64,000 nucleotides of DNA from an uncultured Collinsella sp. (GTDB lineage Bacteria > Actinomycetota > Coriobacteriia > Coriobacteriales > Coriobacteriaceae). Position numbers and translations under genes: made by a program. Positions within the stretch are counted from its first letter, which is position 1. The number at the start of each line of letters is the position of its first letter. The stretch is from positions 8,955 through 72,954 of the forward strand of contig CAUAJB010000001.1 of NCBI GenBank assembly GCA_958429225.1. Direction: 5' to 3'. A model generated the notes under the pieces. It did not search any database. It saw only the letters and a program-made list of their open reading frames with translations, and was not told where the DNA came from. Shown in pieces: positions 1-64,000 of the stretch.

Positions 1-1
1 A

Positions 2-994
2 ACGCAGGTCTTTAGCTTTCGCAGTAACGATGACCTGTCGCGCCGCGGTCTGCATGTGCAGCTTGTCTCGCGCATTGCACGCGATATCGGTCGCGCCCTG
101 GGGCTCAACTGCGATTTGATCGAGGCGATTGGCCTGGGCCACGACTTGGGACACACGCCTTTTGGCCATGCGGGCGAGCGCTTCCTCAACGATATCTATC
201 ATGAGCGTACGGGGCGTTATTTTTTCCATAACGTGCAGTCGGTCCGCGTGCTCGACGCGCTGTACGGCCGCAACGTGTCGCTCCAGACGCTCGACGGCGT
301 GCTATGCCATAACGGCGAGTACGAGCAGCGTGTGTTTGAGCTCTCGGACATGGGCTCCTTTGACCAGTTCGATCAGACGGTTGAGGACTGTATCGCCACG
401 GGCTATGGCGCTATTGAGCACCTGCGTCCCATGACGCTCGAAGGCTGTGTGGTCCGCATCTCGGATATCCTTGCCTACGTCGGTCGTGACCGTCAGGATG
501 CGATCGCGGCGGGCCTGCTTTCGCCCGACGCTTTTGATGATGGCCGGGGCGGTGCCTACAATAGTTGGATCCTCACGCATGCCTCCATCGATATCGTTGA
601 GCATAGCTATGGTAAGCCGCGCATCGAGATGAGCGAGGACCTGTTTGAGGAGATCCGCCGTGCCAAGCGCGAGAACTACGAGAAGATCTATAGCAAGGGC
701 GGTATCGAAGGCGACTCCGAGGCGGAGCTGCGCGAAGCCTTCGAAAAGCTTTACGACCGTTGCCTGCAGGATATAAACGAAGGTGACGAGTCCTCGTATA
801 TCTTTAAACACCACATTTCTCGCATCGAGCAGCAGCTTTCCTACTACGATCGCGCCTATGCCTGGCAGAACGATAAGGACCAGGCGGTCGTGGATTACAT
901 TGCGAGCATGACGGACGGTTATTTCTGCGAACTGACGAGCAAGCTGTTCCCGGGTCTAAAGTTTCCGCATCGTACCTATATTAACGAACGGTAG
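2..994 (+). CDS. dGTPase-like HD-domain triphosphohydrolase (5' end lies outside the window)
   Basis: The reading frame is open from nt 2. It carries the HD motif HDLGHTPFGHAGE and ISDILAYVGRD, typical of the dGTP triphosphohydrolase family. Stop is TAG 992-994. Confidence 0.8.
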   Translation, partial: TQVFSFRSNDDLSRRGLHVQLVSRIARDIGRALGLNCDLIEAIGLGHDLGHTPFGHAGERFLNDIYHERTGRYFFHNVQSVRVLDALYGRNVSLQTLDGVLCHNGEYEQRVFELSDMGSFDQFDQTVEDCIATGYGAIEHLRPMTLEGCVVRISDILAYVGRDRQDAIAAGLLSPDAFDDGRGGAYNSWILTHASIDIVEHSYGKPRIEMSEDLFEEIRRAKRENYEKIYSKGGIEGDSEAELREAFEKLYDRCLQDINEGDESSYIFKHHISRIEQQLSYYDRAYAWQNDKDQAVVDYIASMTDGYFCELTSKLFPGLKFPHRTYINER

Positions 995-1040
995 TTCGTA
1001 TCCTTTCGGTATACTGGTTAGTTGAAAACGTTTTTGATTG

Positions 1041-2405
1041 ATGCACGGGATGGCTATGGACGACCTTTTTTCTGCCTCGACGCGCGAGCGTTCCTTTAAA
1101 AATGCGCCGCTCGCGGTGCGCATGCGACCCAATTCGCTCGACGAGTACGTGGGCCAGCAAAAGGCCGTCGGTAAGGGCTCATGGTTGCGTGCCGCGATCG
1201 AGCACGACGTGCTTTCGAGCGTGATTCTGTACGGGCCAGCCGGTACGGGTAAGACGACGCTGGCCCACATTATCGCCAACCATACAAAGAGCGAGTTTGT
1301 CGAGGTCAGCGCCGTGACGGGCACCGTAAAGGACTTGCGTCGCGTGATTGACGAGGCCAAGACGCGCCTGAATACGTACGACCGCCGTACCATTCTATTC
1401 ATCGATGAGATTCACCGCTTTTCTAAGTCGCAGCAGGATGCCCTGCTACATGCAGTTGAGAACCGTACCGTCATTATGATTGGCGCTACGACGGAGAATC
1501 CGTACTTCGAGGTCAACTCGGCGCTGCTCTCACGTGGTCGAGTCGTGGAGCTTGAGCATTTAAAGGACGAGGATATCGCCATGCTTATCGAGCGTGCGCT
1601 CGAGGCACCTCAGGGCCTGAACGGCAAATTCTCGGCCGATGATGATACGGTCAAGACCATTTGCACGCTGGCAGCGGGTGATGCACGCTCGGCCCTGACG
1701 ACACTTGAGCTGGCGAGCGAGATTGCCGTCACGCGTCCCGATACCGAAGGGACGCCAGCGCCGGCGGCGGGGGAGCGTTATCCCATCACCGTGGATGACG
1801 TAAAGATTGCCAACCCGCGTCGCGGTTTTACGTATGACAAAAACGGCGACATGCACTACGACATCATCAGTGCGTTCATTAAGTCCATGCGCGGTAGCGA
1901 CCCCGATGCCACGGTCTACTGGCTTGCGCGCATGATCGATGCAGGGGAGGATCCTAAGTTTATCGCCCGTCGCATTATGATTCATGCTTCTGAGGACGTC
2001 GGCAACGCCGACCCGCAGGCGCTTTTGGTGGCACATGCCGCGTTTAAGTCTGCCGAGGTCATTGGCTATCCCGAGTGCCGCATTAACCTGGCTCAGGCTG
2101 CACTCTATGTGTGCTTGGCGCCTAAATCCAACGCGTGTGAGGCTTCGATCGATGCGGCGCTGGCCGATATCCACTCTAGTGGGCTTCGCGAGGTGCCGAG
2201 TTATCTGCGCGATCGCCATCGCCCGGGCAGCGACGAATACGGTGTGTATAAGTATCCGCACGATTATCCCGAAGGCTGGGTCGATCAGCGCTATTTGCCC
2301 GAGGGGCTGGAGCGCGGTGCGTTTTGGCAGCCTGCCGGCCGCGGCTGGGAAGAGTGGCGCGTGGAGCAAAGCGAGCGCGACCGTAGCGGTAACGCGCCCA
2401 AGTAG
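1041..2405 (+). CDS. rarA: Replication-associated recombination protein A (AAA+ ATPase RarA/MgsA)
   Basis: Walker A GPAGTGKTTLAHIIA and IDEIHRFSK are followed by an MgsA-type C-terminal domain (DMHYDIISAFIKSMRGSDPDA). The start among ATG 1041/1050/1056 is uncertain. Confidence 0.9.
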   Translation: MHGMAMDDLFSASTRERSFKNAPLAVRMRPNSLDEYVGQQKAVGKGSWLRAAIEHDVLSSVILYGPAGTGKTTLAHIIANHTKSEFVEVSAVTGTVKDLRRVIDEAKTRLNTYDRRTILFIDEIHRFSKSQQDALLHAVENRTVIMIGATTENPYFEVNSALLSRGRVVELEHLKDEDIAMLIERALEAPQGLNGKFSADDDTVKTICTLAAGDARSALTTLELASEIAVTRPDTEGTPAPAAGERYPITVDDVKIANPRRGFTYDKNGDMHYDIISAFIKSMRGSDPDATVYWLARMIDAGEDPKFIARRIMIHASEDVGNADPQALLVAHAAFKSAEVIGYPECRINLAQAALYVCLAPKSNACEASIDAALADIHSSGLREVPSYLRDRHRPGSDEYGVYKYPHDYPEGWVDQRYLPEGLERGAFWQPAGRGWEEWRVEQSERDRSGNAPK

Positions 2406-2500
2406 GTCGTTGCCACCTCGCACATTCCCTCTGGGTATCTTTCCCTTTCTTTGGGGTACCATTAAAAGCGTCTGTATTTCGATTCCTTCGGGAGGCTTGT

Positions 2501-3091
2501 ATGAGTCCCATTCAAATCGCCCTGCTGGTGCTTGCCATTGCCGGCGTGTGGGCTATCGTTGAGCTCGCGCTTACCCTACGCAAGACCCGCAACGTTGTCG
2601 ACTCGCTCGATAAGACCGTGAACGACCTCAACAACACCATCGCCGAGGCTCAGCCTGTGGTGGCAAAGCTCGATGGCGCTGTCGATGAGCTTACGCCGGC
2701 GCTTGCCCAGATGGAGCCGCTGCTTAAGTCGAGCAAGACGGCAGTTGATGCCCTTACCTCCAACCTCGTAGAAGTCGAGGCGGTTGTCCGCGATATTTCC
2801 GAGGTCACCGGCAGCATGGCCGAGGCCAGCAATGCCGTGTCGAGTGTGACCGACTCCGCCGCCGGTGCCGTGCAGAAACTCTTTAACAAGGTGAAGGCTC
2901 CCGCGGCCGACGCCGAGCGCAAGCTTTCCGCTGCCGAAGAAGCCGAGCAGCCGACCGAGCGTGTTCTGATTGGCGAAGCCGGGGACGATGTCGCTGCTGG
3001 TGACAATGATGCACAGAAGCCTGCTACTAAAGCAGCCCAGTATTACACCTACACGCCCGCCGAGACCTCCGAGGAGTCCTGCGATGAGTAG
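2501..3091 (+). CDS. DUF948-like membrane-anchored coiled-coil protein
   Basis: It has an N-terminal TM helix (IALLVLAIAGVWAIVELAL) followed by a long Ala/Glu/Val-rich helical region. RBS GGAGG lies at 2491-2495. Confidence 0.6.
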   Translation: MSPIQIALLVLAIAGVWAIVELALTLRKTRNVVDSLDKTVNDLNNTIAEAQPVVAKLDGAVDELTPALAQMEPLLKSSKTAVDALTSNLVEVEAVVRDISEVTGSMAEASNAVSSVTDSAAGAVQKLFNKVKAPAADAERKLSAAEEAEQPTERVLIGEAGDDVAAGDNDAQKPATKAAQYYTYTPAETSEESCDE

Positions 3092-3461
3092 CGAAGCAAC
3101 TTGCCCCATTACGCTGACCGTTGCCGGCGACCCGCGTCTGGCGCGCCTTGTGCGCATGACGGCGGCAAATGTCGGTGCGCTGTGCTCCATGTCCGTCGAT
3201 CGCATCGAGGACATCCGCATGGCTGCCGAGGAGGCCTTCATCTTTGGCTGCACGGCTGTTGATTCCGACGATATCTCGATCAAATTCGATGTCGACGAAT
3301 CGCACGTGGGCATGACCTTTACCTTTGGCGACCAGGCGACTGTCGATGAAGATGACCAGGCTGCCGTGTATGCCGAGCTCATTTTAGCGAGCGTGTGCGA
3401 TTCCTACGAAAAGACTGCGGCGCCCCTGACGCTTTCCCTCGACCTCAAGGCGGATATCTAA
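3084..3461 (+). CDS. RsbW/SpoIIAB-like anti-sigma factor (HATPase-like, ATP-binding boxes not evident)
   Basis: ATG 3084 overlaps the upstream stop by 8 nt. The 125-aa product lies directly upstream of, and 1 nt from, a SigB/F-type sigma gene. The N-terminal pattern ITLTVAGDPRLARLVRMTAANVG...DIRMAAEEAF resembles anti-sigma kinases. Confidence 0.5.
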   Translation: MSSEATCPITLTVAGDPRLARLVRMTAANVGALCSMSVDRIEDIRMAAEEAFIFGCTAVDSDDISIKFDVDESHVGMTFTFGDQATVDEDDQAAVYAELILASVCDSYEKTAAPLTLSLDLKADI

Positions 3462-3462
3462 T

Positions 3463-4254
3463 ATGACCGAACGTTCCCGGAGCGGTAAGACCGCTTGGGA
3501 CAAGGAGAAAACCCGCGAGCTGTTTCGTCGCTACAAAGAGACCGGTGATCCGGACGCACGTGAACAGCTCGTCATGTCCCATATGAACCTGGTAAGGTTT
3601 CTTGCCAACAAATTTAAGAACCGTGGCGAGCCGCTCGACGACCTGATGCAGGTTGGTTATTTGGGCCTGCTCAAGGCTATCGACCGCTTTGACCCTGAGC
3701 GCGGACTCGAGTTCACCACGTTTGCCACGCCTACCATCTTGGGCGAGATCAAGCGTCACTTCCGTGACAAGGGCTGGAGCGTGCGCGTGCCCCGTCGCTT
3801 GCAGGAGCTCTCGGCCAAGGTCAATCAGGCTACCGATAAGCTCACCAACGAGCTACAGCGCTCGCCTAAGGTTGAGGAAATCGCTGAGTACTTGGACGTG
3901 ACGGTCGATGAGGTGCTGGAGGCCATGGAATCGTCTTCGGCATATACCTCGGTGCCCATCGAGGCTCCTGGCGCGTCCGATTCCGACGATGCCCCCTCGA
4001 TTCTCGACCGCTACGCCGACGACGACAACGAGCTCGACTTTACCGATGACCGTCTAGTGATCGAAGAAGCTATTCGCGATTTCTCGCCGCGCGAGCGCGA
4101 GGTTATCGAGCTACGCTTTGTGAAGGGCATGACCCAGATCGAGATCGCCAAGAAGCTGGGCATCTCGCAGGTGCAGGTCTCGCGCCTGCTGCGCCGTACT
4201 CTTAAGAAGATTCAGGACAAGATCGATCCCGACGGAGTGATGGTTCGTTCATGA
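3463..4254 (+). CDS. RNA polymerase sigma factor, SigB/SigF/SigG subfamily
   Basis: Sigma-70 regions 2, 3 and 4 are recognisable: DLMQVGYLGLLKAIDRFDPERGLEFTTFATPTILGEIKRHFRD, and the HTH MTQIEIAKKLGISQVQVSRL. Confidence 0.9.
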   Translation: MTERSRSGKTAWDKEKTRELFRRYKETGDPDAREQLVMSHMNLVRFLANKFKNRGEPLDDLMQVGYLGLLKAIDRFDPERGLEFTTFATPTILGEIKRHFRDKGWSVRVPRRLQELSAKVNQATDKLTNELQRSPKVEEIAEYLDVTVDEVLEAMESSSAYTSVPIEAPGASDSDDAPSILDRYADDDNELDFTDDRLVIEEAIRDFSPREREVIELRFVKGMTQIEIAKKLGISQVQVSRLLRRTLKKIQDKIDPDGVMVRS

Positions 4255-5660
4255 GTGAGCACCCCCAACAAATCGACCGCACGCTGCGCGATACCCGTAT
4301 TTTGACGTTGCGCATTTGGGCCATCGTTGGCTGCATTGTCATCGCCGCCGTCATCTTTAACCTTATGGGCATCCTGGCGCCGGTTATCGAGTTTCTCGCT
4401 GTTGGTTCCATCATTGCCTTTGTGATGTCCCCGATCACCAATTGGCTCGAGCATCATGGCGTCGGCCGTGGCATCGGTTCGCTTATCGCGCTTATTGTTG
4501 TTGTTGCCGTGCTCGTCGGTGTCGTTTGCATCTTGTCGCCGATTCTCTTTGGTCAGATCATGGAAGTCCTGAGCCGCCTGCCCGAGCAGCTTCGTGTTGC
4601 GGGTGGCGATCTCAATGAGATGATCTCGCATGCCAAGACGCTCAACAACACGCCGGTTAAGGAGTACTTGGACGACAATCTGTCATCACTCGTTACCGTC
4701 GCATCGAAGTATGTGTCTCAGATTGCCGCCGAGCTCGGTCGCGGTGTATTCCCGCTCATTACCAATACGGCATCGCAACTGTTCGTTATCTTCCTGGGCC
4801 TGGTGCTTGCCTACTGGATGGCCTGCGACTACCCTCGCATGCACCACGAGATTTGCACCATCATCGGTCAGGAGAAGGAGACCTCGTACCGCTTTATGGT
4901 CGCCATTCTGTCGCGTTCGGTTGGTGGCTACATGCGCGGCATGGTCGTAACGTCTATCTGCGGCGGCATCTTGGCCTTTATCGGCTTCCTGATCATCGGC
5001 CATCCGTATGCGGCGCTCATGGCTATCTTTACCGGCATCATGCATTTGGTTCCGGTCGTCGGTCCCTGGGTGAGCGCAGCAATCGCCACAGTGCTCGGTT
5101 TCATGTTCAGCCCCATGTTGGCGTTATGGACGCTCATCGTGACGATGGTCGCACAAAATGTCACCGACAATGTGATTTCGCCTAAGGTCATGCAGAGCTC
5201 AGTGCAGGTGCATCCCATTATGAGCCTTACGGCCCTCGTTATTGGTTCGGCGCTCATGGGGCCCATCGGCATGATTATTGCCATCCCGCTGTGCGCGGCC
5301 CTCAAGGGTATTTTCGTGTACTACTTCGAGAATGAGACCGGCCGCCAGCTTGTGGCCTATGACGGCGCCGTGTTTAAGGGTACGCCGTACCGCGATGCCG
5401 ATGGCAACCCGGTCGCCGCCTACGACGCGCTCGGCGACGACACCTTCATCTACGAGTCCGAGCTCATCGGCAACGAGACTGCGCCCGAGGCCAAGGCTAT
5501 GCCCAAGCCCGAGCTCGATAATCCCTGGATCAAGCTCTCGGGCCTGCAACCCGATGCGACGGGTTTCTTCAAAAACCCCTTCGCCAAAGACGATGATTCC
5601 AACTCGGACGACGATACCAAAACCGGCATCGACGGCTCCATGGACGATGACGACAACTAG
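4251..5660 (+). CDS. AI-2E family transporter (PerM/UPF0118) with acidic C-terminal tail
   Basis: It is a multi-pass membrane protein with the family-typical stretch HLVPVVGPWVSAAIATVLGF...NVISPKVM. The ATG overlaps the sigma gene stop (ATGA). Confidence 0.8.
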   Translation: MSEHPQQIDRTLRDTRILTLRIWAIVGCIVIAAVIFNLMGILAPVIEFLAVGSIIAFVMSPITNWLEHHGVGRGIGSLIALIVVVAVLVGVVCILSPILFGQIMEVLSRLPEQLRVAGGDLNEMISHAKTLNNTPVKEYLDDNLSSLVTVASKYVSQIAAELGRGVFPLITNTASQLFVIFLGLVLAYWMACDYPRMHHEICTIIGQEKETSYRFMVAILSRSVGGYMRGMVVTSICGGILAFIGFLIIGHPYAALMAIFTGIMHLVPVVGPWVSAAIATVLGFMFSPMLALWTLIVTMVAQNVTDNVISPKVMQSSVQVHPIMSLTALVIGSALMGPIGMIIAIPLCAALKGIFVYYFENETGRQLVAYDGAVFKGTPYRDADGNPVAAYDALGDDTFIYESELIGNETAPEAKAMPKPELDNPWIKLSGLQPDATGFFKNPFAKDDDSNSDDDTKTGIDGSMDDDDN

Positions 5661-5711
5661 TGGGGCAATTCGGGTTAACATTCATACGCGCTAACATGCA
5701 ATTTCGCTGAA

Positions 5712-5741
5712 GGGCCGGCATTGTGCCGGCCCTCTTTTTTG
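5712..5741 (+). terminator. Rho-independent terminator
   Basis: Stem GGGCCGGCA/TGCCGGCCC is followed by TCTTTTTT, about 50 nt after the transporter stop. Confidence 0.85.
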
Positions 5742-5766
5742 CACAGGCGCGGTGGGATGGTAATAT
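5739..5766 (+). promoter_or_regulatory. Putative sigma-70-type promoter of alaS
   Basis: -35 TTGCAC (5739-5744), a 16-nt spacer, then -10 TAATAT (5761-5766), 47 nt upstream of the alaS ATG. Confidence 0.45.
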
Positions 5767-5812
5767 CGTTACGTTTGAACTGTTTCGATGTGAAACCGAG
5801 GAGATTCCCTCT

Positions 5813-8470
5813 ATGAGTGCTGACTACCCGTCAATGACTACGGCCGAGATTCGCTCCAAGTTCCTCAACTTCTTTGAGGAGCGCGGTCTTAAGCTCTATC
5901 CTTCTTCGTCCCTCGTCCCCGACGATCCTTCACTGCTGCTTGCCAACGCCGGCATGAACCAGTTTAAGGAGTACTATCAGGGCAAGAAGACCATGAAGGA
6001 GATCGGCGCGATCTCCTGCCAGAAGTGCGTCCGCACCAACGACATCGACTGCATCGGCGAGGACGGCCGTCACCTGTCCTTCTTCGAGATGCTCGGCGAC
6101 TTCTCCTTTGGTGGCGTCTCCAAGGAGCAGGCCTGCGCCTGGGCCTTTGAGCTCATCACCAAGGAGTTCAAGCTTCCGCTCGACCGCCTGTACTTCACCG
6201 TCTTTACCGAGGACGACGAGACCCACGACGTGTGGCGTTCTCTGGGCGTTGCCGAGGACCACATCTCCCGCCTGGGTGAGGACGACAACTTCTGGGCCGC
6301 TGGCCCCACCGGTCCCTGCGGTCCGTGCTCCGAGATCTATTTTGACATGGGCGAGGAGGTCGGCTGCGGCAGCCCCGACTGCAAGCCTGGCTGCGACTGC
6401 GACCGCTTCCTTGAGTTCTGGAACCTCGTGTTTACCCAGTACGACCGTCAGGAGGACGGCTCCATGCCGGAGCTGCCGCACCGCAACCTCGATACGGGCA
6501 TGGGCCTGGAGCGCATGGCCGCCATCATGCAGCACAAGACCGCCAATTACGCCGGCGATTTGATGCAGCATCTCATCAAGCTGGGCGAGGAGATCAGCGG
6601 CAAGACCTATGACGCCGACGATTACTCCGGTGCCAGCCGCTCCCTGCGCATCATCGCCGACCACTCCCGTGCTGTCGACTTTATGATCTCGGACGGCATC
6701 CTTCCCGGTAACGAGGGTCGTGAGTACGTCCTTCGCCGCCTGCTCCGCCGCGCCGTGTTCCACGGTCGCCTGTTGGGCATCGAGGGTGCCTTCCTGACCA
6801 AGTTTATCGACGAGGTCAACGCTCAGATGGGCGAGGCCTATCCCGAATTGCTCAAGAACGTCGCGCTCGTCAAGGGTATCGTTGCCTCCGAGGAGGAGCG
6901 CTTCTCCACGACGCTCGACAACGGCCGCGTTTACCTGGACGAGGCTCTGGCAGCGCTTGCCGAGGGCGCTGTGCTTCCGGGCGATGTCGCCTTTAAGCTG
7001 CACGATACCTTTGGTTTCCCCATCGACCTGACCGTCGAGATCGCCGGCACCGCCGGTCACGACGTCGACATGGACGGCTTTACTGCCTGCATGGAGGACC
7101 AGAAGGCCCGCGCCCGCGCTAACGCCAAGGGCGATGCCTGGGGCAGCTTCAACGATGTGTGGGTCGAGCTTTCCGACAAGGTCGCTGCGACCGAGTTCGA
7201 CGGCTATGACAACGATGTGATCGAGGGCGCCAAGGTTGTCGCCATCGTGCGCAACGGCGAGTCCGTCGATTCCGCTGCCGCCGGCGAGGACGTCGAGGTC
7301 GTGCTCGACCGCACCCCGTTCTATGCCGAGATGGGCGGCCAGCAGGGCGACGCCGGCAAGCTTTCCGCTGAGGGCGTTGTTCTGACCGTTGCCGACACCA
7401 AGAACCACAACGGCCTGTATGCCCACGTCGCGCACGTTGCCGATGGCACGCTGACTGTCGGTGCCGCTGTTACCGCCGCGCTCGACGCCGAGCGCCGTGG
7501 CTTCCTGCGCCGCAACCACACCGCCACGCACCTGCTCGACGCTGCCCTTAAGCAGGTCCTGGGCGAGCACGTCTCCCAGGCCGGCTCGCTGGTGACGCCC
7601 GAGCACCTTCGCTTTGACTTCACGCACTTCGAGGCCCTTTCCTCCGAGCAGCTCAAGGCTGTAGAGGACCTGGTCAACCAGCAGATCTTCGCCTCCAAGC
7701 CGGTTGTGACCCGTGTTATGGGCATCGACGAGGCTAAGGCTGCCGGCGCTGTCGCTCTGTTTGGAGAGAAGTACGGCGATGTCGTCCGCGTCGTCTCCGT
7801 GGGCGCCGAGGACCAGCCGTTCTCCCGCGAGCTCTGTGGTGGCACCCATGCCGCCAATACCGCCGAGATTGGCCTGTTCAAGATCATTTCCGAGTCCTCC
7901 ACGGGCTCCAATGTCCGCCGTATCGAAGCCGTGACCTCCAAGGGTGCTCTCGACTATATGGCCGACCGCCTGGCACTCGTTGACGCCGCCGCCGCTGCGC
8001 TCAAGTGCCGCGTCGACGAGGTTCCCGCCCGTGTGGAGAACCTGCAGGTCGAGCTGCGCGAGACGTCCAATAAACTCAAGAAGGCGCTCACCGGTGGCTC
8101 TTCCGATGCGATCTCCAGCGCCATCGAGGGTGCTGTCGAGCTCGGTGGCTACAAGCTCGTCGTTGCTGAGCTCCAGGGCCTTGAAGCTGCCGACCTGCGC
8201 AACGTATGGGATACCGTGCACCAGAAGGTCGCCGGCCCTGTCGCTTGTGTCGTCGCAAGCGTGACTGAGAAGGGCACTCCGGCCCTGCTCGCTGCCGGCT
8301 CCGATGACGCCGTGAAGGCCGGGTTCCACGCCGGTAACGTGATCAAGCAGATCGCGGGTCTGGTCGACGGTCGCGGTGGTGGCCGTCCCAACATGGCCCA
8401 GGCCGGTGGCAAGAATGCCGCCGGCATCGCCGATGCCCTCGCGGCCGCCAAGACCGCGCTCGGCGCCTAA
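5813..8470 (+). CDS. alaS: Alanine--tRNA ligase
   Basis: Start ATG 5813 follows RBS GAGGAG (5799-5804). Motifs present are FFEERG, MNQFK, the editing-domain motif HTATHLL and a C-terminal DHHA1-like domain. Confidence 0.95.
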   Translation: MSADYPSMTTAEIRSKFLNFFEERGLKLYPSSSLVPDDPSLLLANAGMNQFKEYYQGKKTMKEIGAISCQKCVRTNDIDCIGEDGRHLSFFEMLGDFSFGGVSKEQACAWAFELITKEFKLPLDRLYFTVFTEDDETHDVWRSLGVAEDHISRLGEDDNFWAAGPTGPCGPCSEIYFDMGEEVGCGSPDCKPGCDCDRFLEFWNLVFTQYDRQEDGSMPELPHRNLDTGMGLERMAAIMQHKTANYAGDLMQHLIKLGEEISGKTYDADDYSGASRSLRIIADHSRAVDFMISDGILPGNEGREYVLRRLLRRAVFHGRLLGIEGAFLTKFIDEVNAQMGEAYPELLKNVALVKGIVASEEERFSTTLDNGRVYLDEALAALAEGAVLPGDVAFKLHDTFGFPIDLTVEIAGTAGHDVDMDGFTACMEDQKARARANAKGDAWGSFNDVWVELSDKVAATEFDGYDNDVIEGAKVVAIVRNGESVDSAAAGEDVEVVLDRTPFYAEMGGQQGDAGKLSAEGVVLTVADTKNHNGLYAHVAHVADGTLTVGAAVTAALDAERRGFLRRNHTATHLLDAALKQVLGEHVSQAGSLVTPEHLRFDFTHFEALSSEQLKAVEDLVNQQIFASKPVVTRVMGIDEAKAAGAVALFGEKYGDVVRVVSVGAEDQPFSRELCGGTHAANTAEIGLFKIISESSTGSNVRRIEAVTSKGALDYMADRLALVDAAAAALKCRVDEVPARVENLQVELRETSNKLKKALTGGSSDAISSAIEGAVELGGYKLVVAELQGLEAADLRNVWDTVHQKVAGPVACVVASVTEKGTPALLAAGSDDAVKAGFHAGNVIKQIAGLVDGRGGGRPNMAQAGGKNAAGIADALAAAKTALGA

Positions 8471-8487
8471 GAATCTAAGAAGTCGCT

Positions 8488-8916
8488 GTGGTTGCGCTCG
8501 CGCTGGACATAGGGGAGACCAGGATTGGCATCGCCGTCTCGAGCCGTGATGGCAAGATGGCGATGCCTGTCAAGGTGCTTCCGGCTGCCGAGGTCACCGG
8601 TATGGCCAAGACGTTCCGCTACCTGGTCGAGGACTATGAGCCCGACATCCTGGTTAGCGGACGTCCCTTGACCATGGCCGGTGAGCCCGGCCCCCAGGCC
8701 GAGCGCGTTGCCGCCGTGGCGCAAAAGATTGCCGACAAGCTCGATCTTCCACTGGAGTTTGAGGACGAACGTCTGTCTTCGCAAGAGGCCAAGCGTATCC
8801 TGCGCGAGCAGGGCCTCAACGAAAAGCAGATGAGGGGCAAGATCGACATGATTGCCGCCAGCCTGTTTTTGCAGACGTGGCTCGATCGTAAAAACGAGGA
8901 GGTTTCGCATGCCTAG
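8488..8916 (+). CDS. ruvX: Holliday junction resolvase-like RuvX (YqgF)
   Basis: N-terminus ALDIGETRIGIAVS and the 142-aa size match the family. It sits in the conserved alaS-ruvX-mltG arrangement. Confidence 0.85.
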   Translation: MVALALDIGETRIGIAVSSRDGKMAMPVKVLPAAEVTGMAKTFRYLVEDYEPDILVSGRPLTMAGEPGPQAERVAAVAQKIADKLDLPLEFEDERLSSQEAKRILREQGLNEKQMRGKIDMIAASLFLQTWLDRKNEEVSHA

Positions 8917-10342
8917 CGCTTCCGATCCGCGCCAGCAGAATCGTACACGGCAGCCGGCGTCGCGCCCTGCTCAGCCTGGCCAGCGTCCGGCACAGCCGAC
9001 GCAGCGCGCAGCTCAGCCTGCCGCGCGCTCGGTGCAGTCCTTCTCTCATTCGGCCCAACCTGTTCAACGGACGGGTCAGCAGCCTTCTGCTCGTTCTGTT
9101 CAGCATTCGGCTTCTCACGCGGCTCAGCAGCCCACTGCTCGTACGGCCCAGCCTGCAGGCGGTACCCGCTTTAAGCAGCAGGCACCTACCCAGCGAACTC
9201 AGGCCCCTCAATCGCATTCGCATCACACTCGCGGTTCGCATGGCGTTGCTCCGGCGACCCGCTCGAGCTACAACACGCATGCTCGTCGCGGTGCTCAAAA
9301 GAAGAGTGCTCCGGTTCCCATGATCATCGGCGTTGTGGTGGCGGTGCTTGCGCTTGCTGCGATCGCTTTCTTTGTCGTGCCGGCCGTCAAGGGCTTCTTC
9401 GCCGGTGGGGATACCAAGGTCACGGCTGGTCAGCAGGTTACGGTGACCATTCCCGACGGTGCTTCGGGCGATACTATCGCCTCGATTCTCTCCGAGAACC
9501 ATATCGTCGAAAATCCCAAGGATTACTATGCGGCGGTGAAAAAGCTCAACGCCGATATGTCGCTCAAGCCTGGCACCTATTCGTTTACCACGCTCATGGA
9601 TGCGACCAAGGTTGTTCAGCAGCTCATGGAAGGTCCCAACGCGGGCTCCAATGCGCTGACTATCCCTGAGGGCCTAACGGTCGATCAAGTCGCCGACCGT
9701 GTGGCCCAGGCCTACGACGGCATCTCTAAGGAAGACTTCCTCAACCAGGCCAAGGCCTCCAACTACGTGGACGACTATAGCTTCCTTAAGGGCTCCGCCA
9801 ACGACTCGCTTGAGGGTTTCTTGTTCCCCAAGACTTATTCGTTGGGCGATTCGCCGACGGCCGATGACGTGATTCGTGCTATGCTCGATCAGTTTAAGAC
9901 CGAGTACAAGTCGCTTGACTTTGCGAGCTGCGAAGCCAAGATCAAGGAGCGCTATGGTGTGGAGATGTCCGACTACGACATCGTCAACTTGGCCTCTATC
10001 GTTGAGCGCGAGGGCCTCAACGCCGATCAACGTGCGCACGTGGCCTCGGTCTTCTACAACCGCCTTGCCGGCAAGCTCGACGGTCTGCGCTATCTCAACA
10101 GCGATGCGACCATGATGTATGTCACCGGTGGCGAGGTTACCGCCGACGACCTGCAGAGCGATAGTCCGTATAACACCTATAAGCACGAGGGCCTGCCGCC
10201 CACGCCCATCTGCTCTCCGTCGCTCGAGGCGCTTAAGGCCACGCTTGAGCCGACCGACTCCGATGACCTGTATTTCTACATTACGCAGGACGAGGAGTAC
10301 TTCTCGCAAACCTACGAAGAGCATCAACAGTCTTGGAATTAG
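8909..10342 (+). CDS. mltG: Endolytic murein transglycosylase MltG (YceG-like) with long disordered N-terminus
   Basis: ATG 8909 follows RBS GAGGAGG and overlaps ruvX by 8 nt. A TM helix (IIGVVVAVLALAAIAFFVV) is followed by a YceG domain (ASIVEREG, YNTYKHEGLPPTPICSPS). Confidence 0.9.
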   Translation: MPSASDPRQQNRTRQPASRPAQPGQRPAQPTQRAAQPAARSVQSFSHSAQPVQRTGQQPSARSVQHSASHAAQQPTARTAQPAGGTRFKQQAPTQRTQAPQSHSHHTRGSHGVAPATRSSYNTHARRGAQKKSAPVPMIIGVVVAVLALAAIAFFVVPAVKGFFAGGDTKVTAGQQVTVTIPDGASGDTIASILSENHIVENPKDYYAAVKKLNADMSLKPGTYSFTTLMDATKVVQQLMEGPNAGSNALTIPEGLTVDQVADRVAQAYDGISKEDFLNQAKASNYVDDYSFLKGSANDSLEGFLFPKTYSLGDSPTADDVIRAMLDQFKTEYKSLDFASCEAKIKERYGVEMSDYDIVNLASIVEREGLNADQRAHVASVFYNRLAGKLDGLRYLNSDATMMYVTGGEVTADDLQSDSPYNTYKHEGLPPTPICSPSLEALKATLEPTDSDDLYFYITQDEEYFSQTYEEHQQSWN

Positions 10343-10343
10343 C

Positions 10344-10841
10344 ATGAGGATTTTTAGCCCCAAACGATACGTTGCCTCGGTCGATCGCATCGACCTTGAT
10401 ACCCTGTGGGCCGACGGCAAACGCGCCATTCTGCTCGATCGCGATAACACCCTGGTGCCGCGCGACACCGAGCAGGTTCCCGCCGCGGTTTCCGCTTGGC
10501 TCGATGCCGCCCGCGCCAAAGGCTTTAAGCTGTGCATGGTGTCCAACAACTGGCATCGCGACCAGGTCATGAGCTCTGCACGCGAGCTGGGACTCGAGGC
10601 CATCAGCCACGCCATGAAGCCGGCGCCGTTTGCCCTCAAGGCGGGTCTTAAGCGCCTCGGCGCCACAGCCGACGAGGCGGTGCTGATCGGTGATCAGCTC
10701 TACACTGATGTGTGGAGCGGCAATTTTGCCGGCGTCGATACTATCCTGGTTAAGCCGCAGGCAACCCAGGACCTGTGGTACACGCAGATCTTCCGTATCT
10801 TTGAGCGCCGGGCCCTGCGCGACCTTCCCTGCGAGGAATAG
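10344..10841 (+). CDS. YqeG-family HAD-IIIA phosphatase
   Basis: ATG 10344 lies 1 nt after the mltG stop. HAD motifs present are LLDRDNTLV, VSNN, KP and IGDQLYTDV. Confidence 0.8.
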   Translation: MRIFSPKRYVASVDRIDLDTLWADGKRAILLDRDNTLVPRDTEQVPAAVSAWLDAARAKGFKLCMVSNNWHRDQVMSSARELGLEAISHAMKPAPFALKAGLKRLGATADEAVLIGDQLYTDVWSGNFAGVDTILVKPQATQDLWYTQIFRIFERRALRDLPCEE

Positions 10842-10849
10842 GTTTCGCC

Positions 10850-11383
10850 ATGTCTCAGCACATCAAACACGGCTGCGACCATATCTTCTTTATCGGCTTT
10901 TTGGGCGCGGGCAAGTCAACGCTTGCGCGCAACGTGGGCACCATGTTCAAGCGGCGTTTTATCGATACCGACCGTCTGGTCGTGCGCCGTTGCGGCAAGT
11001 CGGTAACCGAGATTTTTGAGACCGAGGGCGAGGATCGTTTTCGCGAGCTCGAGACCTCGGCGCTCCGTTCGCTCCAAAGCGAGCGCAGCCTGTTGGTTTC
11101 GTGCGGGGGCGGTATCGTCGAGACGCCGGTGAATATTGAGTTGATGCACGAAATGGGTACGTGTGTGTACCTCGAGGGCGACTTCGAGGATTCGATTCGC
11201 CAGATTCGTCGGTCCGACACGCGCCCCGATTTCCGCTCGCCCGAGCATGCCGCGCGCCTGTTTGAGCATCGCCGTCCGCTGTATCGACAGGCCGCCGACC
11301 TTACCCTTGATATTCGCAACAAGTCCTTCGAGGACGTTTCCTACCTTTGTGCCGAGATGCTTTTGGAGCGTGGACTGCTATGA
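10850..11383 (+). CDS. aroK: Shikimate kinase
   Basis: Walker A GFLGAGKSTLAR is present, together with DTD and the lid motif SCGGGIV. Confidence 0.85.
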   Translation: MSQHIKHGCDHIFFIGFLGAGKSTLARNVGTMFKRRFIDTDRLVVRRCGKSVTEIFETEGEDRFRELETSALRSLQSERSLLVSCGGGIVETPVNIELMHEMGTCVYLEGDFEDSIRQIRRSDTRPDFRSPEHAARLFEHRRPLYRQAADLTLDIRNKSFEDVSYLCAEMLLERGLL

Positions 11384-12489
11384 TTCGCCGTCAACTGATC
11401 AATTTCCAAAACCGCAGCGTCGATGTCCGTGTCGGATTGGGTGCGTTCGATGAGCTTTCGCGCATGTTTGCCTCGGCCGTGGGCAAGCCTAAGCGCGCGA
11501 TGGTGGTTTGGAACGACGCCACATCCGAGCGTTTTGGCGAGGTCGTCGAGCATGCGCTGGTCGACGCCGGCTTTGCCGTGTCGCTGCTCGTCTTCGAGGT
11601 TTCGCCTGCCGGCGCTACGCTGGCCGATGCCGATACCGTCTTTGGCGCCCTGTCGGCTAACGGCATTACCTGCGACGATTTGGTTGTCGCCGTTGGCGAT
11701 GCCTCAACCTGCTCGGTTGTTAGCTGGTGCGCCAACCAGTGGTGCGGTCGCACCGAGTGCGCGCTGCTGCCGACGACGTTCGACGCCATGCTCACGGTCG
11801 CGACGACCATGAAGCCGCTCGTCGCCTCGTCGGCCAATGCGCTTCCCGCTATCGCGTTTCGTCCCGAACCGGGCTTGGTCGTGTGTGACCTCGACCTTGT
11901 TCGCGAGACGGACCCCGAGGACCTCAAGCTCGGCTTTGTGGTACTTGTTGGCACCATGCTTTCGAGCAGCAAGTCCCGCTGGAATCAGTTTATTGAGACC
12001 GTCCCCGAGATTCTCGCGGGCGAGGAGGTCGCACTCGTCAATGCCGTCCAATGGTCTCAGACTGCCCGCAAGGACGTGCTGACGGCCACGAACCCGAGCG
12101 CTCGCCATGCGCTCGATTTTGGCAAGACGGGGGAGCGCACCCTGCGCGCTTGCTTGGGCGATGCCGCTTCGCAGGTCCCTGCCTATCAGCTGTTATCCGA
12201 GGGCATGCGCTTTGAGGCGCGCCTAGCACATGATGCCTGCGATTTCGATATCGATTACGTCTTTGAGGTCGATGACTGCCTAGAGGACTTTGGTATCGAG
12301 GAACTTGCCTTCGATCTGGAGCCTGCCGCATATTTCGAGGAGTTCCGCAAGCAGCAGTTTGCACGCTCGAACCGCAGCATGTTGCCGCTGCCCGCGGCAC
12401 TTGGCGCCATTCGCCTAACGAACGTTGAGGACGAGGTTCTTGAGCGCCATGCTCACGCCTACTTGGCTGCTCGCAAAGAACTTCTCTAA
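11380..12489 (+). CDS. 3-dehydroquinate synthase-like protein with degenerate catalytic motifs
   Basis: Its ATG overlaps the aroK stop (ATGA). Overall it is collinear with AroB (LLPTTFDAML matches the PTT region). The GGG nucleotide loop and the metal-binding His motifs are replaced (see findings). Confidence 0.6.
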   Translation: MIRRQLINFQNRSVDVRVGLGAFDELSRMFASAVGKPKRAMVVWNDATSERFGEVVEHALVDAGFAVSLLVFEVSPAGATLADADTVFGALSANGITCDDLVVAVGDASTCSVVSWCANQWCGRTECALLPTTFDAMLTVATTMKPLVASSANALPAIAFRPEPGLVVCDLDLVRETDPEDLKLGFVVLVGTMLSSSKSRWNQFIETVPEILAGEEVALVNAVQWSQTARKDVLTATNPSARHALDFGKTGERTLRACLGDAASQVPAYQLLSEGMRFEARLAHDACDFDIDYVFEVDDCLEDFGIEELAFDLEPAAYFEEFRKQQFARSNRSMLPLPAALGAIRLTNVEDEVLERHAHAYLAARKELL

Positions 12490-12621
12490 GATTTATTGAC
12501 ATCCATCGTCTTTCGTATCATGTTGAGGGGCGGGTTTCCAATCGGCTGTGGATCGCATGCGATTCCGTCGTTCGGTTGAGGCCCGTCCCGTCTTTATAGA
12601 GACAACAAGAAAGGAATCTGC

Positions 12622-13752
12622 ATGTCTGAGTTTGCTGCCGGTCCTGCCGGTCGTATCGAGCGCGTCCGTGCCCTGATGGCTGAGCGTGGCTACGACGCCA
12701 TCGTGGTGCGCGACGAGGCCAACCTTCGTTGGCTTACGGGCGTGAAGGGCGTCTTCGACTACACCTTCGAGTTCCCGCATGCGGCGTTTATTACGGCCGA
12801 TCAGTGCCTGTTTCACACCGACTCGCGCTACCTCAACAGCTTTGAGGAGAACACGCCCGCCGGCAGCCCCTGGGTTTACGACATGGACGAGGGCACCATC
12901 CCCGGCTGGGTCGCCGGCAAGATCGCGGCCAACAAGTGCCGCGTCTGCGCTGTCGAGGACGACATGCAGATTAACTTCTACCAGGGCATTCAGCGCGGCC
13001 TGGAAGACCGCTCCGTCGCCTGCATGCTGCCGCTGATGCACGACGACATCCGCAAGATGCGCGCCATCAAGGATGCCGAGGAGATTGAACTCATGCGCCA
13101 TGCGCAGTCGATCACCGATGCCGCCTTCCAGCACATGCTCGGCTTTATTAAGCCCGGTATGACCGAGAAGCAGGTACGCAACGAGCTCGAGAACTTTATG
13201 TTCGCCAACGGTGCCGACAGCCTGGCCTTCGGTTCCATCGTCGCGAGCGGCCCCAACACCGCCAACCCGCATGCCGTCCCGAGCGACCGCGTGATCGAGA
13301 AGGGCGACTTTGTCCTGATGGACTACGGCGCGGGATACTGCGACTACCGCTCCGACATGACTCGTACCGTCGTGATGGGCGAGCCCACCCAGGAGCAGCT
13401 CGACCTGTACGCGCTCGTGCGCCGTACGCACGAGGAGTGCGTCGCCGCCATCCATCCGGGCGTCGAGGGCAACGACATTTTCAAGCTCTCCAAGAAGATC
13501 ATCGGCGATGCCGGCTATGGCGATTACTATAACCATGGCCTGGGCCACGGTGTCGGTATCGACATCCACGAGCTGCCCAACTTCAACCGCAGCAAGAACA
13601 CCATCGAGGTCGGCTCGGTTATCACCATGGAGCCCGGCGTCTACTTGCCCGGCGTGGGCGGCGTGCGCCTGGAGGACTACGGCGTGGTCACCGAGAACGG
13701 CTACGAGCCTTTCACCAAGACGTCGCATGACCTTCACGTCATCGATTGCTAG
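12622..13752 (+). CDS. M24-family Xaa-Pro aminopeptidase/dipeptidase
   Basis: Metal ligand motifs are present: DYGAGYCDYRSDMTRT, HGLGHGVGIDIHE, MEPGVY and RLED. A creatinase-like N-terminal domain precedes them. Confidence 0.9.
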   Translation: MSEFAAGPAGRIERVRALMAERGYDAIVVRDEANLRWLTGVKGVFDYTFEFPHAAFITADQCLFHTDSRYLNSFEENTPAGSPWVYDMDEGTIPGWVAGKIAANKCRVCAVEDDMQINFYQGIQRGLEDRSVACMLPLMHDDIRKMRAIKDAEEIELMRHAQSITDAAFQHMLGFIKPGMTEKQVRNELENFMFANGADSLAFGSIVASGPNTANPHAVPSDRVIEKGDFVLMDYGAGYCDYRSDMTRTVVMGEPTQEQLDLYALVRRTHEECVAAIHPGVEGNDIFKLSKKIIGDAGYGDYYNHGLGHGVGIDIHELPNFNRSKNTIEVGSVITMEPGVYLPGVGGVRLEDYGVVTENGYEPFTKTSHDLHVIDC

Positions 13753-13848
13753 CCTATTTCGATAGATTTTTGGGGCGGGGCGTCCGGAGCAATTCGGGCG
13801 CCTCGCGTTCTCTTTTTATGCGCTCGCTGCAGGCGCCGTCTGCAAGTG

Positions 13849-13854
13849 TATAAT
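13849..13854 (+). promoter_or_regulatory. Putative -10 box (TATAAT) upstream of efp
   Basis: A perfect TATAAT lies 58 nt upstream of the efp ATG. The -35 region is weak (GCTGCA). Confidence 0.3.
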
Positions 13855-13911
13855 TTCGGTCGTATGTAATTTGGACGCTTGTGCGTTCTGCCCATAACAA
13901 GAAAGGTCACT

Positions 13912-14475
13912 ATGCCTACCATTTCTACCGCCGACTTCAAGAACGGCCTCGGTCTCCGTATTAAGGACAAGGTCTACACCATCGTCGAGTTCCAGCATGT
14001 TAAGCCGGGCAAGGGCGGCGCGTTTGTGCGCTACAAGACCCGCGACATCAAGAGCGGCCGCGTCGTCGAGAACACCTGCAACGCCGGTACCAAGTTCGAG
14101 AGCGTTATGCTCACCACCCGCGAGTTCCAGTACCTCTACAACGATGGCACCGACTACATCTTCATGGACAACGAGTCCTATGAGCAGGTTCCCGTTCCCG
14201 AGGACATGGTGGGCGAGAACTCCAAGTGGCTGCGCGAGAACGACATCTGCCAGCTGCTCTTCGCCGACGATGAGCTCATGGGCGTGACCCCGCCGATGTT
14301 CATCGAGACCACCATCGTCCAGACCGACCCGGGCTTTAAGGGCGACACCGTCCAGGGTTCCACCAAGCCGGCCACGATCGACACCGGCGCTGTCATCCAG
14401 GTCCCCATGTACCTCAACGAGGGCGAGGTCATCAAGGTTGACACCCGCGACGGCAAGTTCGTCTCCCGCGTCTAG
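13912..14475 (+). CDS. efp: Elongation factor P
   Basis: Start is ATG 13912 (MPTISTADFKNGL). It carries the KPGKGGAFVR loop containing the modified Lys. Confidence 0.95.
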   Translation: MPTISTADFKNGLGLRIKDKVYTIVEFQHVKPGKGGAFVRYKTRDIKSGRVVENTCNAGTKFESVMLTTREFQYLYNDGTDYIFMDNESYEQVPVPEDMVGENSKWLRENDICQLLFADDELMGVTPPMFIETTIVQTDPGFKGDTVQGSTKPATIDTGAVIQVPMYLNEGEVIKVDTRDGKFVSRV

Positions 14476-14499
14476 CAACCAACTCTTCTAGGAGGACTC

Positions 14500-14862
14500 A
14501 TGCCCCAGGAAATCAAGATTGACGGCATCGGCATTTCGCCCGATGTTCTGACCGCCATCGTCTCGCGCGCCGTGTCCGATGTCGAGGGCATCGCCTCCGT
14601 TGGCGTCAAGGACCTTGCCACCAACCTTGTCTCCATGATGCTCTCGTCCAAGGCCCCGGCTTCCGAGCCGGCGGTCGAGGCCGAGGTCGTCGGCGACAAG
14701 CTCGCACTCACCGTGCGTGTCGTGGTGTTCTTTGGCTATCCGTTCAAGAAACTCGCCGAGGCTGTTCGCGCCGCCGTGGTCGCCGCCATCGATGCCCAGG
14801 TGGGCGTTGAGGTCGAGCGTGTTGACGTTTGCATCGACGGCCTCGTTTTCCCCAAGGAGTAA
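14500..14862 (+). CDS. Asp23/Gls24-family envelope stress protein
   Basis: The 120-aa product has ISPDVLTAIVSRAVSDVEGIASV, typical of the Asp23 family. RBS AGGAGG lies at 14489-14494. Confidence 0.8.
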   Translation: MPQEIKIDGIGISPDVLTAIVSRAVSDVEGIASVGVKDLATNLVSMMLSSKAPASEPAVEAEVVGDKLALTVRVVVFFGYPFKKLAEAVRAAVVAAIDAQVGVEVERVDVCIDGLVFPKE

Positions 14863-14865
14863 CCT

Positions 14866-15450
14866 TTGAGCCTTAAGGTTTATCGCGGGCGTACGCTTGC
14901 CCGCAGTCAGGCGCTGCAGCTGCTGTTCCAGGCCGAGGCCACGGACAGCCCGCTCGAGCGCGTCCTCGAGGGTGATTTCCTGATCTCGAAGGGTCCCCTC
15001 GACCCCTATGCGTTGGAGCTGTGCCGCGGTGCCTACGAGCATATCGACCGCATCGACTGCGCTCTGCGATCCGTTGCCAAGAACTGGGATCTTATGCGCA
15101 TGCCCGGCGCCGACCGCAATCTGCTGCGTATCGCTGTTTACGAGATGCGTTTCCTCACCGACGAGGAGGTCTCGGACGCCATCGTGATCAACGAGGCTGT
15201 CGAGCTTGCCAAGGCCTATGGCACCGACCAGTCCGCATCGTTCGTCAACGGCGTGCTGGGCAAGATCGCTCGCAGCGAGGAGCTGCCGGGCGAGGGCCTG
15301 TACCAGGAGCTGCTGGCCGAAGATCGCGCTCGCGAGGAGGCGCAGGCTGCCGAGGCTGCCGCCAAGGTTGCGGTTGCTCAGGCTGAGGCTGGCGTGCTGG
15401 CCGAGGATGCGGACGCCGCCGAGGCTGACATCGACTCCGTCGAGGAGTAG
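14866..15450 (+). CDS. nusB: Transcription antitermination factor NusB with Ala/Glu-rich C-terminal extension
   Basis: The TTG start lies 6 nt after RBS AAGGAG. Family motifs present are ARSQALQLLFQAE and LLRIAVYEMRF. Confidence 0.9.
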   Translation: MSLKVYRGRTLARSQALQLLFQAEATDSPLERVLEGDFLISKGPLDPYALELCRGAYEHIDRIDCALRSVAKNWDLMRMPGADRNLLRIAVYEMRFLTDEEVSDAIVINEAVELAKAYGTDQSASFVNGVLGKIARSEELPGEGLYQELLAEDRAREEAQAAEAAAKVAVAQAEAGVLAEDADAAEADIDSVEE

Positions 15451-15452
15451 CC

Positions 15453-15692
15453 ATGCCAGAGGGTTCTGTCCGTAACTTTGATGAGATTTCGGACCGTCTG
15501 GATCAGATCATCGCTACCGTTCGCTCCAAGGATACCTCCTTGGAGCGTTCGCTCGATTTGTTTGACGAAGCGATTGAGCTGGGCTCCCGCGCGGTCGATA
15601 TGGTCGACAAGTTTGAGTTGACGCCGCGTGAGGCCGACAAGCTCGAGCAGGAATACGATGAGGATGCGGCAAACGAATCCCAGGATAGCTAG
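15453..15692 (+). CDS. xseB: Exodeoxyribonuclease VII small subunit
   Basis: The 79-aa product carries LERSLDLFDEAIELGSRAV. RBS GAGGAG lies at 15443-15448. Confidence 0.8.
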   Translation: MPEGSVRNFDEISDRLDQIIATVRSKDTSLERSLDLFDEAIELGSRAVDMVDKFELTPREADKLEQEYDEDAANESQDS

Positions 15693-15718
15693 GCCGCATC
15701 TCCGGATACGAATGGTTG

Positions 15719-16531
15719 ATGGCATTCATGAAACGCGTGCGTCTTGATGACGAACTGATTTCACAGGGCATCTGCGCCGATCGCGCGGATGCCCTTCGCA
15801 CTCTTATGGCCGGCTTGGTCTCGAGTGGCGGTGAGCGCTTGACTTCGCCGGGCCTTAAGGTGATCCCGGGGCTGCCGCTGCATGTGAAGGGGCGCATTCC
15901 CTATGTTGGCCGCGGCGGTCTTAAGCTCGAAGGCGCGCTTGATGCGTTTGGCATCAATCCGACGGGCCTTGCCTGTCTGGATGTGGGCTGCTCTACCGGC
16001 GGCTTTACCGATTGTCTGCTCAAGCGCGGAGCAGCGACCGTTGTCTCGGTGGACGTGGGTCGCGCCCAGTTCGATTGGTCGTTGCGCCAGGACGATCGCG
16101 TGACGCTGCATGAGCGCACAAACGTGACGCAGCTGCCTGAGCTTGGCTATGCCGGCACTATCGACCTGGCTGTGTGTGATGTCTCGTTTACCAGCATCGC
16201 GAACATTATCGATGCGGTACTGGCGTGCCTGGCGCCTACGGGTGCATTCTGCACGCTCGTAAAGCCGCAGTTTGAGGCTCCGGCGGCGCTGGTGGGCGAG
16301 GGCGGCATTGTGACCGATCCCGCCGTGCGCCGCGATACACTCGTGGCGGCGGTTGAACTCTTTGCTGCCAAGGGCCTGTTCCCGGTCGATGTGTGCGTGT
16401 CGCCCATTCATGGTGCCAAGGGCAACGTTGAGTTTTTCCTGTACGGCACGAGATTTGACCCCGGCGATCGCTCGCAAGACGAGCTGCAATCCCAGGTATC
16501 GGTTATGAGCGAGAAAGCTGCAACGCTATGA
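15719..16531 (+). CDS. tlyA: TlyA-family rRNA 2'-O-methyltransferase
   Basis: An S4-like N-terminus is followed by an FtsJ fold with LDVGCSTGGFTDCLLKRGA. The start could be ATG 15719 or 15728. Confidence 0.85.
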   Translation: MAFMKRVRLDDELISQGICADRADALRTLMAGLVSSGGERLTSPGLKVIPGLPLHVKGRIPYVGRGGLKLEGALDAFGINPTGLACLDVGCSTGGFTDCLLKRGAATVVSVDVGRAQFDWSLRQDDRVTLHERTNVTQLPELGYAGTIDLAVCDVSFTSIANIIDAVLACLAPTGAFCTLVKPQFEAPAALVGEGGIVTDPAVRRDTLVAAVELFAAKGLFPVDVCVSPIHGAKGNVEFFLYGTRFDPGDRSQDELQSQVSVMSEKAATL

Positions 16532-17388
16532 AGGTCTTTCTGGTTCCCAATTACTACAAGCAAGAGGCGGTCGAGAGCGGCCTGATGCTCGAGCTTTGGC
16601 TGACGCGCCAGGGCTATGAGGTCGCATGGGCTGCCGACCAGCGATCGAAGATTCAAAGCACGCCTGATATTGACGGCTCCGATCTGGTCATTACGCTCGG
16701 CGGCGACGGCACGTTGCTGCGCGCTGCCCGCATCCTCAACCATCGTGAGATTCCTATCCTCGGTCTTTCCTATGGTCACCTGGGTTTTTTAACTGCTGCG
16801 AGTCCCGAGGAGCGCGACATTCTGCAGGTCGTGAGCGACGCCCTGTCCGGCGAGCTGCATGTGAGCCGTCGCGCTACCATCGCCGCGGATATCGTGTCCG
16901 TGCGCGAAGATGGTACGAAGGATGTTGTGCGCACCTTCGCCCTCAACGACATGGCGCTTACGCGCGGCCCCCTGTCCGATATGGTCGAGTTTGACATCAC
17001 GGTGTCCGGTCACCATATCGACCGCCTACGCGGTGACGGTGTCGTCGTTTCGACGGCGACTGGTTCTACGGGTTACGCGCTCAGCGCCGGTGGCCCCATC
17101 GTGAGCCCTGACTATACGGGCATGGTCTGCGTACCCATTGCGCCGCACACCATTCAAGCTCGCGCTTTCTTGACTTCGCCGAGCGATGTCGTCGAAATCT
17201 TTATGTCTGATGACCGTCCGAGCGTTCCGGCGATCGCTATCGATGGACAGTTTATTACCTGCGACGGCACGGTCGAGAGCGTGGCCGTGCGCCGAGGCCC
17301 CGGCGATGTGCTGCTGCTCGACTACGGCCCCGAGAGTTTTTACAACTCGGTGAGCCGCGTATTCTACGGAGTCCGCCATGATCGATGA
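16528..17388 (+). CDS. nadK: NAD kinase
   Basis: Motifs GGDGTLL and NDMAL are present. The ATG overlaps the tlyA stop. Confidence 0.9.
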   Translation: MKVFLVPNYYKQEAVESGLMLELWLTRQGYEVAWAADQRSKIQSTPDIDGSDLVITLGGDGTLLRAARILNHREIPILGLSYGHLGFLTAASPEERDILQVVSDALSGELHVSRRATIAADIVSVREDGTKDVVRTFALNDMALTRGPLSDMVEFDITVSGHHIDRLRGDGVVVSTATGSTGYALSAGGPIVSPDYTGMVCVPIAPHTIQARAFLTSPSDVVEIFMSDDRPSVPAIAIDGQFITCDGTVESVAVRRGPGDVLLLDYGPESFYNSVSRVFYGVRHDR

Positions 17389-19006
17389 GCTGCAGGTTTC
17401 TAACATTGCACTCATTCGCGAGGCGACGCTGGTGCCGAGTGCCGGCCTGACTGTCCTGACCGGCGAGACCGGCGCCGGCAAGACCGCGCTGCTCTCGGCC
17501 CTCAAGCTTATTTTGGGTGAGCGCGCGGATTCGTCGACGGTGCGCGAGGGCGAGGCGCTGGCGAGCGTCGAGGCGCGCCTGTTTGACGGCCCGCACGACA
17601 CGGAAGGCTTCACGGTCCAGCGCAGCCTTTCCGCCGAGGGCCGCAGCCGCGTCAAGATTGACGGCCGCATCGCCAGCGTGCGCGAGCTTTCGGAGCGCGT
17701 CGGCGTGATGATGGATCTGTGCGGCCAGCACGAGCACCAGCGCTTACTCGATCCGGCGCATCACGTTGCGATGGTCGATGCGTGGGTGGGACGCTCTGCG
17801 CTCGAGGCGCTGGATGCGTACCGCGCCTGCTTTAAGGCTTCGCGGGCTGCCGCTAAGGAGGTTCGACGTGTCGAAGAGGCCTCGCGCGCGCAGGGGAGCC
17901 TCGTCGAGGAGGCGCGCTTTGCGCTCGAGCGCATCGGCGAGGTCGACCCCAAGCCGGGCGAGTATGAGGAACTCGAGGAACTGCTGCCGCGCTCCGAACA
18001 TGCCGAGGTACTGGTTGCCACGGCTAACGATGCCCATGCATCGCTTGCCGCCGAAGGGGGAGCGCTCGATGCCGTGAATGGCGCCGTGGCCGAGCTTTCA
18101 CGCATGGCGACCGTCGATCGCAAGCTGGGTGACATCGCCGATGCACTTTCGGATGCCTGTATCTCCCTTGAGGATTGCGCGAACGAGCTTCGTGCCTATC
18201 GCGATGGCATCGCCTTCGATCCTCGCGAGCTCGCTCGCATGCGCGAGCGGTATTCCGACCTCAAGGGCCTGCTGCGTCAGTGGGGTCCGACCATGGACGA
18301 TGTTTTTGCCATGCGTGATCGCTCGCAAGAGCTGTTGTCCCTGGTCGATGATGGCGATGAACAGATCAAAAAGGCGCGTGAGGCACTCGGGAGCGCCGAG
18401 CGCGAGTTGTTTGCCGCTGCCAAGGCACTTAAGCGCGCCCGCAATACGGCGGCCCCGCGTTTCTGCCACGAGGTGGGCCGCCAGATGGCTCGCTTGGAGA
18501 TGGGTAGTGCCGAGCTCGTCTGGGAGTCGCGCGATCTTCCCCGTGCTGAGTGGACGCCCGTTGGTCCTTCGAGCTATGAGCTGCTATACCGCAGCGGTGC
18601 CGGCTTGACGCCACGTCCTCTGCGCCGCATTGCGTCGGGCGGCGAGCTCAGCCGTGTCATGCTGGCAAGCAAGGTTGTCCTCGGTAACGCGGACGGTGTC
18701 GATACGCTGGTGTTTGACGAGGTCGATGCTGGTGTCGGTGGCTCCACGGCGCGTGCGCTCGCGGGCGTGCTGGCAGATCTCGCCGCTACGCATCAGGTGA
18801 TTGTCGTAACCCACTTGGCTCAGGTCGCCGTCATGGCTGACAAGCATTATGTTGTCAGCAAGGAACCGGGCGATGTTCCCCAGACGCATTTGGACGAGGT
18901 AGCCGGCGAAGCGCGTGCCGCCGAGATCGCCCGCATGCTGAGCGGCGATCAGTCCGAGGCGAGCCTGGCGCACGCCAAGCAGATGCTTGAAGAAGCTCGA
19001 GGCTAG
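17378..19006 (+). CDS. recN: DNA repair protein RecN
   Basis: It shows an SMC-like architecture: Walker A GETGAGKTALL, a long coiled coil, the signature SGGELSRVMLA and Walker B LVFDEVD. Confidence 0.95.
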   Translation: MIDELQVSNIALIREATLVPSAGLTVLTGETGAGKTALLSALKLILGERADSSTVREGEALASVEARLFDGPHDTEGFTVQRSLSAEGRSRVKIDGRIASVRELSERVGVMMDLCGQHEHQRLLDPAHHVAMVDAWVGRSALEALDAYRACFKASRAAAKEVRRVEEASRAQGSLVEEARFALERIGEVDPKPGEYEELEELLPRSEHAEVLVATANDAHASLAAEGGALDAVNGAVAELSRMATVDRKLGDIADALSDACISLEDCANELRAYRDGIAFDPRELARMRERYSDLKGLLRQWGPTMDDVFAMRDRSQELLSLVDDGDEQIKKAREALGSAERELFAAAKALKRARNTAAPRFCHEVGRQMARLEMGSAELVWESRDLPRAEWTPVGPSSYELLYRSGAGLTPRPLRRIASGGELSRVMLASKVVLGNADGVDTLVFDEVDAGVGGSTARALAGVLADLAATHQVIVVTHLAQVAVMADKHYVVSKEPGDVPQTHLDEVAGEARAAEIARMLSGDQSEASLAHAKQMLEEARG

Positions 19007-19024
19007 ATCGTATCAGCGGTGTTG

Positions 19025-19057
19025 GTGGGACAAAATAGACTGAAATTTTTGTCCCAC
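19025..19057. terminator. Hairpin between the convergent genes recN and rpiR-like (probable bidirectional terminator)
   Basis: GTGGGACAAAA / TTTTGTCCCAC forms an 11-bp stem with A/T runs at the stem base. Confidence 0.5.
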
Positions 19058-19065
19058 TACGCGTT

Positions 19066-19923
19066 TTACTCCACAACCTTATCCGGCTGGATGAGCTCCT
19101 CGTAGTAGCTGATATGCTCACGCGCGTCTTCAATCTCGGGCAGCAGGAAGTTGTAGATGACTTCGATGATCATCGTGGCGCTGATCTTGGAGAACGCAAA
19201 GTCGCCTGTCGTCAGCAGCGCTTCGTGGTTGACGGTATTAAAAGTGTAGTCTGCCAGGCGCGCGAGTGGGGATTTGCTGTCACTGCTGATGACGACTACG
19301 GTTGCGCCGCAGTTGCGAGCCGCTTTTGCCATGCGATTCAATCGGCGCGATTTGCCGGAGTTTGAGATAAGCACGATGACGTCACCCGGGCGTAACGTGA
19401 GCGCAAAGCCGATTGATGTCTCGCTAATGGTGCTCGCCATGCAGCGCAGGCCCAGCTGCGAAAACTTAAACGTCGCATCGAGCGCGACCGCGTTCGTATT
19501 GCCCACAGCTGCAAACTCAATAACCCCTGCATGCTTAAGGGCATGCACAACAGCCGCCAGCGTATCGTGGTCGATCCCGTCGATGGTCGCATTAAGCTCG
19601 CTCACCTTGGCAGCCAGGATATTCTTGAGGCTCTGCTCCATATTGTCGAGCGAGACCTCGTCAGTCAGGCCCTCGTTACGCTGGCTTTCCAAATCCCTCG
19701 CCAACGAAAACTGAAAGCTGCGGAAGCTACCAAAGCCAAGCTTGCGGCAGAAGCGCGAAACGGTCGCCTCGGACGTGGCGGCGGCGCGTGAGAGCTGAGC
19801 GGCCGTGAGGCGCGGCGCCTCGGACTGGTGCTCCAATATATAGTCGACAATGCGCTGCTCGGACTCGCTGTATCCCTGATGGGTGCTTATGAGGGAAAGT
19901 GCGCTCTTGCTACTATCGGTCAT
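19066..19923 (-). CDS. MurR/RpiR-family transcriptional regulator (HTH + SIS domain)
   Basis: Start is ATG 19923 (MTDSSKS) with AGGAG upstream. It has an HTH (LTAAQLSRAAATSEATVSRFCRKLGF) and a SIS domain (ISNSGKSRR). Confidence 0.85.
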   Translation of the reverse strand: MTDSSKSALSLISTHQGYSESEQRIVDYILEHQSEAPRLTAAQLSRAAATSEATVSRFCRKLGFGSFRSFQFSLARDLESQRNEGLTDEVSLDNMEQSLKNILAAKVSELNATIDGIDHDTLAAVVHALKHAGVIEFAAVGNTNAVALDATFKFSQLGLRCMASTISETSIGFALTLRPGDVIVLISNSGKSRRLNRMAKAARNCGATVVVISSDSKSPLARLADYTFNTVNHEALLTTGDFAFSKISATMIIEVIYNFLLPEIEDAREHISYYEELIQPDKVVE

Positions 19924-20195
19924 GGATGGCTCCTGGTTGGCATGAAAATCCAATTTGATTTGCAATGCCATAGTATACGGGCATTTCCAATTACAAGATA
20001 CACCTTGCCGTTTCAAGTGTTGATGGTAAACTTTCACCTACCGTTTACGGTTATGAAAGAACCTTTCACCGGAGAATTGCACCTTGCCTCTTCTCACGCG
20101 GACGGTAGGTTGGTATCTTTCAGTTGTGGAAAAACGCGCATCGAAGCGCGTGTAGGGGAGCGCCCGCGGGCGCTGTACTCAAGAAGGAGGGACAC

Positions 20196-22205
20196 ATGGC
20201 TAAGTTTGACATCATCGCCGCCACCGGTTGCCCGACCGGCATTGCGCACACCTTCATGGCGAAGGAAGCGCTGGAGAAGGCAGCTGCCGAGCGCGGTCTG
20301 ACCATTAAGGTCGAGACTCATGGCCAGGTCGGTGTCGAGAACGAGCTCACCAAGAGTGAGATCGCTGGTGCCAAGGCCGTCGTCGTCGCAGCCGACAAGG
20401 ATGTCCAGGCTGAGCGTTTCGCCGGTAAGCCCATGGTTTCCGTTGGTGTTTCCAAGGCCCTGTCCGTTGAGGCCGCCGGTAAGCTGATTGACCGCGCGCT
20501 CGCCGCCAAGGGCGACAGCACGGTTGCAGCCGCTGCCGATGTCGAGGATGAGGTCGAGGAGAAGGAGTCCATCGGCCACGTCATCTACAAGCACCTCATG
20601 AACGGCGTCAGCCACATGCTGGTCTTCGTTGTTGCTGGTGGTGTTCTGACCGCTGTCTCGTTCCTGTGGGGCATTACGTCCTTCGATTCGACGGCGTCTG
20701 ACTACAACAGCTTTGCTGCGATGCTCAAGATCATCGGCGGCATCGCCATGAACCTTATGGTTCCGGTGCTTTCCGCCTACATCGCCGAATCCATCGGCAA
20801 GCGCCCGGCGCTCGTCCCCGGCTTTGTTGCCGGTATGATCGCCATCCAGGGCCTGCCTGTTAACGCCGAGACCGGCATGATCGATGCCGGTGGCGCCGGC
20901 GTGGGCTTCGGCTTCCTGGGCGGCATCGTCGGCGGCTTCCTTGCCGGCTATGTCATCTTGCTGCTCGAGAAGGTCTTTGCCGGTCTGCCCAAGAATCTGG
21001 ACGGCCTCAAGGCTATCTTCCTGTACCCGCTGTTCTCGACGGCTATCGTCGGCCTGGTCATGCTCGGCATTTCCGGCCCCATGGCTGCCATCAACACCGC
21101 CATGATGGACTTCCTCAAGGGCCTGTCCGCCTCTGGCGCCGTTGTCCTGGGTCTTGCCATTGGCTGCATGTGCGCCTTTGACATGGGCGGCCCGGTCAAC
21201 AAGGCTGCTTACGTCACCGGTACCGCTATGCTCACCGAGGCTCTGGCCGCCGGTGTTGGCACCGATACCTATAACTTCGGCACCAACTTCATGGCTGCCG
21301 TCTCCGCCGCCTGCATCGTTCCGCCGCTGATCACCACCTTTGCCGTCGTTGTCGGCAAGAAGTACTTCAGCCAGGAGGATCACGACGCCGGTGTCGTCAA
21401 CCTCATCCTTGGTTGCACCCACATCACCGAGGGCGCCATTCCGTTCATGACCAAGAACATCTGGCCCGTCATGCCCATCATGATGCTCGGTTCCTCTATC
21501 GCTTCGATCCTGACCATTATGTTCAACGTTCACGATCCGGCGCCTCACGGTGGCTTCCTGGTCCTGCCCGTTGTCGAGAACGGTCCGCTTTGGGTCCTCG
21601 CGATCCTCATCGGCGCTGTGGTCGGTGGCATCCTGTTCGTGGCCTTCAAGAAGTACGACTTCGAGAAGAACCAGAAGGCCGCTCCTGCCGCTCCCGCCAA
21701 GCCGGTTGAAGCCCCCAAGGCCGCTGCCGTCGAGGCTCCCAAGGCCGAGGCTTCCGACTTCGTGAAGGTCGAGAACGTCTTTGTCGCCGAGGACTTCGCT
21801 TCTCGTGACGAGGCCCTGAGCTTTGTTTCCAACCAGGCTGTCAAGGCCGGTATCGCCAGCGACGCCGATGCCGTGATGAATGCCTTCCTGGCCCGCGAGG
21901 CCGAGGGCACCACGGGCATGATGGAGGGCTTCGCCATCCCGCATGCCAAGTCCGATGCCATTACCGAGGCTGCCGTCATCGTCGTTAAGGACGAGTCCGG
22001 CGTGACCGGTTGGGACACCATGGACGGCGCTCCCGTCAACGTGGCTATCGCACTGCTCATCCCCGGTGCCCAGGCCGGCACTACGCACCTCAAGATCCTG
22101 TCCAAGGTCGCCGAGGCGCTCATGGACGAGGACTTCCGTGCCACCGTCAAGGGTTCTACCGACGCCGCCGAGATCGCCAAGACGATCAACGCCCGCTTGG
22201 TCTAA
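20196..22205 (+). CDS. fruA: PTS fructose-family transporter, fused IIB-IIC-IIA
   Basis: ATG 20196 follows RBS AAGGAGG. IIB has the CPTGIAHT active-site Cys. This is followed by the polytopic IIC, a Pro/Ala linker, and IIA (GFAIPHAKS). Confidence 0.9.
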   Translation: MAKFDIIAATGCPTGIAHTFMAKEALEKAAAERGLTIKVETHGQVGVENELTKSEIAGAKAVVVAADKDVQAERFAGKPMVSVGVSKALSVEAAGKLIDRALAAKGDSTVAAAADVEDEVEEKESIGHVIYKHLMNGVSHMLVFVVAGGVLTAVSFLWGITSFDSTASDYNSFAAMLKIIGGIAMNLMVPVLSAYIAESIGKRPALVPGFVAGMIAIQGLPVNAETGMIDAGGAGVGFGFLGGIVGGFLAGYVILLLEKVFAGLPKNLDGLKAIFLYPLFSTAIVGLVMLGISGPMAAINTAMMDFLKGLSASGAVVLGLAIGCMCAFDMGGPVNKAAYVTGTAMLTEALAAGVGTDTYNFGTNFMAAVSAACIVPPLITTFAVVVGKKYFSQEDHDAGVVNLILGCTHITEGAIPFMTKNIWPVMPIMMLGSSIASILTIMFNVHDPAPHGGFLVLPVVENGPLWVLAILIGAVVGGILFVAFKKYDFEKNQKAAPAAPAKPVEAPKAAAVEAPKAEASDFVKVENVFVAEDFASRDEALSFVSNQAVKAGIASDADAVMNAFLAREAEGTTGMMEGFAIPHAKSDAITEAAVIVVKDESGVTGWDTMDGAPVNVAIALLIPGAQAGTTHLKILSKVAEALMDEDFRATVKGSTDAAEIAKTINARLV

Positions 22206-22242
22206 TTTCACGGTACGCGATAACATCGCCCCCTGTAATGAA

Positions 22243-22277
22243 GGCGGAGCCCCTCTCCAGGGTCTCCGCCTTTTTTC
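22243..22277 (+). terminator. Rho-independent terminator of fruA
   Basis: GGCGGAG...CTCCGCC stem with an inner CCCT/AGGG pairing, followed by TTTTTTC. Confidence 0.8.
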
Positions 22278-22287
22278 TATCCCTCCC

Positions 22288-22360
22288 ATAAGTTGCGGTG
22301 AAATAGGGACTGTTTAAACGATTCAACTCCAAATTCAGTCCCTATTTCACCACAACTTAT
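22288..22360. repeat. Palindromic repeat element, family C, copy 1
   Basis: 25-nt arms ATAAGTTGCGGTGAAATAGGGACTG / CAGTCCCTATTTCACCACAACTTAT (1 mismatch) flank a 23-nt loop. The arm is shared with the element at 53494-53560. Confidence 0.8.
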
Positions 22361-22463
22361 AAAAGGGCATAGAGGGGGCTAACTATCGAGTCTTTGTCGC
22401 GAACAGTTCATCAGCCAGAATTCCGTTCGCACGATATTACTTTGGACCGACTGAGTTTCCGCA

Positions 22464-22615
22464 GCCTGCTCGCCCACAGGGGCCCGTGCGCGGCCTGTGA
22501 GATTTATCGCGAGTTCCGCACGAGCCGAAGAGCACTTAATGTGCTCTTCGTGCGAGCAGGACTGTAGAGCAGGAAATCTCACAGGCCGCGCACGGGCCCC
22601 TGTGGGCGAGCAGGC
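22464..22615 (+). repeat. Structured repeat element, family A/B, copy 1 (42-bp perfect inverted arms + 68-nt conserved core)
   Basis: Arms 22464-22505 and 22574-22615 are perfectly complementary. Core 22506-22573 equals the reverse complement of 60667-60735, apart from 3 compensated base pairs and 1 indel. Confidence 0.9.
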
Positions 22616-22752
22616 GGACGACAAACACATCTGTCCAATAATTCGTCTGAAACATAATGAAAAACCGTTTGATGTGAGTTAATATAAACAACGTCGTGAA
22701 TCTGACTCCTGCCACATGCATGACAGGGGTTAAACACAAAAAGGAGTCAATT

Positions 22753-23016
22753 ATGGTTTCTGAGAAGGCTACCCTCGTTAATCCTCAGGGTCTGCACATG
22801 CGTCCGGCTGGTCTGTTTGCCTCCACCATGGGCAAGTACGCCTGTGACGTGACGGTCGTCACCCCCGAGAAGGAGGTCAACGGTAAGTCCCCGATGGCCC
22901 TCATGGCTGCTGGTATCCCCTGCGGCACCGAGGTCGAGGTCAAGTGCGACGGCGCTGACGAGGCCGAGGCTCTGGCTGCTGCCATCGAGCTCATCAAGAG
23001 CGGTCTTGGCGAGTAG
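22753..23016 (+). CDS. ptsH: Phosphocarrier protein HPr
   Basis: ATG 22753 follows RBS AAGGAG (22741-22746). The active-site His context GLHMRPA and regulatory Ser context NGKSPMALM are present. Length is 87 aa. Confidence 0.9.
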   Translation: MVSEKATLVNPQGLHMRPAGLFASTMGKYACDVTVVTPEKEVNGKSPMALMAAGIPCGTEVEVKCDGADEAEALAAAIELIKSGLGE

Positions 23017-23143
23017 AACTCAAACGGGTCGCATGTTGAACAACTAAGTTCATATTTGGGGGCGCAGTGACCTGTTGTAAGGTAGCTGCGCTCTTTTGTC
23101 ATGGATATGGCAAAACGCTTTATCACATGACACGGAGAGAGGA

Positions 23144-24853
23144 ATGGGAATGTATCAGGGAGTCAACGCTTCCGAGGGCATCGGTATCGGCACCGTCATG
23201 GTCGCCGTCGATCCCGACTTGACGTTTGAGCCGCACGAGGTTGCTGATTCGGCAGCAGAGAAGGAGCGCTATCAGTCCGCTCTTTCGGTCTTCTGCGAGA
23301 AGACCCAGGCTCAGGCCGACCATATGAAGGAGACGGTGGGCGAGGCCGAGGCCGAGATCATGAGCGGACACATTGTCCTGGCTCAGGACCCGGGCATGAC
23401 TGACGCCATCAACGCCGCCATTGACGGCGGTACCTGCGCCGAGCAGGCGCTCATGGACACCTCGACCATGTTTGAGAACATGTTCCTGTCCATGGACGAC
23501 GAGATGTTCCGTCTGCGCGCGGCCGACATCGCCGACATCCGCACCGGTATTCTGGCCGAGCTGCTGGGCAAGGAGGTCGTCGACCTTTCCGTCCTGCCCG
23601 AGAACACCGTCGTTGTCGTGCACGACCTCACGCCGTCCATGACCGCCTCGATCGATAAGGCCCACGTTGCCGGCATCGTCACCGAGACCGGTGGCCGCAC
23701 GTCGCACTCCGCGATCATCGCGCGCGCCCTCGAGATCCCGGCTGTCCTTTCGGTTTCCAACAGCTGCACCGCGCTGCGCAACGGTATGACCGTTGTCGTC
23801 GACGGTGGCAAGGGTATCGTCGAGGCCGATCCCGACGAGGAGACGCTCGCTGCCTATACCGCCAAGGCCGAGGCCTTCGCTGCCGAGAAGGCGGCCCTCG
23901 AGGCCTTCCGTGGCAAGCCGTCCGTGACTGCCGATGGCATCAAGAAGATCATCGCCTGCAACATCGGTAACCCCGATGACGTGCCCAACGCGCTCGATCA
24001 CGACGCCGAGGCCATCGGTCTGTTCCGCTCCGAGTTCCTGTTCATGGACTCTGCTGAGCTTCCTTCCGAGGAGGAGCAGTTCAACGCCTACCGTAAGGTC
24101 GCCAGCGCGCTCAAGGGTGCTCCGGTCATCATCCGCACGCTCGATGTGGGTGGCGACAAGGAGATTCCGTATCTGCATATGGTCAAGGAAGACAACCCCT
24201 TCATGGGCTTCCGCGCCGTGCGTTACTGCCTGGCCAATCCCGACCAGTACAAGGTCCAGCTCCGCGCTCTGCTGCGCGCTAGCGCCTTCGGTGACGTCAA
24301 GATCATGATCCCACTCGTCACCTGCGTCGAGGAGGTCTTGGCTGTCAAGGAGCTCGTCGAGCAGTGCAAGGCCGAGCTGACCGAAGAGGGTCGCAAGTTC
24401 AACGAGAACATCGAGGTCGGCATCATGGTCGAGACGCCCGCCGCTTCGCTGCTCGCAGACCGTCTTGCCGAGGTCGCCGACTTCTTCTCCATCGGCACCA
24501 ACGACCTGATCGGCTACACCATGTGCGCCGACCGTGGTAACGACACCATCTCCAACCTGTACCAGGTTTACTATCCCGCCGTGCTCCGCTCGCTCAAGAA
24601 CATCATCGAGAGCGGCGTGAAGGCCGGCATCATGGTCGGTATGTGCGGCGAGGCCGCTGCCGATCCGCTGCTCGAGCCGCTGCTGATCAGCTGGGGCCTG
24701 GAGGAGTTCTCGATGAGCGCTCCGTCGATCCTGCGCGCCCGCAAGACCATCAGCCAGTGGACCAAGGCCGAGTGCGACGAGCTCGCCGAGAAGGCACTCG
24801 CCTGCAACACCGCCGCCGAGGTCAAGGCACTGCTCGAGTCCGCAGCTCGCTAA
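23144..24853 (+). CDS. ptsI: Phosphoenolpyruvate-protein phosphotransferase (PTS enzyme I)
   Basis: The phospho-His region GGRTSHSAIIARALEIPAV and the PEP-utilising domains (FRSEFLFM, IGTNDL) are present. The start is ATG 23144 or 23150. Confidence 0.95.
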   Translation: MGMYQGVNASEGIGIGTVMVAVDPDLTFEPHEVADSAAEKERYQSALSVFCEKTQAQADHMKETVGEAEAEIMSGHIVLAQDPGMTDAINAAIDGGTCAEQALMDTSTMFENMFLSMDDEMFRLRAADIADIRTGILAELLGKEVVDLSVLPENTVVVVHDLTPSMTASIDKAHVAGIVTETGGRTSHSAIIARALEIPAVLSVSNSCTALRNGMTVVVDGGKGIVEADPDEETLAAYTAKAEAFAAEKAALEAFRGKPSVTADGIKKIIACNIGNPDDVPNALDHDAEAIGLFRSEFLFMDSAELPSEEEQFNAYRKVASALKGAPVIIRTLDVGGDKEIPYLHMVKEDNPFMGFRAVRYCLANPDQYKVQLRALLRASAFGDVKIMIPLVTCVEEVLAVKELVEQCKAELTEEGRKFNENIEVGIMVETPAASLLADRLAEVADFFSIGTNDLIGYTMCADRGNDTISNLYQVYYPAVLRSLKNIIESGVKAGIMVGMCGEAAADPLLEPLLISWGLEEFSMSAPSILRARKTISQWTKAECDELAEKALACNTAAEVKALLESAAR

Positions 24854-24927
24854 TTTGGTATCAGAGGTAACCGCGTGGTTGGAATGGGCCGGCCACGCGG
24901 CCCTCACATATACAGGGGGTACTGTAA

Positions 24928-25860
24928 ATGTTCTACACGCTAACCGCTAACCCGGCTGTCGACATGACGGTTTCGAGCTCTCCGCTCGAGCCCGACGAGA
25001 ACGTCCGCACCGGCTCGGCCAGCTACACGGCTAACGGCAAGGGCCTCGACGTGTCCTTCGCCTTTAAGAAGATGGGCGTCGACACCGTCGCGCTCGGCTT
25101 CTTCGCCGGCTTCACGGGCAAGTTCATCGTCGAGGAGGTCATGAACCTGGGTTGCCTGTGCCGCCCGGTCTGGACCGACGGCATCACGCGCATCAACACC
25201 TACGTCAACGATGGCCAGCACGAGTACGGCATCCTCAACCCCGGCGCTCCTATTACGCCGCAGCACCAGGAGGAGCTCTACAACATCCTGGACACCGCGG
25301 GCGATCTCGAGTGCCTGATCGTCTCCGGCTCCGTGCCTCCCAAAGCTACGCCCGACTTCCTGGCTCAGGTCATGGAGCACGCTCAGGCTCGTGGCGCCGA
25401 CGTCGTCCTGGACCTGTCCTCCGACAAGCTCAAGGAGCTCGCTCACAAGAAGCCGCTGCTCATCAAGCCGAACCATCACGAGATGAAGGCCATCTTCGGC
25501 GTGCCGGTCGACACCGACGACGAGGTCCGCGTTGCCATGAAGATGGCTCACGACGCTGGCGTTCAGAACGTGCTGCTCACCCGTGGTAGCCGCGGCGACG
25601 CTTACTTCTCCAACGGCGAGGACATCTGGTACGCCAAGCGTGAGTTCAACATCAAGCTGGTCTCTTCCGTCTGCGCCGGCGACTGCACCCTCGCTGCGTT
25701 CCTGCACAAGTGGTACAGGGATCGCGACAACGTCGAGGAGGCCATGAAGCTCGCTATGGCCACCGGCGCCAACGTTGCCGAGTCCGTCGGCATTGGCGAC
25801 TTCGGTCACGTCGACGAGTACAGCAAGCGCGTTGCTGTCCGCAAACTCGATCGTCAGTAA
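24928..25860 (+). CDS. pfkB: 1-phosphofructokinase (PfkB family), paralog 1
   Basis: N-terminus YTLTANPAVD, then NGKG, and the C-terminal motif GAGD-like VCAGDCTLAAF. It lies in a fructose PTS context. Confidence 0.8.
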   Translation: MFYTLTANPAVDMTVSSSPLEPDENVRTGSASYTANGKGLDVSFAFKKMGVDTVALGFFAGFTGKFIVEEVMNLGCLCRPVWTDGITRINTYVNDGQHEYGILNPGAPITPQHQEELYNILDTAGDLECLIVSGSVPPKATPDFLAQVMEHAQARGADVVLDLSSDKLKELAHKKPLLIKPNHHEMKAIFGVPVDTDDEVRVAMKMAHDAGVQNVLLTRGSRGDAYFSNGEDIWYAKREFNIKLVSSVCAGDCTLAAFLHKWYRDRDNVEEAMKLAMATGANVAESVGIGDFGHVDEYSKRVAVRKLDRQ

Positions 25861-25888
25861 TCGAAACGCGACATATTCGTGCGCATGC

Positions 25889-25921
25889 GGCGCCCCGGTT
25901 TCGGCCGGGGCGCCTTTTTTG
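25889..25921 (+). terminator. Rho-independent terminator
   Basis: GGCGCCCCGG/CCGGGGCGCC forms a 10-bp stem followed by TTTTTT. Confidence 0.85.
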
Positions 25922-26049
25922 TTCCGCCATAGGGGAGAGGTGTCCTGCCGTACTTCATCGCATCCACACCGTTCACCGAGTTGTCCTAGCCTTTTACCGA
26001 TGCGTGGAATATACTTTCATTAACACGTTGCTTCGTGAAAGGAACATTC

Positions 26050-26982
26050 ATGATTTACACGCTCACTGCAAATCCCGCCATTGACTACAACATCGCCTGC
26101 GACGGTCTTGCTGCTAACACCGTCACGCGTACCCGCAACGCCGTATACACGCCCAACGGCAAGGGCCTCAACGTCTCGTTTACGCTCGACCACTACGGCG
26201 TCGACACCACGATTCTGGGCTTTTTCGCCGGCTTCTCGGGCGAGTTTATCGTTAAGGGCGCCGAGGCCCTGGGCGTGCCCGTCAAGCCCGTGTGGACCGA
26301 CGGCATTACGCGCGTCAATGTGTTCCTCAACGCCGGCCCCGACACCGAGTACAACATGGTCAACGCCGGTGCCGCTATCAACGAGGCCAACGAGCAGGAG
26401 ATGTTTGAGCTTATCGATTCGCTCGATGACATGACCTGCCTGGTCATCAGTGGCTCGCTGCCTCCCAACACTTCCGAGGGCTTCTTGGCCGAGGTCCTGC
26501 GCCGTGTCAAGGCCAAGGGGGCCGAGTTCGTCCTCGACATCTCGAGCCATCAGCTGGCAGACCTCATTGCTCTGGAGCCACTGCTGATCAAGCCCAATGA
26601 CGACGAGCTGCTTGATATCTTTGGCATTAAGGTGAGCGGTGGCGACGATGAGTCTGTTAAGGGCGCAATGGCCGAGCTGCACGCCAAGGGCGCCAAGAAC
26701 GTGCTGCTGACCCTTGGTGGCGACGGCGCGTACTTCTCCAACGGCGAGCACATCTGGTTTGCTAACCGCACCTTCGACGTCAAGCTGCTGTCGACGGTGT
26801 GCGCCGGTGATTCCTCACTCGCTGCCTTCCTGTCCGTGTGGCACGACGCTCCCGAGCGCGTCGAGGACGCCCTGCGCCTTTCGATGGCCACTGGCGCCAA
26901 CGTGGTCGAGTGCCCGGGCCTGGGCGACTTTGCCAAGGTGGATGAATACAAGAAGAACATCGAAGTTCGTCAGGTCTGCTAG
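26050..26982 (+). CDS. 1-phosphofructokinase/tagatose-6-P kinase-like (PfkB family), paralog 2
   Basis: Start is ATG 26050 (MIYTLTANPAIDY). It is collinear with the upstream paralog; roughly half of the positions are identical by eye. Confidence 0.8.
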   Translation: MIYTLTANPAIDYNIACDGLAANTVTRTRNAVYTPNGKGLNVSFTLDHYGVDTTILGFFAGFSGEFIVKGAEALGVPVKPVWTDGITRVNVFLNAGPDTEYNMVNAGAAINEANEQEMFELIDSLDDMTCLVISGSLPPNTSEGFLAEVLRRVKAKGAEFVLDISSHQLADLIALEPLLIKPNDDELLDIFGIKVSGGDDESVKGAMAELHAKGAKNVLLTLGGDGAYFSNGEHIWFANRTFDVKLLSTVCAGDSSLAAFLSVWHDAPERVEDALRLSMATGANVVECPGLGDFAKVDEYKKNIEVRQVC

Positions 26983-27004
26983 CCGCATCGAATAATCGCT
27001 GCCG

Positions 27005-27041
27005 AACACCCGCTTTGGATCTCCGAGGCGGGTGTTTTTTG
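27005..27041 (+). terminator. Rho-independent terminator
   Basis: AACACCCGC/GCGGGTGTT stem followed by a T-run. Confidence 0.8.
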
Positions 27042-27177
27042 TGCGCTGAACGTATGTGGCGTCTGCTTTCTCGTTTTATCGAATCGACGGCGCGATTGCG
27101 TGTGCGCGCTTTCTCGTTTCTTGTTAGACTTCTTGAGAACCATCGATTAACGCTCGCAAGTGCAGGAGGCCATAGGC

Positions 27178-28572
27178 ATGTGCAATGTTTCGCTCAACGG
27201 TACGCAACCGTCCAATGCCTCTCTGCACGTCCTGCGCGCGCTTGAGACGGCTGGTCTTGAGGCTTGGTACGTTGGCGGTTGGGTGCGCGACGCCCTGATG
27301 GGATGCCCCAGTCACGATGTTGATATGTGCTGTAGCGGCCTGTGGCAGGAGTCCAAGGCGGCGCTCGGGGCCGCTGGTATCGCGGTCGTGGAGTCGGGCA
27401 TTAAATTTGGCGGAATCACGGCTATTTTCGATGGCGAGCGTATCGAGGTCACCACGTACCGTCTGGATGGCTTTTACACTGATGGTCGCCATCCCCAGAG
27501 TGTGGAGCGTGCCGCCTCACTCGAGGACGATCTGACGCGTCGCGACTTTACCGTCAACGCCATGGCCTGGCATCCCGAGCGCGGGCTAGTCGACCGCTAC
27601 GACGGCCAGGGCGACTTGGAGCGCAAGCTGATTCGCGCTGTCGGCGATCCCAAGCGTCGCTTTAACGAGGACGCCCTGCGCATGCTGCGTGCGGTACGCT
27701 TTGCCTGCCGCCTGGACTTTATGATTGAGCCCGAGACTAAGCGCGCGCTTGCCGAGTGCGCGCCGCTGCTCGATGCCGTGGCGCGTGAGCGTGTGGGTAT
27801 TGAGCTCGAGGGCATTCTTTCGACCGGTCATGGGGGAGACGCGATGCTCCGCTATCCCGAGCTCATCTGCGCCGCCGTGCCCGAGTTGGCAGCGGGTCGC
27901 GGGTTTGATCAACGCAGTGTCTATCATGCGTTTAACGTCTACGAGCATATCGCCCGTGTGCTGACGGTGGCGGGGGAGCTGGCGCTGTGCGACGGCGTCG
28001 CGCCCTCGTCGAGCCTGATGTGGGCGGCGTTTTTGCACGATGTGTCCAAGCCCGAGTGCTTTACGGTTGATCACGCCGGCAGCGGACACTTCTATGGTCA
28101 TCCCGAGCTCGGCGCCAAGAAGGCGCGCGTCATTATGGATCGCCTGGCGCTCTCGCACGATTTGGTGCGCGACGTGTGCCTGCTCATCAAATATCACGAC
28201 AAGCCTCTGCGCCCCGAGCGCTCCTGCCTGCTCAATATGATGCGCGCGCTTTCGGGCGAGGGCGTCGATACGCCGCGTCTGATGGACGAGCTCATGGACC
28301 TCAAGCGTGCCGACACACTTGGCAAGGCCCCGTCGTGCTTCTATTACGTCGAGACGATTGAGGAGATGCGCGCGATGGCGCACGAGCTGCTGAATGCGGG
28401 GGAACCCTATACGCTCAGGATGCTCGCCATCAACGGCGGCGACCTGATCCGTGCCGGAGTCAAGCCCGGGCCTGAACTGGGTCAGCTTCTCAACGCCGCC
28501 CTCGACGCCGTGATTGAAGACAACATTCCCAACGAGCGCGAAGCTCTTTTGGTCCATCTCAACTTGAATTAG
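27178..28572 (+). CDS. cca: CCA-adding tRNA nucleotidyltransferase with C-terminal HD domain
   Basis: ATG 27178 lies 8 nt after RBS AGGAGG. The PolyA-pol head motif GGWVRD and DLTRRDFTVNAM are present, along with the HD region FLHDVSKP. Confidence 0.9.
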   Translation: MCNVSLNGTQPSNASLHVLRALETAGLEAWYVGGWVRDALMGCPSHDVDMCCSGLWQESKAALGAAGIAVVESGIKFGGITAIFDGERIEVTTYRLDGFYTDGRHPQSVERAASLEDDLTRRDFTVNAMAWHPERGLVDRYDGQGDLERKLIRAVGDPKRRFNEDALRMLRAVRFACRLDFMIEPETKRALAECAPLLDAVARERVGIELEGILSTGHGGDAMLRYPELICAAVPELAAGRGFDQRSVYHAFNVYEHIARVLTVAGELALCDGVAPSSSLMWAAFLHDVSKPECFTVDHAGSGHFYGHPELGAKKARVIMDRLALSHDLVRDVCLLIKYHDKPLRPERSCLLNMMRALSGEGVDTPRLMDELMDLKRADTLGKAPSCFYYVETIEEMRAMAHELLNAGEPYTLRMLAINGGDLIRAGVKPGPELGQLLNAALDAVIEDNIPNEREALLVHLNLN

Positions 28573-28636
28573 CTACCTAGTTTACCTGCGTGTTCCATAA
28601 CCTGCCGACAATTTTTCGGCAATTTGGAATTTCTTC

Positions 28637-28665
28637 TTGCGCTGACGTTTTTTGTCCCTTAATAT
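28637..28665 (+). promoter_or_regulatory. Putative promoter of the tRNA-Glu pair
   Basis: -35 TTGCGC (28637-28642), a 17-nt spacer, then -10 TAATAT (28660-28665), 35 nt upstream of the first tRNA. Confidence 0.5.
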
Positions 28666-28699
28666 ATTTCCTCGCAGCACGGCAGTGCAGATGTCATGT

Positions 28700-28776
28700 G
28701 GCCCGTTCGTCTAGCGGTTTAGGACGCCGCCCTCTCAAGGCGGAGATCACCAGTTCGAATCTGGTACGGGCTACCA
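28700..28776 (+). tRNA. tRNA-Glu (anticodon CUC), CCA encoded
   Basis: A cloverleaf folds by hand: acceptor GGCCCGT/ACGGGCT, D stem GTCT/GGAC, anticodon stem CCGCC/GGCGG with loop CTCTCAA, and T arm ACCAG-TTCGAAT-CTGGT, followed by the discriminator A and CCA. Confidence 0.9.
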
Positions 28777-28798
28777 CTTCTTTTCTGCTGAGGCTTAT

Positions 28799-28875
28799 GG
28801 CCCGTTCGTCTAGCGGTTTAGGACGCCGCCCTCTCAAGGCGGAGATCACCAGTTCGAATCTGGTACGGGCTACCA
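28799..28875 (+). tRNA. tRNA-Glu (anticodon CUC), identical second copy
   Basis: The 77 nt are identical to 28700-28776, separated from it by a 22-nt spacer. Confidence 0.9.
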
Positions 28876-28885
28876 CGTATCTGAT

Positions 28886-28918
28886 ACCCGGCCTTCCAAC
28901 GGAAGTCCGGGTTTTTTA
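28886..28918 (+). terminator. Rho-independent terminator after the tRNA pair
   Basis: ACCCGG..TTCC aac GGAA..CCGGGT stem followed by TTTTTTATTTT. Confidence 0.8.
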
Positions 28919-29025
28919 TTTTCAAACAACCGTCTGCAATTCCCGTTTGAACCAGAGCTTTGCGTTCTGTCTATGGTCCTTGCGGGTACAATATCCAAGA
29001 TATTTTGACTGTTAGAAGGAGTCTC

Positions 29026-30333
29026 ATGACGGAGTCCTCTCAGCATACGTCTAAGCCCCAGGTCGAGGTTGAGGCCTCGGGCGGAGATGACAATAAGAGC
29101 GCACGCCGCGGCGCCATCTTTATCGGCGTCGTGCTGGTGGGTTATATCGTCTATCTGGTGGTAACCGGGCAGATGGGGCAGTTCTGGGCCGCTATGTCGA
29201 GCGTCCAGGCGTCATGGCTCGTTGTCGCGTGTCTTTGCATGTTCATGTATCTGTTCTTTGGCATTGTGGCCTATGCGATCGCTGTCTGGCTCGACCCCAA
29301 TTCACCCGTCGGCATTCGCGACCTGATCTCGGTCGAGGCGAGTGGCATCTTCTTTGGCAACCTCACACCTATGATGATGGGCTCGACTCCTGCTCAGATC
29401 TACCGCCTGACCAAAGCGGGCCAAAATGTCGGCGAGGCCGGAGCCACGCAGTTCACGCGCTTTATCGTGTATCAGTTTGGCCTCGTTGCCTGGGGCGCTA
29501 TCTTACTGCTTGCTCGCATGCCGTTTTTTGCCGAGCGCTATGGCGACATGACGCTGCTGTGCGTCTTTAGCTTTGGTGGACACTGCTGCATCTTGCTTGG
29601 CATCTTCGCCGTCGCGCTCATGCCTAAGACCGTCACGCGCGTCGCCCATTGCATCATCAATTGGCTCGAGCGCATTGGTGTCTCGGCCACTAAGATCGAG
29701 GGTTGGCGCACGTTTGTCGATGGCGAGATCTACTCCTTCTCCGAGAAGTTTAAGCTTTCTGCCGGACATTTTTCTTCCATGCTGCTCACCGTGTTTATCA
29801 CTATGCTGCAGCTCGCGTTTTTCTATCTGGTGCCGTATTTCCTGATGCTTGCCTTTGGCCACCACGAGGTCGACTTTTTCTCGGTCATGGCCGCGAGCGC
29901 CTTTGTCCAGCTGCTGAGCTCTGCGGTTCCCTTGCCCGGTGGAACTGGTGGCGCTGAGGGCGGCTTTGCATTGTTCTTGGGTCATTTCTTTGGGTCGGCT
30001 TCGACCGCCGGCTATCTGCTGTGGCGCCTCATTACGTTTATCGCGCCGACCATTTTGGCTGCGCCCCTGCTGGGACTTAAGAGCGCCCACAATGAGAGCA
30101 TCCATGCGCGCTGGGATCGTGTGATGCGCAAGCTCGGTCGCACGCCTCAGACGCCCTCTGCGCCCACTAAGCCGCACCCCACGAATGCTGTTACCGTTGA
30201 TCCCAAGAAGCGCGCTCAGAAGGCTTCTGGGACCGCTCAGCCGGCTCATAAAGCCTATGTGCGTCAGACAGGCGATGGTATTCGCGTATCTCCGTCGGCA
30301 CTCAATAAGAAGAAGCATCCCAAGTCGCAGTAG
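29026..30333 (+). CDS. UPF0104/LPG-synthase-TM-type (flippase-like) membrane protein with basic C-terminal tail
   Basis: ATG 29026 follows RBS AAGGAG. It is a polytopic protein carrying the family-typical VPLPGGTGGAEGGF. Confidence 0.7.
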   Translation: MTESSQHTSKPQVEVEASGGDDNKSARRGAIFIGVVLVGYIVYLVVTGQMGQFWAAMSSVQASWLVVACLCMFMYLFFGIVAYAIAVWLDPNSPVGIRDLISVEASGIFFGNLTPMMMGSTPAQIYRLTKAGQNVGEAGATQFTRFIVYQFGLVAWGAILLLARMPFFAERYGDMTLLCVFSFGGHCCILLGIFAVALMPKTVTRVAHCIINWLERIGVSATKIEGWRTFVDGEIYSFSEKFKLSAGHFSSMLLTVFITMLQLAFFYLVPYFLMLAFGHHEVDFFSVMAASAFVQLLSSAVPLPGGTGGAEGGFALFLGHFFGSASTAGYLLWRLITFIAPTILAAPLLGLKSAHNESIHARWDRVMRKLGRTPQTPSAPTKPHPTNAVTVDPKKRAQKASGTAQPAHKAYVRQTGDGIRVSPSALNKKKHPKSQ

Positions 30334-30449
30334 GGCAGTCGTGCGTTCTTCATGATGCGGGGCATATTTGTGCTGTATGGGGGATAATCCTCTTACGTAG
30401 ATTATCTCTCATCTGTTGATGAATGCTCGCATATCGAAGGGACACGCCC

Positions 30450-31061
30450 ATGGCAACCAGCAAACCGCGTCTTGACCGCCGCATTGTTCGCAGCCGTAAT
30501 GCCATCCTTTCGGCTTTCGAGCGCCTGCTCATGGAAAAGCCGCTGACAGACATTACGGTGAGTGCCATCGCACGCGAGGCCAATGTCGACCGCAAAACCT
30601 TCTACGTGCACTTTGGCACGGTTGACGGCCTGCTCGATGCCATTGCCGTCGATGTGGTGGAGATGATTGTCGACTCGGTCGAGAAAACGCTTGCTTCCAT
30701 GGACGGCGACACCAACGAGCGCGCCCTGGGCGCGGCGGCGACCTTCTTTAAAACCGTTAACGAGGCACTGTGCAACAACTTGGTGCTCAATCGTCAGCTG
30801 ATCGAGAACATTCCGCTTGATGATTTCATGGCTCGTCTTCGTGCGCCGCTCGAGCACGAGATTGCCGAGCGCGATTTGCTGCCCCAAGGTCTCAAGGACG
30901 AGATGTTCGATTACTATCTTGCGTTTTTGCTGTCCGGTATCATCGGCATCTATCGCACGTGGGCGCTGTCTGACGGTTCGGTTCCTATCGAGCGTGTCTC
31001 GGAGGTTGCTAATAATCTGACGTTGAGCGGTCTTTCAAGTTTGGAATCTCGCTTGGATTAG
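30450..31061 (+). CDS. TetR/AcrR-family transcriptional regulator
   Basis: It has an N-terminal HTH: RSRNAILSAFERLLMEKPLTDITVSAIAREANVDRKTFYVHF. Confidence 0.85.
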   Translation: MATSKPRLDRRIVRSRNAILSAFERLLMEKPLTDITVSAIAREANVDRKTFYVHFGTVDGLLDAIAVDVVEMIVDSVEKTLASMDGDTNERALGAAATFFKTVNEALCNNLVLNRQLIENIPLDDFMARLRAPLEHEIAERDLLPQGLKDEMFDYYLAFLLSGIIGIYRTWALSDGSVPIERVSEVANNLTLSGLSSLESRLD

Positions 31062-31173
31062 GTCTAGTTGGGCTCGTCGGCGTGGAAATTCCTGTTCACG
31101 AGGTTCTCCGGTGCCTTGGAGACCTCGCCGGCGTAGGAGCTATAGCCTGAGGATCCTTAAAAGAAAGTCCAGT

Positions 31174-32490
31174 TTATCCTTCCCACTCCAAATGGGAATC
31201 CTCCGATGCGTCTTCGCACGCTTGCATGACCTCGATACCATGCGAGCGTGCGAACTCGACGAGCTCTGCGTTGCGGGCGTTTATGGTGCCGAAGGCGGCG
31301 GGGCACACGATAAGGCGCGCGCAGTGGACGAGGAGCTCTTTGGCGCGGGCTATGGTTTTATCCCCGATCGGCTCGAAGGCGCGCTCGGCCACGCATTCCG
31401 TCGCCAGGTCGCGCGCGAGCTCGCAGTCGATGTCCCCTTCGTGCAGAACGCCCGCGTAGAATGCCTTGCCCTGCCGGATGAGCTGGCGAAACACAGCCGA
31501 CCCCGTACCTGCGCCGGCGATGACGAACGTGTGCGCATCGCCGTGCGGGCGCCCAATTTCCACGCTGCCGAAGCGCTCGTTGAAGGTGCCATGTTGAAGG
31601 CCGTAGAGCTTGCCAATCGTCTCGCGCGTGAATATGTCCTCGGGTGCGCCGGCGCGGAAGACCCGGCCGTCCTTCACGCAAATCACCTTGTCGGCGCTTT
31701 TCTGCGCGAGCTCGAGTTCGTGGATGGACATGATGACAGCCACATTCCGCGATTTCGCAAGGTGGCGAAGTATCCGCAGCAGGTCGATCTGGTAGCGGAT
31801 ATCGAGATACGACGTGGGCTCGTCGAGCACGAGCACGCGCGGATCCTGCGCGATGGCGCGTGCGAGCATGACGCGCTGGCGTTGCCCGTCGCTTATCTGC
31901 ATGAAGTCGCGCTCGGCGAGCTCTTCCACACGTGCGGTTTTCATGGCTTCATCGACCCGACTATGGTCGTCGGGCGAGAGTGTGCCCATTCGCCCGGTGT
32001 AGGGATGCCTTCCCGCCTCCACGATATCGCGGCAGGTGAGGAGCTCGGTCCGGGGGCGATCTGTCAGCATAACGGCAAGGTTCCTTGCGAACTCCGCCGT
32101 CTTCCATCGGGAAATCTCTCGCCCGTCGAGCTCGACCGCGCCGGCAAGCGGTGTCAGATGGCGTGTGATGGTTTTCAAGATGGTCGACTTGCCCGAGCCG
32201 TTCGGCCCGATGAGCGCCACGACGTCGCCCGCGCGAACCTTCAGGTCGACGCCTTCGACTACGACCTTCTTGTCGTAGCCCGCCGACAGGTCGCTTATGC
32301 GGAAAAGCGGCGCTCCGTCAGCCTGCGTTTCGACCGGGGTTTCGAGGTTCGGCTCCGCTCGGAGGAGGCGTTCCGCGCGCAGTTCCGCACGAGCCGAAAG
32401 TGCCTTCTGGCGCTTTCGTGCGAGCTCAGGACTGGCCAAGCATGGAATGTTCCCTCCGAGCGTTTTGGTCCGCGGCACGAATTCCCCCAT
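31174..32490 (-). CDS. ABC importer ATP-binding protein (FecE/BtuD-like) with N- and C-terminal extensions
   Basis: Walker A GPNGSGKST, signature SDGQRQR and Walker B LVLDEPT are present. The ATG directly abuts the permease stop (TAGATG). About 140 additional C-terminal residues follow the ABC domain. Confidence 0.85.
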   Translation of the reverse strand: MGEFVPRTKTLGGNIPCLASPELARKRQKALSARAELRAERLLRAEPNLETPVETQADGAPLFRISDLSAGYDKKVVVEGVDLKVRAGDVVALIGPNGSGKSTILKTITRHLTPLAGAVELDGREISRWKTAEFARNLAVMLTDRPRTELLTCRDIVEAGRHPYTGRMGTLSPDDHSRVDEAMKTARVEELAERDFMQISDGQRQRVMLARAIAQDPRVLVLDEPTSYLDIRYQIDLLRILRHLAKSRNVAVIMSIHELELAQKSADKVICVKDGRVFRAGAPEDIFTRETIGKLYGLQHGTFNERFGSVEIGRPHGDAHTFVIAGAGTGSAVFRQLIRQGKAFYAGVLHEGDIDCELARDLATECVAERAFEPIGDKTIARAKELLVHCARLIVCPAAFGTINARNAELVEFARSHGIEVMQACEDASEDSHLEWEG

Positions 32491-33531
32491 CTACCTCACC
32501 CGCTTCTTCAACATGAGTGCAATAACCACCGGCGCGCCGAAGATGGCGGTGACGGCGCTGATGGAAAGCTCGACGGGGGAGAACAGCGTGCGCGCGATCA
32601 AATCGCAGCCCGCGCAGAAGATGGCGCCTCCCAAGAAGCACGCAGGAATCACGCGGATGGGCTTCGACGACTTCAACGCCGACTTCACGAGATGCGGAAC
32701 CGCGATGCCTACGAACGACACCGGACCAGCGAACGCGGTCACGCAGGCAGAGAGCATGCTCGCTAGAAGGACGAGCACCACGCGGAAGCGTGCGACGTTC
32801 ACGCCGACGCTTTTCGCGTAGGCTTCTCCCAGCTGGAAGGCGGAAAGGGGCTTCGATATCGCGAATACGCATGCGCTCACGGTGATCACCACGACCGCGA
32901 TGACCGCGATGTCGTTCCAGCTCGAACCCGAGAAGCTACCCAAAGACCAGTTGTGCAGGTTCACGATGGACTGGTCGTCGGCGAAGGCGATGAGGAAGTT
33001 CGTCGCCGCCGAGCAGATGTATCCCACCATGACGCCCGCCACGATGAGCATGGCCATGGAACTTATGCGCCGTGCGATGAGGAGCACGAAGCCGATGGTG
33101 ATAAGCGAGCCCAGAAACGCTGCGGCCACCATGGCCGGCGAGGACATGGCCTGGTTCGCGTCCAGAAGTGCGATCATCGTAAGCGCGACGACGAACTTTG
33201 CGCCCGAGGAGACGCCCAAGATGAACGGGTCGGCGATGGGGTTGTTGAAAAACGTCTGCAGTAGGAACCCGGAAAGCGAAAGTGCCCCGCCGAGAAGCAC
33301 GGCTGAAAGCACGCGCGGCAGGCGAATCTCCCAGATGACCTGGCTTTCCATGGAATTGGCCGCGCCGCCCGAAAGGATGCCGGGGATGTGGTCTGCTGGC
33401 ACGAGCACGCTCCCGATGCACAGGTTGGCCCCGACGAGCACGATGAGGGCAACAGCGAGCAGCGCCGTCACGACGCGACACCGCGCGGCGCGCCCCGATT
33501 CGTCGTATGTCATGGAAAGTCGGCTTTTCAT
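32491..33531 (-). CDS. FecCD-family ABC permease (BtuC-like)
   Basis: The 346-aa polytopic protein carries LPRVLSAVLLGGALSLSGFLLQ and GPVSFVGIAVPHL, typical of iron-chelate/B12 permeases. Confidence 0.9.
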   Translation of the reverse strand: MKSRLSMTYDESGRAARCRVVTALLAVALIVLVGANLCIGSVLVPADHIPGILSGGAANSMESQVIWEIRLPRVLSAVLLGGALSLSGFLLQTFFNNPIADPFILGVSSGAKFVVALTMIALLDANQAMSSPAMVAAAFLGSLITIGFVLLIARRISSMAMLIVAGVMVGYICSAATNFLIAFADDQSIVNLHNWSLGSFSGSSWNDIAVIAVVVITVSACVFAISKPLSAFQLGEAYAKSVGVNVARFRVVLVLLASMLSACVTAFAGPVSFVGIAVPHLVKSALKSSKPIRVIPACFLGGAIFCAGCDLIARTLFSPVELSISAVTAIFGAPVVIALMLKKRVR

Positions 33532-33535
33532 GGTG

Positions 33536-35107
33536 CTAGCCGAGCTTCCTCAGATAATGGAAGTCGCTCGCGTCATCGCCGGTGAACGCCCCGTGCAGCT
33601 CGTCGATAATGTCGGCGGTAGAAGTCATCTGCTGGTACATGTCGGCGCTTGTGACCCAGACGTTGCCGTTCTTCACGGCTTTGAACTGCGACAATAGCGC
33701 GTTTTTGCCTACGAAGTCGTTCAAGGTGGCAACCGATTCGTCGATGGTGCCGTTGTAGACGATGATGTCGGCATCCTTCGCCGTCGCGTAGAAGCGCTCC
33801 ATTTCGAGCGTTACTGACGAACCTGACGTCGACGCCGTCTGCGCGTCATCGAGCGCGTAGCTGCCGCCTGCAAGCTCGATCATCTGCGCCACGTAGTCGC
33901 CCGCCCGCCTCGTGACGGCGGCCCCGTTCGAGTTAATGTAGAAATACGCCACGGTTTTACCTGACGACGCGAGCCCCGACGTTTGCTCGACGCGGGCCTT
34001 CTGCTCGTTGAACAGGTGCGCGGCCTCGTCTTCCTTGTCGAACAGGACGCCGAAAAGCTTAATCCACTCGACGCGCCCGAGTGCTTCGGGCTCGCTCGAC
34101 GACTGTTCGGTGAGCACGACGAGCCCGAGCTTCTGCAGCTTTTCCTTCACATCGGGCGTGTGGTTGATCATGGTGTTCTCGATGGCGAGCGTGCAGCCCG
34201 AGGCCGATATTCGCTCGTAGTCGGGCGCGCTGTACTTGCCGCCGTAGGCGATCGCCCCACTTTCGAGCGCGCTTTTGAAGCGCGCGACCGAGCAATCGTC
34301 GGCCTTCGTGCCCGACATTAAGATATTGTCGTTCGCATCGAGCGCGTCGACCAGGCACATCGTTGCCGACGACACGAGGTACACCTTGTCGGCGGGGCGC
34401 CTTATGACCGCGATGTCGGAGCTCAACCCATCAGGTACCTTCGCATCTTGCGGCACCACGAGGAAGCGCTCCCCGTTCGAAACGCAGATAAGCCGCAGGC
34501 CGCCTTCGTACTCGTCGACAGTGAAGTGCTTGGCGTATTCAAGCTGAAGCGCCCCCGTCGGCTCCCAGCCGCAGCCCAAATCGGCGTTGTGGAAGTCGGC
34601 CGCGGCGCTTGAAGCCGTTACCGCAGGGGAACCGCCGCTTGCATCGTCGCCCGATTTCTCCTTCATGGTGGATGAGTCGAAGTAGAGCGTGTAGTCGATG
34701 GTGTGCGGCGTCGACATGGCGACGGTCTCGGCCGACACGGCGATGTCCTCGTCGAGCGTGACGGGTATCTCGAATGTGGAGTTGCCGCCGTCGTTTACAG
34801 GCGCGTAGTCCACGCCGTCGACGGTCATTTTGTCGTAGTTCGAACTCAACCAGGTGATGGTCGCGGTGTAGGTGTCGCCATCCTTCACAATTGTGGTGGG
34901 TGAGGCGATGCTTGCGCGCCCTGACCCGCCGGAAAGCGAGACGCTCACAGTGTATTCCTGAGAGCCCGCCGTGCCACCGGTCGCGTTCGGGCTCGCACTG
35001 CACCCCGCGAAGGGAAGCGCGAACAGGGCGACGAGAACGCAGGCGATCGCGCGCACCGCGATGCTGCGACGCTTCCTGCTTTCCCCCTTGGGAAGAATCG
35101 ACCGCAT
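33536..35107 (-). CDS. Lipoprotein substrate-binding protein (BtuF/Peripla_BP_2-like) with an extra N-terminal domain
   Basis: It has a signal peptide with lipobox FAGC, then an extra domain of about 110 aa, then a class-III SBP region (KVYLVSSATMCLVDALDA, TVAYFYINSNG). Confidence 0.8.
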   Translation of the reverse strand: MRSILPKGESRKRRSIAVRAIACVLVALFALPFAGCSASPNATGGTAGSQEYTVSVSLSGGSGRASIASPTTIVKDGDTYTATITWLSSNYDKMTVDGVDYAPVNDGGNSTFEIPVTLDEDIAVSAETVAMSTPHTIDYTLYFDSSTMKEKSGDDASGGSPAVTASSAAADFHNADLGCGWEPTGALQLEYAKHFTVDEYEGGLRLICVSNGERFLVVPQDAKVPDGLSSDIAVIRRPADKVYLVSSATMCLVDALDANDNILMSGTKADDCSVARFKSALESGAIAYGGKYSAPDYERISASGCTLAIENTMINHTPDVKEKLQKLGLVVLTEQSSSEPEALGRVEWIKLFGVLFDKEDEAAHLFNEQKARVEQTSGLASSGKTVAYFYINSNGAAVTRRAGDYVAQMIELAGGSYALDDAQTASTSGSSVTLEMERFYATAKDADIIVYNGTIDESVATLNDFVGKNALLSQFKAVKNGNVWVTSADMYQQMTSTADIIDELHGAFTGDDASDFHYLRKLG

Positions 35108-35111
35108 GGCG

Positions 35112-35645
35112 TTACTTCAGTGCGTCGGCGCGCAGATCGACGCCGGCGGATTTGAACACGAGCGTGCGGTCGTACCACTGCTCTTTTCTAATACTCCACG
35201 CGGCGCAGGCGGTGTCCTCGTCGAGCGCTTCAACGGGTACGTCGTAGGTGTACTTGCCTTCCGCGTTTTCCACATAGGGGATGAAGTCGGCCTCGCTCGC
35301 GGCGGCAGCCTCGTCGCCCGTGCCCATGAAGAGCTTGCCGTAGCCCGTGCCGGAAAGTGTCATCACGCAGTGCATGGAGCCGTTTTCCACGATGAGCTGG
35401 GCGTCCACAATCCTGAACATGTTCGAGCTGGAATCTACGGTGATCGGATAGGTGCCGTCGGCCACCTTGTCGGCGGTGATGGGGGCAGCGCTTGCGCCCT
35501 CGGGCGCATCGGCCGCCTGTTCGGTCTTTTCCTGGGAATCGGCATCGCTTGCCTTTGCGTTGTCGATTGAATTTCCGCCGCAGCCGGCGAGCGAGAACGC
35601 GAAAAGCGCCGCCGACAGGGCGAAGGCGAGGGTTGTCTGCAACAT
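35112..35645 (-). CDS. Lipoprotein of unknown function (domain shared with the N-terminus of the adjacent SBP)
   Basis: Start is ATG 35645 (MLQTTLAFALSAALFAFSLAGCGG, lipobox LAGC). The 177-aa product has a low-complexity linker followed by a domain of about 110 aa. Confidence 0.7.
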   Translation of the reverse strand: MLQTTLAFALSAALFAFSLAGCGGNSIDNAKASDADSQEKTEQAADAPEGASAAPITADKVADGTYPITVDSSSNMFRIVDAQLIVENGSMHCVMTLSGTGYGKLFMGTGDEAAAASEADFIPYVENAEGKYTYDVPVEALDEDTACAAWSIRKEQWYDRTLVFKSAGVDLRADALK

Positions 35646-35789
35646 GGAGGGGTTCCTTTCAATCGCTTCGACCGCCCGCGCCGTGCGGTGGGCGGGCGGG
35701 ATGCGAATGCAACGGGCATGCGCCGTCGGTCGGGGAAGGCGCATGCCCGTTGCACGGGGACGCGACCGGCGCCCCCGTGCGCGGCGAGT

Positions 35790-36716
35790 TTACAGCTTGG
35801 CGATGGCGTCGTCCACGTGCGAGACGTAGATGTCGTCGACCGCGACGTTCTGTCCCAGACCCTGGAGCAGGCACGTCACTTCGAAGCCGGCGGCCACGAA
35901 CTTCGCAGCCCAGCTGTCGGGGTCGGTCTCGTCTGCCATGTCGTTGTTCGCGTGGTCGCCCGCGACCACCATGAACGGCGCGAGCACGGCCTTCTTGTAG
36001 CCTGCGGCGCTCGCGGCGGCGATAACATCCTCGCAGGTCGGTTCAGCCTCGACGGTGCCGACGAAGAACTGCGTCAAGCCCTCGTTCTTAAACACTTCCT
36101 GCATCTTGGCATAGTCGGCGTTGGAATCGGCTTCGGTGCCGTGGCCCATGAGGCACAGCGCCGTCTTGCCGTCGTCGAAGGACGCCATGTTCTCCTTAAT
36201 GGCTGCGGCCACCTTCTTGTAGTCGTCGTCGGAGGTGAGCAGCGGGTCGCCGAGCGAGATCTTATCGAACTTGTCGGCGTACTTGTCGAGCTCGTCTTTC
36301 ACGTCGGTGTATTCCAGGCCGCCCATGAGATGCGTCGGCTGCACGACGATTTCCTTCACGCCGTCTTCCACGCAGCGGTCGAGCGCCTCGGTCATGTTGT
36401 CGATCGTGATACCGTCGCGCTTCTTCAGCTTGTCGATGATGATCTGCGCGGTGAAGGCGCGGCGGATGTCGTAGTCCTGCCAGTACTTCTCGCGGATAGC
36501 GTCTTCGATGGCGCCGATGGTGATGTGGCGCGAGTCGTTGTAGCTCGTGCCGAAGCTCGTGACGAGGATGACCGGCTTCACGGCCTTCTCCTTTTCACTC
36601 GATTTCTCGGAACTCGTGGAGGTGTTGGAGCAGCCCGCGAGCGCGACTCCGGCGAGCGCGACGGCTCCGGTTGCTGCGGCGCCCATGAAGCCGCGGCGTG
36701 ACATCTGGTCGGACAT
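35790..36716 (-). CDS. cbiK: Sirohydrochlorin cobaltochelatase CbiK-like protein with Tat signal and lipobox
   Basis: Start is ATG 36716. The N-terminus has twin-arginine SRRGFMGAAA and lipobox LAGC. CbiK-family motifs SFGTSY, RAFT, MGHG and VAGDHANNDMA are present. Confidence 0.8.
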   Translation of the reverse strand: MSDQMSRRGFMGAAATGAVALAGVALAGCSNTSTSSEKSSEKEKAVKPVILVTSFGTSYNDSRHITIGAIEDAIREKYWQDYDIRRAFTAQIIIDKLKKRDGITIDNMTEALDRCVEDGVKEIVVQPTHLMGGLEYTDVKDELDKYADKFDKISLGDPLLTSDDDYKKVAAAIKENMASFDDGKTALCLMGHGTEADSNADYAKMQEVFKNEGLTQFFVGTVEAEPTCEDVIAAASAAGYKKAVLAPFMVVAGDHANNDMADETDPDSWAAKFVAAGFEVTCLLQGLGQNVAVDDIYVSHVDDAIAKL

Positions 36717-36729
36717 GGTTTTTCCTTTC

Positions 36730-36965
36730 CTCGGTTTGCCGGTCCCCCGGCGACAGTTGCTTGTCGGCACAAGCGAAAGAAAAGCGCACCCCTCGGGGTT
36801 CACAAGGAGCTAACGCCACGGCGATGCCGTGAGGAAAAGGCGAAGCAGTCTGGCTTGGGGCGCGAGGCGGTTCGCCCGCGCGTCCTATACAGTAATGTCC
36901 CTTGCCCAGGATTCCCACCTGGTTCCCTCCGCAAGCCAGCGCGGGCTGTGCGGGCGCCGCGCCGG
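36730..36965 (-). promoter_or_regulatory. Cobalamin riboswitch (leader of the cbiK-like/ABC importer operon)
   Basis: The minus strand reads GGAGGGAACCAGGUGGGAAUCCUGG...ACUGUA. This core is closed by helix GCCCGCGC/GCGCGGGC and followed by a B12-box-like AAGCCAGACUGC. A CCUUUUCCUC segment is complementary to the SD GAGGAAAGG. Confidence 0.7.
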
Positions 36966-37174
36966 TCATTTCCTTTTATCCGATTGTCATATGCTCGTTG
37001 CCGAAACTTTTACTATGATAGTGGGCACTTGTGAACGTGTCAAAGCCAGGGCGGGCGGCATTGCGCCTCCTGCCTGCGTATTTGCGCCGATTGCCGCCGC
37101 AGGCGCCGTGTTTTGTCCGCTGCGCGAATGGCGGCGTAAACGGTTGCGATGAGAAACGGGAAGGGAAGGCTCGG

Positions 37175-37966
37175 ATGATTCATATCGTTGGCGCAGGCTC
37201 GGGCGCCGCCGACCTTATCACGCTGCGCGGGGCGCGCCTTCTGCGCGCGGCCGACGTGGTCGTTTGGGCGGGGAGCCTTGTGAACCCCGAGCTGCTCGCC
37301 GAGTGCAAGGAATCCTGCGTCGTCTACGACAGCGCGCACATGACCTTGGAGGAAGTGCTCGACGTGATGTGCGCGGCGGATGCACGGGGCGAGGAAGTGG
37401 TGCGCCTGCACACGGGCGACCCGTGCCTGTACGGCGCCATCCAGGAGCAGATGGACGCACTCGACGCGCGCGGCGTGGACTACGAGGTGGTGCCCGGCGT
37501 GTCGAGCTTTTGCGGTGCCGCGGCGGCGCTTCGCCAGGAATACACGCTGCCGGGAATCAGCCAGTCGGTCGTGATCACGCGGCTTTCCGGGCGCACCCCC
37601 ATGCCCGCGGGCGAGGGCATGCGCACCATGGCGGAAAGCGGCTCGACTATGGTCATCTTCTTGAGCTCGGGTATGCTCGCCGAGCTTTCCGCCGAGCTTT
37701 TGGCCGCGGGCCGCAGCTCCGACGAGCCGGCGGCGCTCGTGTACAAGGCGACCTGGCCTGAGGAGCGCGTGGTGCGCTGCACAGTGGGCACGCTCGCCGA
37801 TGCGGGTGCGCGAGAGGGCATCGACCGCACGGCGCTCGTGGTGGTGGGCCGCGTGCTCGGAGCTCGCGGTGGGCTTGCGCACGACGGCGCGCAAGCGGAG
37901 TCGTACGAGCGCAGCAAGCTTTACGACCCTTCGTTTGCCACGGGGTATCGGAAGGCGAGCAGCTAG
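37175..37966 (+). CDS. cbiF: Cobalt-precorrin-4 C11-methyltransferase
   Basis: Start is ATG 37175 (MIHIVGAGSGAADLITLRG). It has the TP-methylase fold, with HTGDPCLYGA. Confidence 0.9.
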   Translation: MIHIVGAGSGAADLITLRGARLLRAADVVVWAGSLVNPELLAECKESCVVYDSAHMTLEEVLDVMCAADARGEEVVRLHTGDPCLYGAIQEQMDALDARGVDYEVVPGVSSFCGAAAALRQEYTLPGISQSVVITRLSGRTPMPAGEGMRTMAESGSTMVIFLSSGMLAELSAELLAAGRSSDEPAALVYKATWPEERVVRCTVGTLADAGAREGIDRTALVVVGRVLGARGGLAHDGAQAESYERSKLYDPSFATGYRKASS

Positions 37967-37967
37967 C

Positions 37968-39152
37968 GTGGCCTTCGAGCACTACATATATACCGGGACG
38001 ACCCGCCTGCGCTGCGGCTATACCACGGGGAGCTGCGCCACGCTCGCGGCGAAGGCGGCCTGCGAGATGCTCTTGTCACGAAAGCCCGTCGGCCACGTGT
38101 CGATCGTCACCCCCGGCGGGCTGCCCGTCGAGACGGACGTGGTCGATGCATGCATCGGCGAGGGGTGCGCCCAGTGCGCCGTGCAAAAGGACGCAGGCGA
38201 CGACGCCGATGTGACCGACGGCGTGCTCGTGTACGCGCGCGTGGAACATGCGGGGTCGGGCACGGGCGCTGCGGGCAGCAAGGGCGTGCCCACGCGCGAA
38301 TCGGAAGTTTCCGTCGATGGCGGCGTGGGCGTGGGGCGCGTGACGTTGCCCGGGCTCGAGCAGCCAGTGGGGGCGGCCGCCATCAACGCGACGCCGCGCG
38401 CGATGATCACTTCGGCGGTGCGCGAGGTGTGCGCCGCGCACGGCTTTTCTGGAAATATTGCTGTGACGATTTCGGTACCCGAGGGTGTTGCCCTTGCCGA
38501 AAAGACCTTCAACCCGCACCTGGGGATAGAGGGCGGCATCTCCATCCTGGGCACGACGGGCATCGTCGAGCCGCGCAGCCTCGCTGCCTTGCGCGACAGC
38601 ATCGAGCTCGAGATCCGGCAGCATGCGGCTATGGGGCGGCGCGGAGTCGTGCTCACGCCCGGCAACTACGGCGAGCAGTTCATCTCGGGGCATTTTCACC
38701 TAAACGGAGCGCCGGTGGTCTTCATCTCCAACTTTGTGGGCGATGCGATTGATTGCTGCGTTCGCGAGGGATTTACCAATGTCCTTCTTGTGGGACACAT
38801 CGGCAAGCTGGTGAAGGTCGCTGGCGGCATCATGGACACCCATTCGCGTACCGCCGACTGCCGCGCGGAGATTCTGGCCGCCCACGCGGCCTTGGCCGGC
38901 GCGGGCGCGAAGACCGTGCGCGAGATCATGTCTTCGGTCACGACCACGGCGGCGCTCGAGGTAATCGAGGCCGCCGGCGTGGGGGACGCTGCGCGCGCCT
39001 CGCTCGCTGCGGCAACCGAGGACAGGTTGCGCCGCCGCGCGGCGGGCGCATGCGATATCGCCGCGGTCGTGTTCGACGCCGGGCGCCGCGAGCTTTTCCG
39101 TACGTCGGGCGCCGATGCAGTTATCGGGGAATTGGGGGTGACGTATGAGTAA
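37968..39152 (+). CDS. cbiD: Cobalt-precorrin-5B C1-methyltransferase
   Basis: The GTG start lies 1 nt after the cbiF stop. The CbiD signature GYTTGSCATLAAKAA is present. Confidence 0.9.
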   Translation: MAFEHYIYTGTTRLRCGYTTGSCATLAAKAACEMLLSRKPVGHVSIVTPGGLPVETDVVDACIGEGCAQCAVQKDAGDDADVTDGVLVYARVEHAGSGTGAAGSKGVPTRESEVSVDGGVGVGRVTLPGLEQPVGAAAINATPRAMITSAVREVCAAHGFSGNIAVTISVPEGVALAEKTFNPHLGIEGGISILGTTGIVEPRSLAALRDSIELEIRQHAAMGRRGVVLTPGNYGEQFISGHFHLNGAPVVFISNFVGDAIDCCVREGFTNVLLVGHIGKLVKVAGGIMDTHSRTADCRAEILAAHAALAGAGAKTVREIMSSVTTTAALEVIEAAGVGDAARASLAAATEDRLRRRAAGACDIAAVVFDAGRRELFRTSGADAVIGELGVTYE

Positions 39153-39834
39153 AGGCGTGCTGTACGGGGTGGGAACGGGGCCTGGCGACCCCGAGCTGCT
39201 CACGATCAAGGCCGTCCGCACAATCGAATCGTGTCCGGTCATCGCCGCGCCGCAGACGGCGGACGGGGCCATGGTCGCGCTCGATATCGTGCGCGGCGCC
39301 GTCGACCTTACAGGCAAGACGGTGATCCCCGTGCGGTTCTCGATGACGCGCGACGCCGAGCGCCGCGCGGCCGAGCATGCCTCGCTTGTTCGCGAGCTTG
39401 TCGCGCACCTGGATGCGGCCCGCGACGTCGCGCTGCTGAACCTGGGGGACCCGAGCATCTACGCCACCTTCCAGCGCATAGCGCCCGACGTGCGCGCCCG
39501 CGGGTTCGAGGCGCGTGCCATTCCCGGCGTGCCGAGCTTCTGCGCGGTCGCCGCGGCGCTCGAGCGCGACCTCACGCCCGAGATGTCGTCGCCTCTGCAT
39601 ATCGTGCCCGGCGGCTACGACGACGTGCGCCGCGCAATCGGCTGGCCGGGGACGAAGGTGATCATGAAGGCGCGCCGTTCGCTTGCGGACACGAAGCGCA
39701 TCCTTCGCGAGGAGGGCGCCTTCGACGGTGCCGAGCTCGTAGAGGACTGTGGGCTTCCGGGCGAGCGCGTGTACCGCTCGCTCGACGATGTGCCCGATCG
39801 GGGCAGCTACTTCTCGACGATGGTGGTGCGCTAG
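39145..39834 (+). CDS. cbiL: Cobalt-precorrin-2 C20-methyltransferase
   Basis: N-terminus is LYGVGTGPGDPELLTIKAV. It overlaps cbiD by 8 nt. Confidence 0.9.
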   Translation: MSKGVLYGVGTGPGDPELLTIKAVRTIESCPVIAAPQTADGAMVALDIVRGAVDLTGKTVIPVRFSMTRDAERRAAEHASLVRELVAHLDAARDVALLNLGDPSIYATFQRIAPDVRARGFEARAIPGVPSFCAVAAALERDLTPEMSSPLHIVPGGYDDVRRAIGWPGTKVIMKARRSLADTKRILREEGAFDGAELVEDCGLPGERVYRSLDDVPDRGSYFSTMVVR

Positions 39835-40968
39835 ATGAGGGTTTCCTGCATAGCGTTCACTGAGAGGGGGTATGCGTTGGCGGAGCGCACCGCACGCGCG
39901 CTTTCCGATTGCGCGCAGACAGGTGAAGATGATCCTGGCTGGGACGTTTCCGTTTCACGCGGGTTCGGCGAGGGGAAGGCCGACTTGCGCGCATGGACGG
40001 CGCTCGCGTGGGAAGCGTCGGACGCGCTTCTGTTCGTGGGCGCGGCGGGCATCGCCGTGCGGGCGATCGCGCCGCATGTCGCCTCGAAGGCAACCGATTC
40101 CGCGGTTGTGGCGATCGACGAGGCGGGGCGCTTTGCCGTCCCGCTTTTGTCGGGGCATTTGGGCGGCGCGAACGAGCTTGCGCAAACTGTGGCACGCGCG
40201 GCAGGGGCCATCCCCGTCATCACCACGGCGACCGACGTCCGCGGCGTGTGGGCGGTGGATACGTGGGCGCGCCGTGCGGGTCTCGCCGTTTCGAATCCCG
40301 AAGCCATCAAGCGAGTGTCGGCGCGGCTGCTTTCGGGCGGGCGCGTGGCGCTCTATTCCGACATGCCGATTTCGGGACAGCCGCCTAAGGGGGTTGACAT
40401 TGCGTCAAACCGCGCTCGGGCCGATATCGTCGTGTCGCCGTTCGCTGGCGCGAATGCAGGTGCGTCCGTTCGCGCGGCGGAGACAACGGGCGAGGTCGTG
40501 CCCGCCGGTGAGACGGGGAAGCCGGCGGGCGTGCGGGCGCAGGCGCCTGCGCCCGAGCCGCTTTGCCTTGTCGTGCCCTGCATCGTTGCGGGCATAGGGT
40601 GCCGTCGCGGTGCGTGCGCCGAAGCGATTGGGGAGGCGTTTCTTCTCGCGTGCGGGCAGGCGGGCATCTCGCCTTCGGCCGTGCGCGAGGCGGCGACGAT
40701 CGACGTGAAGGCGCACGAGGAGGGTCTGCTCGCCTTCTGCCGCGCGCGCAATATCCCGCTTGCGACGTATTCCGCAGAGGAGTTGTCGCAGGTCGAAGGC
40801 AGCGTTTCGCCATCTGATTTCGTGCGCGCGACGGTGGGGGTCGACAACGTGTGCGAGCGCGCGGCGCTCGCGGACGGGGGCAAACTTATCTTCCCAAAGC
40901 TCGCTCACGGCGGCGTGACCGTCGCGTTTTCCAAGGTAACTATCGAACTTTCGTTTAAGGAGCGGTGA
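39835..40968 (+). CDS. cbiG: Cobalt-precorrin-5A hydrolase
   Basis: CbiG N-, middle and C-terminal regions are recognisable (VAGIGCRRG ... IDVKAHEEGL). Confidence 0.85.
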   Translation: MRVSCIAFTERGYALAERTARALSDCAQTGEDDPGWDVSVSRGFGEGKADLRAWTALAWEASDALLFVGAAGIAVRAIAPHVASKATDSAVVAIDEAGRFAVPLLSGHLGGANELAQTVARAAGAIPVITTATDVRGVWAVDTWARRAGLAVSNPEAIKRVSARLLSGGRVALYSDMPISGQPPKGVDIASNRARADIVVSPFAGANAGASVRAAETTGEVVPAGETGKPAGVRAQAPAPEPLCLVVPCIVAGIGCRRGACAEAIGEAFLLACGQAGISPSAVREAATIDVKAHEEGLLAFCRARNIPLATYSAEELSQVEGSVSPSDFVRATVGVDNVCERAALADGGKLIFPKLAHGGVTVAFSKVTIELSFKER

Positions 40969-41711
40969 TGGGAAAGCTCTTCGTGGTGGGGATCGGCCCG
41001 GGCGGCCCCGACGGCATGACGATTGCGGCTCGGCGCGCGCTCGAGGCGGCCGACACCGTTGTGGGGTACACGAAATACGTGGAGCTCGCGCTCGCCGCCG
41101 TGCCCGACGTGGCGCATCTCGCGACGCCGATGATGCACGAGGTCGAACGGTGCCGCCTGGCGCTTTCGCGTGCGCAGAGCGGAGAAGCCGTGGCGCTCGT
41201 GTGCAGCGGTGACGCGGGCGTGTACGGCATGGCGAGCCCCGTGCTGGAGCTTGCGGAGGACTACCCCGATGTAGACGTGGAAGTTATCGCCGGGGCCACC
41301 GCGGCTCAAAGCGGGTCGGCGGTGCTCGGCGCCCCGCTTGCCCACGACTTCGCGGTCGTGTCGCTCTCCGACTTGCTCACGCCGTGGGAGGTCATCGAGC
41401 GCAGGCTCGCCGCCGTGGCGATCGCCGACTTCTGCATCTGTTTGTACAACCCGCGCAGCAGAAAGCGCGCCGACAGGCTCTCGCGCGCGGCGAAGATTAT
41501 GCTCGAATGGAAGGCCCCCGACACGCTCTGCGGTTGGGTACGCAACATCGGGCGCGAGGGGCAGCAGTCGGGCATGTGCAGGCTCTCCGAGCTGGGGGAG
41601 CTCGATGCAGACATGTTCACCACCGTGTTCGTCGGCAACGCGGGCACGAAGCGCGTAGGCGGCCGTATGGTCACGCCGCGCGGGTATCGGGAGATTCCAT
41701 GCGAAAGGTAA
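40968..41711 (+). CDS. cbiH: Cobalt-precorrin-3B C17-methyltransferase
   Basis: ATG 40968 lies 5 nt after RBS AAGGAG (a GTG at 40965 is also possible). N-terminus is VVGIGPGGPDGMTIAARRALEAADTVVGYTKY. Confidence 0.9.
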   Translation: MGKLFVVGIGPGGPDGMTIAARRALEAADTVVGYTKYVELALAAVPDVAHLATPMMHEVERCRLALSRAQSGEAVALVCSGDAGVYGMASPVLELAEDYPDVDVEVIAGATAAQSGSAVLGAPLAHDFAVVSLSDLLTPWEVIERRLAAVAIADFCICLYNPRSRKRADRLSRAAKIMLEWKAPDTLCGWVRNIGREGQQSGMCRLSELGELDADMFTTVFVGNAGTKRVGGRMVTPRGYREIPCER

Positions 41712-43048
41712 CGATTATCGGGGCGGGGCCCGGAAACGCCGACTTGCTCTCGCGCGCGGCGCTCGACGCGATCGACATCGCCGACGTGGTCATCGGCGCT
41801 CATCGCGCGCTTGTTGGCATCGACGTGCCGCCCGACGTGGTGAGATGCGAGCTCGTGAAGACGGCGGACATCGTCGCCGCGCTCACCGATGCGGCGTCGT
41901 GGCAGCGCGCCGTGGTCGTGATGACGGGCGATGTGGGGCTGTTCAGCGGCGCGCGCCGCCTGGCGGAGGCAATCTCCGGCGACGCGCAGGTGGACGTGCG
42001 CATCATTCCCGGCATAAGCTCAGCGTCGTATCTCGCCGCGTGCCTCGCGCGTCCATGGCAGGATTGGCGCTTCGCGAGCGCTCACGGCGTGGCGTGCGAC
42101 ATCGTGGCCGAGGCCGAGCGCGCAGGTGAGCTCTTCCTCGTCACGTCGGGCGGGGAAGACCCCTCGCGGCTTTCGGGCGAGCTTGTGCAGGCGGGCTTCG
42201 GGGACGCGCGCGTGACGGTGGCCGAGCGCCTGTCGTACCCCGACGAGCGTATCACCTGCGCGACCGCAAGTGAAATCGCAGGTCAGACGTTCGACGACTT
42301 GAACGTGATGCTTATCGATTTCGCAGGTGGCGCCGGGTCGCCTGCGGGCTCTAGCGCAGCCTCCGAGGCGCCGGCCGGCGCGTCTGCATCCGCGGCGGCT
42401 TCTTCCGCGGCGGACCCTGCGGGCGCATCCCGCGCCGCGAGCTCCCGCTGGCCGTACGCTTCCTCGGGCATTCCCGACGAGCTCTTCATCCGCGGCGAAG
42501 TTCCCATGACCAAGCAGGAGGTGCGCGCCGTCGCGCTCGCGAAGCTGCGCCTTACCGCGACCGACACCGTGTGGGACGTCGGCGCCGGCACGGGGAGCGT
42601 GTCGATCGAGGCGGCGCTCGTCGCGCGAGCGGGCTCGGTATGGGCGGTGGAGCGCAACGCGGCCGGCGTGCGGCTCATCCGAGAGAACGCGGATGCATTC
42701 GGGTGCGGCAACGTGCATGCGGTCCCCGGTGTCGCCCCCGATGCGCTCGCGAAACTGCCCGTCCCCGACGCCGTGTTCGTCGGCGGGAGTGCGTGCGAGC
42801 TTCCCTCCATCGTGGAGGCGGCGCTCGAGAAGAACTCGCAGGTTCGCCTGTGCGTGCCATGCGTCACCGTTGAGACGCTCACCGAGGCGTGCGCGCTCCT
42901 CTCGGGTTCGCGCTTTAAGGGGTTCGAGGCGTGCCAGGTGTCGGCCGCCCGCGCCGAGGCTGTAGGCTCGCACCATCTTATGAAGGCGCAAAACCCCGTG
43001 TTCCTCGTCAGCGCGCGTGGTGCAGGTGGGGAAGGCGGCGCCCGGTGA
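41699..43048 (+). CDS. cbiET: Fused cobalt-precorrin-7 C5-methyltransferase / cobalt-precorrin-6B C15-methyltransferase (decarboxylating)
   Basis: The CbiE part (IIGAGPGNADLLSRAAL) and the CbiT SAM-methyltransferase part (VWDVGAGTGSVSIEAA) are joined by an Ala/Ser/Gly linker. Confidence 0.85.
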   Translation: MRKVTIIGAGPGNADLLSRAALDAIDIADVVIGAHRALVGIDVPPDVVRCELVKTADIVAALTDAASWQRAVVVMTGDVGLFSGARRLAEAISGDAQVDVRIIPGISSASYLAACLARPWQDWRFASAHGVACDIVAEAERAGELFLVTSGGEDPSRLSGELVQAGFGDARVTVAERLSYPDERITCATASEIAGQTFDDLNVMLIDFAGGAGSPAGSSAASEAPAGASASAAASSAADPAGASRAASSRWPYASSGIPDELFIRGEVPMTKQEVRAVALAKLRLTATDTVWDVGAGTGSVSIEAALVARAGSVWAVERNAAGVRLIRENADAFGCGNVHAVPGVAPDALAKLPVPDAVFVGGSACELPSIVEAALEKNSQVRLCVPCVTVETLTEACALLSGSRFKGFEACQVSAARAEAVGSHHLMKAQNPVFLVSARGAGGEGGAR

Positions 43049-44427
43049 GCACGTCCATTCCGCGCTTCATGGTCGCTGCGCCCTCGAGCGGGAGCGGCAA
43101 GACGGTCGTAACGTGCGCGCTCCTGCGCGCGCTCGCGCGCCGCGGCCTTGCATGCGCGGCCTTCAAATGCGGCCCCGACTACATTGACCCGCTCTTTCAT
43201 CGCCGCGTCGTGGGTACGCGCTCGGGCAACTTAGACGGCTTCTTCACCGACGCTCCGACGCTGCGCGCCCTGCTCGCACGCGGCGCCGCGGGCGCGGATG
43301 TCGCGGTGCTCGAGGGGGTCATGGGCTTCTACGACGGCATGGCGCCCGGCGTGGCCGACGCGAGCAGCTACCAGGTTGCGCGCGACACGGAAACGCCGGT
43401 CGTTTTAGTGGTGAACGGGCGCGGGGCGTCTTTATCGCTCGCCGCCGTAATCCGCGGCATCGCCGAGTTCCTGCCTTGTGCGAACGTGCGCGGCGTCGTG
43501 CTGAACAAGACGGGCGCCGCTGCCTGCGCCTACGCGGCGCCTGCGATCGAGAAGCACACGGGCGTCGCGGTTTTGGGTAATATCCCCGCCGACGAGGCGT
43601 TCTCGCTCGAAAGCCGGCATCTGGGGCTTGTGACCGCCGACGAGGTCAAGCAGCTCTCCGCGCGCATCGGCAAGATGGCCGAGCTGGTGGAAAAGAGCGT
43701 CGACGTCGATCGCTTGCTCGAAATAGCGGCGACGGCACCCGATATCCGCGAGGAACCTTACCGGTTGGAGCCGATCGCGGGAGCGCGGCCCATCGTCGCC
43801 GTCGCGCGTGACGAGGCGTTCTCGTTCTACTACGAGGAGAACCTGCGCGCGCTCGAGGACCTGGGTTGCGAGCTGGCCTTTTTCAGCCCCCTGTGTGATA
43901 GCGAGTTGCCCCGGGGGACAAGCGCCCTCTATCTGGGAGGCGGCTACCCGGAGCTCCATGCGCGGCAGCTCTCCGAGAACGCGCCGATGCGCGAGGCGGT
44001 GCGGCGCGCGGTGGAATCCGGCATGCCGACGGTCGCCGAATGCGGTGGGTTTCTGTACCTGCAGCGCGAAATCGCCGATAGCGAGGGGCGGCGCTGGCCT
44101 GTTGCGGGCGCCCTTGAGGGAGCAAGCGAGAACGGGGGAAGGCTGTCCCATTTCGGGTACGTGGAGCTCACTTCCCAACGCGACGGGCTCTACGGGCCGC
44201 GCGGCACACGCATCCGCGCGCACGAGTTCCACTACTGGCAGTCCACCTGCCCGGGCGGCGACTTCTGGGCGCAGAAGCCCCGGCGCGACAAGGGCTGGCC
44301 GTGCATGACGACCACCCCGTCCCTGGTTGCGGGCTTCCCGCATGTGTACTATCCTGCGAACCCCGACGTTGCGCGCGCGTTCGCGTCTGCCACAGCGTCG
44401 TTCGCAGAGAGGAGACGGCATGGCTGA
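43045..44427 (+). CDS. cbiA: Cobyrinate a,c-diamide synthase
   Basis: The GTG start overlaps the cbiET stop. SGSGKTVVTCALL and FKCGPDYIDP are present, with a GATase-like C-terminal half. Confidence 0.9.
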   Translation: MSTSIPRFMVAAPSSGSGKTVVTCALLRALARRGLACAAFKCGPDYIDPLFHRRVVGTRSGNLDGFFTDAPTLRALLARGAAGADVAVLEGVMGFYDGMAPGVADASSYQVARDTETPVVLVVNGRGASLSLAAVIRGIAEFLPCANVRGVVLNKTGAAACAYAAPAIEKHTGVAVLGNIPADEAFSLESRHLGLVTADEVKQLSARIGKMAELVEKSVDVDRLLEIAATAPDIREEPYRLEPIAGARPIVAVARDEAFSFYYEENLRALEDLGCELAFFSPLCDSELPRGTSALYLGGGYPELHARQLSENAPMREAVRRAVESGMPTVAECGGFLYLQREIADSEGRRWPVAGALEGASENGGRLSHFGYVELTSQRDGLYGPRGTRIRAHEFHYWQSTCPGGDFWAQKPRRDKGWPCMTTTPSLVAGFPHVYYPANPDVARAFASATASFAERRRHG

Positions 44428-45562
44428 AGCAACCGAAACCGCGCTTGCCTGCATCCGTGAGGAAGTCGAGCGCGCGTTCTCGTCGGCGCCGGGTGCCGTG
44501 CTCGAAGCCGCGCTCTCCCGGATCGCGCCCGCAGACGAGTGCGCCCGCGCCGCCGCGTACGCCGCGTGGGACTCTATCGCGCACCCCTTGGGGGGATTGG
44601 GCGACTTTGAAGACGCCGTCGCGTGTATCGCCGCAGCTCAGGGGAGCGCCGAGGTGGCCGAGTTTCCCCGTGCACTCGCGGTATTCTTCTCCGACAACGG
44701 GGTCGTTGCCGAAGGCGTGTCGCAAAGCGGGCAAGACGTGACGCGAGCCGTCGCGCGCAACATGTGCGAGGGGGCCACGAGCGCCTGCCGCATGGCGGCG
44801 TTCGCGGGTGCCGAGGTCGTGCCCGTCGACGTGGGTATGGCCCGGGGCATAGAAGACACGCGCATGGTGCGCGCGAACGTGCGGCGGGGGAGCGGCAACA
44901 TCGCGCACGGCTCCGCTATGTCTCGCGATGGGGCCGTTCGCGCGATCGAGGTCGGAATTGCCGTCGCGTGCGGACTTGCCCGCGCCGGCGTGCGCCTTTT
45001 CGCCGCGGGCGAGATGGGCATCGGCAACACGACCACCTCGGCGGCGGTGGCCGCAGTGCTCATCCGGGCGGACGCGCGGAGCCTCGTCGGGCGCGGCGCG
45101 GGGCTCTCGGACGCCTCGCTCGCGCGCAAGCGCGACGTGGTCGAGCGCGCTATCGACGCGAACTCGCCCGATCCCGCCGACCCGATCGACGTGCTCTCGA
45201 AGGTCGGCGGCTTCGACATCGCGGCGATGTGCGGCTTCTACCTGGGGGCCGCGGCCTCGAAGGCGCCGGCGCTCCTCGACGGGGTCATATCATGCACGGC
45301 GGCCCTGTGCGCGGCGCGCCTGTGCCCTAACGCCTTGGGCTACCTCGTGGGCACCCACGTATCAAGCGAACCGGCAAGCCAGGAGCTCCTTCGCGAGCTC
45401 GGCATAAAGGCACCCCTCGACGCAGGCATGCACTTGGGCGAGGGCGCGGGCGCCATGGCGTATCTGCCCCTTCTGGATTCGGCGCTGCGCGTGTACCGGG
45501 ATGGGAAGACGTTCACGGCGACTGGCATGGCTGCTTACGAGCATTTCGAGGCCGGGAAATGA
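44420..45562 (+). CDS. cobT: Nicotinate-nucleotide--dimethylbenzimidazole phosphoribosyltransferase
   Basis: Motifs GEMGIGNTTTSAAV and LGEGAGA are present. Confidence 0.9.
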   Translation: MAEATETALACIREEVERAFSSAPGAVLEAALSRIAPADECARAAAYAAWDSIAHPLGGLGDFEDAVACIAAAQGSAEVAEFPRALAVFFSDNGVVAEGVSQSGQDVTRAVARNMCEGATSACRMAAFAGAEVVPVDVGMARGIEDTRMVRANVRRGSGNIAHGSAMSRDGAVRAIEVGIAVACGLARAGVRLFAAGEMGIGNTTTSAAVAAVLIRADARSLVGRGAGLSDASLARKRDVVERAIDANSPDPADPIDVLSKVGGFDIAAMCGFYLGAAASKAPALLDGVISCTAALCAARLCPNALGYLVGTHVSSEPASQELLRELGIKAPLDAGMHLGEGAGAMAYLPLLDSALRVYRDGKTFTATGMAAYEHFEAGK

Positions 45563-46107
45563 CGGTGACGCTCGTCATCGGCGCCGCCGCGAGCGGCAAG
45601 AGCGCCTACGCCGAGTCCCTGTGCCTTGGGCACGACGGCCCCCGCGTGTACCTGGCAACGATGGAGCCCTTCGGGGAAGAGGGCGCCCGCCGCATCGCGC
45701 GCCATCGGGCGCTGCGCGAGGGCAAGGGGTTTTCCACCCTCGAGCGCACGCGTGACGTGGGCGCCGCAGTGCCCGGGCTTCCGCGCGGCTGCACGCTTCT
45801 TTTGGAGGACGTGGGCAACCTGGTTGCGAACGAGCTCTTCGCGGAAGGCGGCTTGTCCCCACTTGACCCCGACGCTGCGGCGCGCGAGGTGCTCGGAGGC
45901 ATCGAACGGCTCGCTCAGGCCGCTGAGTATACGGTGGTGGTCACCGTCGACGTGTTCGCCGATGGGATGCGCTACGATGAGGGGACCGAGGCATGGAGGC
46001 GCGCGCTCGCGCGCGTGAACGCGGGCGTGGCGGCGTTGGCCGACCGCGCAGTCGAAGTGGTATGCGGGATTCCCGTGTGGATGAAAGGCGAAGGACCTAC
46101 AAGGTGA
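45559..46107 (+). CDS. cobU: Adenosylcobinamide kinase / adenosylcobinamide-phosphate guanylyltransferase
   Basis: P-loop GAAASGKS is present, along with a His-containing region RRIARHRALR. Confidence 0.85.
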   Translation: MTVTLVIGAAASGKSAYAESLCLGHDGPRVYLATMEPFGEEGARRIARHRALREGKGFSTLERTRDVGAAVPGLPRGCTLLLEDVGNLVANELFAEGGLSPLDPDAAAREVLGGIERLAQAAEYTVVVTVDVFADGMRYDEGTEAWRRALARVNAGVAALADRAVEVVCGIPVWMKGEGPTR

Positions 46108-46871
46108 AGATAGCAGAGGCAATCGGCGCGGCGTTCGGAACGTTCTCGCGCATCCCCGTCCCGAAATCGGCCTGGACCGATTTCGGATCAACCCATGCGC
46201 TTGCCGCGTTTCCCCTGGTGGGCGTTGCGGAAGGCTTCCTCATGACGGCGTGGGGGCACGTGGCGAACCTGCTCGGCGTGCCCGCGACCATCGTCGCGGC
46301 CGTGCTCGTGGCGTTGCCTGTGGCGGTGACGGGAGGCATTCACCTAGACGGGCTCTGCGACACCTCCGATGCGCTTGCAAGTTGGGCCCCGCGCGAGCGA
46401 AAGCTCGAGATCATGCACGACCCGCGGGCGGGCGCCTTTGGGGTCATTGGTGTTGTTGTGTACCTTATTCTGCAGTTTTCCCTTTTCACCGCGCTGCCGC
46501 TTACGGCGGGGGTGTTCCTCGCGCTTCTGTGCTCGCTCGTGTTCTCCCGCGCGCTTTCGGGGCTTGCCGTTGAATGCTGGCCTGCCGCGCGGGCTGACGG
46601 CATGGCCGCGGGGCTCTCGCCTGCGAAGAAGCGCGCGGCGATCGTCGTGCCGCTTTGCGCTTTCGCTGCGGCTTCGGCTGCAGGGATGGTCGCGTGCGCT
46701 CAGGCCGTCGGCGCCCTTATGGCGGTGGCGGGGCTTTTGGTGCTCGCGTGGTACCGCCATGTTGCCCTGTCCCGCTTCGGTGGGGTGACGGGGGATTTGG
46801 CCGGATGGTTTCTGCAATGGGCCGAGCTCGCGATGCTTGCCATGCTAGTGGCGGGGGGCATGCTCCTATGA
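46104..46871 (+). CDS. cobS: Adenosylcobinamide-GDP ribazoletransferase (cobalamin synthase)
   Basis: The GTG start overlaps the cobU stop. It is a polytopic membrane protein carrying FSRIPVP and GGIHLDGLCDTSDA. Confidence 0.85.
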   Translation: MKIAEAIGAAFGTFSRIPVPKSAWTDFGSTHALAAFPLVGVAEGFLMTAWGHVANLLGVPATIVAAVLVALPVAVTGGIHLDGLCDTSDALASWAPRERKLEIMHDPRAGAFGVIGVVVYLILQFSLFTALPLTAGVFLALLCSLVFSRALSGLAVECWPAARADGMAAGLSPAKKRAAIVVPLCAFAAASAAGMVACAQAVGALMAVAGLLVLAWYRHVALSRFGGVTGDLAGWFLQWAELAMLAMLVAGGMLL

Positions 46872-47869
46872 TGCTCGTGGTAGGTGGCGCACATTCGGGG
46901 AAGAGGACCTTCGTGCGCGAAAAGCTCGGGTTCGCGGCGGACGATTTCGTCGACGCGGCGCAGCTTGCGGAGGGCGGCGTGCCCGCTGCTTTTGTCGGCC
47001 GCGTCGCATACCGTGCTGAGGAACTCGTACGCGCGCTCGACGCTGACCGGGCGCTCGAGCGGCTGATCGGCTTCGACGCAGTGATTCTGCCCTTGGTCGG
47101 CTCGGGGGTCGTCCCCATGCGTGCGGAAGACGCCCAATGGCGCGAGCGCGCGGGGCGCCTGGGATGCGCGCTCGCTGCGCGCGCCGACGTCGTCGTGCGC
47201 ATGACGTGCGGGATTCCCCAGGTCATCAAAGGAAACCTTGCCGATGCGCCTCGAGGGACGCAGGGCGCGGGCGCGCCTTTGGAAGTCGTCTTCGTGCGCC
47301 ATGGTGCCACGGCGGGCACGGAAGACCATCGCTACAGCGGGGCGGGCACCGACGAACCCCTGTCGTGCGCTGGCGAGCGCGCTTTGCGCGACCTCGCGTG
47401 CGATCGTGACGCGTTCCGTGTTTTCACGAGCGGCATGGCCCGCACCGACCAGACGGCACGCATCCTTTTCCCGAATGCGGAGCTTATGGCATGCCCCGGT
47501 CTGCGCGAGATGGATTTCGGTGACTTCGAGGGGCGAAGCGCCGCCGAGCTTAAAGAGGATGCGCGCTACCGCGCCTGGGTAGACTCCTGGTGCGAGACGT
47601 GCTGCCCGCATGGCGAGGGCAAGAGCGATTTCACCCGCCGCGTCGTCGCGGCGTTTCGGGAGGCGTGCGAATCGGAGCGCGCCCAGGGGAGTGGGCGCGC
47701 CGTCTTCGTCGTTCACGCGGGTACCGTGAAAGCGCTGCTTTCCGAGCTTGCTGTCCCGAAAATGGAATACTTCGACGTGCATACCGAGCCGGGCGGCGCA
47801 TGGGCCGCCACCTGGGATGGGCGCTGCCTTCGCGACGTTCGCCCCGCTTCGGGGGGCGATGCCCGGTGA
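46868..47869 (+). CDS. cobC: Fusion of a truncated CobU-like P-loop domain with a histidine-phosphatase (alpha-ribazole phosphatase CobC-like) domain
   Basis: The N-terminal part has GGAHSGKR and a CobU-like C-terminal segment GSGVVPM...RMTCGIPQVIKG. The C-terminal part has the RHG motif (FVRHGAT) and GMARTDQTA. Confidence 0.7.
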   Translation: MMLVVGGAHSGKRTFVREKLGFAADDFVDAAQLAEGGVPAAFVGRVAYRAEELVRALDADRALERLIGFDAVILPLVGSGVVPMRAEDAQWRERAGRLGCALAARADVVVRMTCGIPQVIKGNLADAPRGTQGAGAPLEVVFVRHGATAGTEDHRYSGAGTDEPLSCAGERALRDLACDRDAFRVFTSGMARTDQTARILFPNAELMACPGLREMDFGDFEGRSAAELKEDARYRAWVDSWCETCCPHGEGKSDFTRRVVAAFREACESERAQGSGRAVFVVHAGTVKALLSELAVPKMEYFDVHTEPGGAWAATWDGRCLRDVRPASGGDAR

Positions 47870-48843
47870 TGACGATTCTTGCCGTCGCCGCCGGGTTCGC
47901 GGCCGACCTTGCCTTCGGCGACCCGCGCTGGCTTCCCCATCCCGTTGTCGCCATGGGGCGCGCGATCACGTGGGCCGAAGGCCGCCTGCGGGGCTCATTC
48001 CCGCAAACGTCCGCGGGCACGCGCGCCGCAGGGCTCGTGCTTGCCGTGGCGCTTCCGCTTGCGTGTGGGCTTTTGACCTTGGGAATCCTGCATCTTTGCG
48101 GCATGGTTCACCCCGGCTTGCGCTTCGTGGCCGAGGCATGGGCGAGCTATCAGATTCTCGCGGCATGCGAGCTGCGCCGCCAGAGCCTGGCCGTGGCCCG
48201 CGCGTTCTCGAAGGGCGGCCTTGTCGCGGCTCGCGAAGCCGTCGGGCTCATCGTGGGACGCGACACGTCTGTTCTCGACGAGCAGGGCGTTGCGCGCGCC
48301 GCCGTGGAAACGGTGGCGGAGAACGCGAGCGACGGCGTCATCGCGCCGCTTTTCTACCTTATGATCGGGGGTGCGCCCTTGGGCATGGCGTACAAGGCGG
48401 TGAACACGCTCGACAGCATGGTGGGCTACAAAAACGAGCGCTACATCGACTTCGGCTGCGCCTCGGCGCGCCTCGACGATGCGGTGAACTGGATTCCCTC
48501 GCGCTTATCGGCCCTGCTCATGATCGCCGTGTGCCCGATTGTCGGGCTCGATGCTCGCGGGGCGGCGCGCATCTGGCGCCGCGACAGGCGTCGCCATGCG
48601 AGCCCCAACTCGGCGCAGACCGAGTCAGCGTGTGCGGGCGCGCTCGGGCTGCGCCTGGCAGGACCCGCGGTGTATTTCGGCAAGCTCGTTGAGAAACCGA
48701 CGATAGGCGACGCGTCCCGCGAAATCGAGTGGGGCGACATCGCCCGGGCGACTAGGCTCATGCTCGCCGCGTCCGTATGCGCGCTCGTCGTCTTCGGTGC
48801 CGCACGCGCGGCGGTCGTGCTCGCCGTGGGGGCGATGGTATGA
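47869..48843 (+). CDS. cbiB: Adenosylcobinamide-phosphate synthase
   Basis: The ATG overlaps the upstream TGA by 1 nt. Motifs FGDPRWLPHPVVAMG and NASDGVIAPLF are present. Confidence 0.9.
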   Translation: MTILAVAAGFAADLAFGDPRWLPHPVVAMGRAITWAEGRLRGSFPQTSAGTRAAGLVLAVALPLACGLLTLGILHLCGMVHPGLRFVAEAWASYQILAACELRRQSLAVARAFSKGGLVAAREAVGLIVGRDTSVLDEQGVARAAVETVAENASDGVIAPLFYLMIGGAPLGMAYKAVNTLDSMVGYKNERYIDFGCASARLDDAVNWIPSRLSALLMIAVCPIVGLDARGAARIWRRDRRRHASPNSAQTESACAGALGLRLAGPAVYFGKLVEKPTIGDASREIEWGDIARATRLMLAASVCALVVFGAARAAVVLAVGAMV

Positions 48844-50048
48844 GGGAAGACCACGCCGCGTCCCGGGCTGCCGGGGGAATCCTGCGCGCCCGTGCGCATG
48901 GGGGTAGCACGCAATCGCTCGGCATCGCTTGCGAAGGGGGCGCCTCCGACCTCATTGACTTCTCGGTGAACGTGAATCCGGCAGGCCCCTCGCCGCGCGC
49001 CGTTGCCGCAGCTTGCAAGGCGCTTTCTCGAATCGACGCCTACCCCGATAGGGAAAGTCTCGCCCTCGTTCGCGCCCTAGCGCGTGCCCAGGGCATTCCC
49101 GAAGATACTATCGTCTGCGGCGCGGGCGCGTCCGACATCATCTGGCGGCTCGCCGCGGCGGTGCGCCCGAAACGCATCGTCGTGTGCGCGCCGACGTTCT
49201 CTGAATATGCGGAGGCGGCATCGTACTACGGCGCATGCGTGCAGGAGTTCCCGCTCTCCGAAGCGGACGACTTCGACGTGCCCGCCTCCTTCGCCCGCGC
49301 GATCGAGGGGCCGGGAGACGTGGCGTATATCTGCAATCCGAACAACCCGACGGGGCGCCTCGTCGACCCCCGCGTGATCGATGCCGCGGCATGCCGCTGC
49401 GAGCAGGTGGGCGCGCTGCTCGTCGTGGACGAGTGCTTCCTCGGATTTGCGCCCGACGCCCGCGAAAGGAGTGTGGCCGCACGCGCCGCGTGTTCGCGCC
49501 ATGTGGCCGTGCTCTCCGCGTTCACCAAGCTCTACGGAATGGCAGGGTTGCGGTTGGGTTATCTGATCAGCGGAAACGCCCGACTCATCGAGGGGATTCG
49601 CCGGGCGGGGCAGGCGTGGCCCGTCTCCTCGGTCGCTGAGGCCGCGGGCATCGCCGCCCTTGAAGACGTCGAATACGTCTCGCGCACGCGCGATGTATTG
49701 GCGGGCGAGCGAGCGTGGCTTTCCCACGAGCTCTCCTCGCTCGGGCTTTCCGTCGTGCCGTCGGATGCGAACTTCCTTTTAGTCCGCACGCCGGCGAAAG
49801 ACATCCCCGAGCGCCTGTATAAACAGGGGGTTTTGGTCCGCTCGTGCGACTCGTTTTCAGTACTGTCCCGTTTCTGGTGCCGCGTCGCGGTGCGCACGCG
49901 CAAGGAGAACGCCCAGCTTGCGATGGCGTTCAGCCGCGCGCTTCGGGCGGAAGGCGCATCGGGCGAAGGCGAACCCGACGAACGGGGCGGCGCTATGGCG
50001 GGCGCGGATGGCCGAGGCTCGGCGAAGGAGGTCGATACCCGTGGGTAG
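48840..50048 (+). CDS. cobD: L-threonine-O-3-phosphate decarboxylase (class I/II aminotransferase fold)
   Basis: Motifs HGG, NPNNPTG and SFTKLYGMAGLRLGY are present. A Gly/Glu-rich C-terminal tail follows. Confidence 0.8.
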   Translation: MREDHAASRAAGGILRARAHGGSTQSLGIACEGGASDLIDFSVNVNPAGPSPRAVAAACKALSRIDAYPDRESLALVRALARAQGIPEDTIVCGAGASDIIWRLAAAVRPKRIVVCAPTFSEYAEAASYYGACVQEFPLSEADDFDVPASFARAIEGPGDVAYICNPNNPTGRLVDPRVIDAAACRCEQVGALLVVDECFLGFAPDARERSVAARAACSRHVAVLSAFTKLYGMAGLRLGYLISGNARLIEGIRRAGQAWPVSSVAEAAGIAALEDVEYVSRTRDVLAGERAWLSHELSSLGLSVVPSDANFLLVRTPAKDIPERLYKQGVLVRSCDSFSVLSRFWCRVAVRTRKENAQLAMAFSRALRAEGASGEGEPDERGGAMAGADGRGSAKEVDTRG

Positions 50049-51540
50049 GGCGAAGCCCATCATGATCCAGGGCACCATGTCGAACGCGGGGAAGAGCCTG
50101 CTTGCGGCGGGGCTGTGCCGTGTGCTTTCGCAGGACGGCCTGCGCGTGGCTCCCTTCAAGAGCCAGAACATGGCGCTCAACAGCGGTGTCACGGCCGATG
50201 GGCTCGAGATGGGGCGCGCCCAGATCATGCAGGCCGAGGCGTGCGGCATCGCGCCCGACGTGCGCATGAACCCCATCCTGCTCAAGCCCGAAAGCGACCA
50301 CCGAAGCCAGCTCATCGTGGCCGGCAAGGCGCAGGGAGCCTTCGCTGCGAGGGACTACTTCGCGCGAAAGAAGGCGCTCATGCCGCAGATTTTGGGGGCG
50401 TTCGATTCGCTCGCGGAGGAAAACGACGTCATCGTCATCGAGGGCGCCGGCAGCCCCGTCGAAATCAACCTTGCCGAAAACGACATCGTCAACATGGGGC
50501 TCGCGCGCGCCGTGTCCTCCCCCGTGCTACTCGCGGGCGACATCGACCCAGGCGGGGTGTTTGCCCAGCTCTACGGCACGGTCGCGCTCTTTGCACCCGA
50601 GGACCGCGCGCTTTTGCGGGGGCTTGTGGTAAATAAGTTCCGCGGCGATGCGGAAATCCTGCGCCCGGGTTTGGCCCCGCTCGAGAATATGTGCGGGGTT
50701 CCCGTCGTGGGGGTCGTGCCGTATCTTACGCTCGACCTGGACGACGAGGACTCGCTTGCACCGCGCCTATCTGCCCGCGAGGCGCGCGGCGTCATCGACG
50801 TCGCCGTCGTGCGCCTTCCGCATCTGTCGAACTTCACCGACTTCGACCCGCTTTCGCGCGTGCCCGGCGTGGGCGTGCGCTATGTTTCCTCGACGACCGA
50901 TCTGGGCCGACCCGACCTGGTGGTGCTCCCAGGCTCGAAGACCACACTCGACGACGCGCGCTGGCTTGCGGCTAGCGGCATCGGAGCCTGTGTACGCGCG
51001 CTTTCGGGCGCGGGCACGCCGGTGCTCGGCATATGCGGAGGCTACCAGCTTTTGGGAGACGAGCTTTCCGACCCGCACGGCAGGGAAGGCGCTGGCACCG
51101 CGCGCGGGCTCGGGCTCATCCCTGCAAGTACGGTGTTCAAGGAGGAAAAGCGCCTCGCCCAGTCGGAGCTTCGCATCACGGGCGCCCAAGGCGCGTTCTC
51201 GGTGTGGAACGGCATGACGGCTCGCGGGTACGAGATTCACGACGGCGAAACGACCGTCTCCTGCGCCCCTGCGGGCACGATTGGCGGCAAACCAGAAGGC
51301 GCGGCCTGCGGAAACGTGTTCGGAACTTATCTCCACGGCCTGTTCGACGAACCGGGGGTGGCGCTCGCCCTCGCGCGCTCGCTTGCGCGCATGCGCGGCC
51401 TGCCCGAAAGCCTCGTGGGTGCTGCGGGCGCGGCGTCCGCGGCCGATCACCGTGCGCGCGAGTTCGACCGCCTGGCCGACGGCGTGCGCGGGGCGCTCGA
51501 CATGGAGTATGTCTACCGCATTATCGAGGAGGGCGTATGA
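50041..51540 (+). CDS. cobQ: Cobyric acid synthase
   Basis: MIQGTMSNAGKSLLAAGLCR is present, with a GATase C-terminal domain (GICGGYQLLG). The start is GTG 50041 or ATG 50062. Confidence 0.9.
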   Translation: MGRAKPIMIQGTMSNAGKSLLAAGLCRVLSQDGLRVAPFKSQNMALNSGVTADGLEMGRAQIMQAEACGIAPDVRMNPILLKPESDHRSQLIVAGKAQGAFAARDYFARKKALMPQILGAFDSLAEENDVIVIEGAGSPVEINLAENDIVNMGLARAVSSPVLLAGDIDPGGVFAQLYGTVALFAPEDRALLRGLVVNKFRGDAEILRPGLAPLENMCGVPVVGVVPYLTLDLDDEDSLAPRLSAREARGVIDVAVVRLPHLSNFTDFDPLSRVPGVGVRYVSSTTDLGRPDLVVLPGSKTTLDDARWLAASGIGACVRALSGAGTPVLGICGGYQLLGDELSDPHGREGAGTARGLGLIPASTVFKEEKRLAQSELRITGAQGAFSVWNGMTARGYEIHDGETTVSCAPAGTIGGKPEGAACGNVFGTYLHGLFDEPGVALALARSLARMRGLPESLVGAAGAASAADHRAREFDRLADGVRGALDMEYVYRIIEEGV

Positions 51541-52052
51541 TCCACGTGTATCATGGCGACGGCAAAGGCAAGACCACGGCGGCGATGGGCCTCGCCCTTC
51601 GCATGCTCGCCGCAGGCCGCCGCGTCGTCGTCGCGCAGTTCCTGAAAGACGGCGAAAGCGGGGAGGCGCGCCTGCTCGCCGAGCATTTTGGCGTGCCCGT
51701 GTTCGCGGGGAAGGTGTCGGACAAGTTTACTTGGTCAATGACGTCGGAAGAACTTGCCGCGACGTGCGAGCTGCACGATGGGAACCTCGCTTCCGCGCTA
51801 GCCGAGCTCGAGGGTGCTCAGGAGGGGCTGCTCGTGCTCGACGAGGCGCTCGACGCGCTTTCGAAGGGGCTTGTCGACGAGGCGCTCGTGGACCGCGCGC
51901 TCGATATGTCCGCGCGCGGCGTCGAAGTAGCGCTCACCGGGCGCGCGCCTTCCCGCAAGATCGTGGAGAAGGCCGACTACATAACCGAGATGCGGTGCGA
52001 GAAACACCCCTATGCTCAGGGGATATGTGCAAGGGAAGGAGTGGAGTACTAG
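51537..52052 (+). CDS. cobO: Cob(I)yrinic acid a,c-diamide adenosyltransferase
   Basis: The motif GDGKGKTTAAMGLALRMLAAGRRVVVAQFLK is present. Confidence 0.9.
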   Translation: MIHVYHGDGKGKTTAAMGLALRMLAAGRRVVVAQFLKDGESGEARLLAEHFGVPVFAGKVSDKFTWSMTSEELAATCELHDGNLASALAELEGAQEGLLVLDEALDALSKGLVDEALVDRALDMSARGVEVALTGRAPSRKIVEKADYITEMRCEKHPYAQGICAREGVEY

Positions 52053-52694
52053 ATGGATTCCAAGGAGATGGCGCCCGGCGACATCGAGCGGCGCAGCTTC
52101 GAGATCATCACCGAAGAGCTCGGCGGCCGCACGTTCCCGCCGCTCGAAGAGCCCGTCGTGAAGCGCGTCATCCACACCACAGCCGACTTCACGTACGCCG
52201 ATTCCCTCGTGTTCACCCATGACGCCGCGCACTGTGCGCTCGACGCACTGCGCGCAGGTGCCACGGTACTCACCGACACGAACATGGCGCTCGCAGGCAT
52301 AAGCAAGCCCGCGCTTGCGAAGCTCGGCTGCAAGGCCGTGTGCTACATGGCCGACCCTGATGTCGCTGCGGCTGCGCGCGCCGCGGGCACGACTCGCGCC
52401 GTTGCGAGCATGGACAAAGCTTGCGGCATCGAGGGTCCGCTCATCGTGGCCGTCGGCAACGCCCCCACAGCACTTCTGCGCCTCGCAGAGCTCATGGAAG
52501 CGGGGAAGATCGCACCCGCGCTCGTCGTTGGGGTGCCAGTCGGGTTTGTGAACGTGGTCGAGGCGAAAGAGGAGCTACTCGCGCGACGCGTGCCGGCCAT
52601 CGTCGCGAGGGGTCGCAAGGGCGGCTCGACCGTGGCGGCCGCCATTATGAACGCGCTGCTCTACCAAATCACGCGCCTAGGCGGCCCGAAGTGA
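52053..52694 (+). CDS. cbiC: Cobalt-precorrin-8 methylmutase
   Basis: Motifs IERRSFEII, VIHTTADF and VAVGNAPTAL are present. Confidence 0.9.
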   Translation: MDSKEMAPGDIERRSFEIITEELGGRTFPPLEEPVVKRVIHTTADFTYADSLVFTHDAAHCALDALRAGATVLTDTNMALAGISKPALAKLGCKAVCYMADPDVAAAARAAGTTRAVASMDKACGIEGPLIVAVGNAPTALLRLAELMEAGKIAPALVVGVPVGFVNVVEAKEELLARRVPAIVARGRKGGSTVAAAIMNALLYQITRLGGPK

Positions 52695-53464
52695 CGGCGT
52701 CCGCATCCGCGCCGGCGCTGCGCATCTTCGCCGGCACCACCGAGGGCCGCCTTCTGTGCGAATGGGCGAGCGGGGCGGGTATCCCCGCCCGTGCCTACGC
52801 GGCAACCGAGTACGGAGGTGAGCTTTTGGGCGAGCTTCCGGGCATCGAGGTGCATGCGGGCAGGCTCGACGAGGCCGACATGGAGCGCGAGCTTTCCGGC
52901 GCGCGCATCGTCGTCGACGCCACGCACCCCTTCGCTACGCTCGCAAGCGGCAACATCCGGGCCGCTTCGCTTGCCGTGGGTGCACGATGCCTACGCCTTG
53001 CGCGCCCGGCTGAGGCGCTGCCCAAAGGCGTCGTGTCGGTCGCGTCGATCGCCTGCGCGGCGCGCTTTCTCTCCGAGAACCCGGGTCGCGCGCTTCTCAC
53101 GACGGGGAGCAAGGAGCTTGCTCCCTACACGCGCGTCGCCGATTTCGCGGAGCGCTTCTTCGTGCGTGTGCTCCCGCTGCCCGGTGCTATAACGAAGTGC
53201 ATCGACGCGGGGTTTTCGCCGTCGCACGTCATCGGCATGCAGGGGCCCTTCACCCGCGAGCTCAACGAGGCGATGCTTCGGCAGGTGGGCGCCCAGTGGC
53301 TTGTGACTAAGGACTCGGGAACCGTAGGCGGCACGGCTGAGAAGCTCGCCGCAGTGCGCGCCGTGGGAGCGCGCTGCATCGTGGTCACCCGTCCCGCCGA
53401 GGGAGGCGGGGCCCTTTCGCTTCGGGAAGTGGAAGACGCGCTCTTACGGGAGTTCGCGCGCTAG
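52691..53464 (+). CDS. cbiJ: Cobalt-precorrin-6A reductase
   Basis: The GTG start overlaps the cbiC stop. Motifs IFAGTTEGR and LVTKDSG are present. Confidence 0.85.
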   Translation: MTASASAPALRIFAGTTEGRLLCEWASGAGIPARAYAATEYGGELLGELPGIEVHAGRLDEADMERELSGARIVVDATHPFATLASGNIRAASLAVGARCLRLARPAEALPKGVVSVASIACAARFLSENPGRALLTTGSKELAPYTRVADFAERFFVRVLPLPGAITKCIDAGFSPSHVIGMQGPFTRELNEAMLRQVGAQWLVTKDSGTVGGTAEKLAAVRAVGARCIVVTRPAEGGGALSLREVEDALLREFAR

Positions 53465-53493
53465 GCGCTCGCCGCGCCTAGGGCCCTTCAATC

Positions 53494-53560
53494 AGTTGCG
53501 GTGAAATAGTGTCTGTTTTTGCTGCTAGATAGCATATTCGGTTCCTAATTCACCGCAACT
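53494..53560. repeat. Palindromic repeat element, family C, copy 2 (degenerate)
   Basis: Arms AGTTGCGGTGAAATAG / CTAATTCACCGCAACT have 1 mismatch. The left arm and following bases match copy 1 (AGTTGCGGTGAAATAG.G.CTGTTT). Confidence 0.7.
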
Positions 53561-53573
53561 TTTTGGTGGTGAC

Positions 53574-54788
53574 TTACTGGTAGCGTAGGCACTCCACCGG
53601 GTTGAGCTTTGCTGCGCGGCGAGCGGGATAGAAGCCAAAGATTACGCCGATGCCGACGGAGACGGCGAAGGCCAGCAGCACCGTGGCGATTGAAAAGCTC
53701 GGTGTGATTTGCCCGCTGGCTCCGAGCTCGCCAAGAATCCCGGATCCGGAGGCAAACATCGCGAGGCCCCAGGCCAGCAGATAGCCTATCAGGACACCCA
53801 ACAGTCCGCCGGTGACGCACAGCGCCGAGGACTCGGCCAAAAACTGCGCGGTGATATCGCGACGACTGGCGCCCAGAGCGCGGCGGATGCCGATCTCGCG
53901 AATGCGCTCAGTCACGTTGGTGAGCATCATATTCATAATGCCGATACCGCCGACAAGCAGTGAGATACTGGCGACAGCACCCATGATGAGCGAGAACGCG
54001 CCCATAAAGGAGTTGAGTGCATCGATGGCGCTTTTCATGGATGTCGCCGATACACTGTCGTACTCATCATCCTCCGCGATGCCCTTCATCGCGCGCACCT
54101 TGGACTCGATGGTCTTACAGAGCTCATCCATATCGGTGCCCTCGGCGGCGAGTGCGGTCACGCTGGGAAACGAGGGATTCTCGTCACCGAACAGCCCGGC
54201 AATGGTCTCTCGCGGCATGTATAGCGTGAGCGACCCCATGGAGTCGCTGCCGCCATCAATCACGCCTACAATCTGCACCTCGCCGTTGGACACCTTGATG
54301 GTTTTCCCCAGTGCGTCCTGTTCGTTGCCGTACAGCTGATCGGCGCCGCCGCGGCTGATGAGCGCCACGCGCGAGCCCGATTGGGACTCGGCCTGGGAAT
54401 AGGTGCGCCCCGCAACGAGCTTGCTGGCACCCACGGCGTCGAGCATGTCGCTATCGACGCCCTGCGCCATGACGGTATAGCTTTTATCGCCGGTCTTGTA
54501 CTCGGTATACGCGCTGTCGACAATGCCGATCTGCTCAATCTGCGGCACCAGTTTTTGAAGCTTCTGAACGTCAGAATCAGTGAGTTCTTGGGACGAATAG
54601 ATCTGAACCATACGAGCTGCGTTGAGGCCCAGGCTGTTGACCAAGCTGTTTTGGATGCCGCCGATGAGCGAAGTCATGGCGATAACCGAGGCGATGCCGA
54701 TGACAATGCCCAGGATGGTGAGCAGGCTGCGCCCCTTGTTGGCCTCGAGCGAGTGAAGGGCTTCCTGGATGAGGTCGCGCGTGCTCAT
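53574..54788 (-). CDS. MacB/FtsX-type ABC transporter permease
   Basis: It has an N-terminal TM helix, a large extracytoplasmic domain, and three C-terminal TM helices with RIREIGIRRALGA. Confidence 0.85.
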   Translation of the reverse strand: MSTRDLIQEALHSLEANKGRSLLTILGIVIGIASVIAMTSLIGGIQNSLVNSLGLNAARMVQIYSSQELTDSDVQKLQKLVPQIEQIGIVDSAYTEYKTGDKSYTVMAQGVDSDMLDAVGASKLVAGRTYSQAESQSGSRVALISRGGADQLYGNEQDALGKTIKVSNGEVQIVGVIDGGSDSMGSLTLYMPRETIAGLFGDENPSFPSVTALAAEGTDMDELCKTIESKVRAMKGIAEDDEYDSVSATSMKSAIDALNSFMGAFSLIMGAVASISLLVGGIGIMNMMLTNVTERIREIGIRRALGASRRDITAQFLAESSALCVTGGLLGVLIGYLLAWGLAMFASGSGILGELGASGQITPSFSIATVLLAFAVSVGIGVIFGFYPARRAAKLNPVECLRYQ

Positions 54789-55558
54789 TCCATCACTCCG
54801 TTCGGCGGGGTGGTCGGATCGGAAATCATGGGCAGGCTATCTACGGCGCTGCGCAGGGTTCGCGGTGCATGTGGAATATACGCGCCGTCGTGGATTCGCC
54901 CGTCGCGGATGGTCACGGCACGGTCGGCTTCGGCGGCGATGCCGGGATCGTGTGTGATGAGCACGATGGTCTTACCGCGCTCCTGAAGTCTATGGAAGGT
55001 CTCCATTACAAGCGCTCCAGTGGCGGAGTCCAGGTTTCCCGTCGGCTCATCGGCCAGGATGATGGGCGGGTCATTGACAAGGGCGCGCGCGATGGCGACA
55101 CGCTGCATCTGGCCGCCCGAGAGCTCGGATATGCGGTGGTCCCAGTGGTCGACGGGCAGCGTGACGGCCTGCAGCGCGTGCACGGCGCGCATTTCGCGCT
55201 GGCTACGGGGCGCATTGGTGTAGGCCAGCGGCAGCATGACGTTTTCGATAACCGACAGGCGCGGCAGCAAGTTGAAGCTTTGAAAGACAAAACCAATGCT
55301 CAGGGCGCGGACTTCGGTGAGCTCGTCATCATCGAGCTCGGCCACGTTGAGCCCTTGCAGGTAGTAGTCGCCCGCCGTCGGCTTATCCAGGCAGCCAAGG
55401 ATGTTCATGAGCGTTGATTTGCCCGAGCCCGAGGGGCCAGTGATGGCGACGAATTCGCCGGGATTTACCGCCAGGCTCACGTTGTGCAGGATGTGGGCGC
55501 ACCCCGCCTCGCTCTCAAAGATGCGGTGCACGTTGCGGATGTCGATAACGGGACGCAT
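54785..55558 (-). CDS. ABC transporter ATP-binding protein (MacB/LolD-type)
   Basis: Walker [10 protein letters not shown], signature [15 protein letters not shown] and Walker [12 protein letters not shown] are present. Confidence 0.9.
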
Positions 55559-56994
55559 TACATACCCTCGTCGGCAGACATGCTGCCCGAATCCGCGCTG
55601 TAGCCGCCGTCAGCCGTTGCGTTCGCTCCGGTGTCCATGACGAGGGTGTCGCCATCGCGCAGCTTGGTAACCGGCACGCCAGGGTTGATCTCGTTGCCCT
55701 GGTCGTCGTGCTTGACCTGTGTCTTGCCGACTACGGCTTCGTTGTCGTTTTGCGTCACGATGGTCACCTTCACGCGACGGGTTTGCTTGCCCTCGTCATC
55801 AGTCGCCACGTTGACGTAATAGTGTTCGCCGTCTTCGGTCATGAGCGCCATCGTCGGCACCATCACCACGTCGTCGAGCTGCTCGGTTACCACCGAGACC
55901 TCGGCCGTCATGCCCGGCTTCAGGCGCGCGTCGGGCGCCTCGATGAGGATGTCGACGTTAAAGGTTACGCTGCCGCCGCCACCGTTGGCGGCGTCGGAGT
56001 TTGCCACCGACGCGATAGCCGTGACGGTGCCCTGGCTTACGATATCGGGAAACGCGGGATAGGTAACGTTGGCGCTCTGGCCCACGGCGATCTTGGCGAT
56101 GTCCTTTTCGCCCACCTGCACGGTCACCTTCATCTTGGATAGGTCGGCGATCTGCATGCACTGCTTGCCGCCGCTCGTATCGCTTTCGCCCATGATCATG
56201 CCGCCTGTTACCGTGGCGCCCACCTTGGCGTTGAGCTCCACGATGCTGTCCGAGCTCGGGGCCGTGACCGTACGGCTGGCGGCCTTGGCGTTCGCCTGAT
56301 CGAGGTTTGCCTGGGCCGATGCGAGGCTGCGCTGCGCGGTCGATACGGCGTTCGTGTCCGCTGATGTGGCGGAGACGAACGCCGCTGCGGAAGCTCCATC
56401 GACGTCCGTCGTTGGGGTGGCCTGCGCGGCAGCGGCGGCTTTCTGTGCGTTGGTGAGGTCTTCCTGGGCGGCTGCAACTGCACGCTGCGCCTCGGCAACG
56501 TTGCGGTCGAGCTCGTCGTTTTTAATGGTCATAAGCACGTCGCCCTCGTTGACGGATTGGCCTGCCTGCACGTTGATTGAATCGACCGTACCGTCGACAG
56601 AAGGGGAGACCACTGAGGACGAAATGGGTTTGAGCTGGCCTTTCGCCTCGACCGTTGTGGTAAACGTGCCCTCGGTCACCATGTCGGTCACAGGACCGCT
56701 AGCGCCCTGTGGCTGCGCATTGATAACAAGGGTTGCGACAATGGCAATGAGCGCGATGGCACCCACGACGCCGGCGGCAATACCGCGTCGAATCAGCTTT
56801 TTGCGTCGACGTTCGGCACGTTTTGCCTTGAGCTTGGCATATGCCTCTTCATCGGAAATCTCGGTCGCATCGTTCGTGCGTCCGTTCTGGTTGTCGGCAT
56901 GTACGTTTGTAATCAGAGGAATCGTTTCGGTGGCACCTTCGGGTGTGCGCTCGGTATCATCCGGGCCCGGGGTGATCGTGGGGACATTCGGCAT
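55558..56994 (-). CDS. HlyD/MacA-type membrane-fusion (periplasmic adaptor) protein
   Basis: ATG 56994 follows RBS AAGGAG. It has a TM anchor, a coiled coil (AQRAVAAAQEDLTNAQKAAAAAQ) and beta-barrel domains. Confidence 0.8.
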   Translation of the reverse strand: MPNVPTITPGPDDTERTPEGATETIPLITNVHADNQNGRTNDATEISDEEAYAKLKAKRAERRRKKLIRRGIAAGVVGAIALIAIVATLVINAQPQGASGPVTDMVTEGTFTTTVEAKGQLKPISSSVVSPSVDGTVDSINVQAGQSVNEGDVLMTIKNDELDRNVAEAQRAVAAAQEDLTNAQKAAAAAQATPTTDVDGASAAAFVSATSADTNAVSTAQRSLASAQANLDQANAKAASRTVTAPSSDSIVELNAKVGATVTGGMIMGESDTSGGKQCMQIADLSKMKVTVQVGEKDIAKIAVGQSANVTYPAFPDIVSQGTVTAIASVANSDAANGGGGSVTFNVDILIEAPDARLKPGMTAEVSVVTEQLDDVVMVPTMALMTEDGEHYYVNVATDDEGKQTRRVKVTIVTQNDNEAVVGKTQVKHDDQGNEINPGVPVTKLRDGDTLVMDTGANATADGGYSADSGSMSADEGM

Positions 56995-57030
56995 AGCGTC
57001 TCCTTTATAGAAAGAACCTCGATAATTATA

Positions 57031-57057
57031 TGCGCCCACCGGTTGGGGCGGGCGCAT
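57031..57057 (-). terminator. Probable terminator of the L,D-transpeptidase gene
   Basis: The minus strand reads TGCGCCCGCC-CCAACC-GGTGGGCGCA (10-bp stem with one G-U pair), followed by an AT-rich tail TATAATTAT. Confidence 0.5.
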
Positions 57058-57126
57058 AGGACGGTTTCTTTCGGAACTGTTAGATTGGTCGCAGCGGTTC
57101 CACGTTGTAGGAATGCGCGCGTTGCA

Positions 57127-58860
57127 CTATGAGTGGACAACCACGCACAGGCCGACTTTGATGCAGTCGTGAAGTGCCTTGGCGTCTGCCAGGCGCAGGT
57201 TGATGCAACCGTGGCTGCCGCACCACTTGTACGACTCGGCGTTATCGAAGCTCTTGTCGTTTTGCCAGGTGGCATCGTGGAAACCGATCATGTTGCCCTC
57301 GAACGGCATCCAGTAGCTCACCGGGCTCTCGTATTTGGGCTTACCCGTCTCGGGGTCTTTGGCTCCGATCAGGGTGCTGCCGCCGTCGTTGCTGTTGATC
57401 TGCCACACGCCCTCGGGGGTGGCGTCTTCGCCCGGTTTGCCGGAAATAAAGTTGGCCTCCCACACGATATTGCCGCTCTCGTCATAGTAGCGCGCGTGCT
57501 GCTCGGACAGGTCGACGTCGATATACGCCTTCCAGTCGGGCTCTCCCTTTGCGGTAAAGGTGTCGGCCTTCTGGGAGTACTTGATCTCGATTTCGCCGGT
57601 CTGCTTGTTGTTAATGGCGTCCTCGACCTGCTTGGCGAGCGAGCTGCTATCAATAGACCAACCAAAGTCACCGCCTTCGACGGCGCACTGCTTGCCATCG
57701 GCGCGCGTCCACCAGCGAGTGGAGCCCACGGTATTAAAGCCGTTGGCGAGCTCGGCTGCCCAGCTGCTGATCTGTGACGTATCGAGCGTGGGGTTGGCCG
57801 GATCGGCAAAGCTGATCCACTGCAGCACGGAAGCGCCATCAACCTTGCCGGCATCCTCGCCGTTGAGCTTGAGGGTCACGTTGACGCCCAGGAAGTTGTT
57901 GGCGGCATCGCATGCGGCCTGAATCTGATCATCGGTCAGCGTTCCATTGAGCGGCTCATAGGCATCGTTGCCGAGCTTGGAAAGATCTACGGTCTCGGCC
58001 AGCGAGGCAAGCTCGAGCTCGGCATACTTAATGACATGCTCGCGGTTGAGTTTTTCGTTGGAGCGCGCCTTCTCGACGGTAAACTTGCCGGCCTGCTCGT
58101 CATAGGAGCTATTGGCCTCGAACGTGCCCGAACGGCCCTCGTTAAACTCGTCGATGGCGGCGCCAAGATCCTTCTCAAACTTCTTTTGGTCAAAGGTGTC
58201 GGAGAGCATGGACAGGTCGACATCTTGATCAAGATCGACTTCGTTGGAGGCAGCGGTTGTTTTGGTCTTGCCGCTTAAGGATTCCACAAGGCGGACCGGC
58301 CATACAAAGGCTTCGTTGTGGCTGATGATTTCTTTTGCGGCAGCTTCTCCGTCGACAATGGGCTCATCGGACTCGGGCTGATAAGTCCAGCTAAAGTCAT
58401 CGCCTGTCACGGTGAGCTTATAGTGCTTCCATGCCGAGTTGACCTTGGTGGCGGCAGACGAAGCGTTGGAGAACGAGACGTCGACGCCGGCAATGGTGGT
58501 GTTGGGGTAGGCTAGCTGCGAAAACGCTACGATGCCTACGATATAGACAATGACGATAAGACCCAGGACGACAAAGAACGTCGTCTTTTTGCCCGACTTA
58601 TTGTTGCCGGCGGACTTGCGCGCGGGGCCACGATCGCCTCGAGCGTGTGTGGAGGGCTGCTTGGGCGCATTGCCGTTTGCCTGGCGCTGCTGACGTTGTT
58701 GTCGCTGCTGCCGCTGCTGGTTCGGGCGTTGCGAAGCGTTTGCCGCACCACGCTGCTGACCGTGGCTCGGCGCGATGGGACGCGGTGACTGAACGCCGCC
58801 GGTGTGCCTGCTCGGCTGCTGCGGATCAGGAATCATTTGAGTTCGATCGTTTTGCGACAT
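57127..58860 (-). CDS. L,D-transpeptidase (YkuD) family protein with Gln/Arg-rich disordered N-terminus
   Basis: The catalytic motif GSHGCINL lies near the C-terminus, and there is a TM anchor. ATG 58860 is favoured over 58869 by the spacing to SD GAAGGA. Confidence 0.85.
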   Translation of the reverse strand: MSQNDRTQMIPDPQQPSRHTGGVQSPRPIAPSHGQQRGAANASQRPNQQRQQRQQRQQRQANGNAPKQPSTHARGDRGPARKSAGNNKSGKKTTFFVVLGLIVIVYIVGIVAFSQLAYPNTTIAGVDVSFSNASSAATKVNSAWKHYKLTVTGDDFSWTYQPESDEPIVDGEAAAKEIISHNEAFVWPVRLVESLSGKTKTTAASNEVDLDQDVDLSMLSDTFDQKKFEKDLGAAIDEFNEGRSGTFEANSSYDEQAGKFTVEKARSNEKLNREHVIKYAELELASLAETVDLSKLGNDAYEPLNGTLTDDQIQAACDAANNFLGVNVTLKLNGEDAGKVDGASVLQWISFADPANPTLDTSQISSWAAELANGFNTVGSTRWWTRADGKQCAVEGGDFGWSIDSSSLAKQVEDAINNKQTGEIEIKYSQKADTFTAKGEPDWKAYIDVDLSEQHARYYDESGNIVWEANFISGKPGEDATPEGVWQINSNDGGSTLIGAKDPETGKPKYESPVSYWMPFEGNMIGFHDATWQNDKSFDNAESYKWCGSHGCINLRLADAKALHDCIKVGLCVVVHS

Positions 58861-58965
58861 CGTATGCATATCCTTCGAATTTCGCCTTGCGGCTCATCGT
58901 GTTTTTACTGGGCTTGCATTATAGCGATTGCCCTGCTGTTTGTGGTACGGAAACGGTGGCATTCA

Positions 58966-58994
58966 AAAGAGGTGGGACATTTGTCCCACCTTTG
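58966..58994 (-). terminator. Rho-independent terminator of sdaA
   Basis: GGTGGGACA/TGTCCCACC stem. On the minus strand it is followed by TCTTTTGAAT. Confidence 0.7.
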
Positions 58995-59009
58995 AGTCGT
59001 TCTTTGCCG

Positions 59010-60617
59010 TTATCCGCACACACCGCATTTTGCACAGGCCGAAAGTGCGGCCGGAGCCTGCGCGATGCCGCCCTTTGCCGTCTCACGCAGCGTGGCCGGC
59101 AACGCGTGGCCCACCGAGAGCATGACATGTGCCATCTGGTCAAACGGCACCAGGCTCTTAATGCCGGCGAGGGCAAGTTGTGCCGAGCTAAAGGCCGCAG
59201 CCACGCCGATGGCGTTACGGTTTTGGCAGGGCACCTCCACGAGGCCGCCTACAGGATCGCAGACCAGGCCCAGTAGGTTGCTCAGCGCGATGGAACTGGC
59301 GTCGAGCGCCTGCCCGGGCGTGCCGCCGAGCATCTGCACCAGCGCGGCGGCTGCCATGGCGGCGGCGCTTCCGACTTCGGCTTGGCAGCCGCCCTCGGCG
59401 CCGGCAACGCAGGCGCTTGTGGTGAGGTTGAGGCCGATGGCGGCTGCGCAGTAGAGCGCGTCCATGACCTGTTCGTCGTCGAGCTGCAGGTGGTCGGCGA
59501 GCGCCAGCACGCAGCCGGGCACGACACCGGCGGAGCCTGCCGTGGGGGCGGCGACGATCACACCCATCGTGGCGGAGCGCTCGAGCACGGCCATCGCGCG
59601 GGCCACGGCGTCGGTTTGAACGGTGCCCATCAGGCTCGTGCTCAAATCGTTGCGGCCGGTGGCATCGACGAGTTTGGCCTCGCCGCCGATAAGCCCGCCG
59701 AGCGATCGCTGCGGATTGCCGATGGGGGCCGTGGTCTCCTCCCGCATGACGTCGAGCACGCGGCGCATGGCGGCGACGGCGTGGGTCTCGCCGGTCAGAC
59801 GCGCCTCTCGAACGGCCATGACGGCGCCGATATTCAGGCCGAGCTCGGCACATGCATCGAGCAGCTGCTCGCCGTCGTCGAAGATCTCCTTTGCCGAGAC
59901 GCCGGGGGAGAGCGACGAGGCAGAACCGGGGAGCTCGATAAAGGTCGCGTAATCGACATTGTCGAGCTTGCGTAGCATGGGGATAACGGTGTCGTCGGGC
60001 GCGCCGTCGGTCTCAAAGACGGAATAAGCCTGGCCGCCCACTTCGGTTCGGTAGGTGCGGCAGAAGGCGATGTTCACGTGGGCGTAGGCGAGCAGGTTGG
60101 TGAGCGCGGCGAGCACGCCGGGAACGTCCTGGTGCGCCACGAAGAGCGTGGAATACATGCCCGAGATGTCGACGCCGACGCCATTGATGCGGCTGATGCG
60201 CATCTTGCCGCCGCCCAGGCTCTCACCGCGGACCTGTGCCGTGGCGCCCGTGTCGTCGACCATGTCGATGTCGACGGTATTGGGGTGGATGGAGGCGTCG
60301 TCGCCCTTGATGTCAAAGTGATATTCGAGGCCCTGCTCGCGTGCGAGGTCGAAGGCCTGCTTGATGTTCTCGTCATCGGTGTCGAGGCCCAGGATTCCCG
60401 CGACGAGCGCACGATCGGTGCCGTGGCCGCGGTAGGTGTGGGCGAAGGAGTTCCACAGGCCAAAGGTGACCTTGGTGATGCGGCCTTCTAGCAGGCTGGC
60501 GGCAACCTGGGCGCACCGCAGGGCGCCGGCGGTGTGTGATGAGCTGGGGCCGACCATGACGGGGCCCAAGATTTCGAATGCCGAGGTCGTAGCTAGTGTT
60601 TGCGGCTTGCCTGCCAT
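59010..60617 (-). CDS. sdaA: L-serine ammonia-lyase, iron-sulfur dependent, single-chain (beta+alpha fused)
   Basis: N-terminus is ILGPVMVGPSSSHTAGALR. An ACT-like segment and an alpha domain with conserved Cys residues follow, with a Cys-rich C-terminal tail. RBS GAAGGAG lies at 60624-60630. Confidence 0.9.
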   Translation of the reverse strand: MAGKPQTLATTSAFEILGPVMVGPSSSHTAGALRCAQVAASLLEGRITKVTFGLWNSFAHTYRGHGTDRALVAGILGLDTDDENIKQAFDLAREQGLEYHFDIKGDDASIHPNTVDIDMVDDTGATAQVRGESLGGGKMRISRINGVGVDISGMYSTLFVAHQDVPGVLAALTNLLAYAHVNIAFCRTYRTEVGGQAYSVFETDGAPDDTVIPMLRKLDNVDYATFIELPGSASSLSPGVSAKEIFDDGEQLLDACAELGLNIGAVMAVREARLTGETHAVAAMRRVLDVMREETTAPIGNPQRSLGGLIGGEAKLVDATGRNDLSTSLMGTVQTDAVARAMAVLERSATMGVIVAAPTAGSAGVVPGCVLALADHLQLDDEQVMDALYCAAAIGLNLTTSACVAGAEGGCQAEVGSAAAMAAAALVQMLGGTPGQALDASSIALSNLLGLVCDPVGGLVEVPCQNRNAIGVAAAFSSAQLALAGIKSLVPFDQMAHVMLSVGHALPATLRETAKGGIAQAPAALSACAKCGVCG

Positions 60618-60640
60618 GGGTGCTCCTTCTCTATCCCGTC

Positions 60641-60761
60641 GTTCCGAGGGCTTTGGTATTTGGTCGCCTGCTCTACAGTCCTGGCTCGCACGGAGGCCAC
60701 ATTAAGTGGCCTCCGGCTCGTGCGGAACTCGCGATCGACCAAATACCAAAGCCCTCGGAAC
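60641..60761 (-). repeat. Structured repeat element, family A/B, copy 2 (26-bp perfect inverted arms + 69-nt conserved core, inverted relative to copy 1)
   Basis: Arms 60641-60666 and 60736-60761 are perfectly complementary. The reverse complement of core 60667-60735 matches 22506-22573. Confidence 0.9.
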
Positions 60762-60854
60762 TTAGGATACATGGTAGAGGCGCTCATGCTGCAAAATCCA
60801 TCAGCTGGAGACCTATTCTGTGCTCCATGTCGACTCATCTTCACCACTGGATTA

Positions 60855-60889
60855 ATAAAAAAGAGGTACCGGTTGGGGCCGGTACCTCT
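60855..60889 (-). terminator. Rho-independent terminator of metK
   Basis: AGAGGTACCGG/CCGGTACCTCT forms an 11-bp stem. On the minus strand it is followed by TTTTTTATT. Confidence 0.85.
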
Positions 60890-60930
60890 ATTTGGTGCGT
60901 TTCTATTTGGCTGCAGCTTTTGCCGTTGGC

Positions 60931-62211
<1,281 letters not shown>

Positions 62212-62312
62212 GATTGTCCTTTCAAAAACGTGTCCCGGCGACCGTTACCATTCCGCCGGGCTCTCTATGCAAGGGCACATCATAGCGCGTAAATCAAACA
62301 TTCACACCCTTT

Positions 62313-62452
62313 CCGCACCTACACATTGGGGACAGACTTAAATGACCGGTCGGGTACTCACTGGGGACAGGCTTAAACGAACAGCCTTACCTAAGTGCCG
62401 ACAGGTTGCCCAAAGAATGGTCATTTTAGTCTGTCCCCAATGAGTAGGTCGG
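62313..62452. repeat. Inverted-repeat element, family D (MITE-like)
   Basis: 24-nt arms CATTGGGGACAGACTTAAATGACC (62324-62347) and GGTCATTTTAGTCTGTCCCCAATG (62419-62442) have 1 mismatch and flank a 71-nt interior. Imperfect pairing extends about 11 nt outward on each side. Confidence 0.7.
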
Positions 62453-62529
62453 TGCCCTTTGTGCGGAGGTTGTCTTGATGCTTTATACTGATGCGGTTAG
62501 ACATCCATCCTGCAATCGAGGAGATATCC

Positions 62530-64000
62530 ATGGCATCAGACGTTCGCGTCCGCTTTGCACCCTCACCGACGGGCAAGCTGCACATCGGCGGCGCCCGCAC
62601 CGCTATCTATAACTGGGCTTTCGCCCGTGCAAACGGCGGCACGTTCATCCTGCGCATCGACGACACCGACCCCACCCGCTCCACCGACGAGAACACGCAG
62701 ATTATCCTGCGCGCCATGCGTTGGCTGGGCCTGGACTGGGACGAGGGTCCCGAGGTGGGCGGCGATTTTGGTCCCTACGCTCAGACCGAGCGCCTGGACC
62801 TGTACAAGCAGGCTGCCCAGAAGCTCTGGGACGAGGGCAAGGCCTATCCCTGCTTCTGCACCAAGGAGCAGCTCGACGCCGACCGTAAGGCCGCGCAGGA
62901 GCGCAAGGACCCCTTCCAGGGTTATCAGCGCCGTTGCCGCGATCTTGATCCCGAGGAGGCCCGCCGTCGCATTGAGGCCGGCGAGTCCTACGTCCTGCGC
63001 ATCAAGGTGCCTGAGGACCGCGGCGACGTCGTCATCCACGACGCCGTCCACGGCGAGGTCACCTTCGACGCCAAGGAGCTCGACGACTTTGTCATCTTCC
63101 GCTCCGATGGCACGCCCACGTACAACTTCGCGACCGTCGTCGACGACGCCATGATGAAGATCACCCATGTCATCCGCGGCGACGACCACCTGTCCAACAC
63201 CCCGCGCCAGGTCATGGTCTACGAGGCCCTCGGCGCGCCCGTGCCCACGTTCGCCCACATCTCCATGATTCTGGGCGCCGACGGCAAGAAGCTCTCCAAG
63301 CGCCACGGTGCCACCTCGGTGGAGGAGTACCGCGATGCCGGCTATCTGTCCGACGCCTTCGTCAACTACCTGGCGCTGCTCGGCTGGTCGCTCGACGGCG
63401 AGACCACGATCATCCCGCGCGATGTCCTGGCCAGCAAGTTCTCGCTCGACCGCATCTCCAAGAACCCGGCGACCTTCGATCCCAAGAAGCTTGATTGGGT
63501 TAATGCCGAGTACATCAATGGCATGTCCGATGCTCAGTTTGCCGACGAGATTATGGTCCCCGAGCTGCACGAGGCGGGTCTCATCGAGGGTAACGTCGAG
63601 TACGGCGAGGACTGGATCGACGCGCTCGCTGCCATCGTCAAGCCGCGCACCAAGATGCCGGCCGACGCCGTGAACGTCGCCGCTCCCATCTTCGCTACTG
63701 CCGAGACGCTCGAGTATGACGAGAAGTCCGTCAACAAGGGCCTGGCCAAGGAAGGCATGGGCGCCATTCTGGACGCCGCCAAGGCCGCGCTCGAGGGTGT
63801 TACCGAGTGGACGGCCGCGAACATCGACGCTGCGCTTGAGCCGCTGCCCGAGCAGATGGACCTTAAGAAGCGCGTGGTGTTCCAGGCCGTGCGCGTCGCC
63901 GTCTGCGGCAACATGGTGAGCCCCCCGCTGGGCGAGACCATGGCGCTCGTCGGTCGTGACGACTGCCTGGCGCGCATTGACCGCGCCCGCACGATGGCGC
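62530..64000 (+). CDS. gltX: Glutamate--tRNA ligase (3' end lies outside the window)
   Basis: ATG 62530 follows RBS GAGGAG. The frame translates by hand as MASDVRVRFAPSPTGKLHIGGARTAIYNW (HIGG motif) and KLSKRHG (KMSKS), and stays open to the window end. It is absent from the ORF track because no stop lies in the window. Confidence 0.9.
   Translation, partial: MASDVRVRFAPSPTGKLHIGGARTAIYNWAFARANGGTFILRIDDTDPTRSTDENTQIILRAMRWLGLDWDEGPEVGGDFGPYAQTERLDLYKQAAQKLWDEGKAYPCFCTKEQLDADRKAAQERKDPFQGYQRRCRDLDPEEARRRIEAGESYVLRIKVPEDRGDVVIHDAVHGEVTFDAKELDDFVIFRSDGTPTYNFATVVDDAMMKITHVIRGDDHLSNTPRQVMVYEALGAPVPTFAHISMILGADGKKLSKRHGATSVEEYRDAGYLSDAFVNYLALLGWSLDGETTIIPRDVLASKFSLDRISKNPATFDPKKLDWVNAEYINGMSDAQFADEIMVPELHEAGLIEGNVEYGEDWIDALAAIVKPRTKMPADAVNVAAPIFATAETLEYDEKSVNKGLAKEGMGAILDAAKAALEGVTEWTAANIDAALEPLPEQMDLKKRVVFQAVRVAVCGNMVSPPLGETMALVGRDDCLARIDRARTMA

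Follow-up and report, generated by a model that had tools for sequence, protein, structure and literature searches.

Introduction

By comparison, the described sequences that appear closest in kind to the element analysed here are the REP/BIME repeats, the Correia elements and the Rickettsia palindromic elements (RPE). REP/BIME, known from Escherichia coli and other Enterobacteria, are intergenic palindromic repeats within transcription units, many of them situated just past a stop codon or where two genes converge; transcripts fold into stable hairpins at these repeats, whose effects are generic rather than gene-specific. The Correia elements of Neisseria (CREE, or NEMIS) are 100–155 bp long, with inverted ends of 26 bp around a core, and are co-transcribed with neighbouring genes, their end hairpin being a substrate of RNase III. 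RPE are palindromic repeats that are able to sit in frame in genes that encode proteins.

Here we analyse a palindromic element that lies directly upstream of sdaA in a 64,000-nt stretch of DNA from an uncultured Collinsella sp. (assembly GCA_958429225.1, contig CAUAJB010000001.1, positions 8,955 to 72,954), which we call the window and to which all coordinates refer. The genus Collinsella is abundant in the gut and has been little studied by genetics. On balance, we regard the element as probably belonging to a low-copy family of palindromic intergenic repeats across the class Coriobacteriia, whose members would be generic boundary hairpins. The family appears to be undescribed so far, since our search of the literature on repeats in Collinsella and Coriobacteriia found no description of it.

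Like REP/BIME, the family is intergenic, palindromic and often found directly past stop codons. REP units, however, measure 20–40 nt and are conserved in sequence, whereas here the paired arms vary by site, it is the weakly paired or unpaired centre that is conserved, and the copy number is about 10-fold lower. The Correia elements are the closest known match to an idea put forward in a preliminary description of this DNA, namely that the duplex could be an RNase III substrate; their inverted ends keep one sequence from copy to copy and come with a TA target duplication, whereas this family has neither, and Correia elements number hundreds per genome as against the low copy number seen here. 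As with RPE, one copy in the window sits in frame in an open reading frame, but this applies to only 1 of ~22 sites, and translation of that copy is only predicted from the ORF. What distinguishes the family is its design: a conserved centre is enclosed by arms that are free in sequence but self-correcting, the inverse of the known kinds.

Three copies of the element in the window

The element at sdaA (copy 2) occupies positions 60641–60761, with its core on the minus strand, and consists of perfect 26-nt arms around a 69-nt core. The arm adjoining sdaA (60641–60666; plus-strand sequence GTTCCGAGGGCTTTGGTATTTGGTCG) is the 3′ arm in core orientation and forms a perfect inverted repeat, 100% complementary over 26 nt, with the arm toward metK (60736–60761, minus strand), which is the 5′ arm in the same orientation. 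The conserved, asymmetric core between them (60667–60735, minus strand; nhmmer E = 4e-19) reads ATCGCGAGTTCCGCACGAGCC-hairpin-GTGCGAGCCAGGACTGTAGAGCAGG, and its apical hairpin (60692–60714, minus strand) comprises a 9-bp stem, GGAGGCCAC / GTGGCCTCC, with a 5-nt loop. Since the core forms a hairpin and the outer arms pair perfectly, the whole element amounts to one long imperfect hairpin, with a predicted folding energy of −89.6 kcal/mol (z −11.5) that no shuffled sequence equalled.

Upstream, metK (60931–62211, minus strand; Pfam) is followed by an intrinsic terminator at 60852–60889 (minus strand), in which the terminator scan recognised an 11-bp stem within 60889–60862 and then a T-run. Downstream, sdaA (59010–60617, minus strand; Pfam) starts at the ATG at 60617–60615 and is preceded by the Shine-Dalgarno sequence GAAGGAG at 60630–60624, so that 10 nt separate the arm from the Shine-Dalgarno sequence and 23 nt separate it from the ATG. 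With only 23 nt between arm and ATG, the hairpin must lie in the sdaA leader or start it. In the sdaA loci of C. aerofaciens a conserved block, ACCATGTATCCT(A/T)A, stands immediately before the arm and includes a TANNNT-type hexamer, TATCCT. Were this hexamer the −10 element, transcription of sdaA would start at the first few bases of the arm, and the leader would open with the hairpin, 10 nt ahead of the Shine-Dalgarno sequence.

Copy 1 (22464–22615, plus strand; nhmmer E = 1.3e-22) has 42-nt arms (22464–22505 and 22574–22615, plus strand) that are likewise 100% complementary, around a core of 68 nt (22506–22573, plus strand). Its core and that of copy 2 are reverse complements of each other, with an 88% match over 52 nt, and the whole element has a predicted folding energy of −134.2 kcal/mol (z −15.1), again equalled by no shuffle. 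It follows the fructose PTS gene fruA (20124–22205, plus strand; Pfam) and its terminator (22240–22279, plus strand; hairpin 22240–22273 followed by T6), an imperfect hairpin of about 14 pairs with a bulge and a nested stem (−23.9 kcal/mol, z −4.2), features because of which the terminator scan missed it. The arm of copy 1 ends 137–138 nt before the ATG of ptsH (ORF 22696–23016, ATG 22753, plus strand; Pfam), beyond which lies ptsI (23096–24853; Pfam). The stretch between the element and the ptsH ATG is highly conserved among the strains compared and probably holds the promoter; the promoter scan returned no sigma-70-like site in or near copies 1 and 2. For these two copies the anatomy, coordinates and distances to sdaA and ptsH given in the preliminary description all hold. 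So do two further observations made there: the order terminator, element, gene at both loci, in which the metK terminator is recovered by scan and the fruA terminator by folding, and the co-orientation of the core with the downstream gene (plus with ptsH, minus with sdaA).

A third copy, which that description did not contain, was recovered by profile search (32358–32463, plus strand; E = 5.5e-12). It is a decayed old member, with degenerate arm remnants of 10 nt each (32358–32367 and 32454–32463, plus strand) and a core at 32380–32434 (plus strand). It lies 28 nt past the stop codon of a FecCD permease gene (32491–33531, minus strand) and within a long ABC ATPase ORF (31174–32490, minus strand), the frame of which is kept in Collinsella and Eggerthellaceae. 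An element is present at the same FecCD site in about 10 species of Collinsella and in a metagenome-assembled genome (MAG; L012) from Eggerthellaceae, that is, in two bacterial families. A 31-base gapped pattern of the core matched the window three times, as against 0.00 matches expected (100 shuffles), and the profile search for further divergent copies in the window yielded these three only. Their orientations (plus, plus, minus) follow no single scheme with respect to local gene orientation.

Size and spread of the family

The core is present in at least 132 copies, comprising at least 119 GTDB loci and the window; the family scan covered species-representative genomes and used a pattern for one core type (type A, see below) only. 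Among the matches listed, nearly all carriers are Collinsella, the others being Paratractidigestivibacter (L118), Gordonibacter pamelaeae (L105) and two Eggerthellaceae MAGs (L012 and L099). Grouping of these matches by their flanking DNA gave 17 clusters, which correspond to about 22–25 chromosomal sites. Twelve copies are carried by NZ_OY725717.1, a 900-kb C. aerofaciens replicon from the plasmid collection that is plainly chromosomal; the 250 kb of it that we examined contain the pnp/RNase J pair only. A scan of viral contigs for the core gave 0 matches.

Across the family the elements measure 105–150 bp, with an asymmetric core of ~52–68 nt that is itself an imperfect hairpin and arms of 10–42 bp whose sequence is site-specific. 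Many contigs end at an element, and several (L045, L108, L130, L168, L172 and L179) join arms of different sites via the core, representing either rearrangements or assembly errors.

Searched against Rfam 15 at the gathering threshold, the window yielded two tRNAs only; at E values up to 10 the element matched only snaR-A, by chance, with 23 bits versus a threshold of 98 bits, and no motif from Collinsella came up at either setting. With no covariance-model match near the gathering score, identity with an Rfam 15 family was rejected. Integron attC sites have conserved outer R and L boxes and a variable centre, and recombine as a folded bottom strand. Here the layout is reversed, the centre being conserved and the outer arms variable, and identity with attC was rejected as well.

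Arms that vary freely and remain complementary

The arms stay complementary without constraint on their sequence. The unique arm pairs among the matches listed fall into 27 arm families with a mean identity between families of 35%, so that between-family similarity is 0.92 for cores versus 0.35 for arms. Within an element, 95.9% of the inner 18 arm positions pair, as against 34.7% when left and right arms are taken from different families, and each arm position is occupied by three or four Watson-Crick pair types. Among 3401 arm pairs examined, 3.4% are mismatched, with 32 mismatches of G-T type versus 32 of A-C type and hence no strand bias. Where orthologous copies have the same arm boundaries, up to 7 of 31 positions differ between them, and every one of these differences is mirrored in the opposite arm, changes from A-T to T-A included. 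Over all sites we counted 77 compensated arm changes, 51 of them of transversion type, and 56 distinct unpaired states, counts in which some site clusters merge paralogues.

Two features of these data point to a copying process at the DNA level. First, selection on stability cannot police every pair of a 42-bp stem. Second, stepwise compensation of the kind seen in RNA would favour transitions via G-U, whereas here transversions predominate and there is no G-U bias. We infer that a change in one arm would be copied into the other, by template switching during replication or by arm-to-arm conversion. Template switching at quasipalindromes makes them perfect and homogenises and expands their arms (PMC7202029; PMC13100816). 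Quasipalindrome correction of this kind (the Ripley model; Lovett laboratory) would account for the perfect arms and for the mirrored multi-base and transversion changes, as well as for arms that vary in length and a spacer that is now and then inverted (PMC7202029; PMC13100816). It is, however, a mutational mechanism and not an element family, and it leaves the conservation of the core and the placement of the sites unexplained.

A conserved core that is exchanged between copies

The invariant part of the core reads (N)AGTTCCGCAC ... AGGACTG, with the apical hairpin and its 9-bp stem in between; among the matches listed, the blocks AGTTCCGCAC and AGGACTG are unchanged from Collinsella to Gordonibacter. 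The apical stem covaries, 5 of its 9 pairs changing on both sides (37 cells), a value reached by 0 of 500 shuffles. Its loop is TTAAT in Collinsella and 3–4 nt long in copy 3 and in Eggerthellaceae, and its wobble pairs occur mostly on the core strand (~9 versus 2). Typing of the mid-core distinguishes at least three types: A (GAGCC / GTGCGAGC), B (GCAAAG / GTCTTGCGC) and C (GAACAG / GTCGTGAGC). As read from the sequences, each type could form a helix of 4–5 bp, with a register that differs by type.

Copies exchange their cores, in some cases together with the inner arms. All three core types have been found at one site with the same arms, and the pnp and pcrA sites show a switch of core type with unchanged arms. 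At ptsH, a core of type A between 42-nt arms is found in the window and in some strains; in others, whose HPr is identical, a type B core with shorter, different arms takes the same place. Two alleles, A (as in the window) and B, are present at sdaA among strains with identical MetK; the outer 10 nt of the arm and the boundaries are common to both, whereas 8 of 13 mid-arm positions and the core variant are not. In a third sdaA haplotype, allele A is succeeded by what is left of the right arm of an allele B, and in one genome (L200) outer arms from allele B enclose inner arms and a core of the type found at groES. Replacement is centred on the tip of the palindrome and spreads outward to a variable extent, which fits ectopic gene conversion. 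Such conversion would keep the cores nearly identical, and might perhaps follow breakage at the hairpin tip.

Given such exchange between copies, the near-identity of cores across the genus does not on its own prove purifying selection. That the core blocks are kept in three families of the class nevertheless suggests selection, and class-wide conservation together with the strand-skewed wobble pairs hints at a sequence- and strand-specific partner. A generic hairpin needs no specific partner, and these two features therefore count against a purely generic role. Foremost among the alternatives to the family of generic boundary hairpins is a structured RNA or single-stranded DNA motif new to databases, in which the core would be a binding or catalytic site for a factor present throughout Coriobacteriia, while the arms would serve just to close the structure. 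The invariance of AGTTCCGCAC and AGGACTG from Collinsella to Gordonibacter, the covarying apical stem (0 of 500 shuffles), the wobble pairs mainly on the core strand, the occupation of the FecCD site in two bacterial families and the existence of a rule of position and orientation (see below) all speak for it; the missing Rfam match is neutral evidence. We nonetheless rate it as rather improbable, as the core lies in both orientations relative to local transcription (~14 sites antisense, ~8 sense), perfect duplexes of 26–42 bp are atypical of functional RNAs, and within the genus the effects of ectopic conversion can look like purifying selection. A related proposal, that the core is a strand-specific hairpin motif (RNA or single-stranded DNA), new to databases, which a Coriobacteriia-wide factor would read and which would mark gene boundaries under a strict rule (antisense directly past stop codons, sense behind terminators, divergent wherever copies are paired), is in our view somewhat less improbable, as a tentative reading. 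Under it, too, the arms could evolve freely, since copying at the DNA level keeps them complementary.

Stable sites at transcription-unit boundaries

The elements sit at transcription-unit boundaries, and their sites are orthologous and stable. Genes around the matches were called with a filter on codon-position G+C, for which known genes in the window served as calibration, and were named with Pfam. In the more frequent arrangement, seen at ~14 sites among the matches listed, the element lies 7–46 nt past a stop codon with its core antisense to that gene, so that the 3′ side of the core strand faces the stop of a gene on the opposite strand. The genes concerned encode PNPase, a peptidase S58, a GT2 glycosyltransferase, ValRS, PcrA, mannose-6-phosphate isomerase, a sulfatase-family protein, peptide deformylase, a PLP enzyme, the FecCD permease (copy 3; L012) and a few others. 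In the second arrangement, ~8 sites among the matches listed, the core is in sense orientation behind a canonical terminator and ahead of the next gene, at distances to the next start of 23 nt (sdaA), 32 nt (dCMP deaminase in Gordonibacter), 137–138 nt (ptsH), 167 nt (groES), 205 nt (rpsL), ~370 nt (cstA) and 483 nt (a BFN-domain gene downstream of gyrA). Copies that share one spacer, 150–270 nt apart, are always divergent (S58/GT2 in eight genomes; pnp/RNase J), which excludes that orientation is set by the direction of replication. A rule of position and orientation is present, and its cause is unexplained by the view of the elements as generic hairpins.

The elements are not intrinsic terminators: no U-run adjoins the hairpin, and metK and fruA have canonical terminators of their own, apart from the elements. 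T-runs are lacking beyond the arms on both sides, the tail at post-stop sites being only ~40% T, and on this ground the arms were also rejected as pre-existing terminator stems.

The sdaA site was compared most closely. All of 68 metagenomic sdaA loci from close relatives carry the element (0 of 68 lack it). A related organism with the gene order metK-sdaA-ykuD and an SdaA 87% identical has no element and only 89 nt from metK to sdaA; its spacer consists of terminator, T7, GGGACGAAAGACGGGAGCATCTC and ATG, and ~95 nt of neighbouring DNA are missing as well. In more distant relatives sdaA has other upstream genes and no element. BLAST of the flanks for a clean empty site among the loci collected yielded diverged cases only. 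Judging from the relative that has metK-sdaA synteny without it, the element appears to be dispensable at sdaA.

These comparisons bear on whether the element is a currently mobile non-autonomous transposon of MITE or REPIN type, or a hairpin-loop inserter, whose core hairpin would be recognised by a transposase or HUH nuclease acting in trans. Several observations would agree with mobility: in the manA/pcrA spacer the element adjoins either gene depending on the species (L114 versus L037 and L076), copy 3 lies in frame within an ORF as RPE do, the sdaA site is empty in the related species, and in one genome (L055) a cassette is placed between two direct copies. The core itself, with an apical stem conserved in structure, flanks conserved in sequence and wobbles mainly on one strand, would suit recognition as single-stranded DNA. 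Against this, the terminal repeats are not conserved between copies, the reverse of what MITEs have; no target-site duplication was seen at the arm boundaries of ~27 representative copies judged by eye; the sites are orthologous and stable across many species, with none of the 68 sdaA loci empty among close relatives; and there are no copies in viral contigs and no transposase between or beside paired copies, the ORFs between copies in L038 and L055 being an ECF sigma/anti-sigma pair and proteins of unknown function. Current mobility is in our estimate quite unlikely. Identity with MITEs, Correia-type elements included, was rejected on the terminal repeats (27 arm families at 35% identity versus 92% for cores), and identity with REP or REPIN-RAYT because the palindromic arms are not conserved and the ORFs between paired copies include no gene like RAYT, the Y1 transposase gene that REPs flank.

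Orientation of the core between its arms

Core orientation is nearly fixed. Among GTDB representatives it is the same in 69 of the matches listed and inverted in one (L050), and that inversion is doubtful because the element stands at the end of its contig, a place at which a de Bruijn graph gives no means of orienting the core. At sdaA the core is in sense orientation in 68 of 68 metagenomic loci with upstream DNA and in 10 more from isolate and metagenome assemblies, and at ptsH it is oriented as in the window in 9 of 10 strains compared. The finished genome CP024160.1 (L123) carries at ptsH a type B core that is exactly inverted between arms identical to those of another genome (L121). An exact inversion of the core between unchanged arms indicates that the arms can mediate inversion.

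With inverted repeats around an asymmetric segment and one true inversion (L123), the elements have a likeness to invertons, and an invertible switch, in which a recombinase would flip the asymmetric core between the arms and cause phase variation of neighbouring genes, would draw on the exact inversion at ptsH, on the doubtful one in L050 and on the perfection of the arms as inverted repeats. It is nevertheless very unlikely: orientation is fixed in ~157 of 159 comparisons, made on assemblies (one certain inversion, L123, and one doubtful, L050), a spacer of 66–69 bp leaves very little length for the two arms to synapse, arm sequences vary from site to site and so offer no common recombinase site, no recombinase gene lies beside the copies examined, and the core contains no promoter-like site. 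The near-fixed orientation, the lack of a promoter-like site and of a nearby recombinase gene, and arms without a sequence common to the sites led us to reject identity with invertons.

The genes next to the element

The preliminary description had proposed that the two copies form a cis-regulatory module at the PEP/pyruvate node. A survey of copies had been called for there, and in it the layout of the two window loci does recur (rpoC-rpsL, gyrA-BFN, before cstA and before groES); it proved to be a minority class, however, and its members have no gene function in common. Across the sites the neighbouring genes are unrelated (pnp, RNase J, valS, pcrA, manA, def, rpsL, groES, cstA, gyrA and murB). 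A module that would co-regulate ptsHI and sdaA through a duplex in the leader, acting as an RNase III site, a transcription roadblock or a cruciform, is therefore scarcely credible: the sense orientation of both window copies relative to the next gene, their place behind a terminator, the distance of only 10 nt between copy 2 and the sdaA Shine-Dalgarno sequence, and the unchanged orientation of the element in 68 of 68 metagenomic sdaA loci would fit, but the neighbours at ~22 sites are unrelated, largely housekeeping genes (FecCD permease and dCMP deaminase included), most sites (~14) have the opposite arrangement, antisense and just past a stop codon, the ptsH element lies 137–138 nt before the ATG with a conserved stretch in between that probably carries the promoter, and the relative with metK-sdaA-ykuD lacks the element.

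Role and significance

The sequence comparisons make a generic hairpin at transcript boundaries, and not a gene-specific regulator, the most likely role of the family. As generic boundary hairpins, comparable in this respect to REP/BIME or Correia repeats, the elements would delimit or protect transcript ends by forming very stable hairpins in the transcript, or cruciforms in the DNA. Repeats that are spread across the class and stand at the ends of pnp, valS, pcrA, def, rpoC-rpsL, groES, ptsH and sdaA probably affect the ends of these transcripts.

The family also affects genome assemblies, through contig breaks at the elements and joins of different sites via the common core. As a conserved centre enclosed by fast-changing and perfectly complementary arms, it is an unusually clean natural example, in which homogenisation of the arms and ectopic conversion of palindromes from the centre outward can be followed over long evolutionary time. 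If the core binds a specific factor, the family would represent a new kind of gene-boundary element.

Repeats and composition of the window

A second palindromic element, unrelated to copy 1 of the repeat family (the copy upstream of ptsH), occupies 22281–22368 of the window, past the terminator of fruA but ahead of copy 1. It has 32-nt arms with 88% complementarity, and the repeat listing places a relative (72%) at 53483–53569. This palindrome is presence-polymorphic at the ptsH locus: L121 and L123 lack it there and have a different sequence instead. Upstream of metK, at 62317–62449, lies a third inverted repeat, in which a spacer of 71 nt separates arms of 31 nt that are 94% complementary.

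Direct repeats in the window include several of 72–77% identity, spaced 1122–1131 nt apart, that mark tandem paralogous genes at 24968–26955. The direct-repeat listing together with the Rfam scan identified two identical tRNA genes at 28700–28773 and 28799–28872, 99 nt apart. The coding strand changes from plus to minus at ~30 kb and the sign of the G–C skew flips at ~32–36 kb. The G+C content is 66–69% across 36000–52000 versus ~60% in the rest of the window.

Unusual loci and records carrying the element

At 1037–3262 of L055, in the rpoC–rpsL interval, a 2.1-kb cassette is bracketed by two direct copies of the element, whereas in other genomes this interval contains one copy. Two products are encoded in the cassette: an ECF sigma factor and, probably as its anti-sigma factor, a DUF4179 protein. 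Downstream of metK in L130 (QSRV01000001.1), the left arm of sdaA allele B, an element variant at the metK–sdaA site, is joined to a right arm from another site, to which the DUF711 gene that follows on the opposite strand also belongs. The junction reflects either a chromosomal inversion via the core or a misassembly.

A contig filed as Methanobrevibacter smithii (L035, CAVHBE010000073.1) holds a Collinsella fruA–ptsH spacer, including an element with perfect 42-nt arms, and is probably a binning contaminant. The 900-kb NZ_OY725717.1 (L220–L225) of C. aerofaciens TSDC17.2-1.1, labelled ‘plasmid 6’, encodes recA, ftsK, rho, ribosomal proteins and tRNA synthetases; it is a piece of the chromosome and not a plasmid.

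A decayed copy within an ABC ATPase reading frame

The decayed copy 3 (32358–32463) is read through in frame by the ABC ATPase ORF (31174–32490, minus strand), which begins directly past the permease stop codon, resulting in an N-terminal extension of ~60 amino acids. At the same site in the Eggerthellaceae genome L012 the element is likewise in frame, with a conserved-block spacing of 27 nt versus 30 nt. Copy 3 may be translated in the manner of the Rickettsia palindromic elements (RPE), or the ABC ATPase may actually start further downstream.
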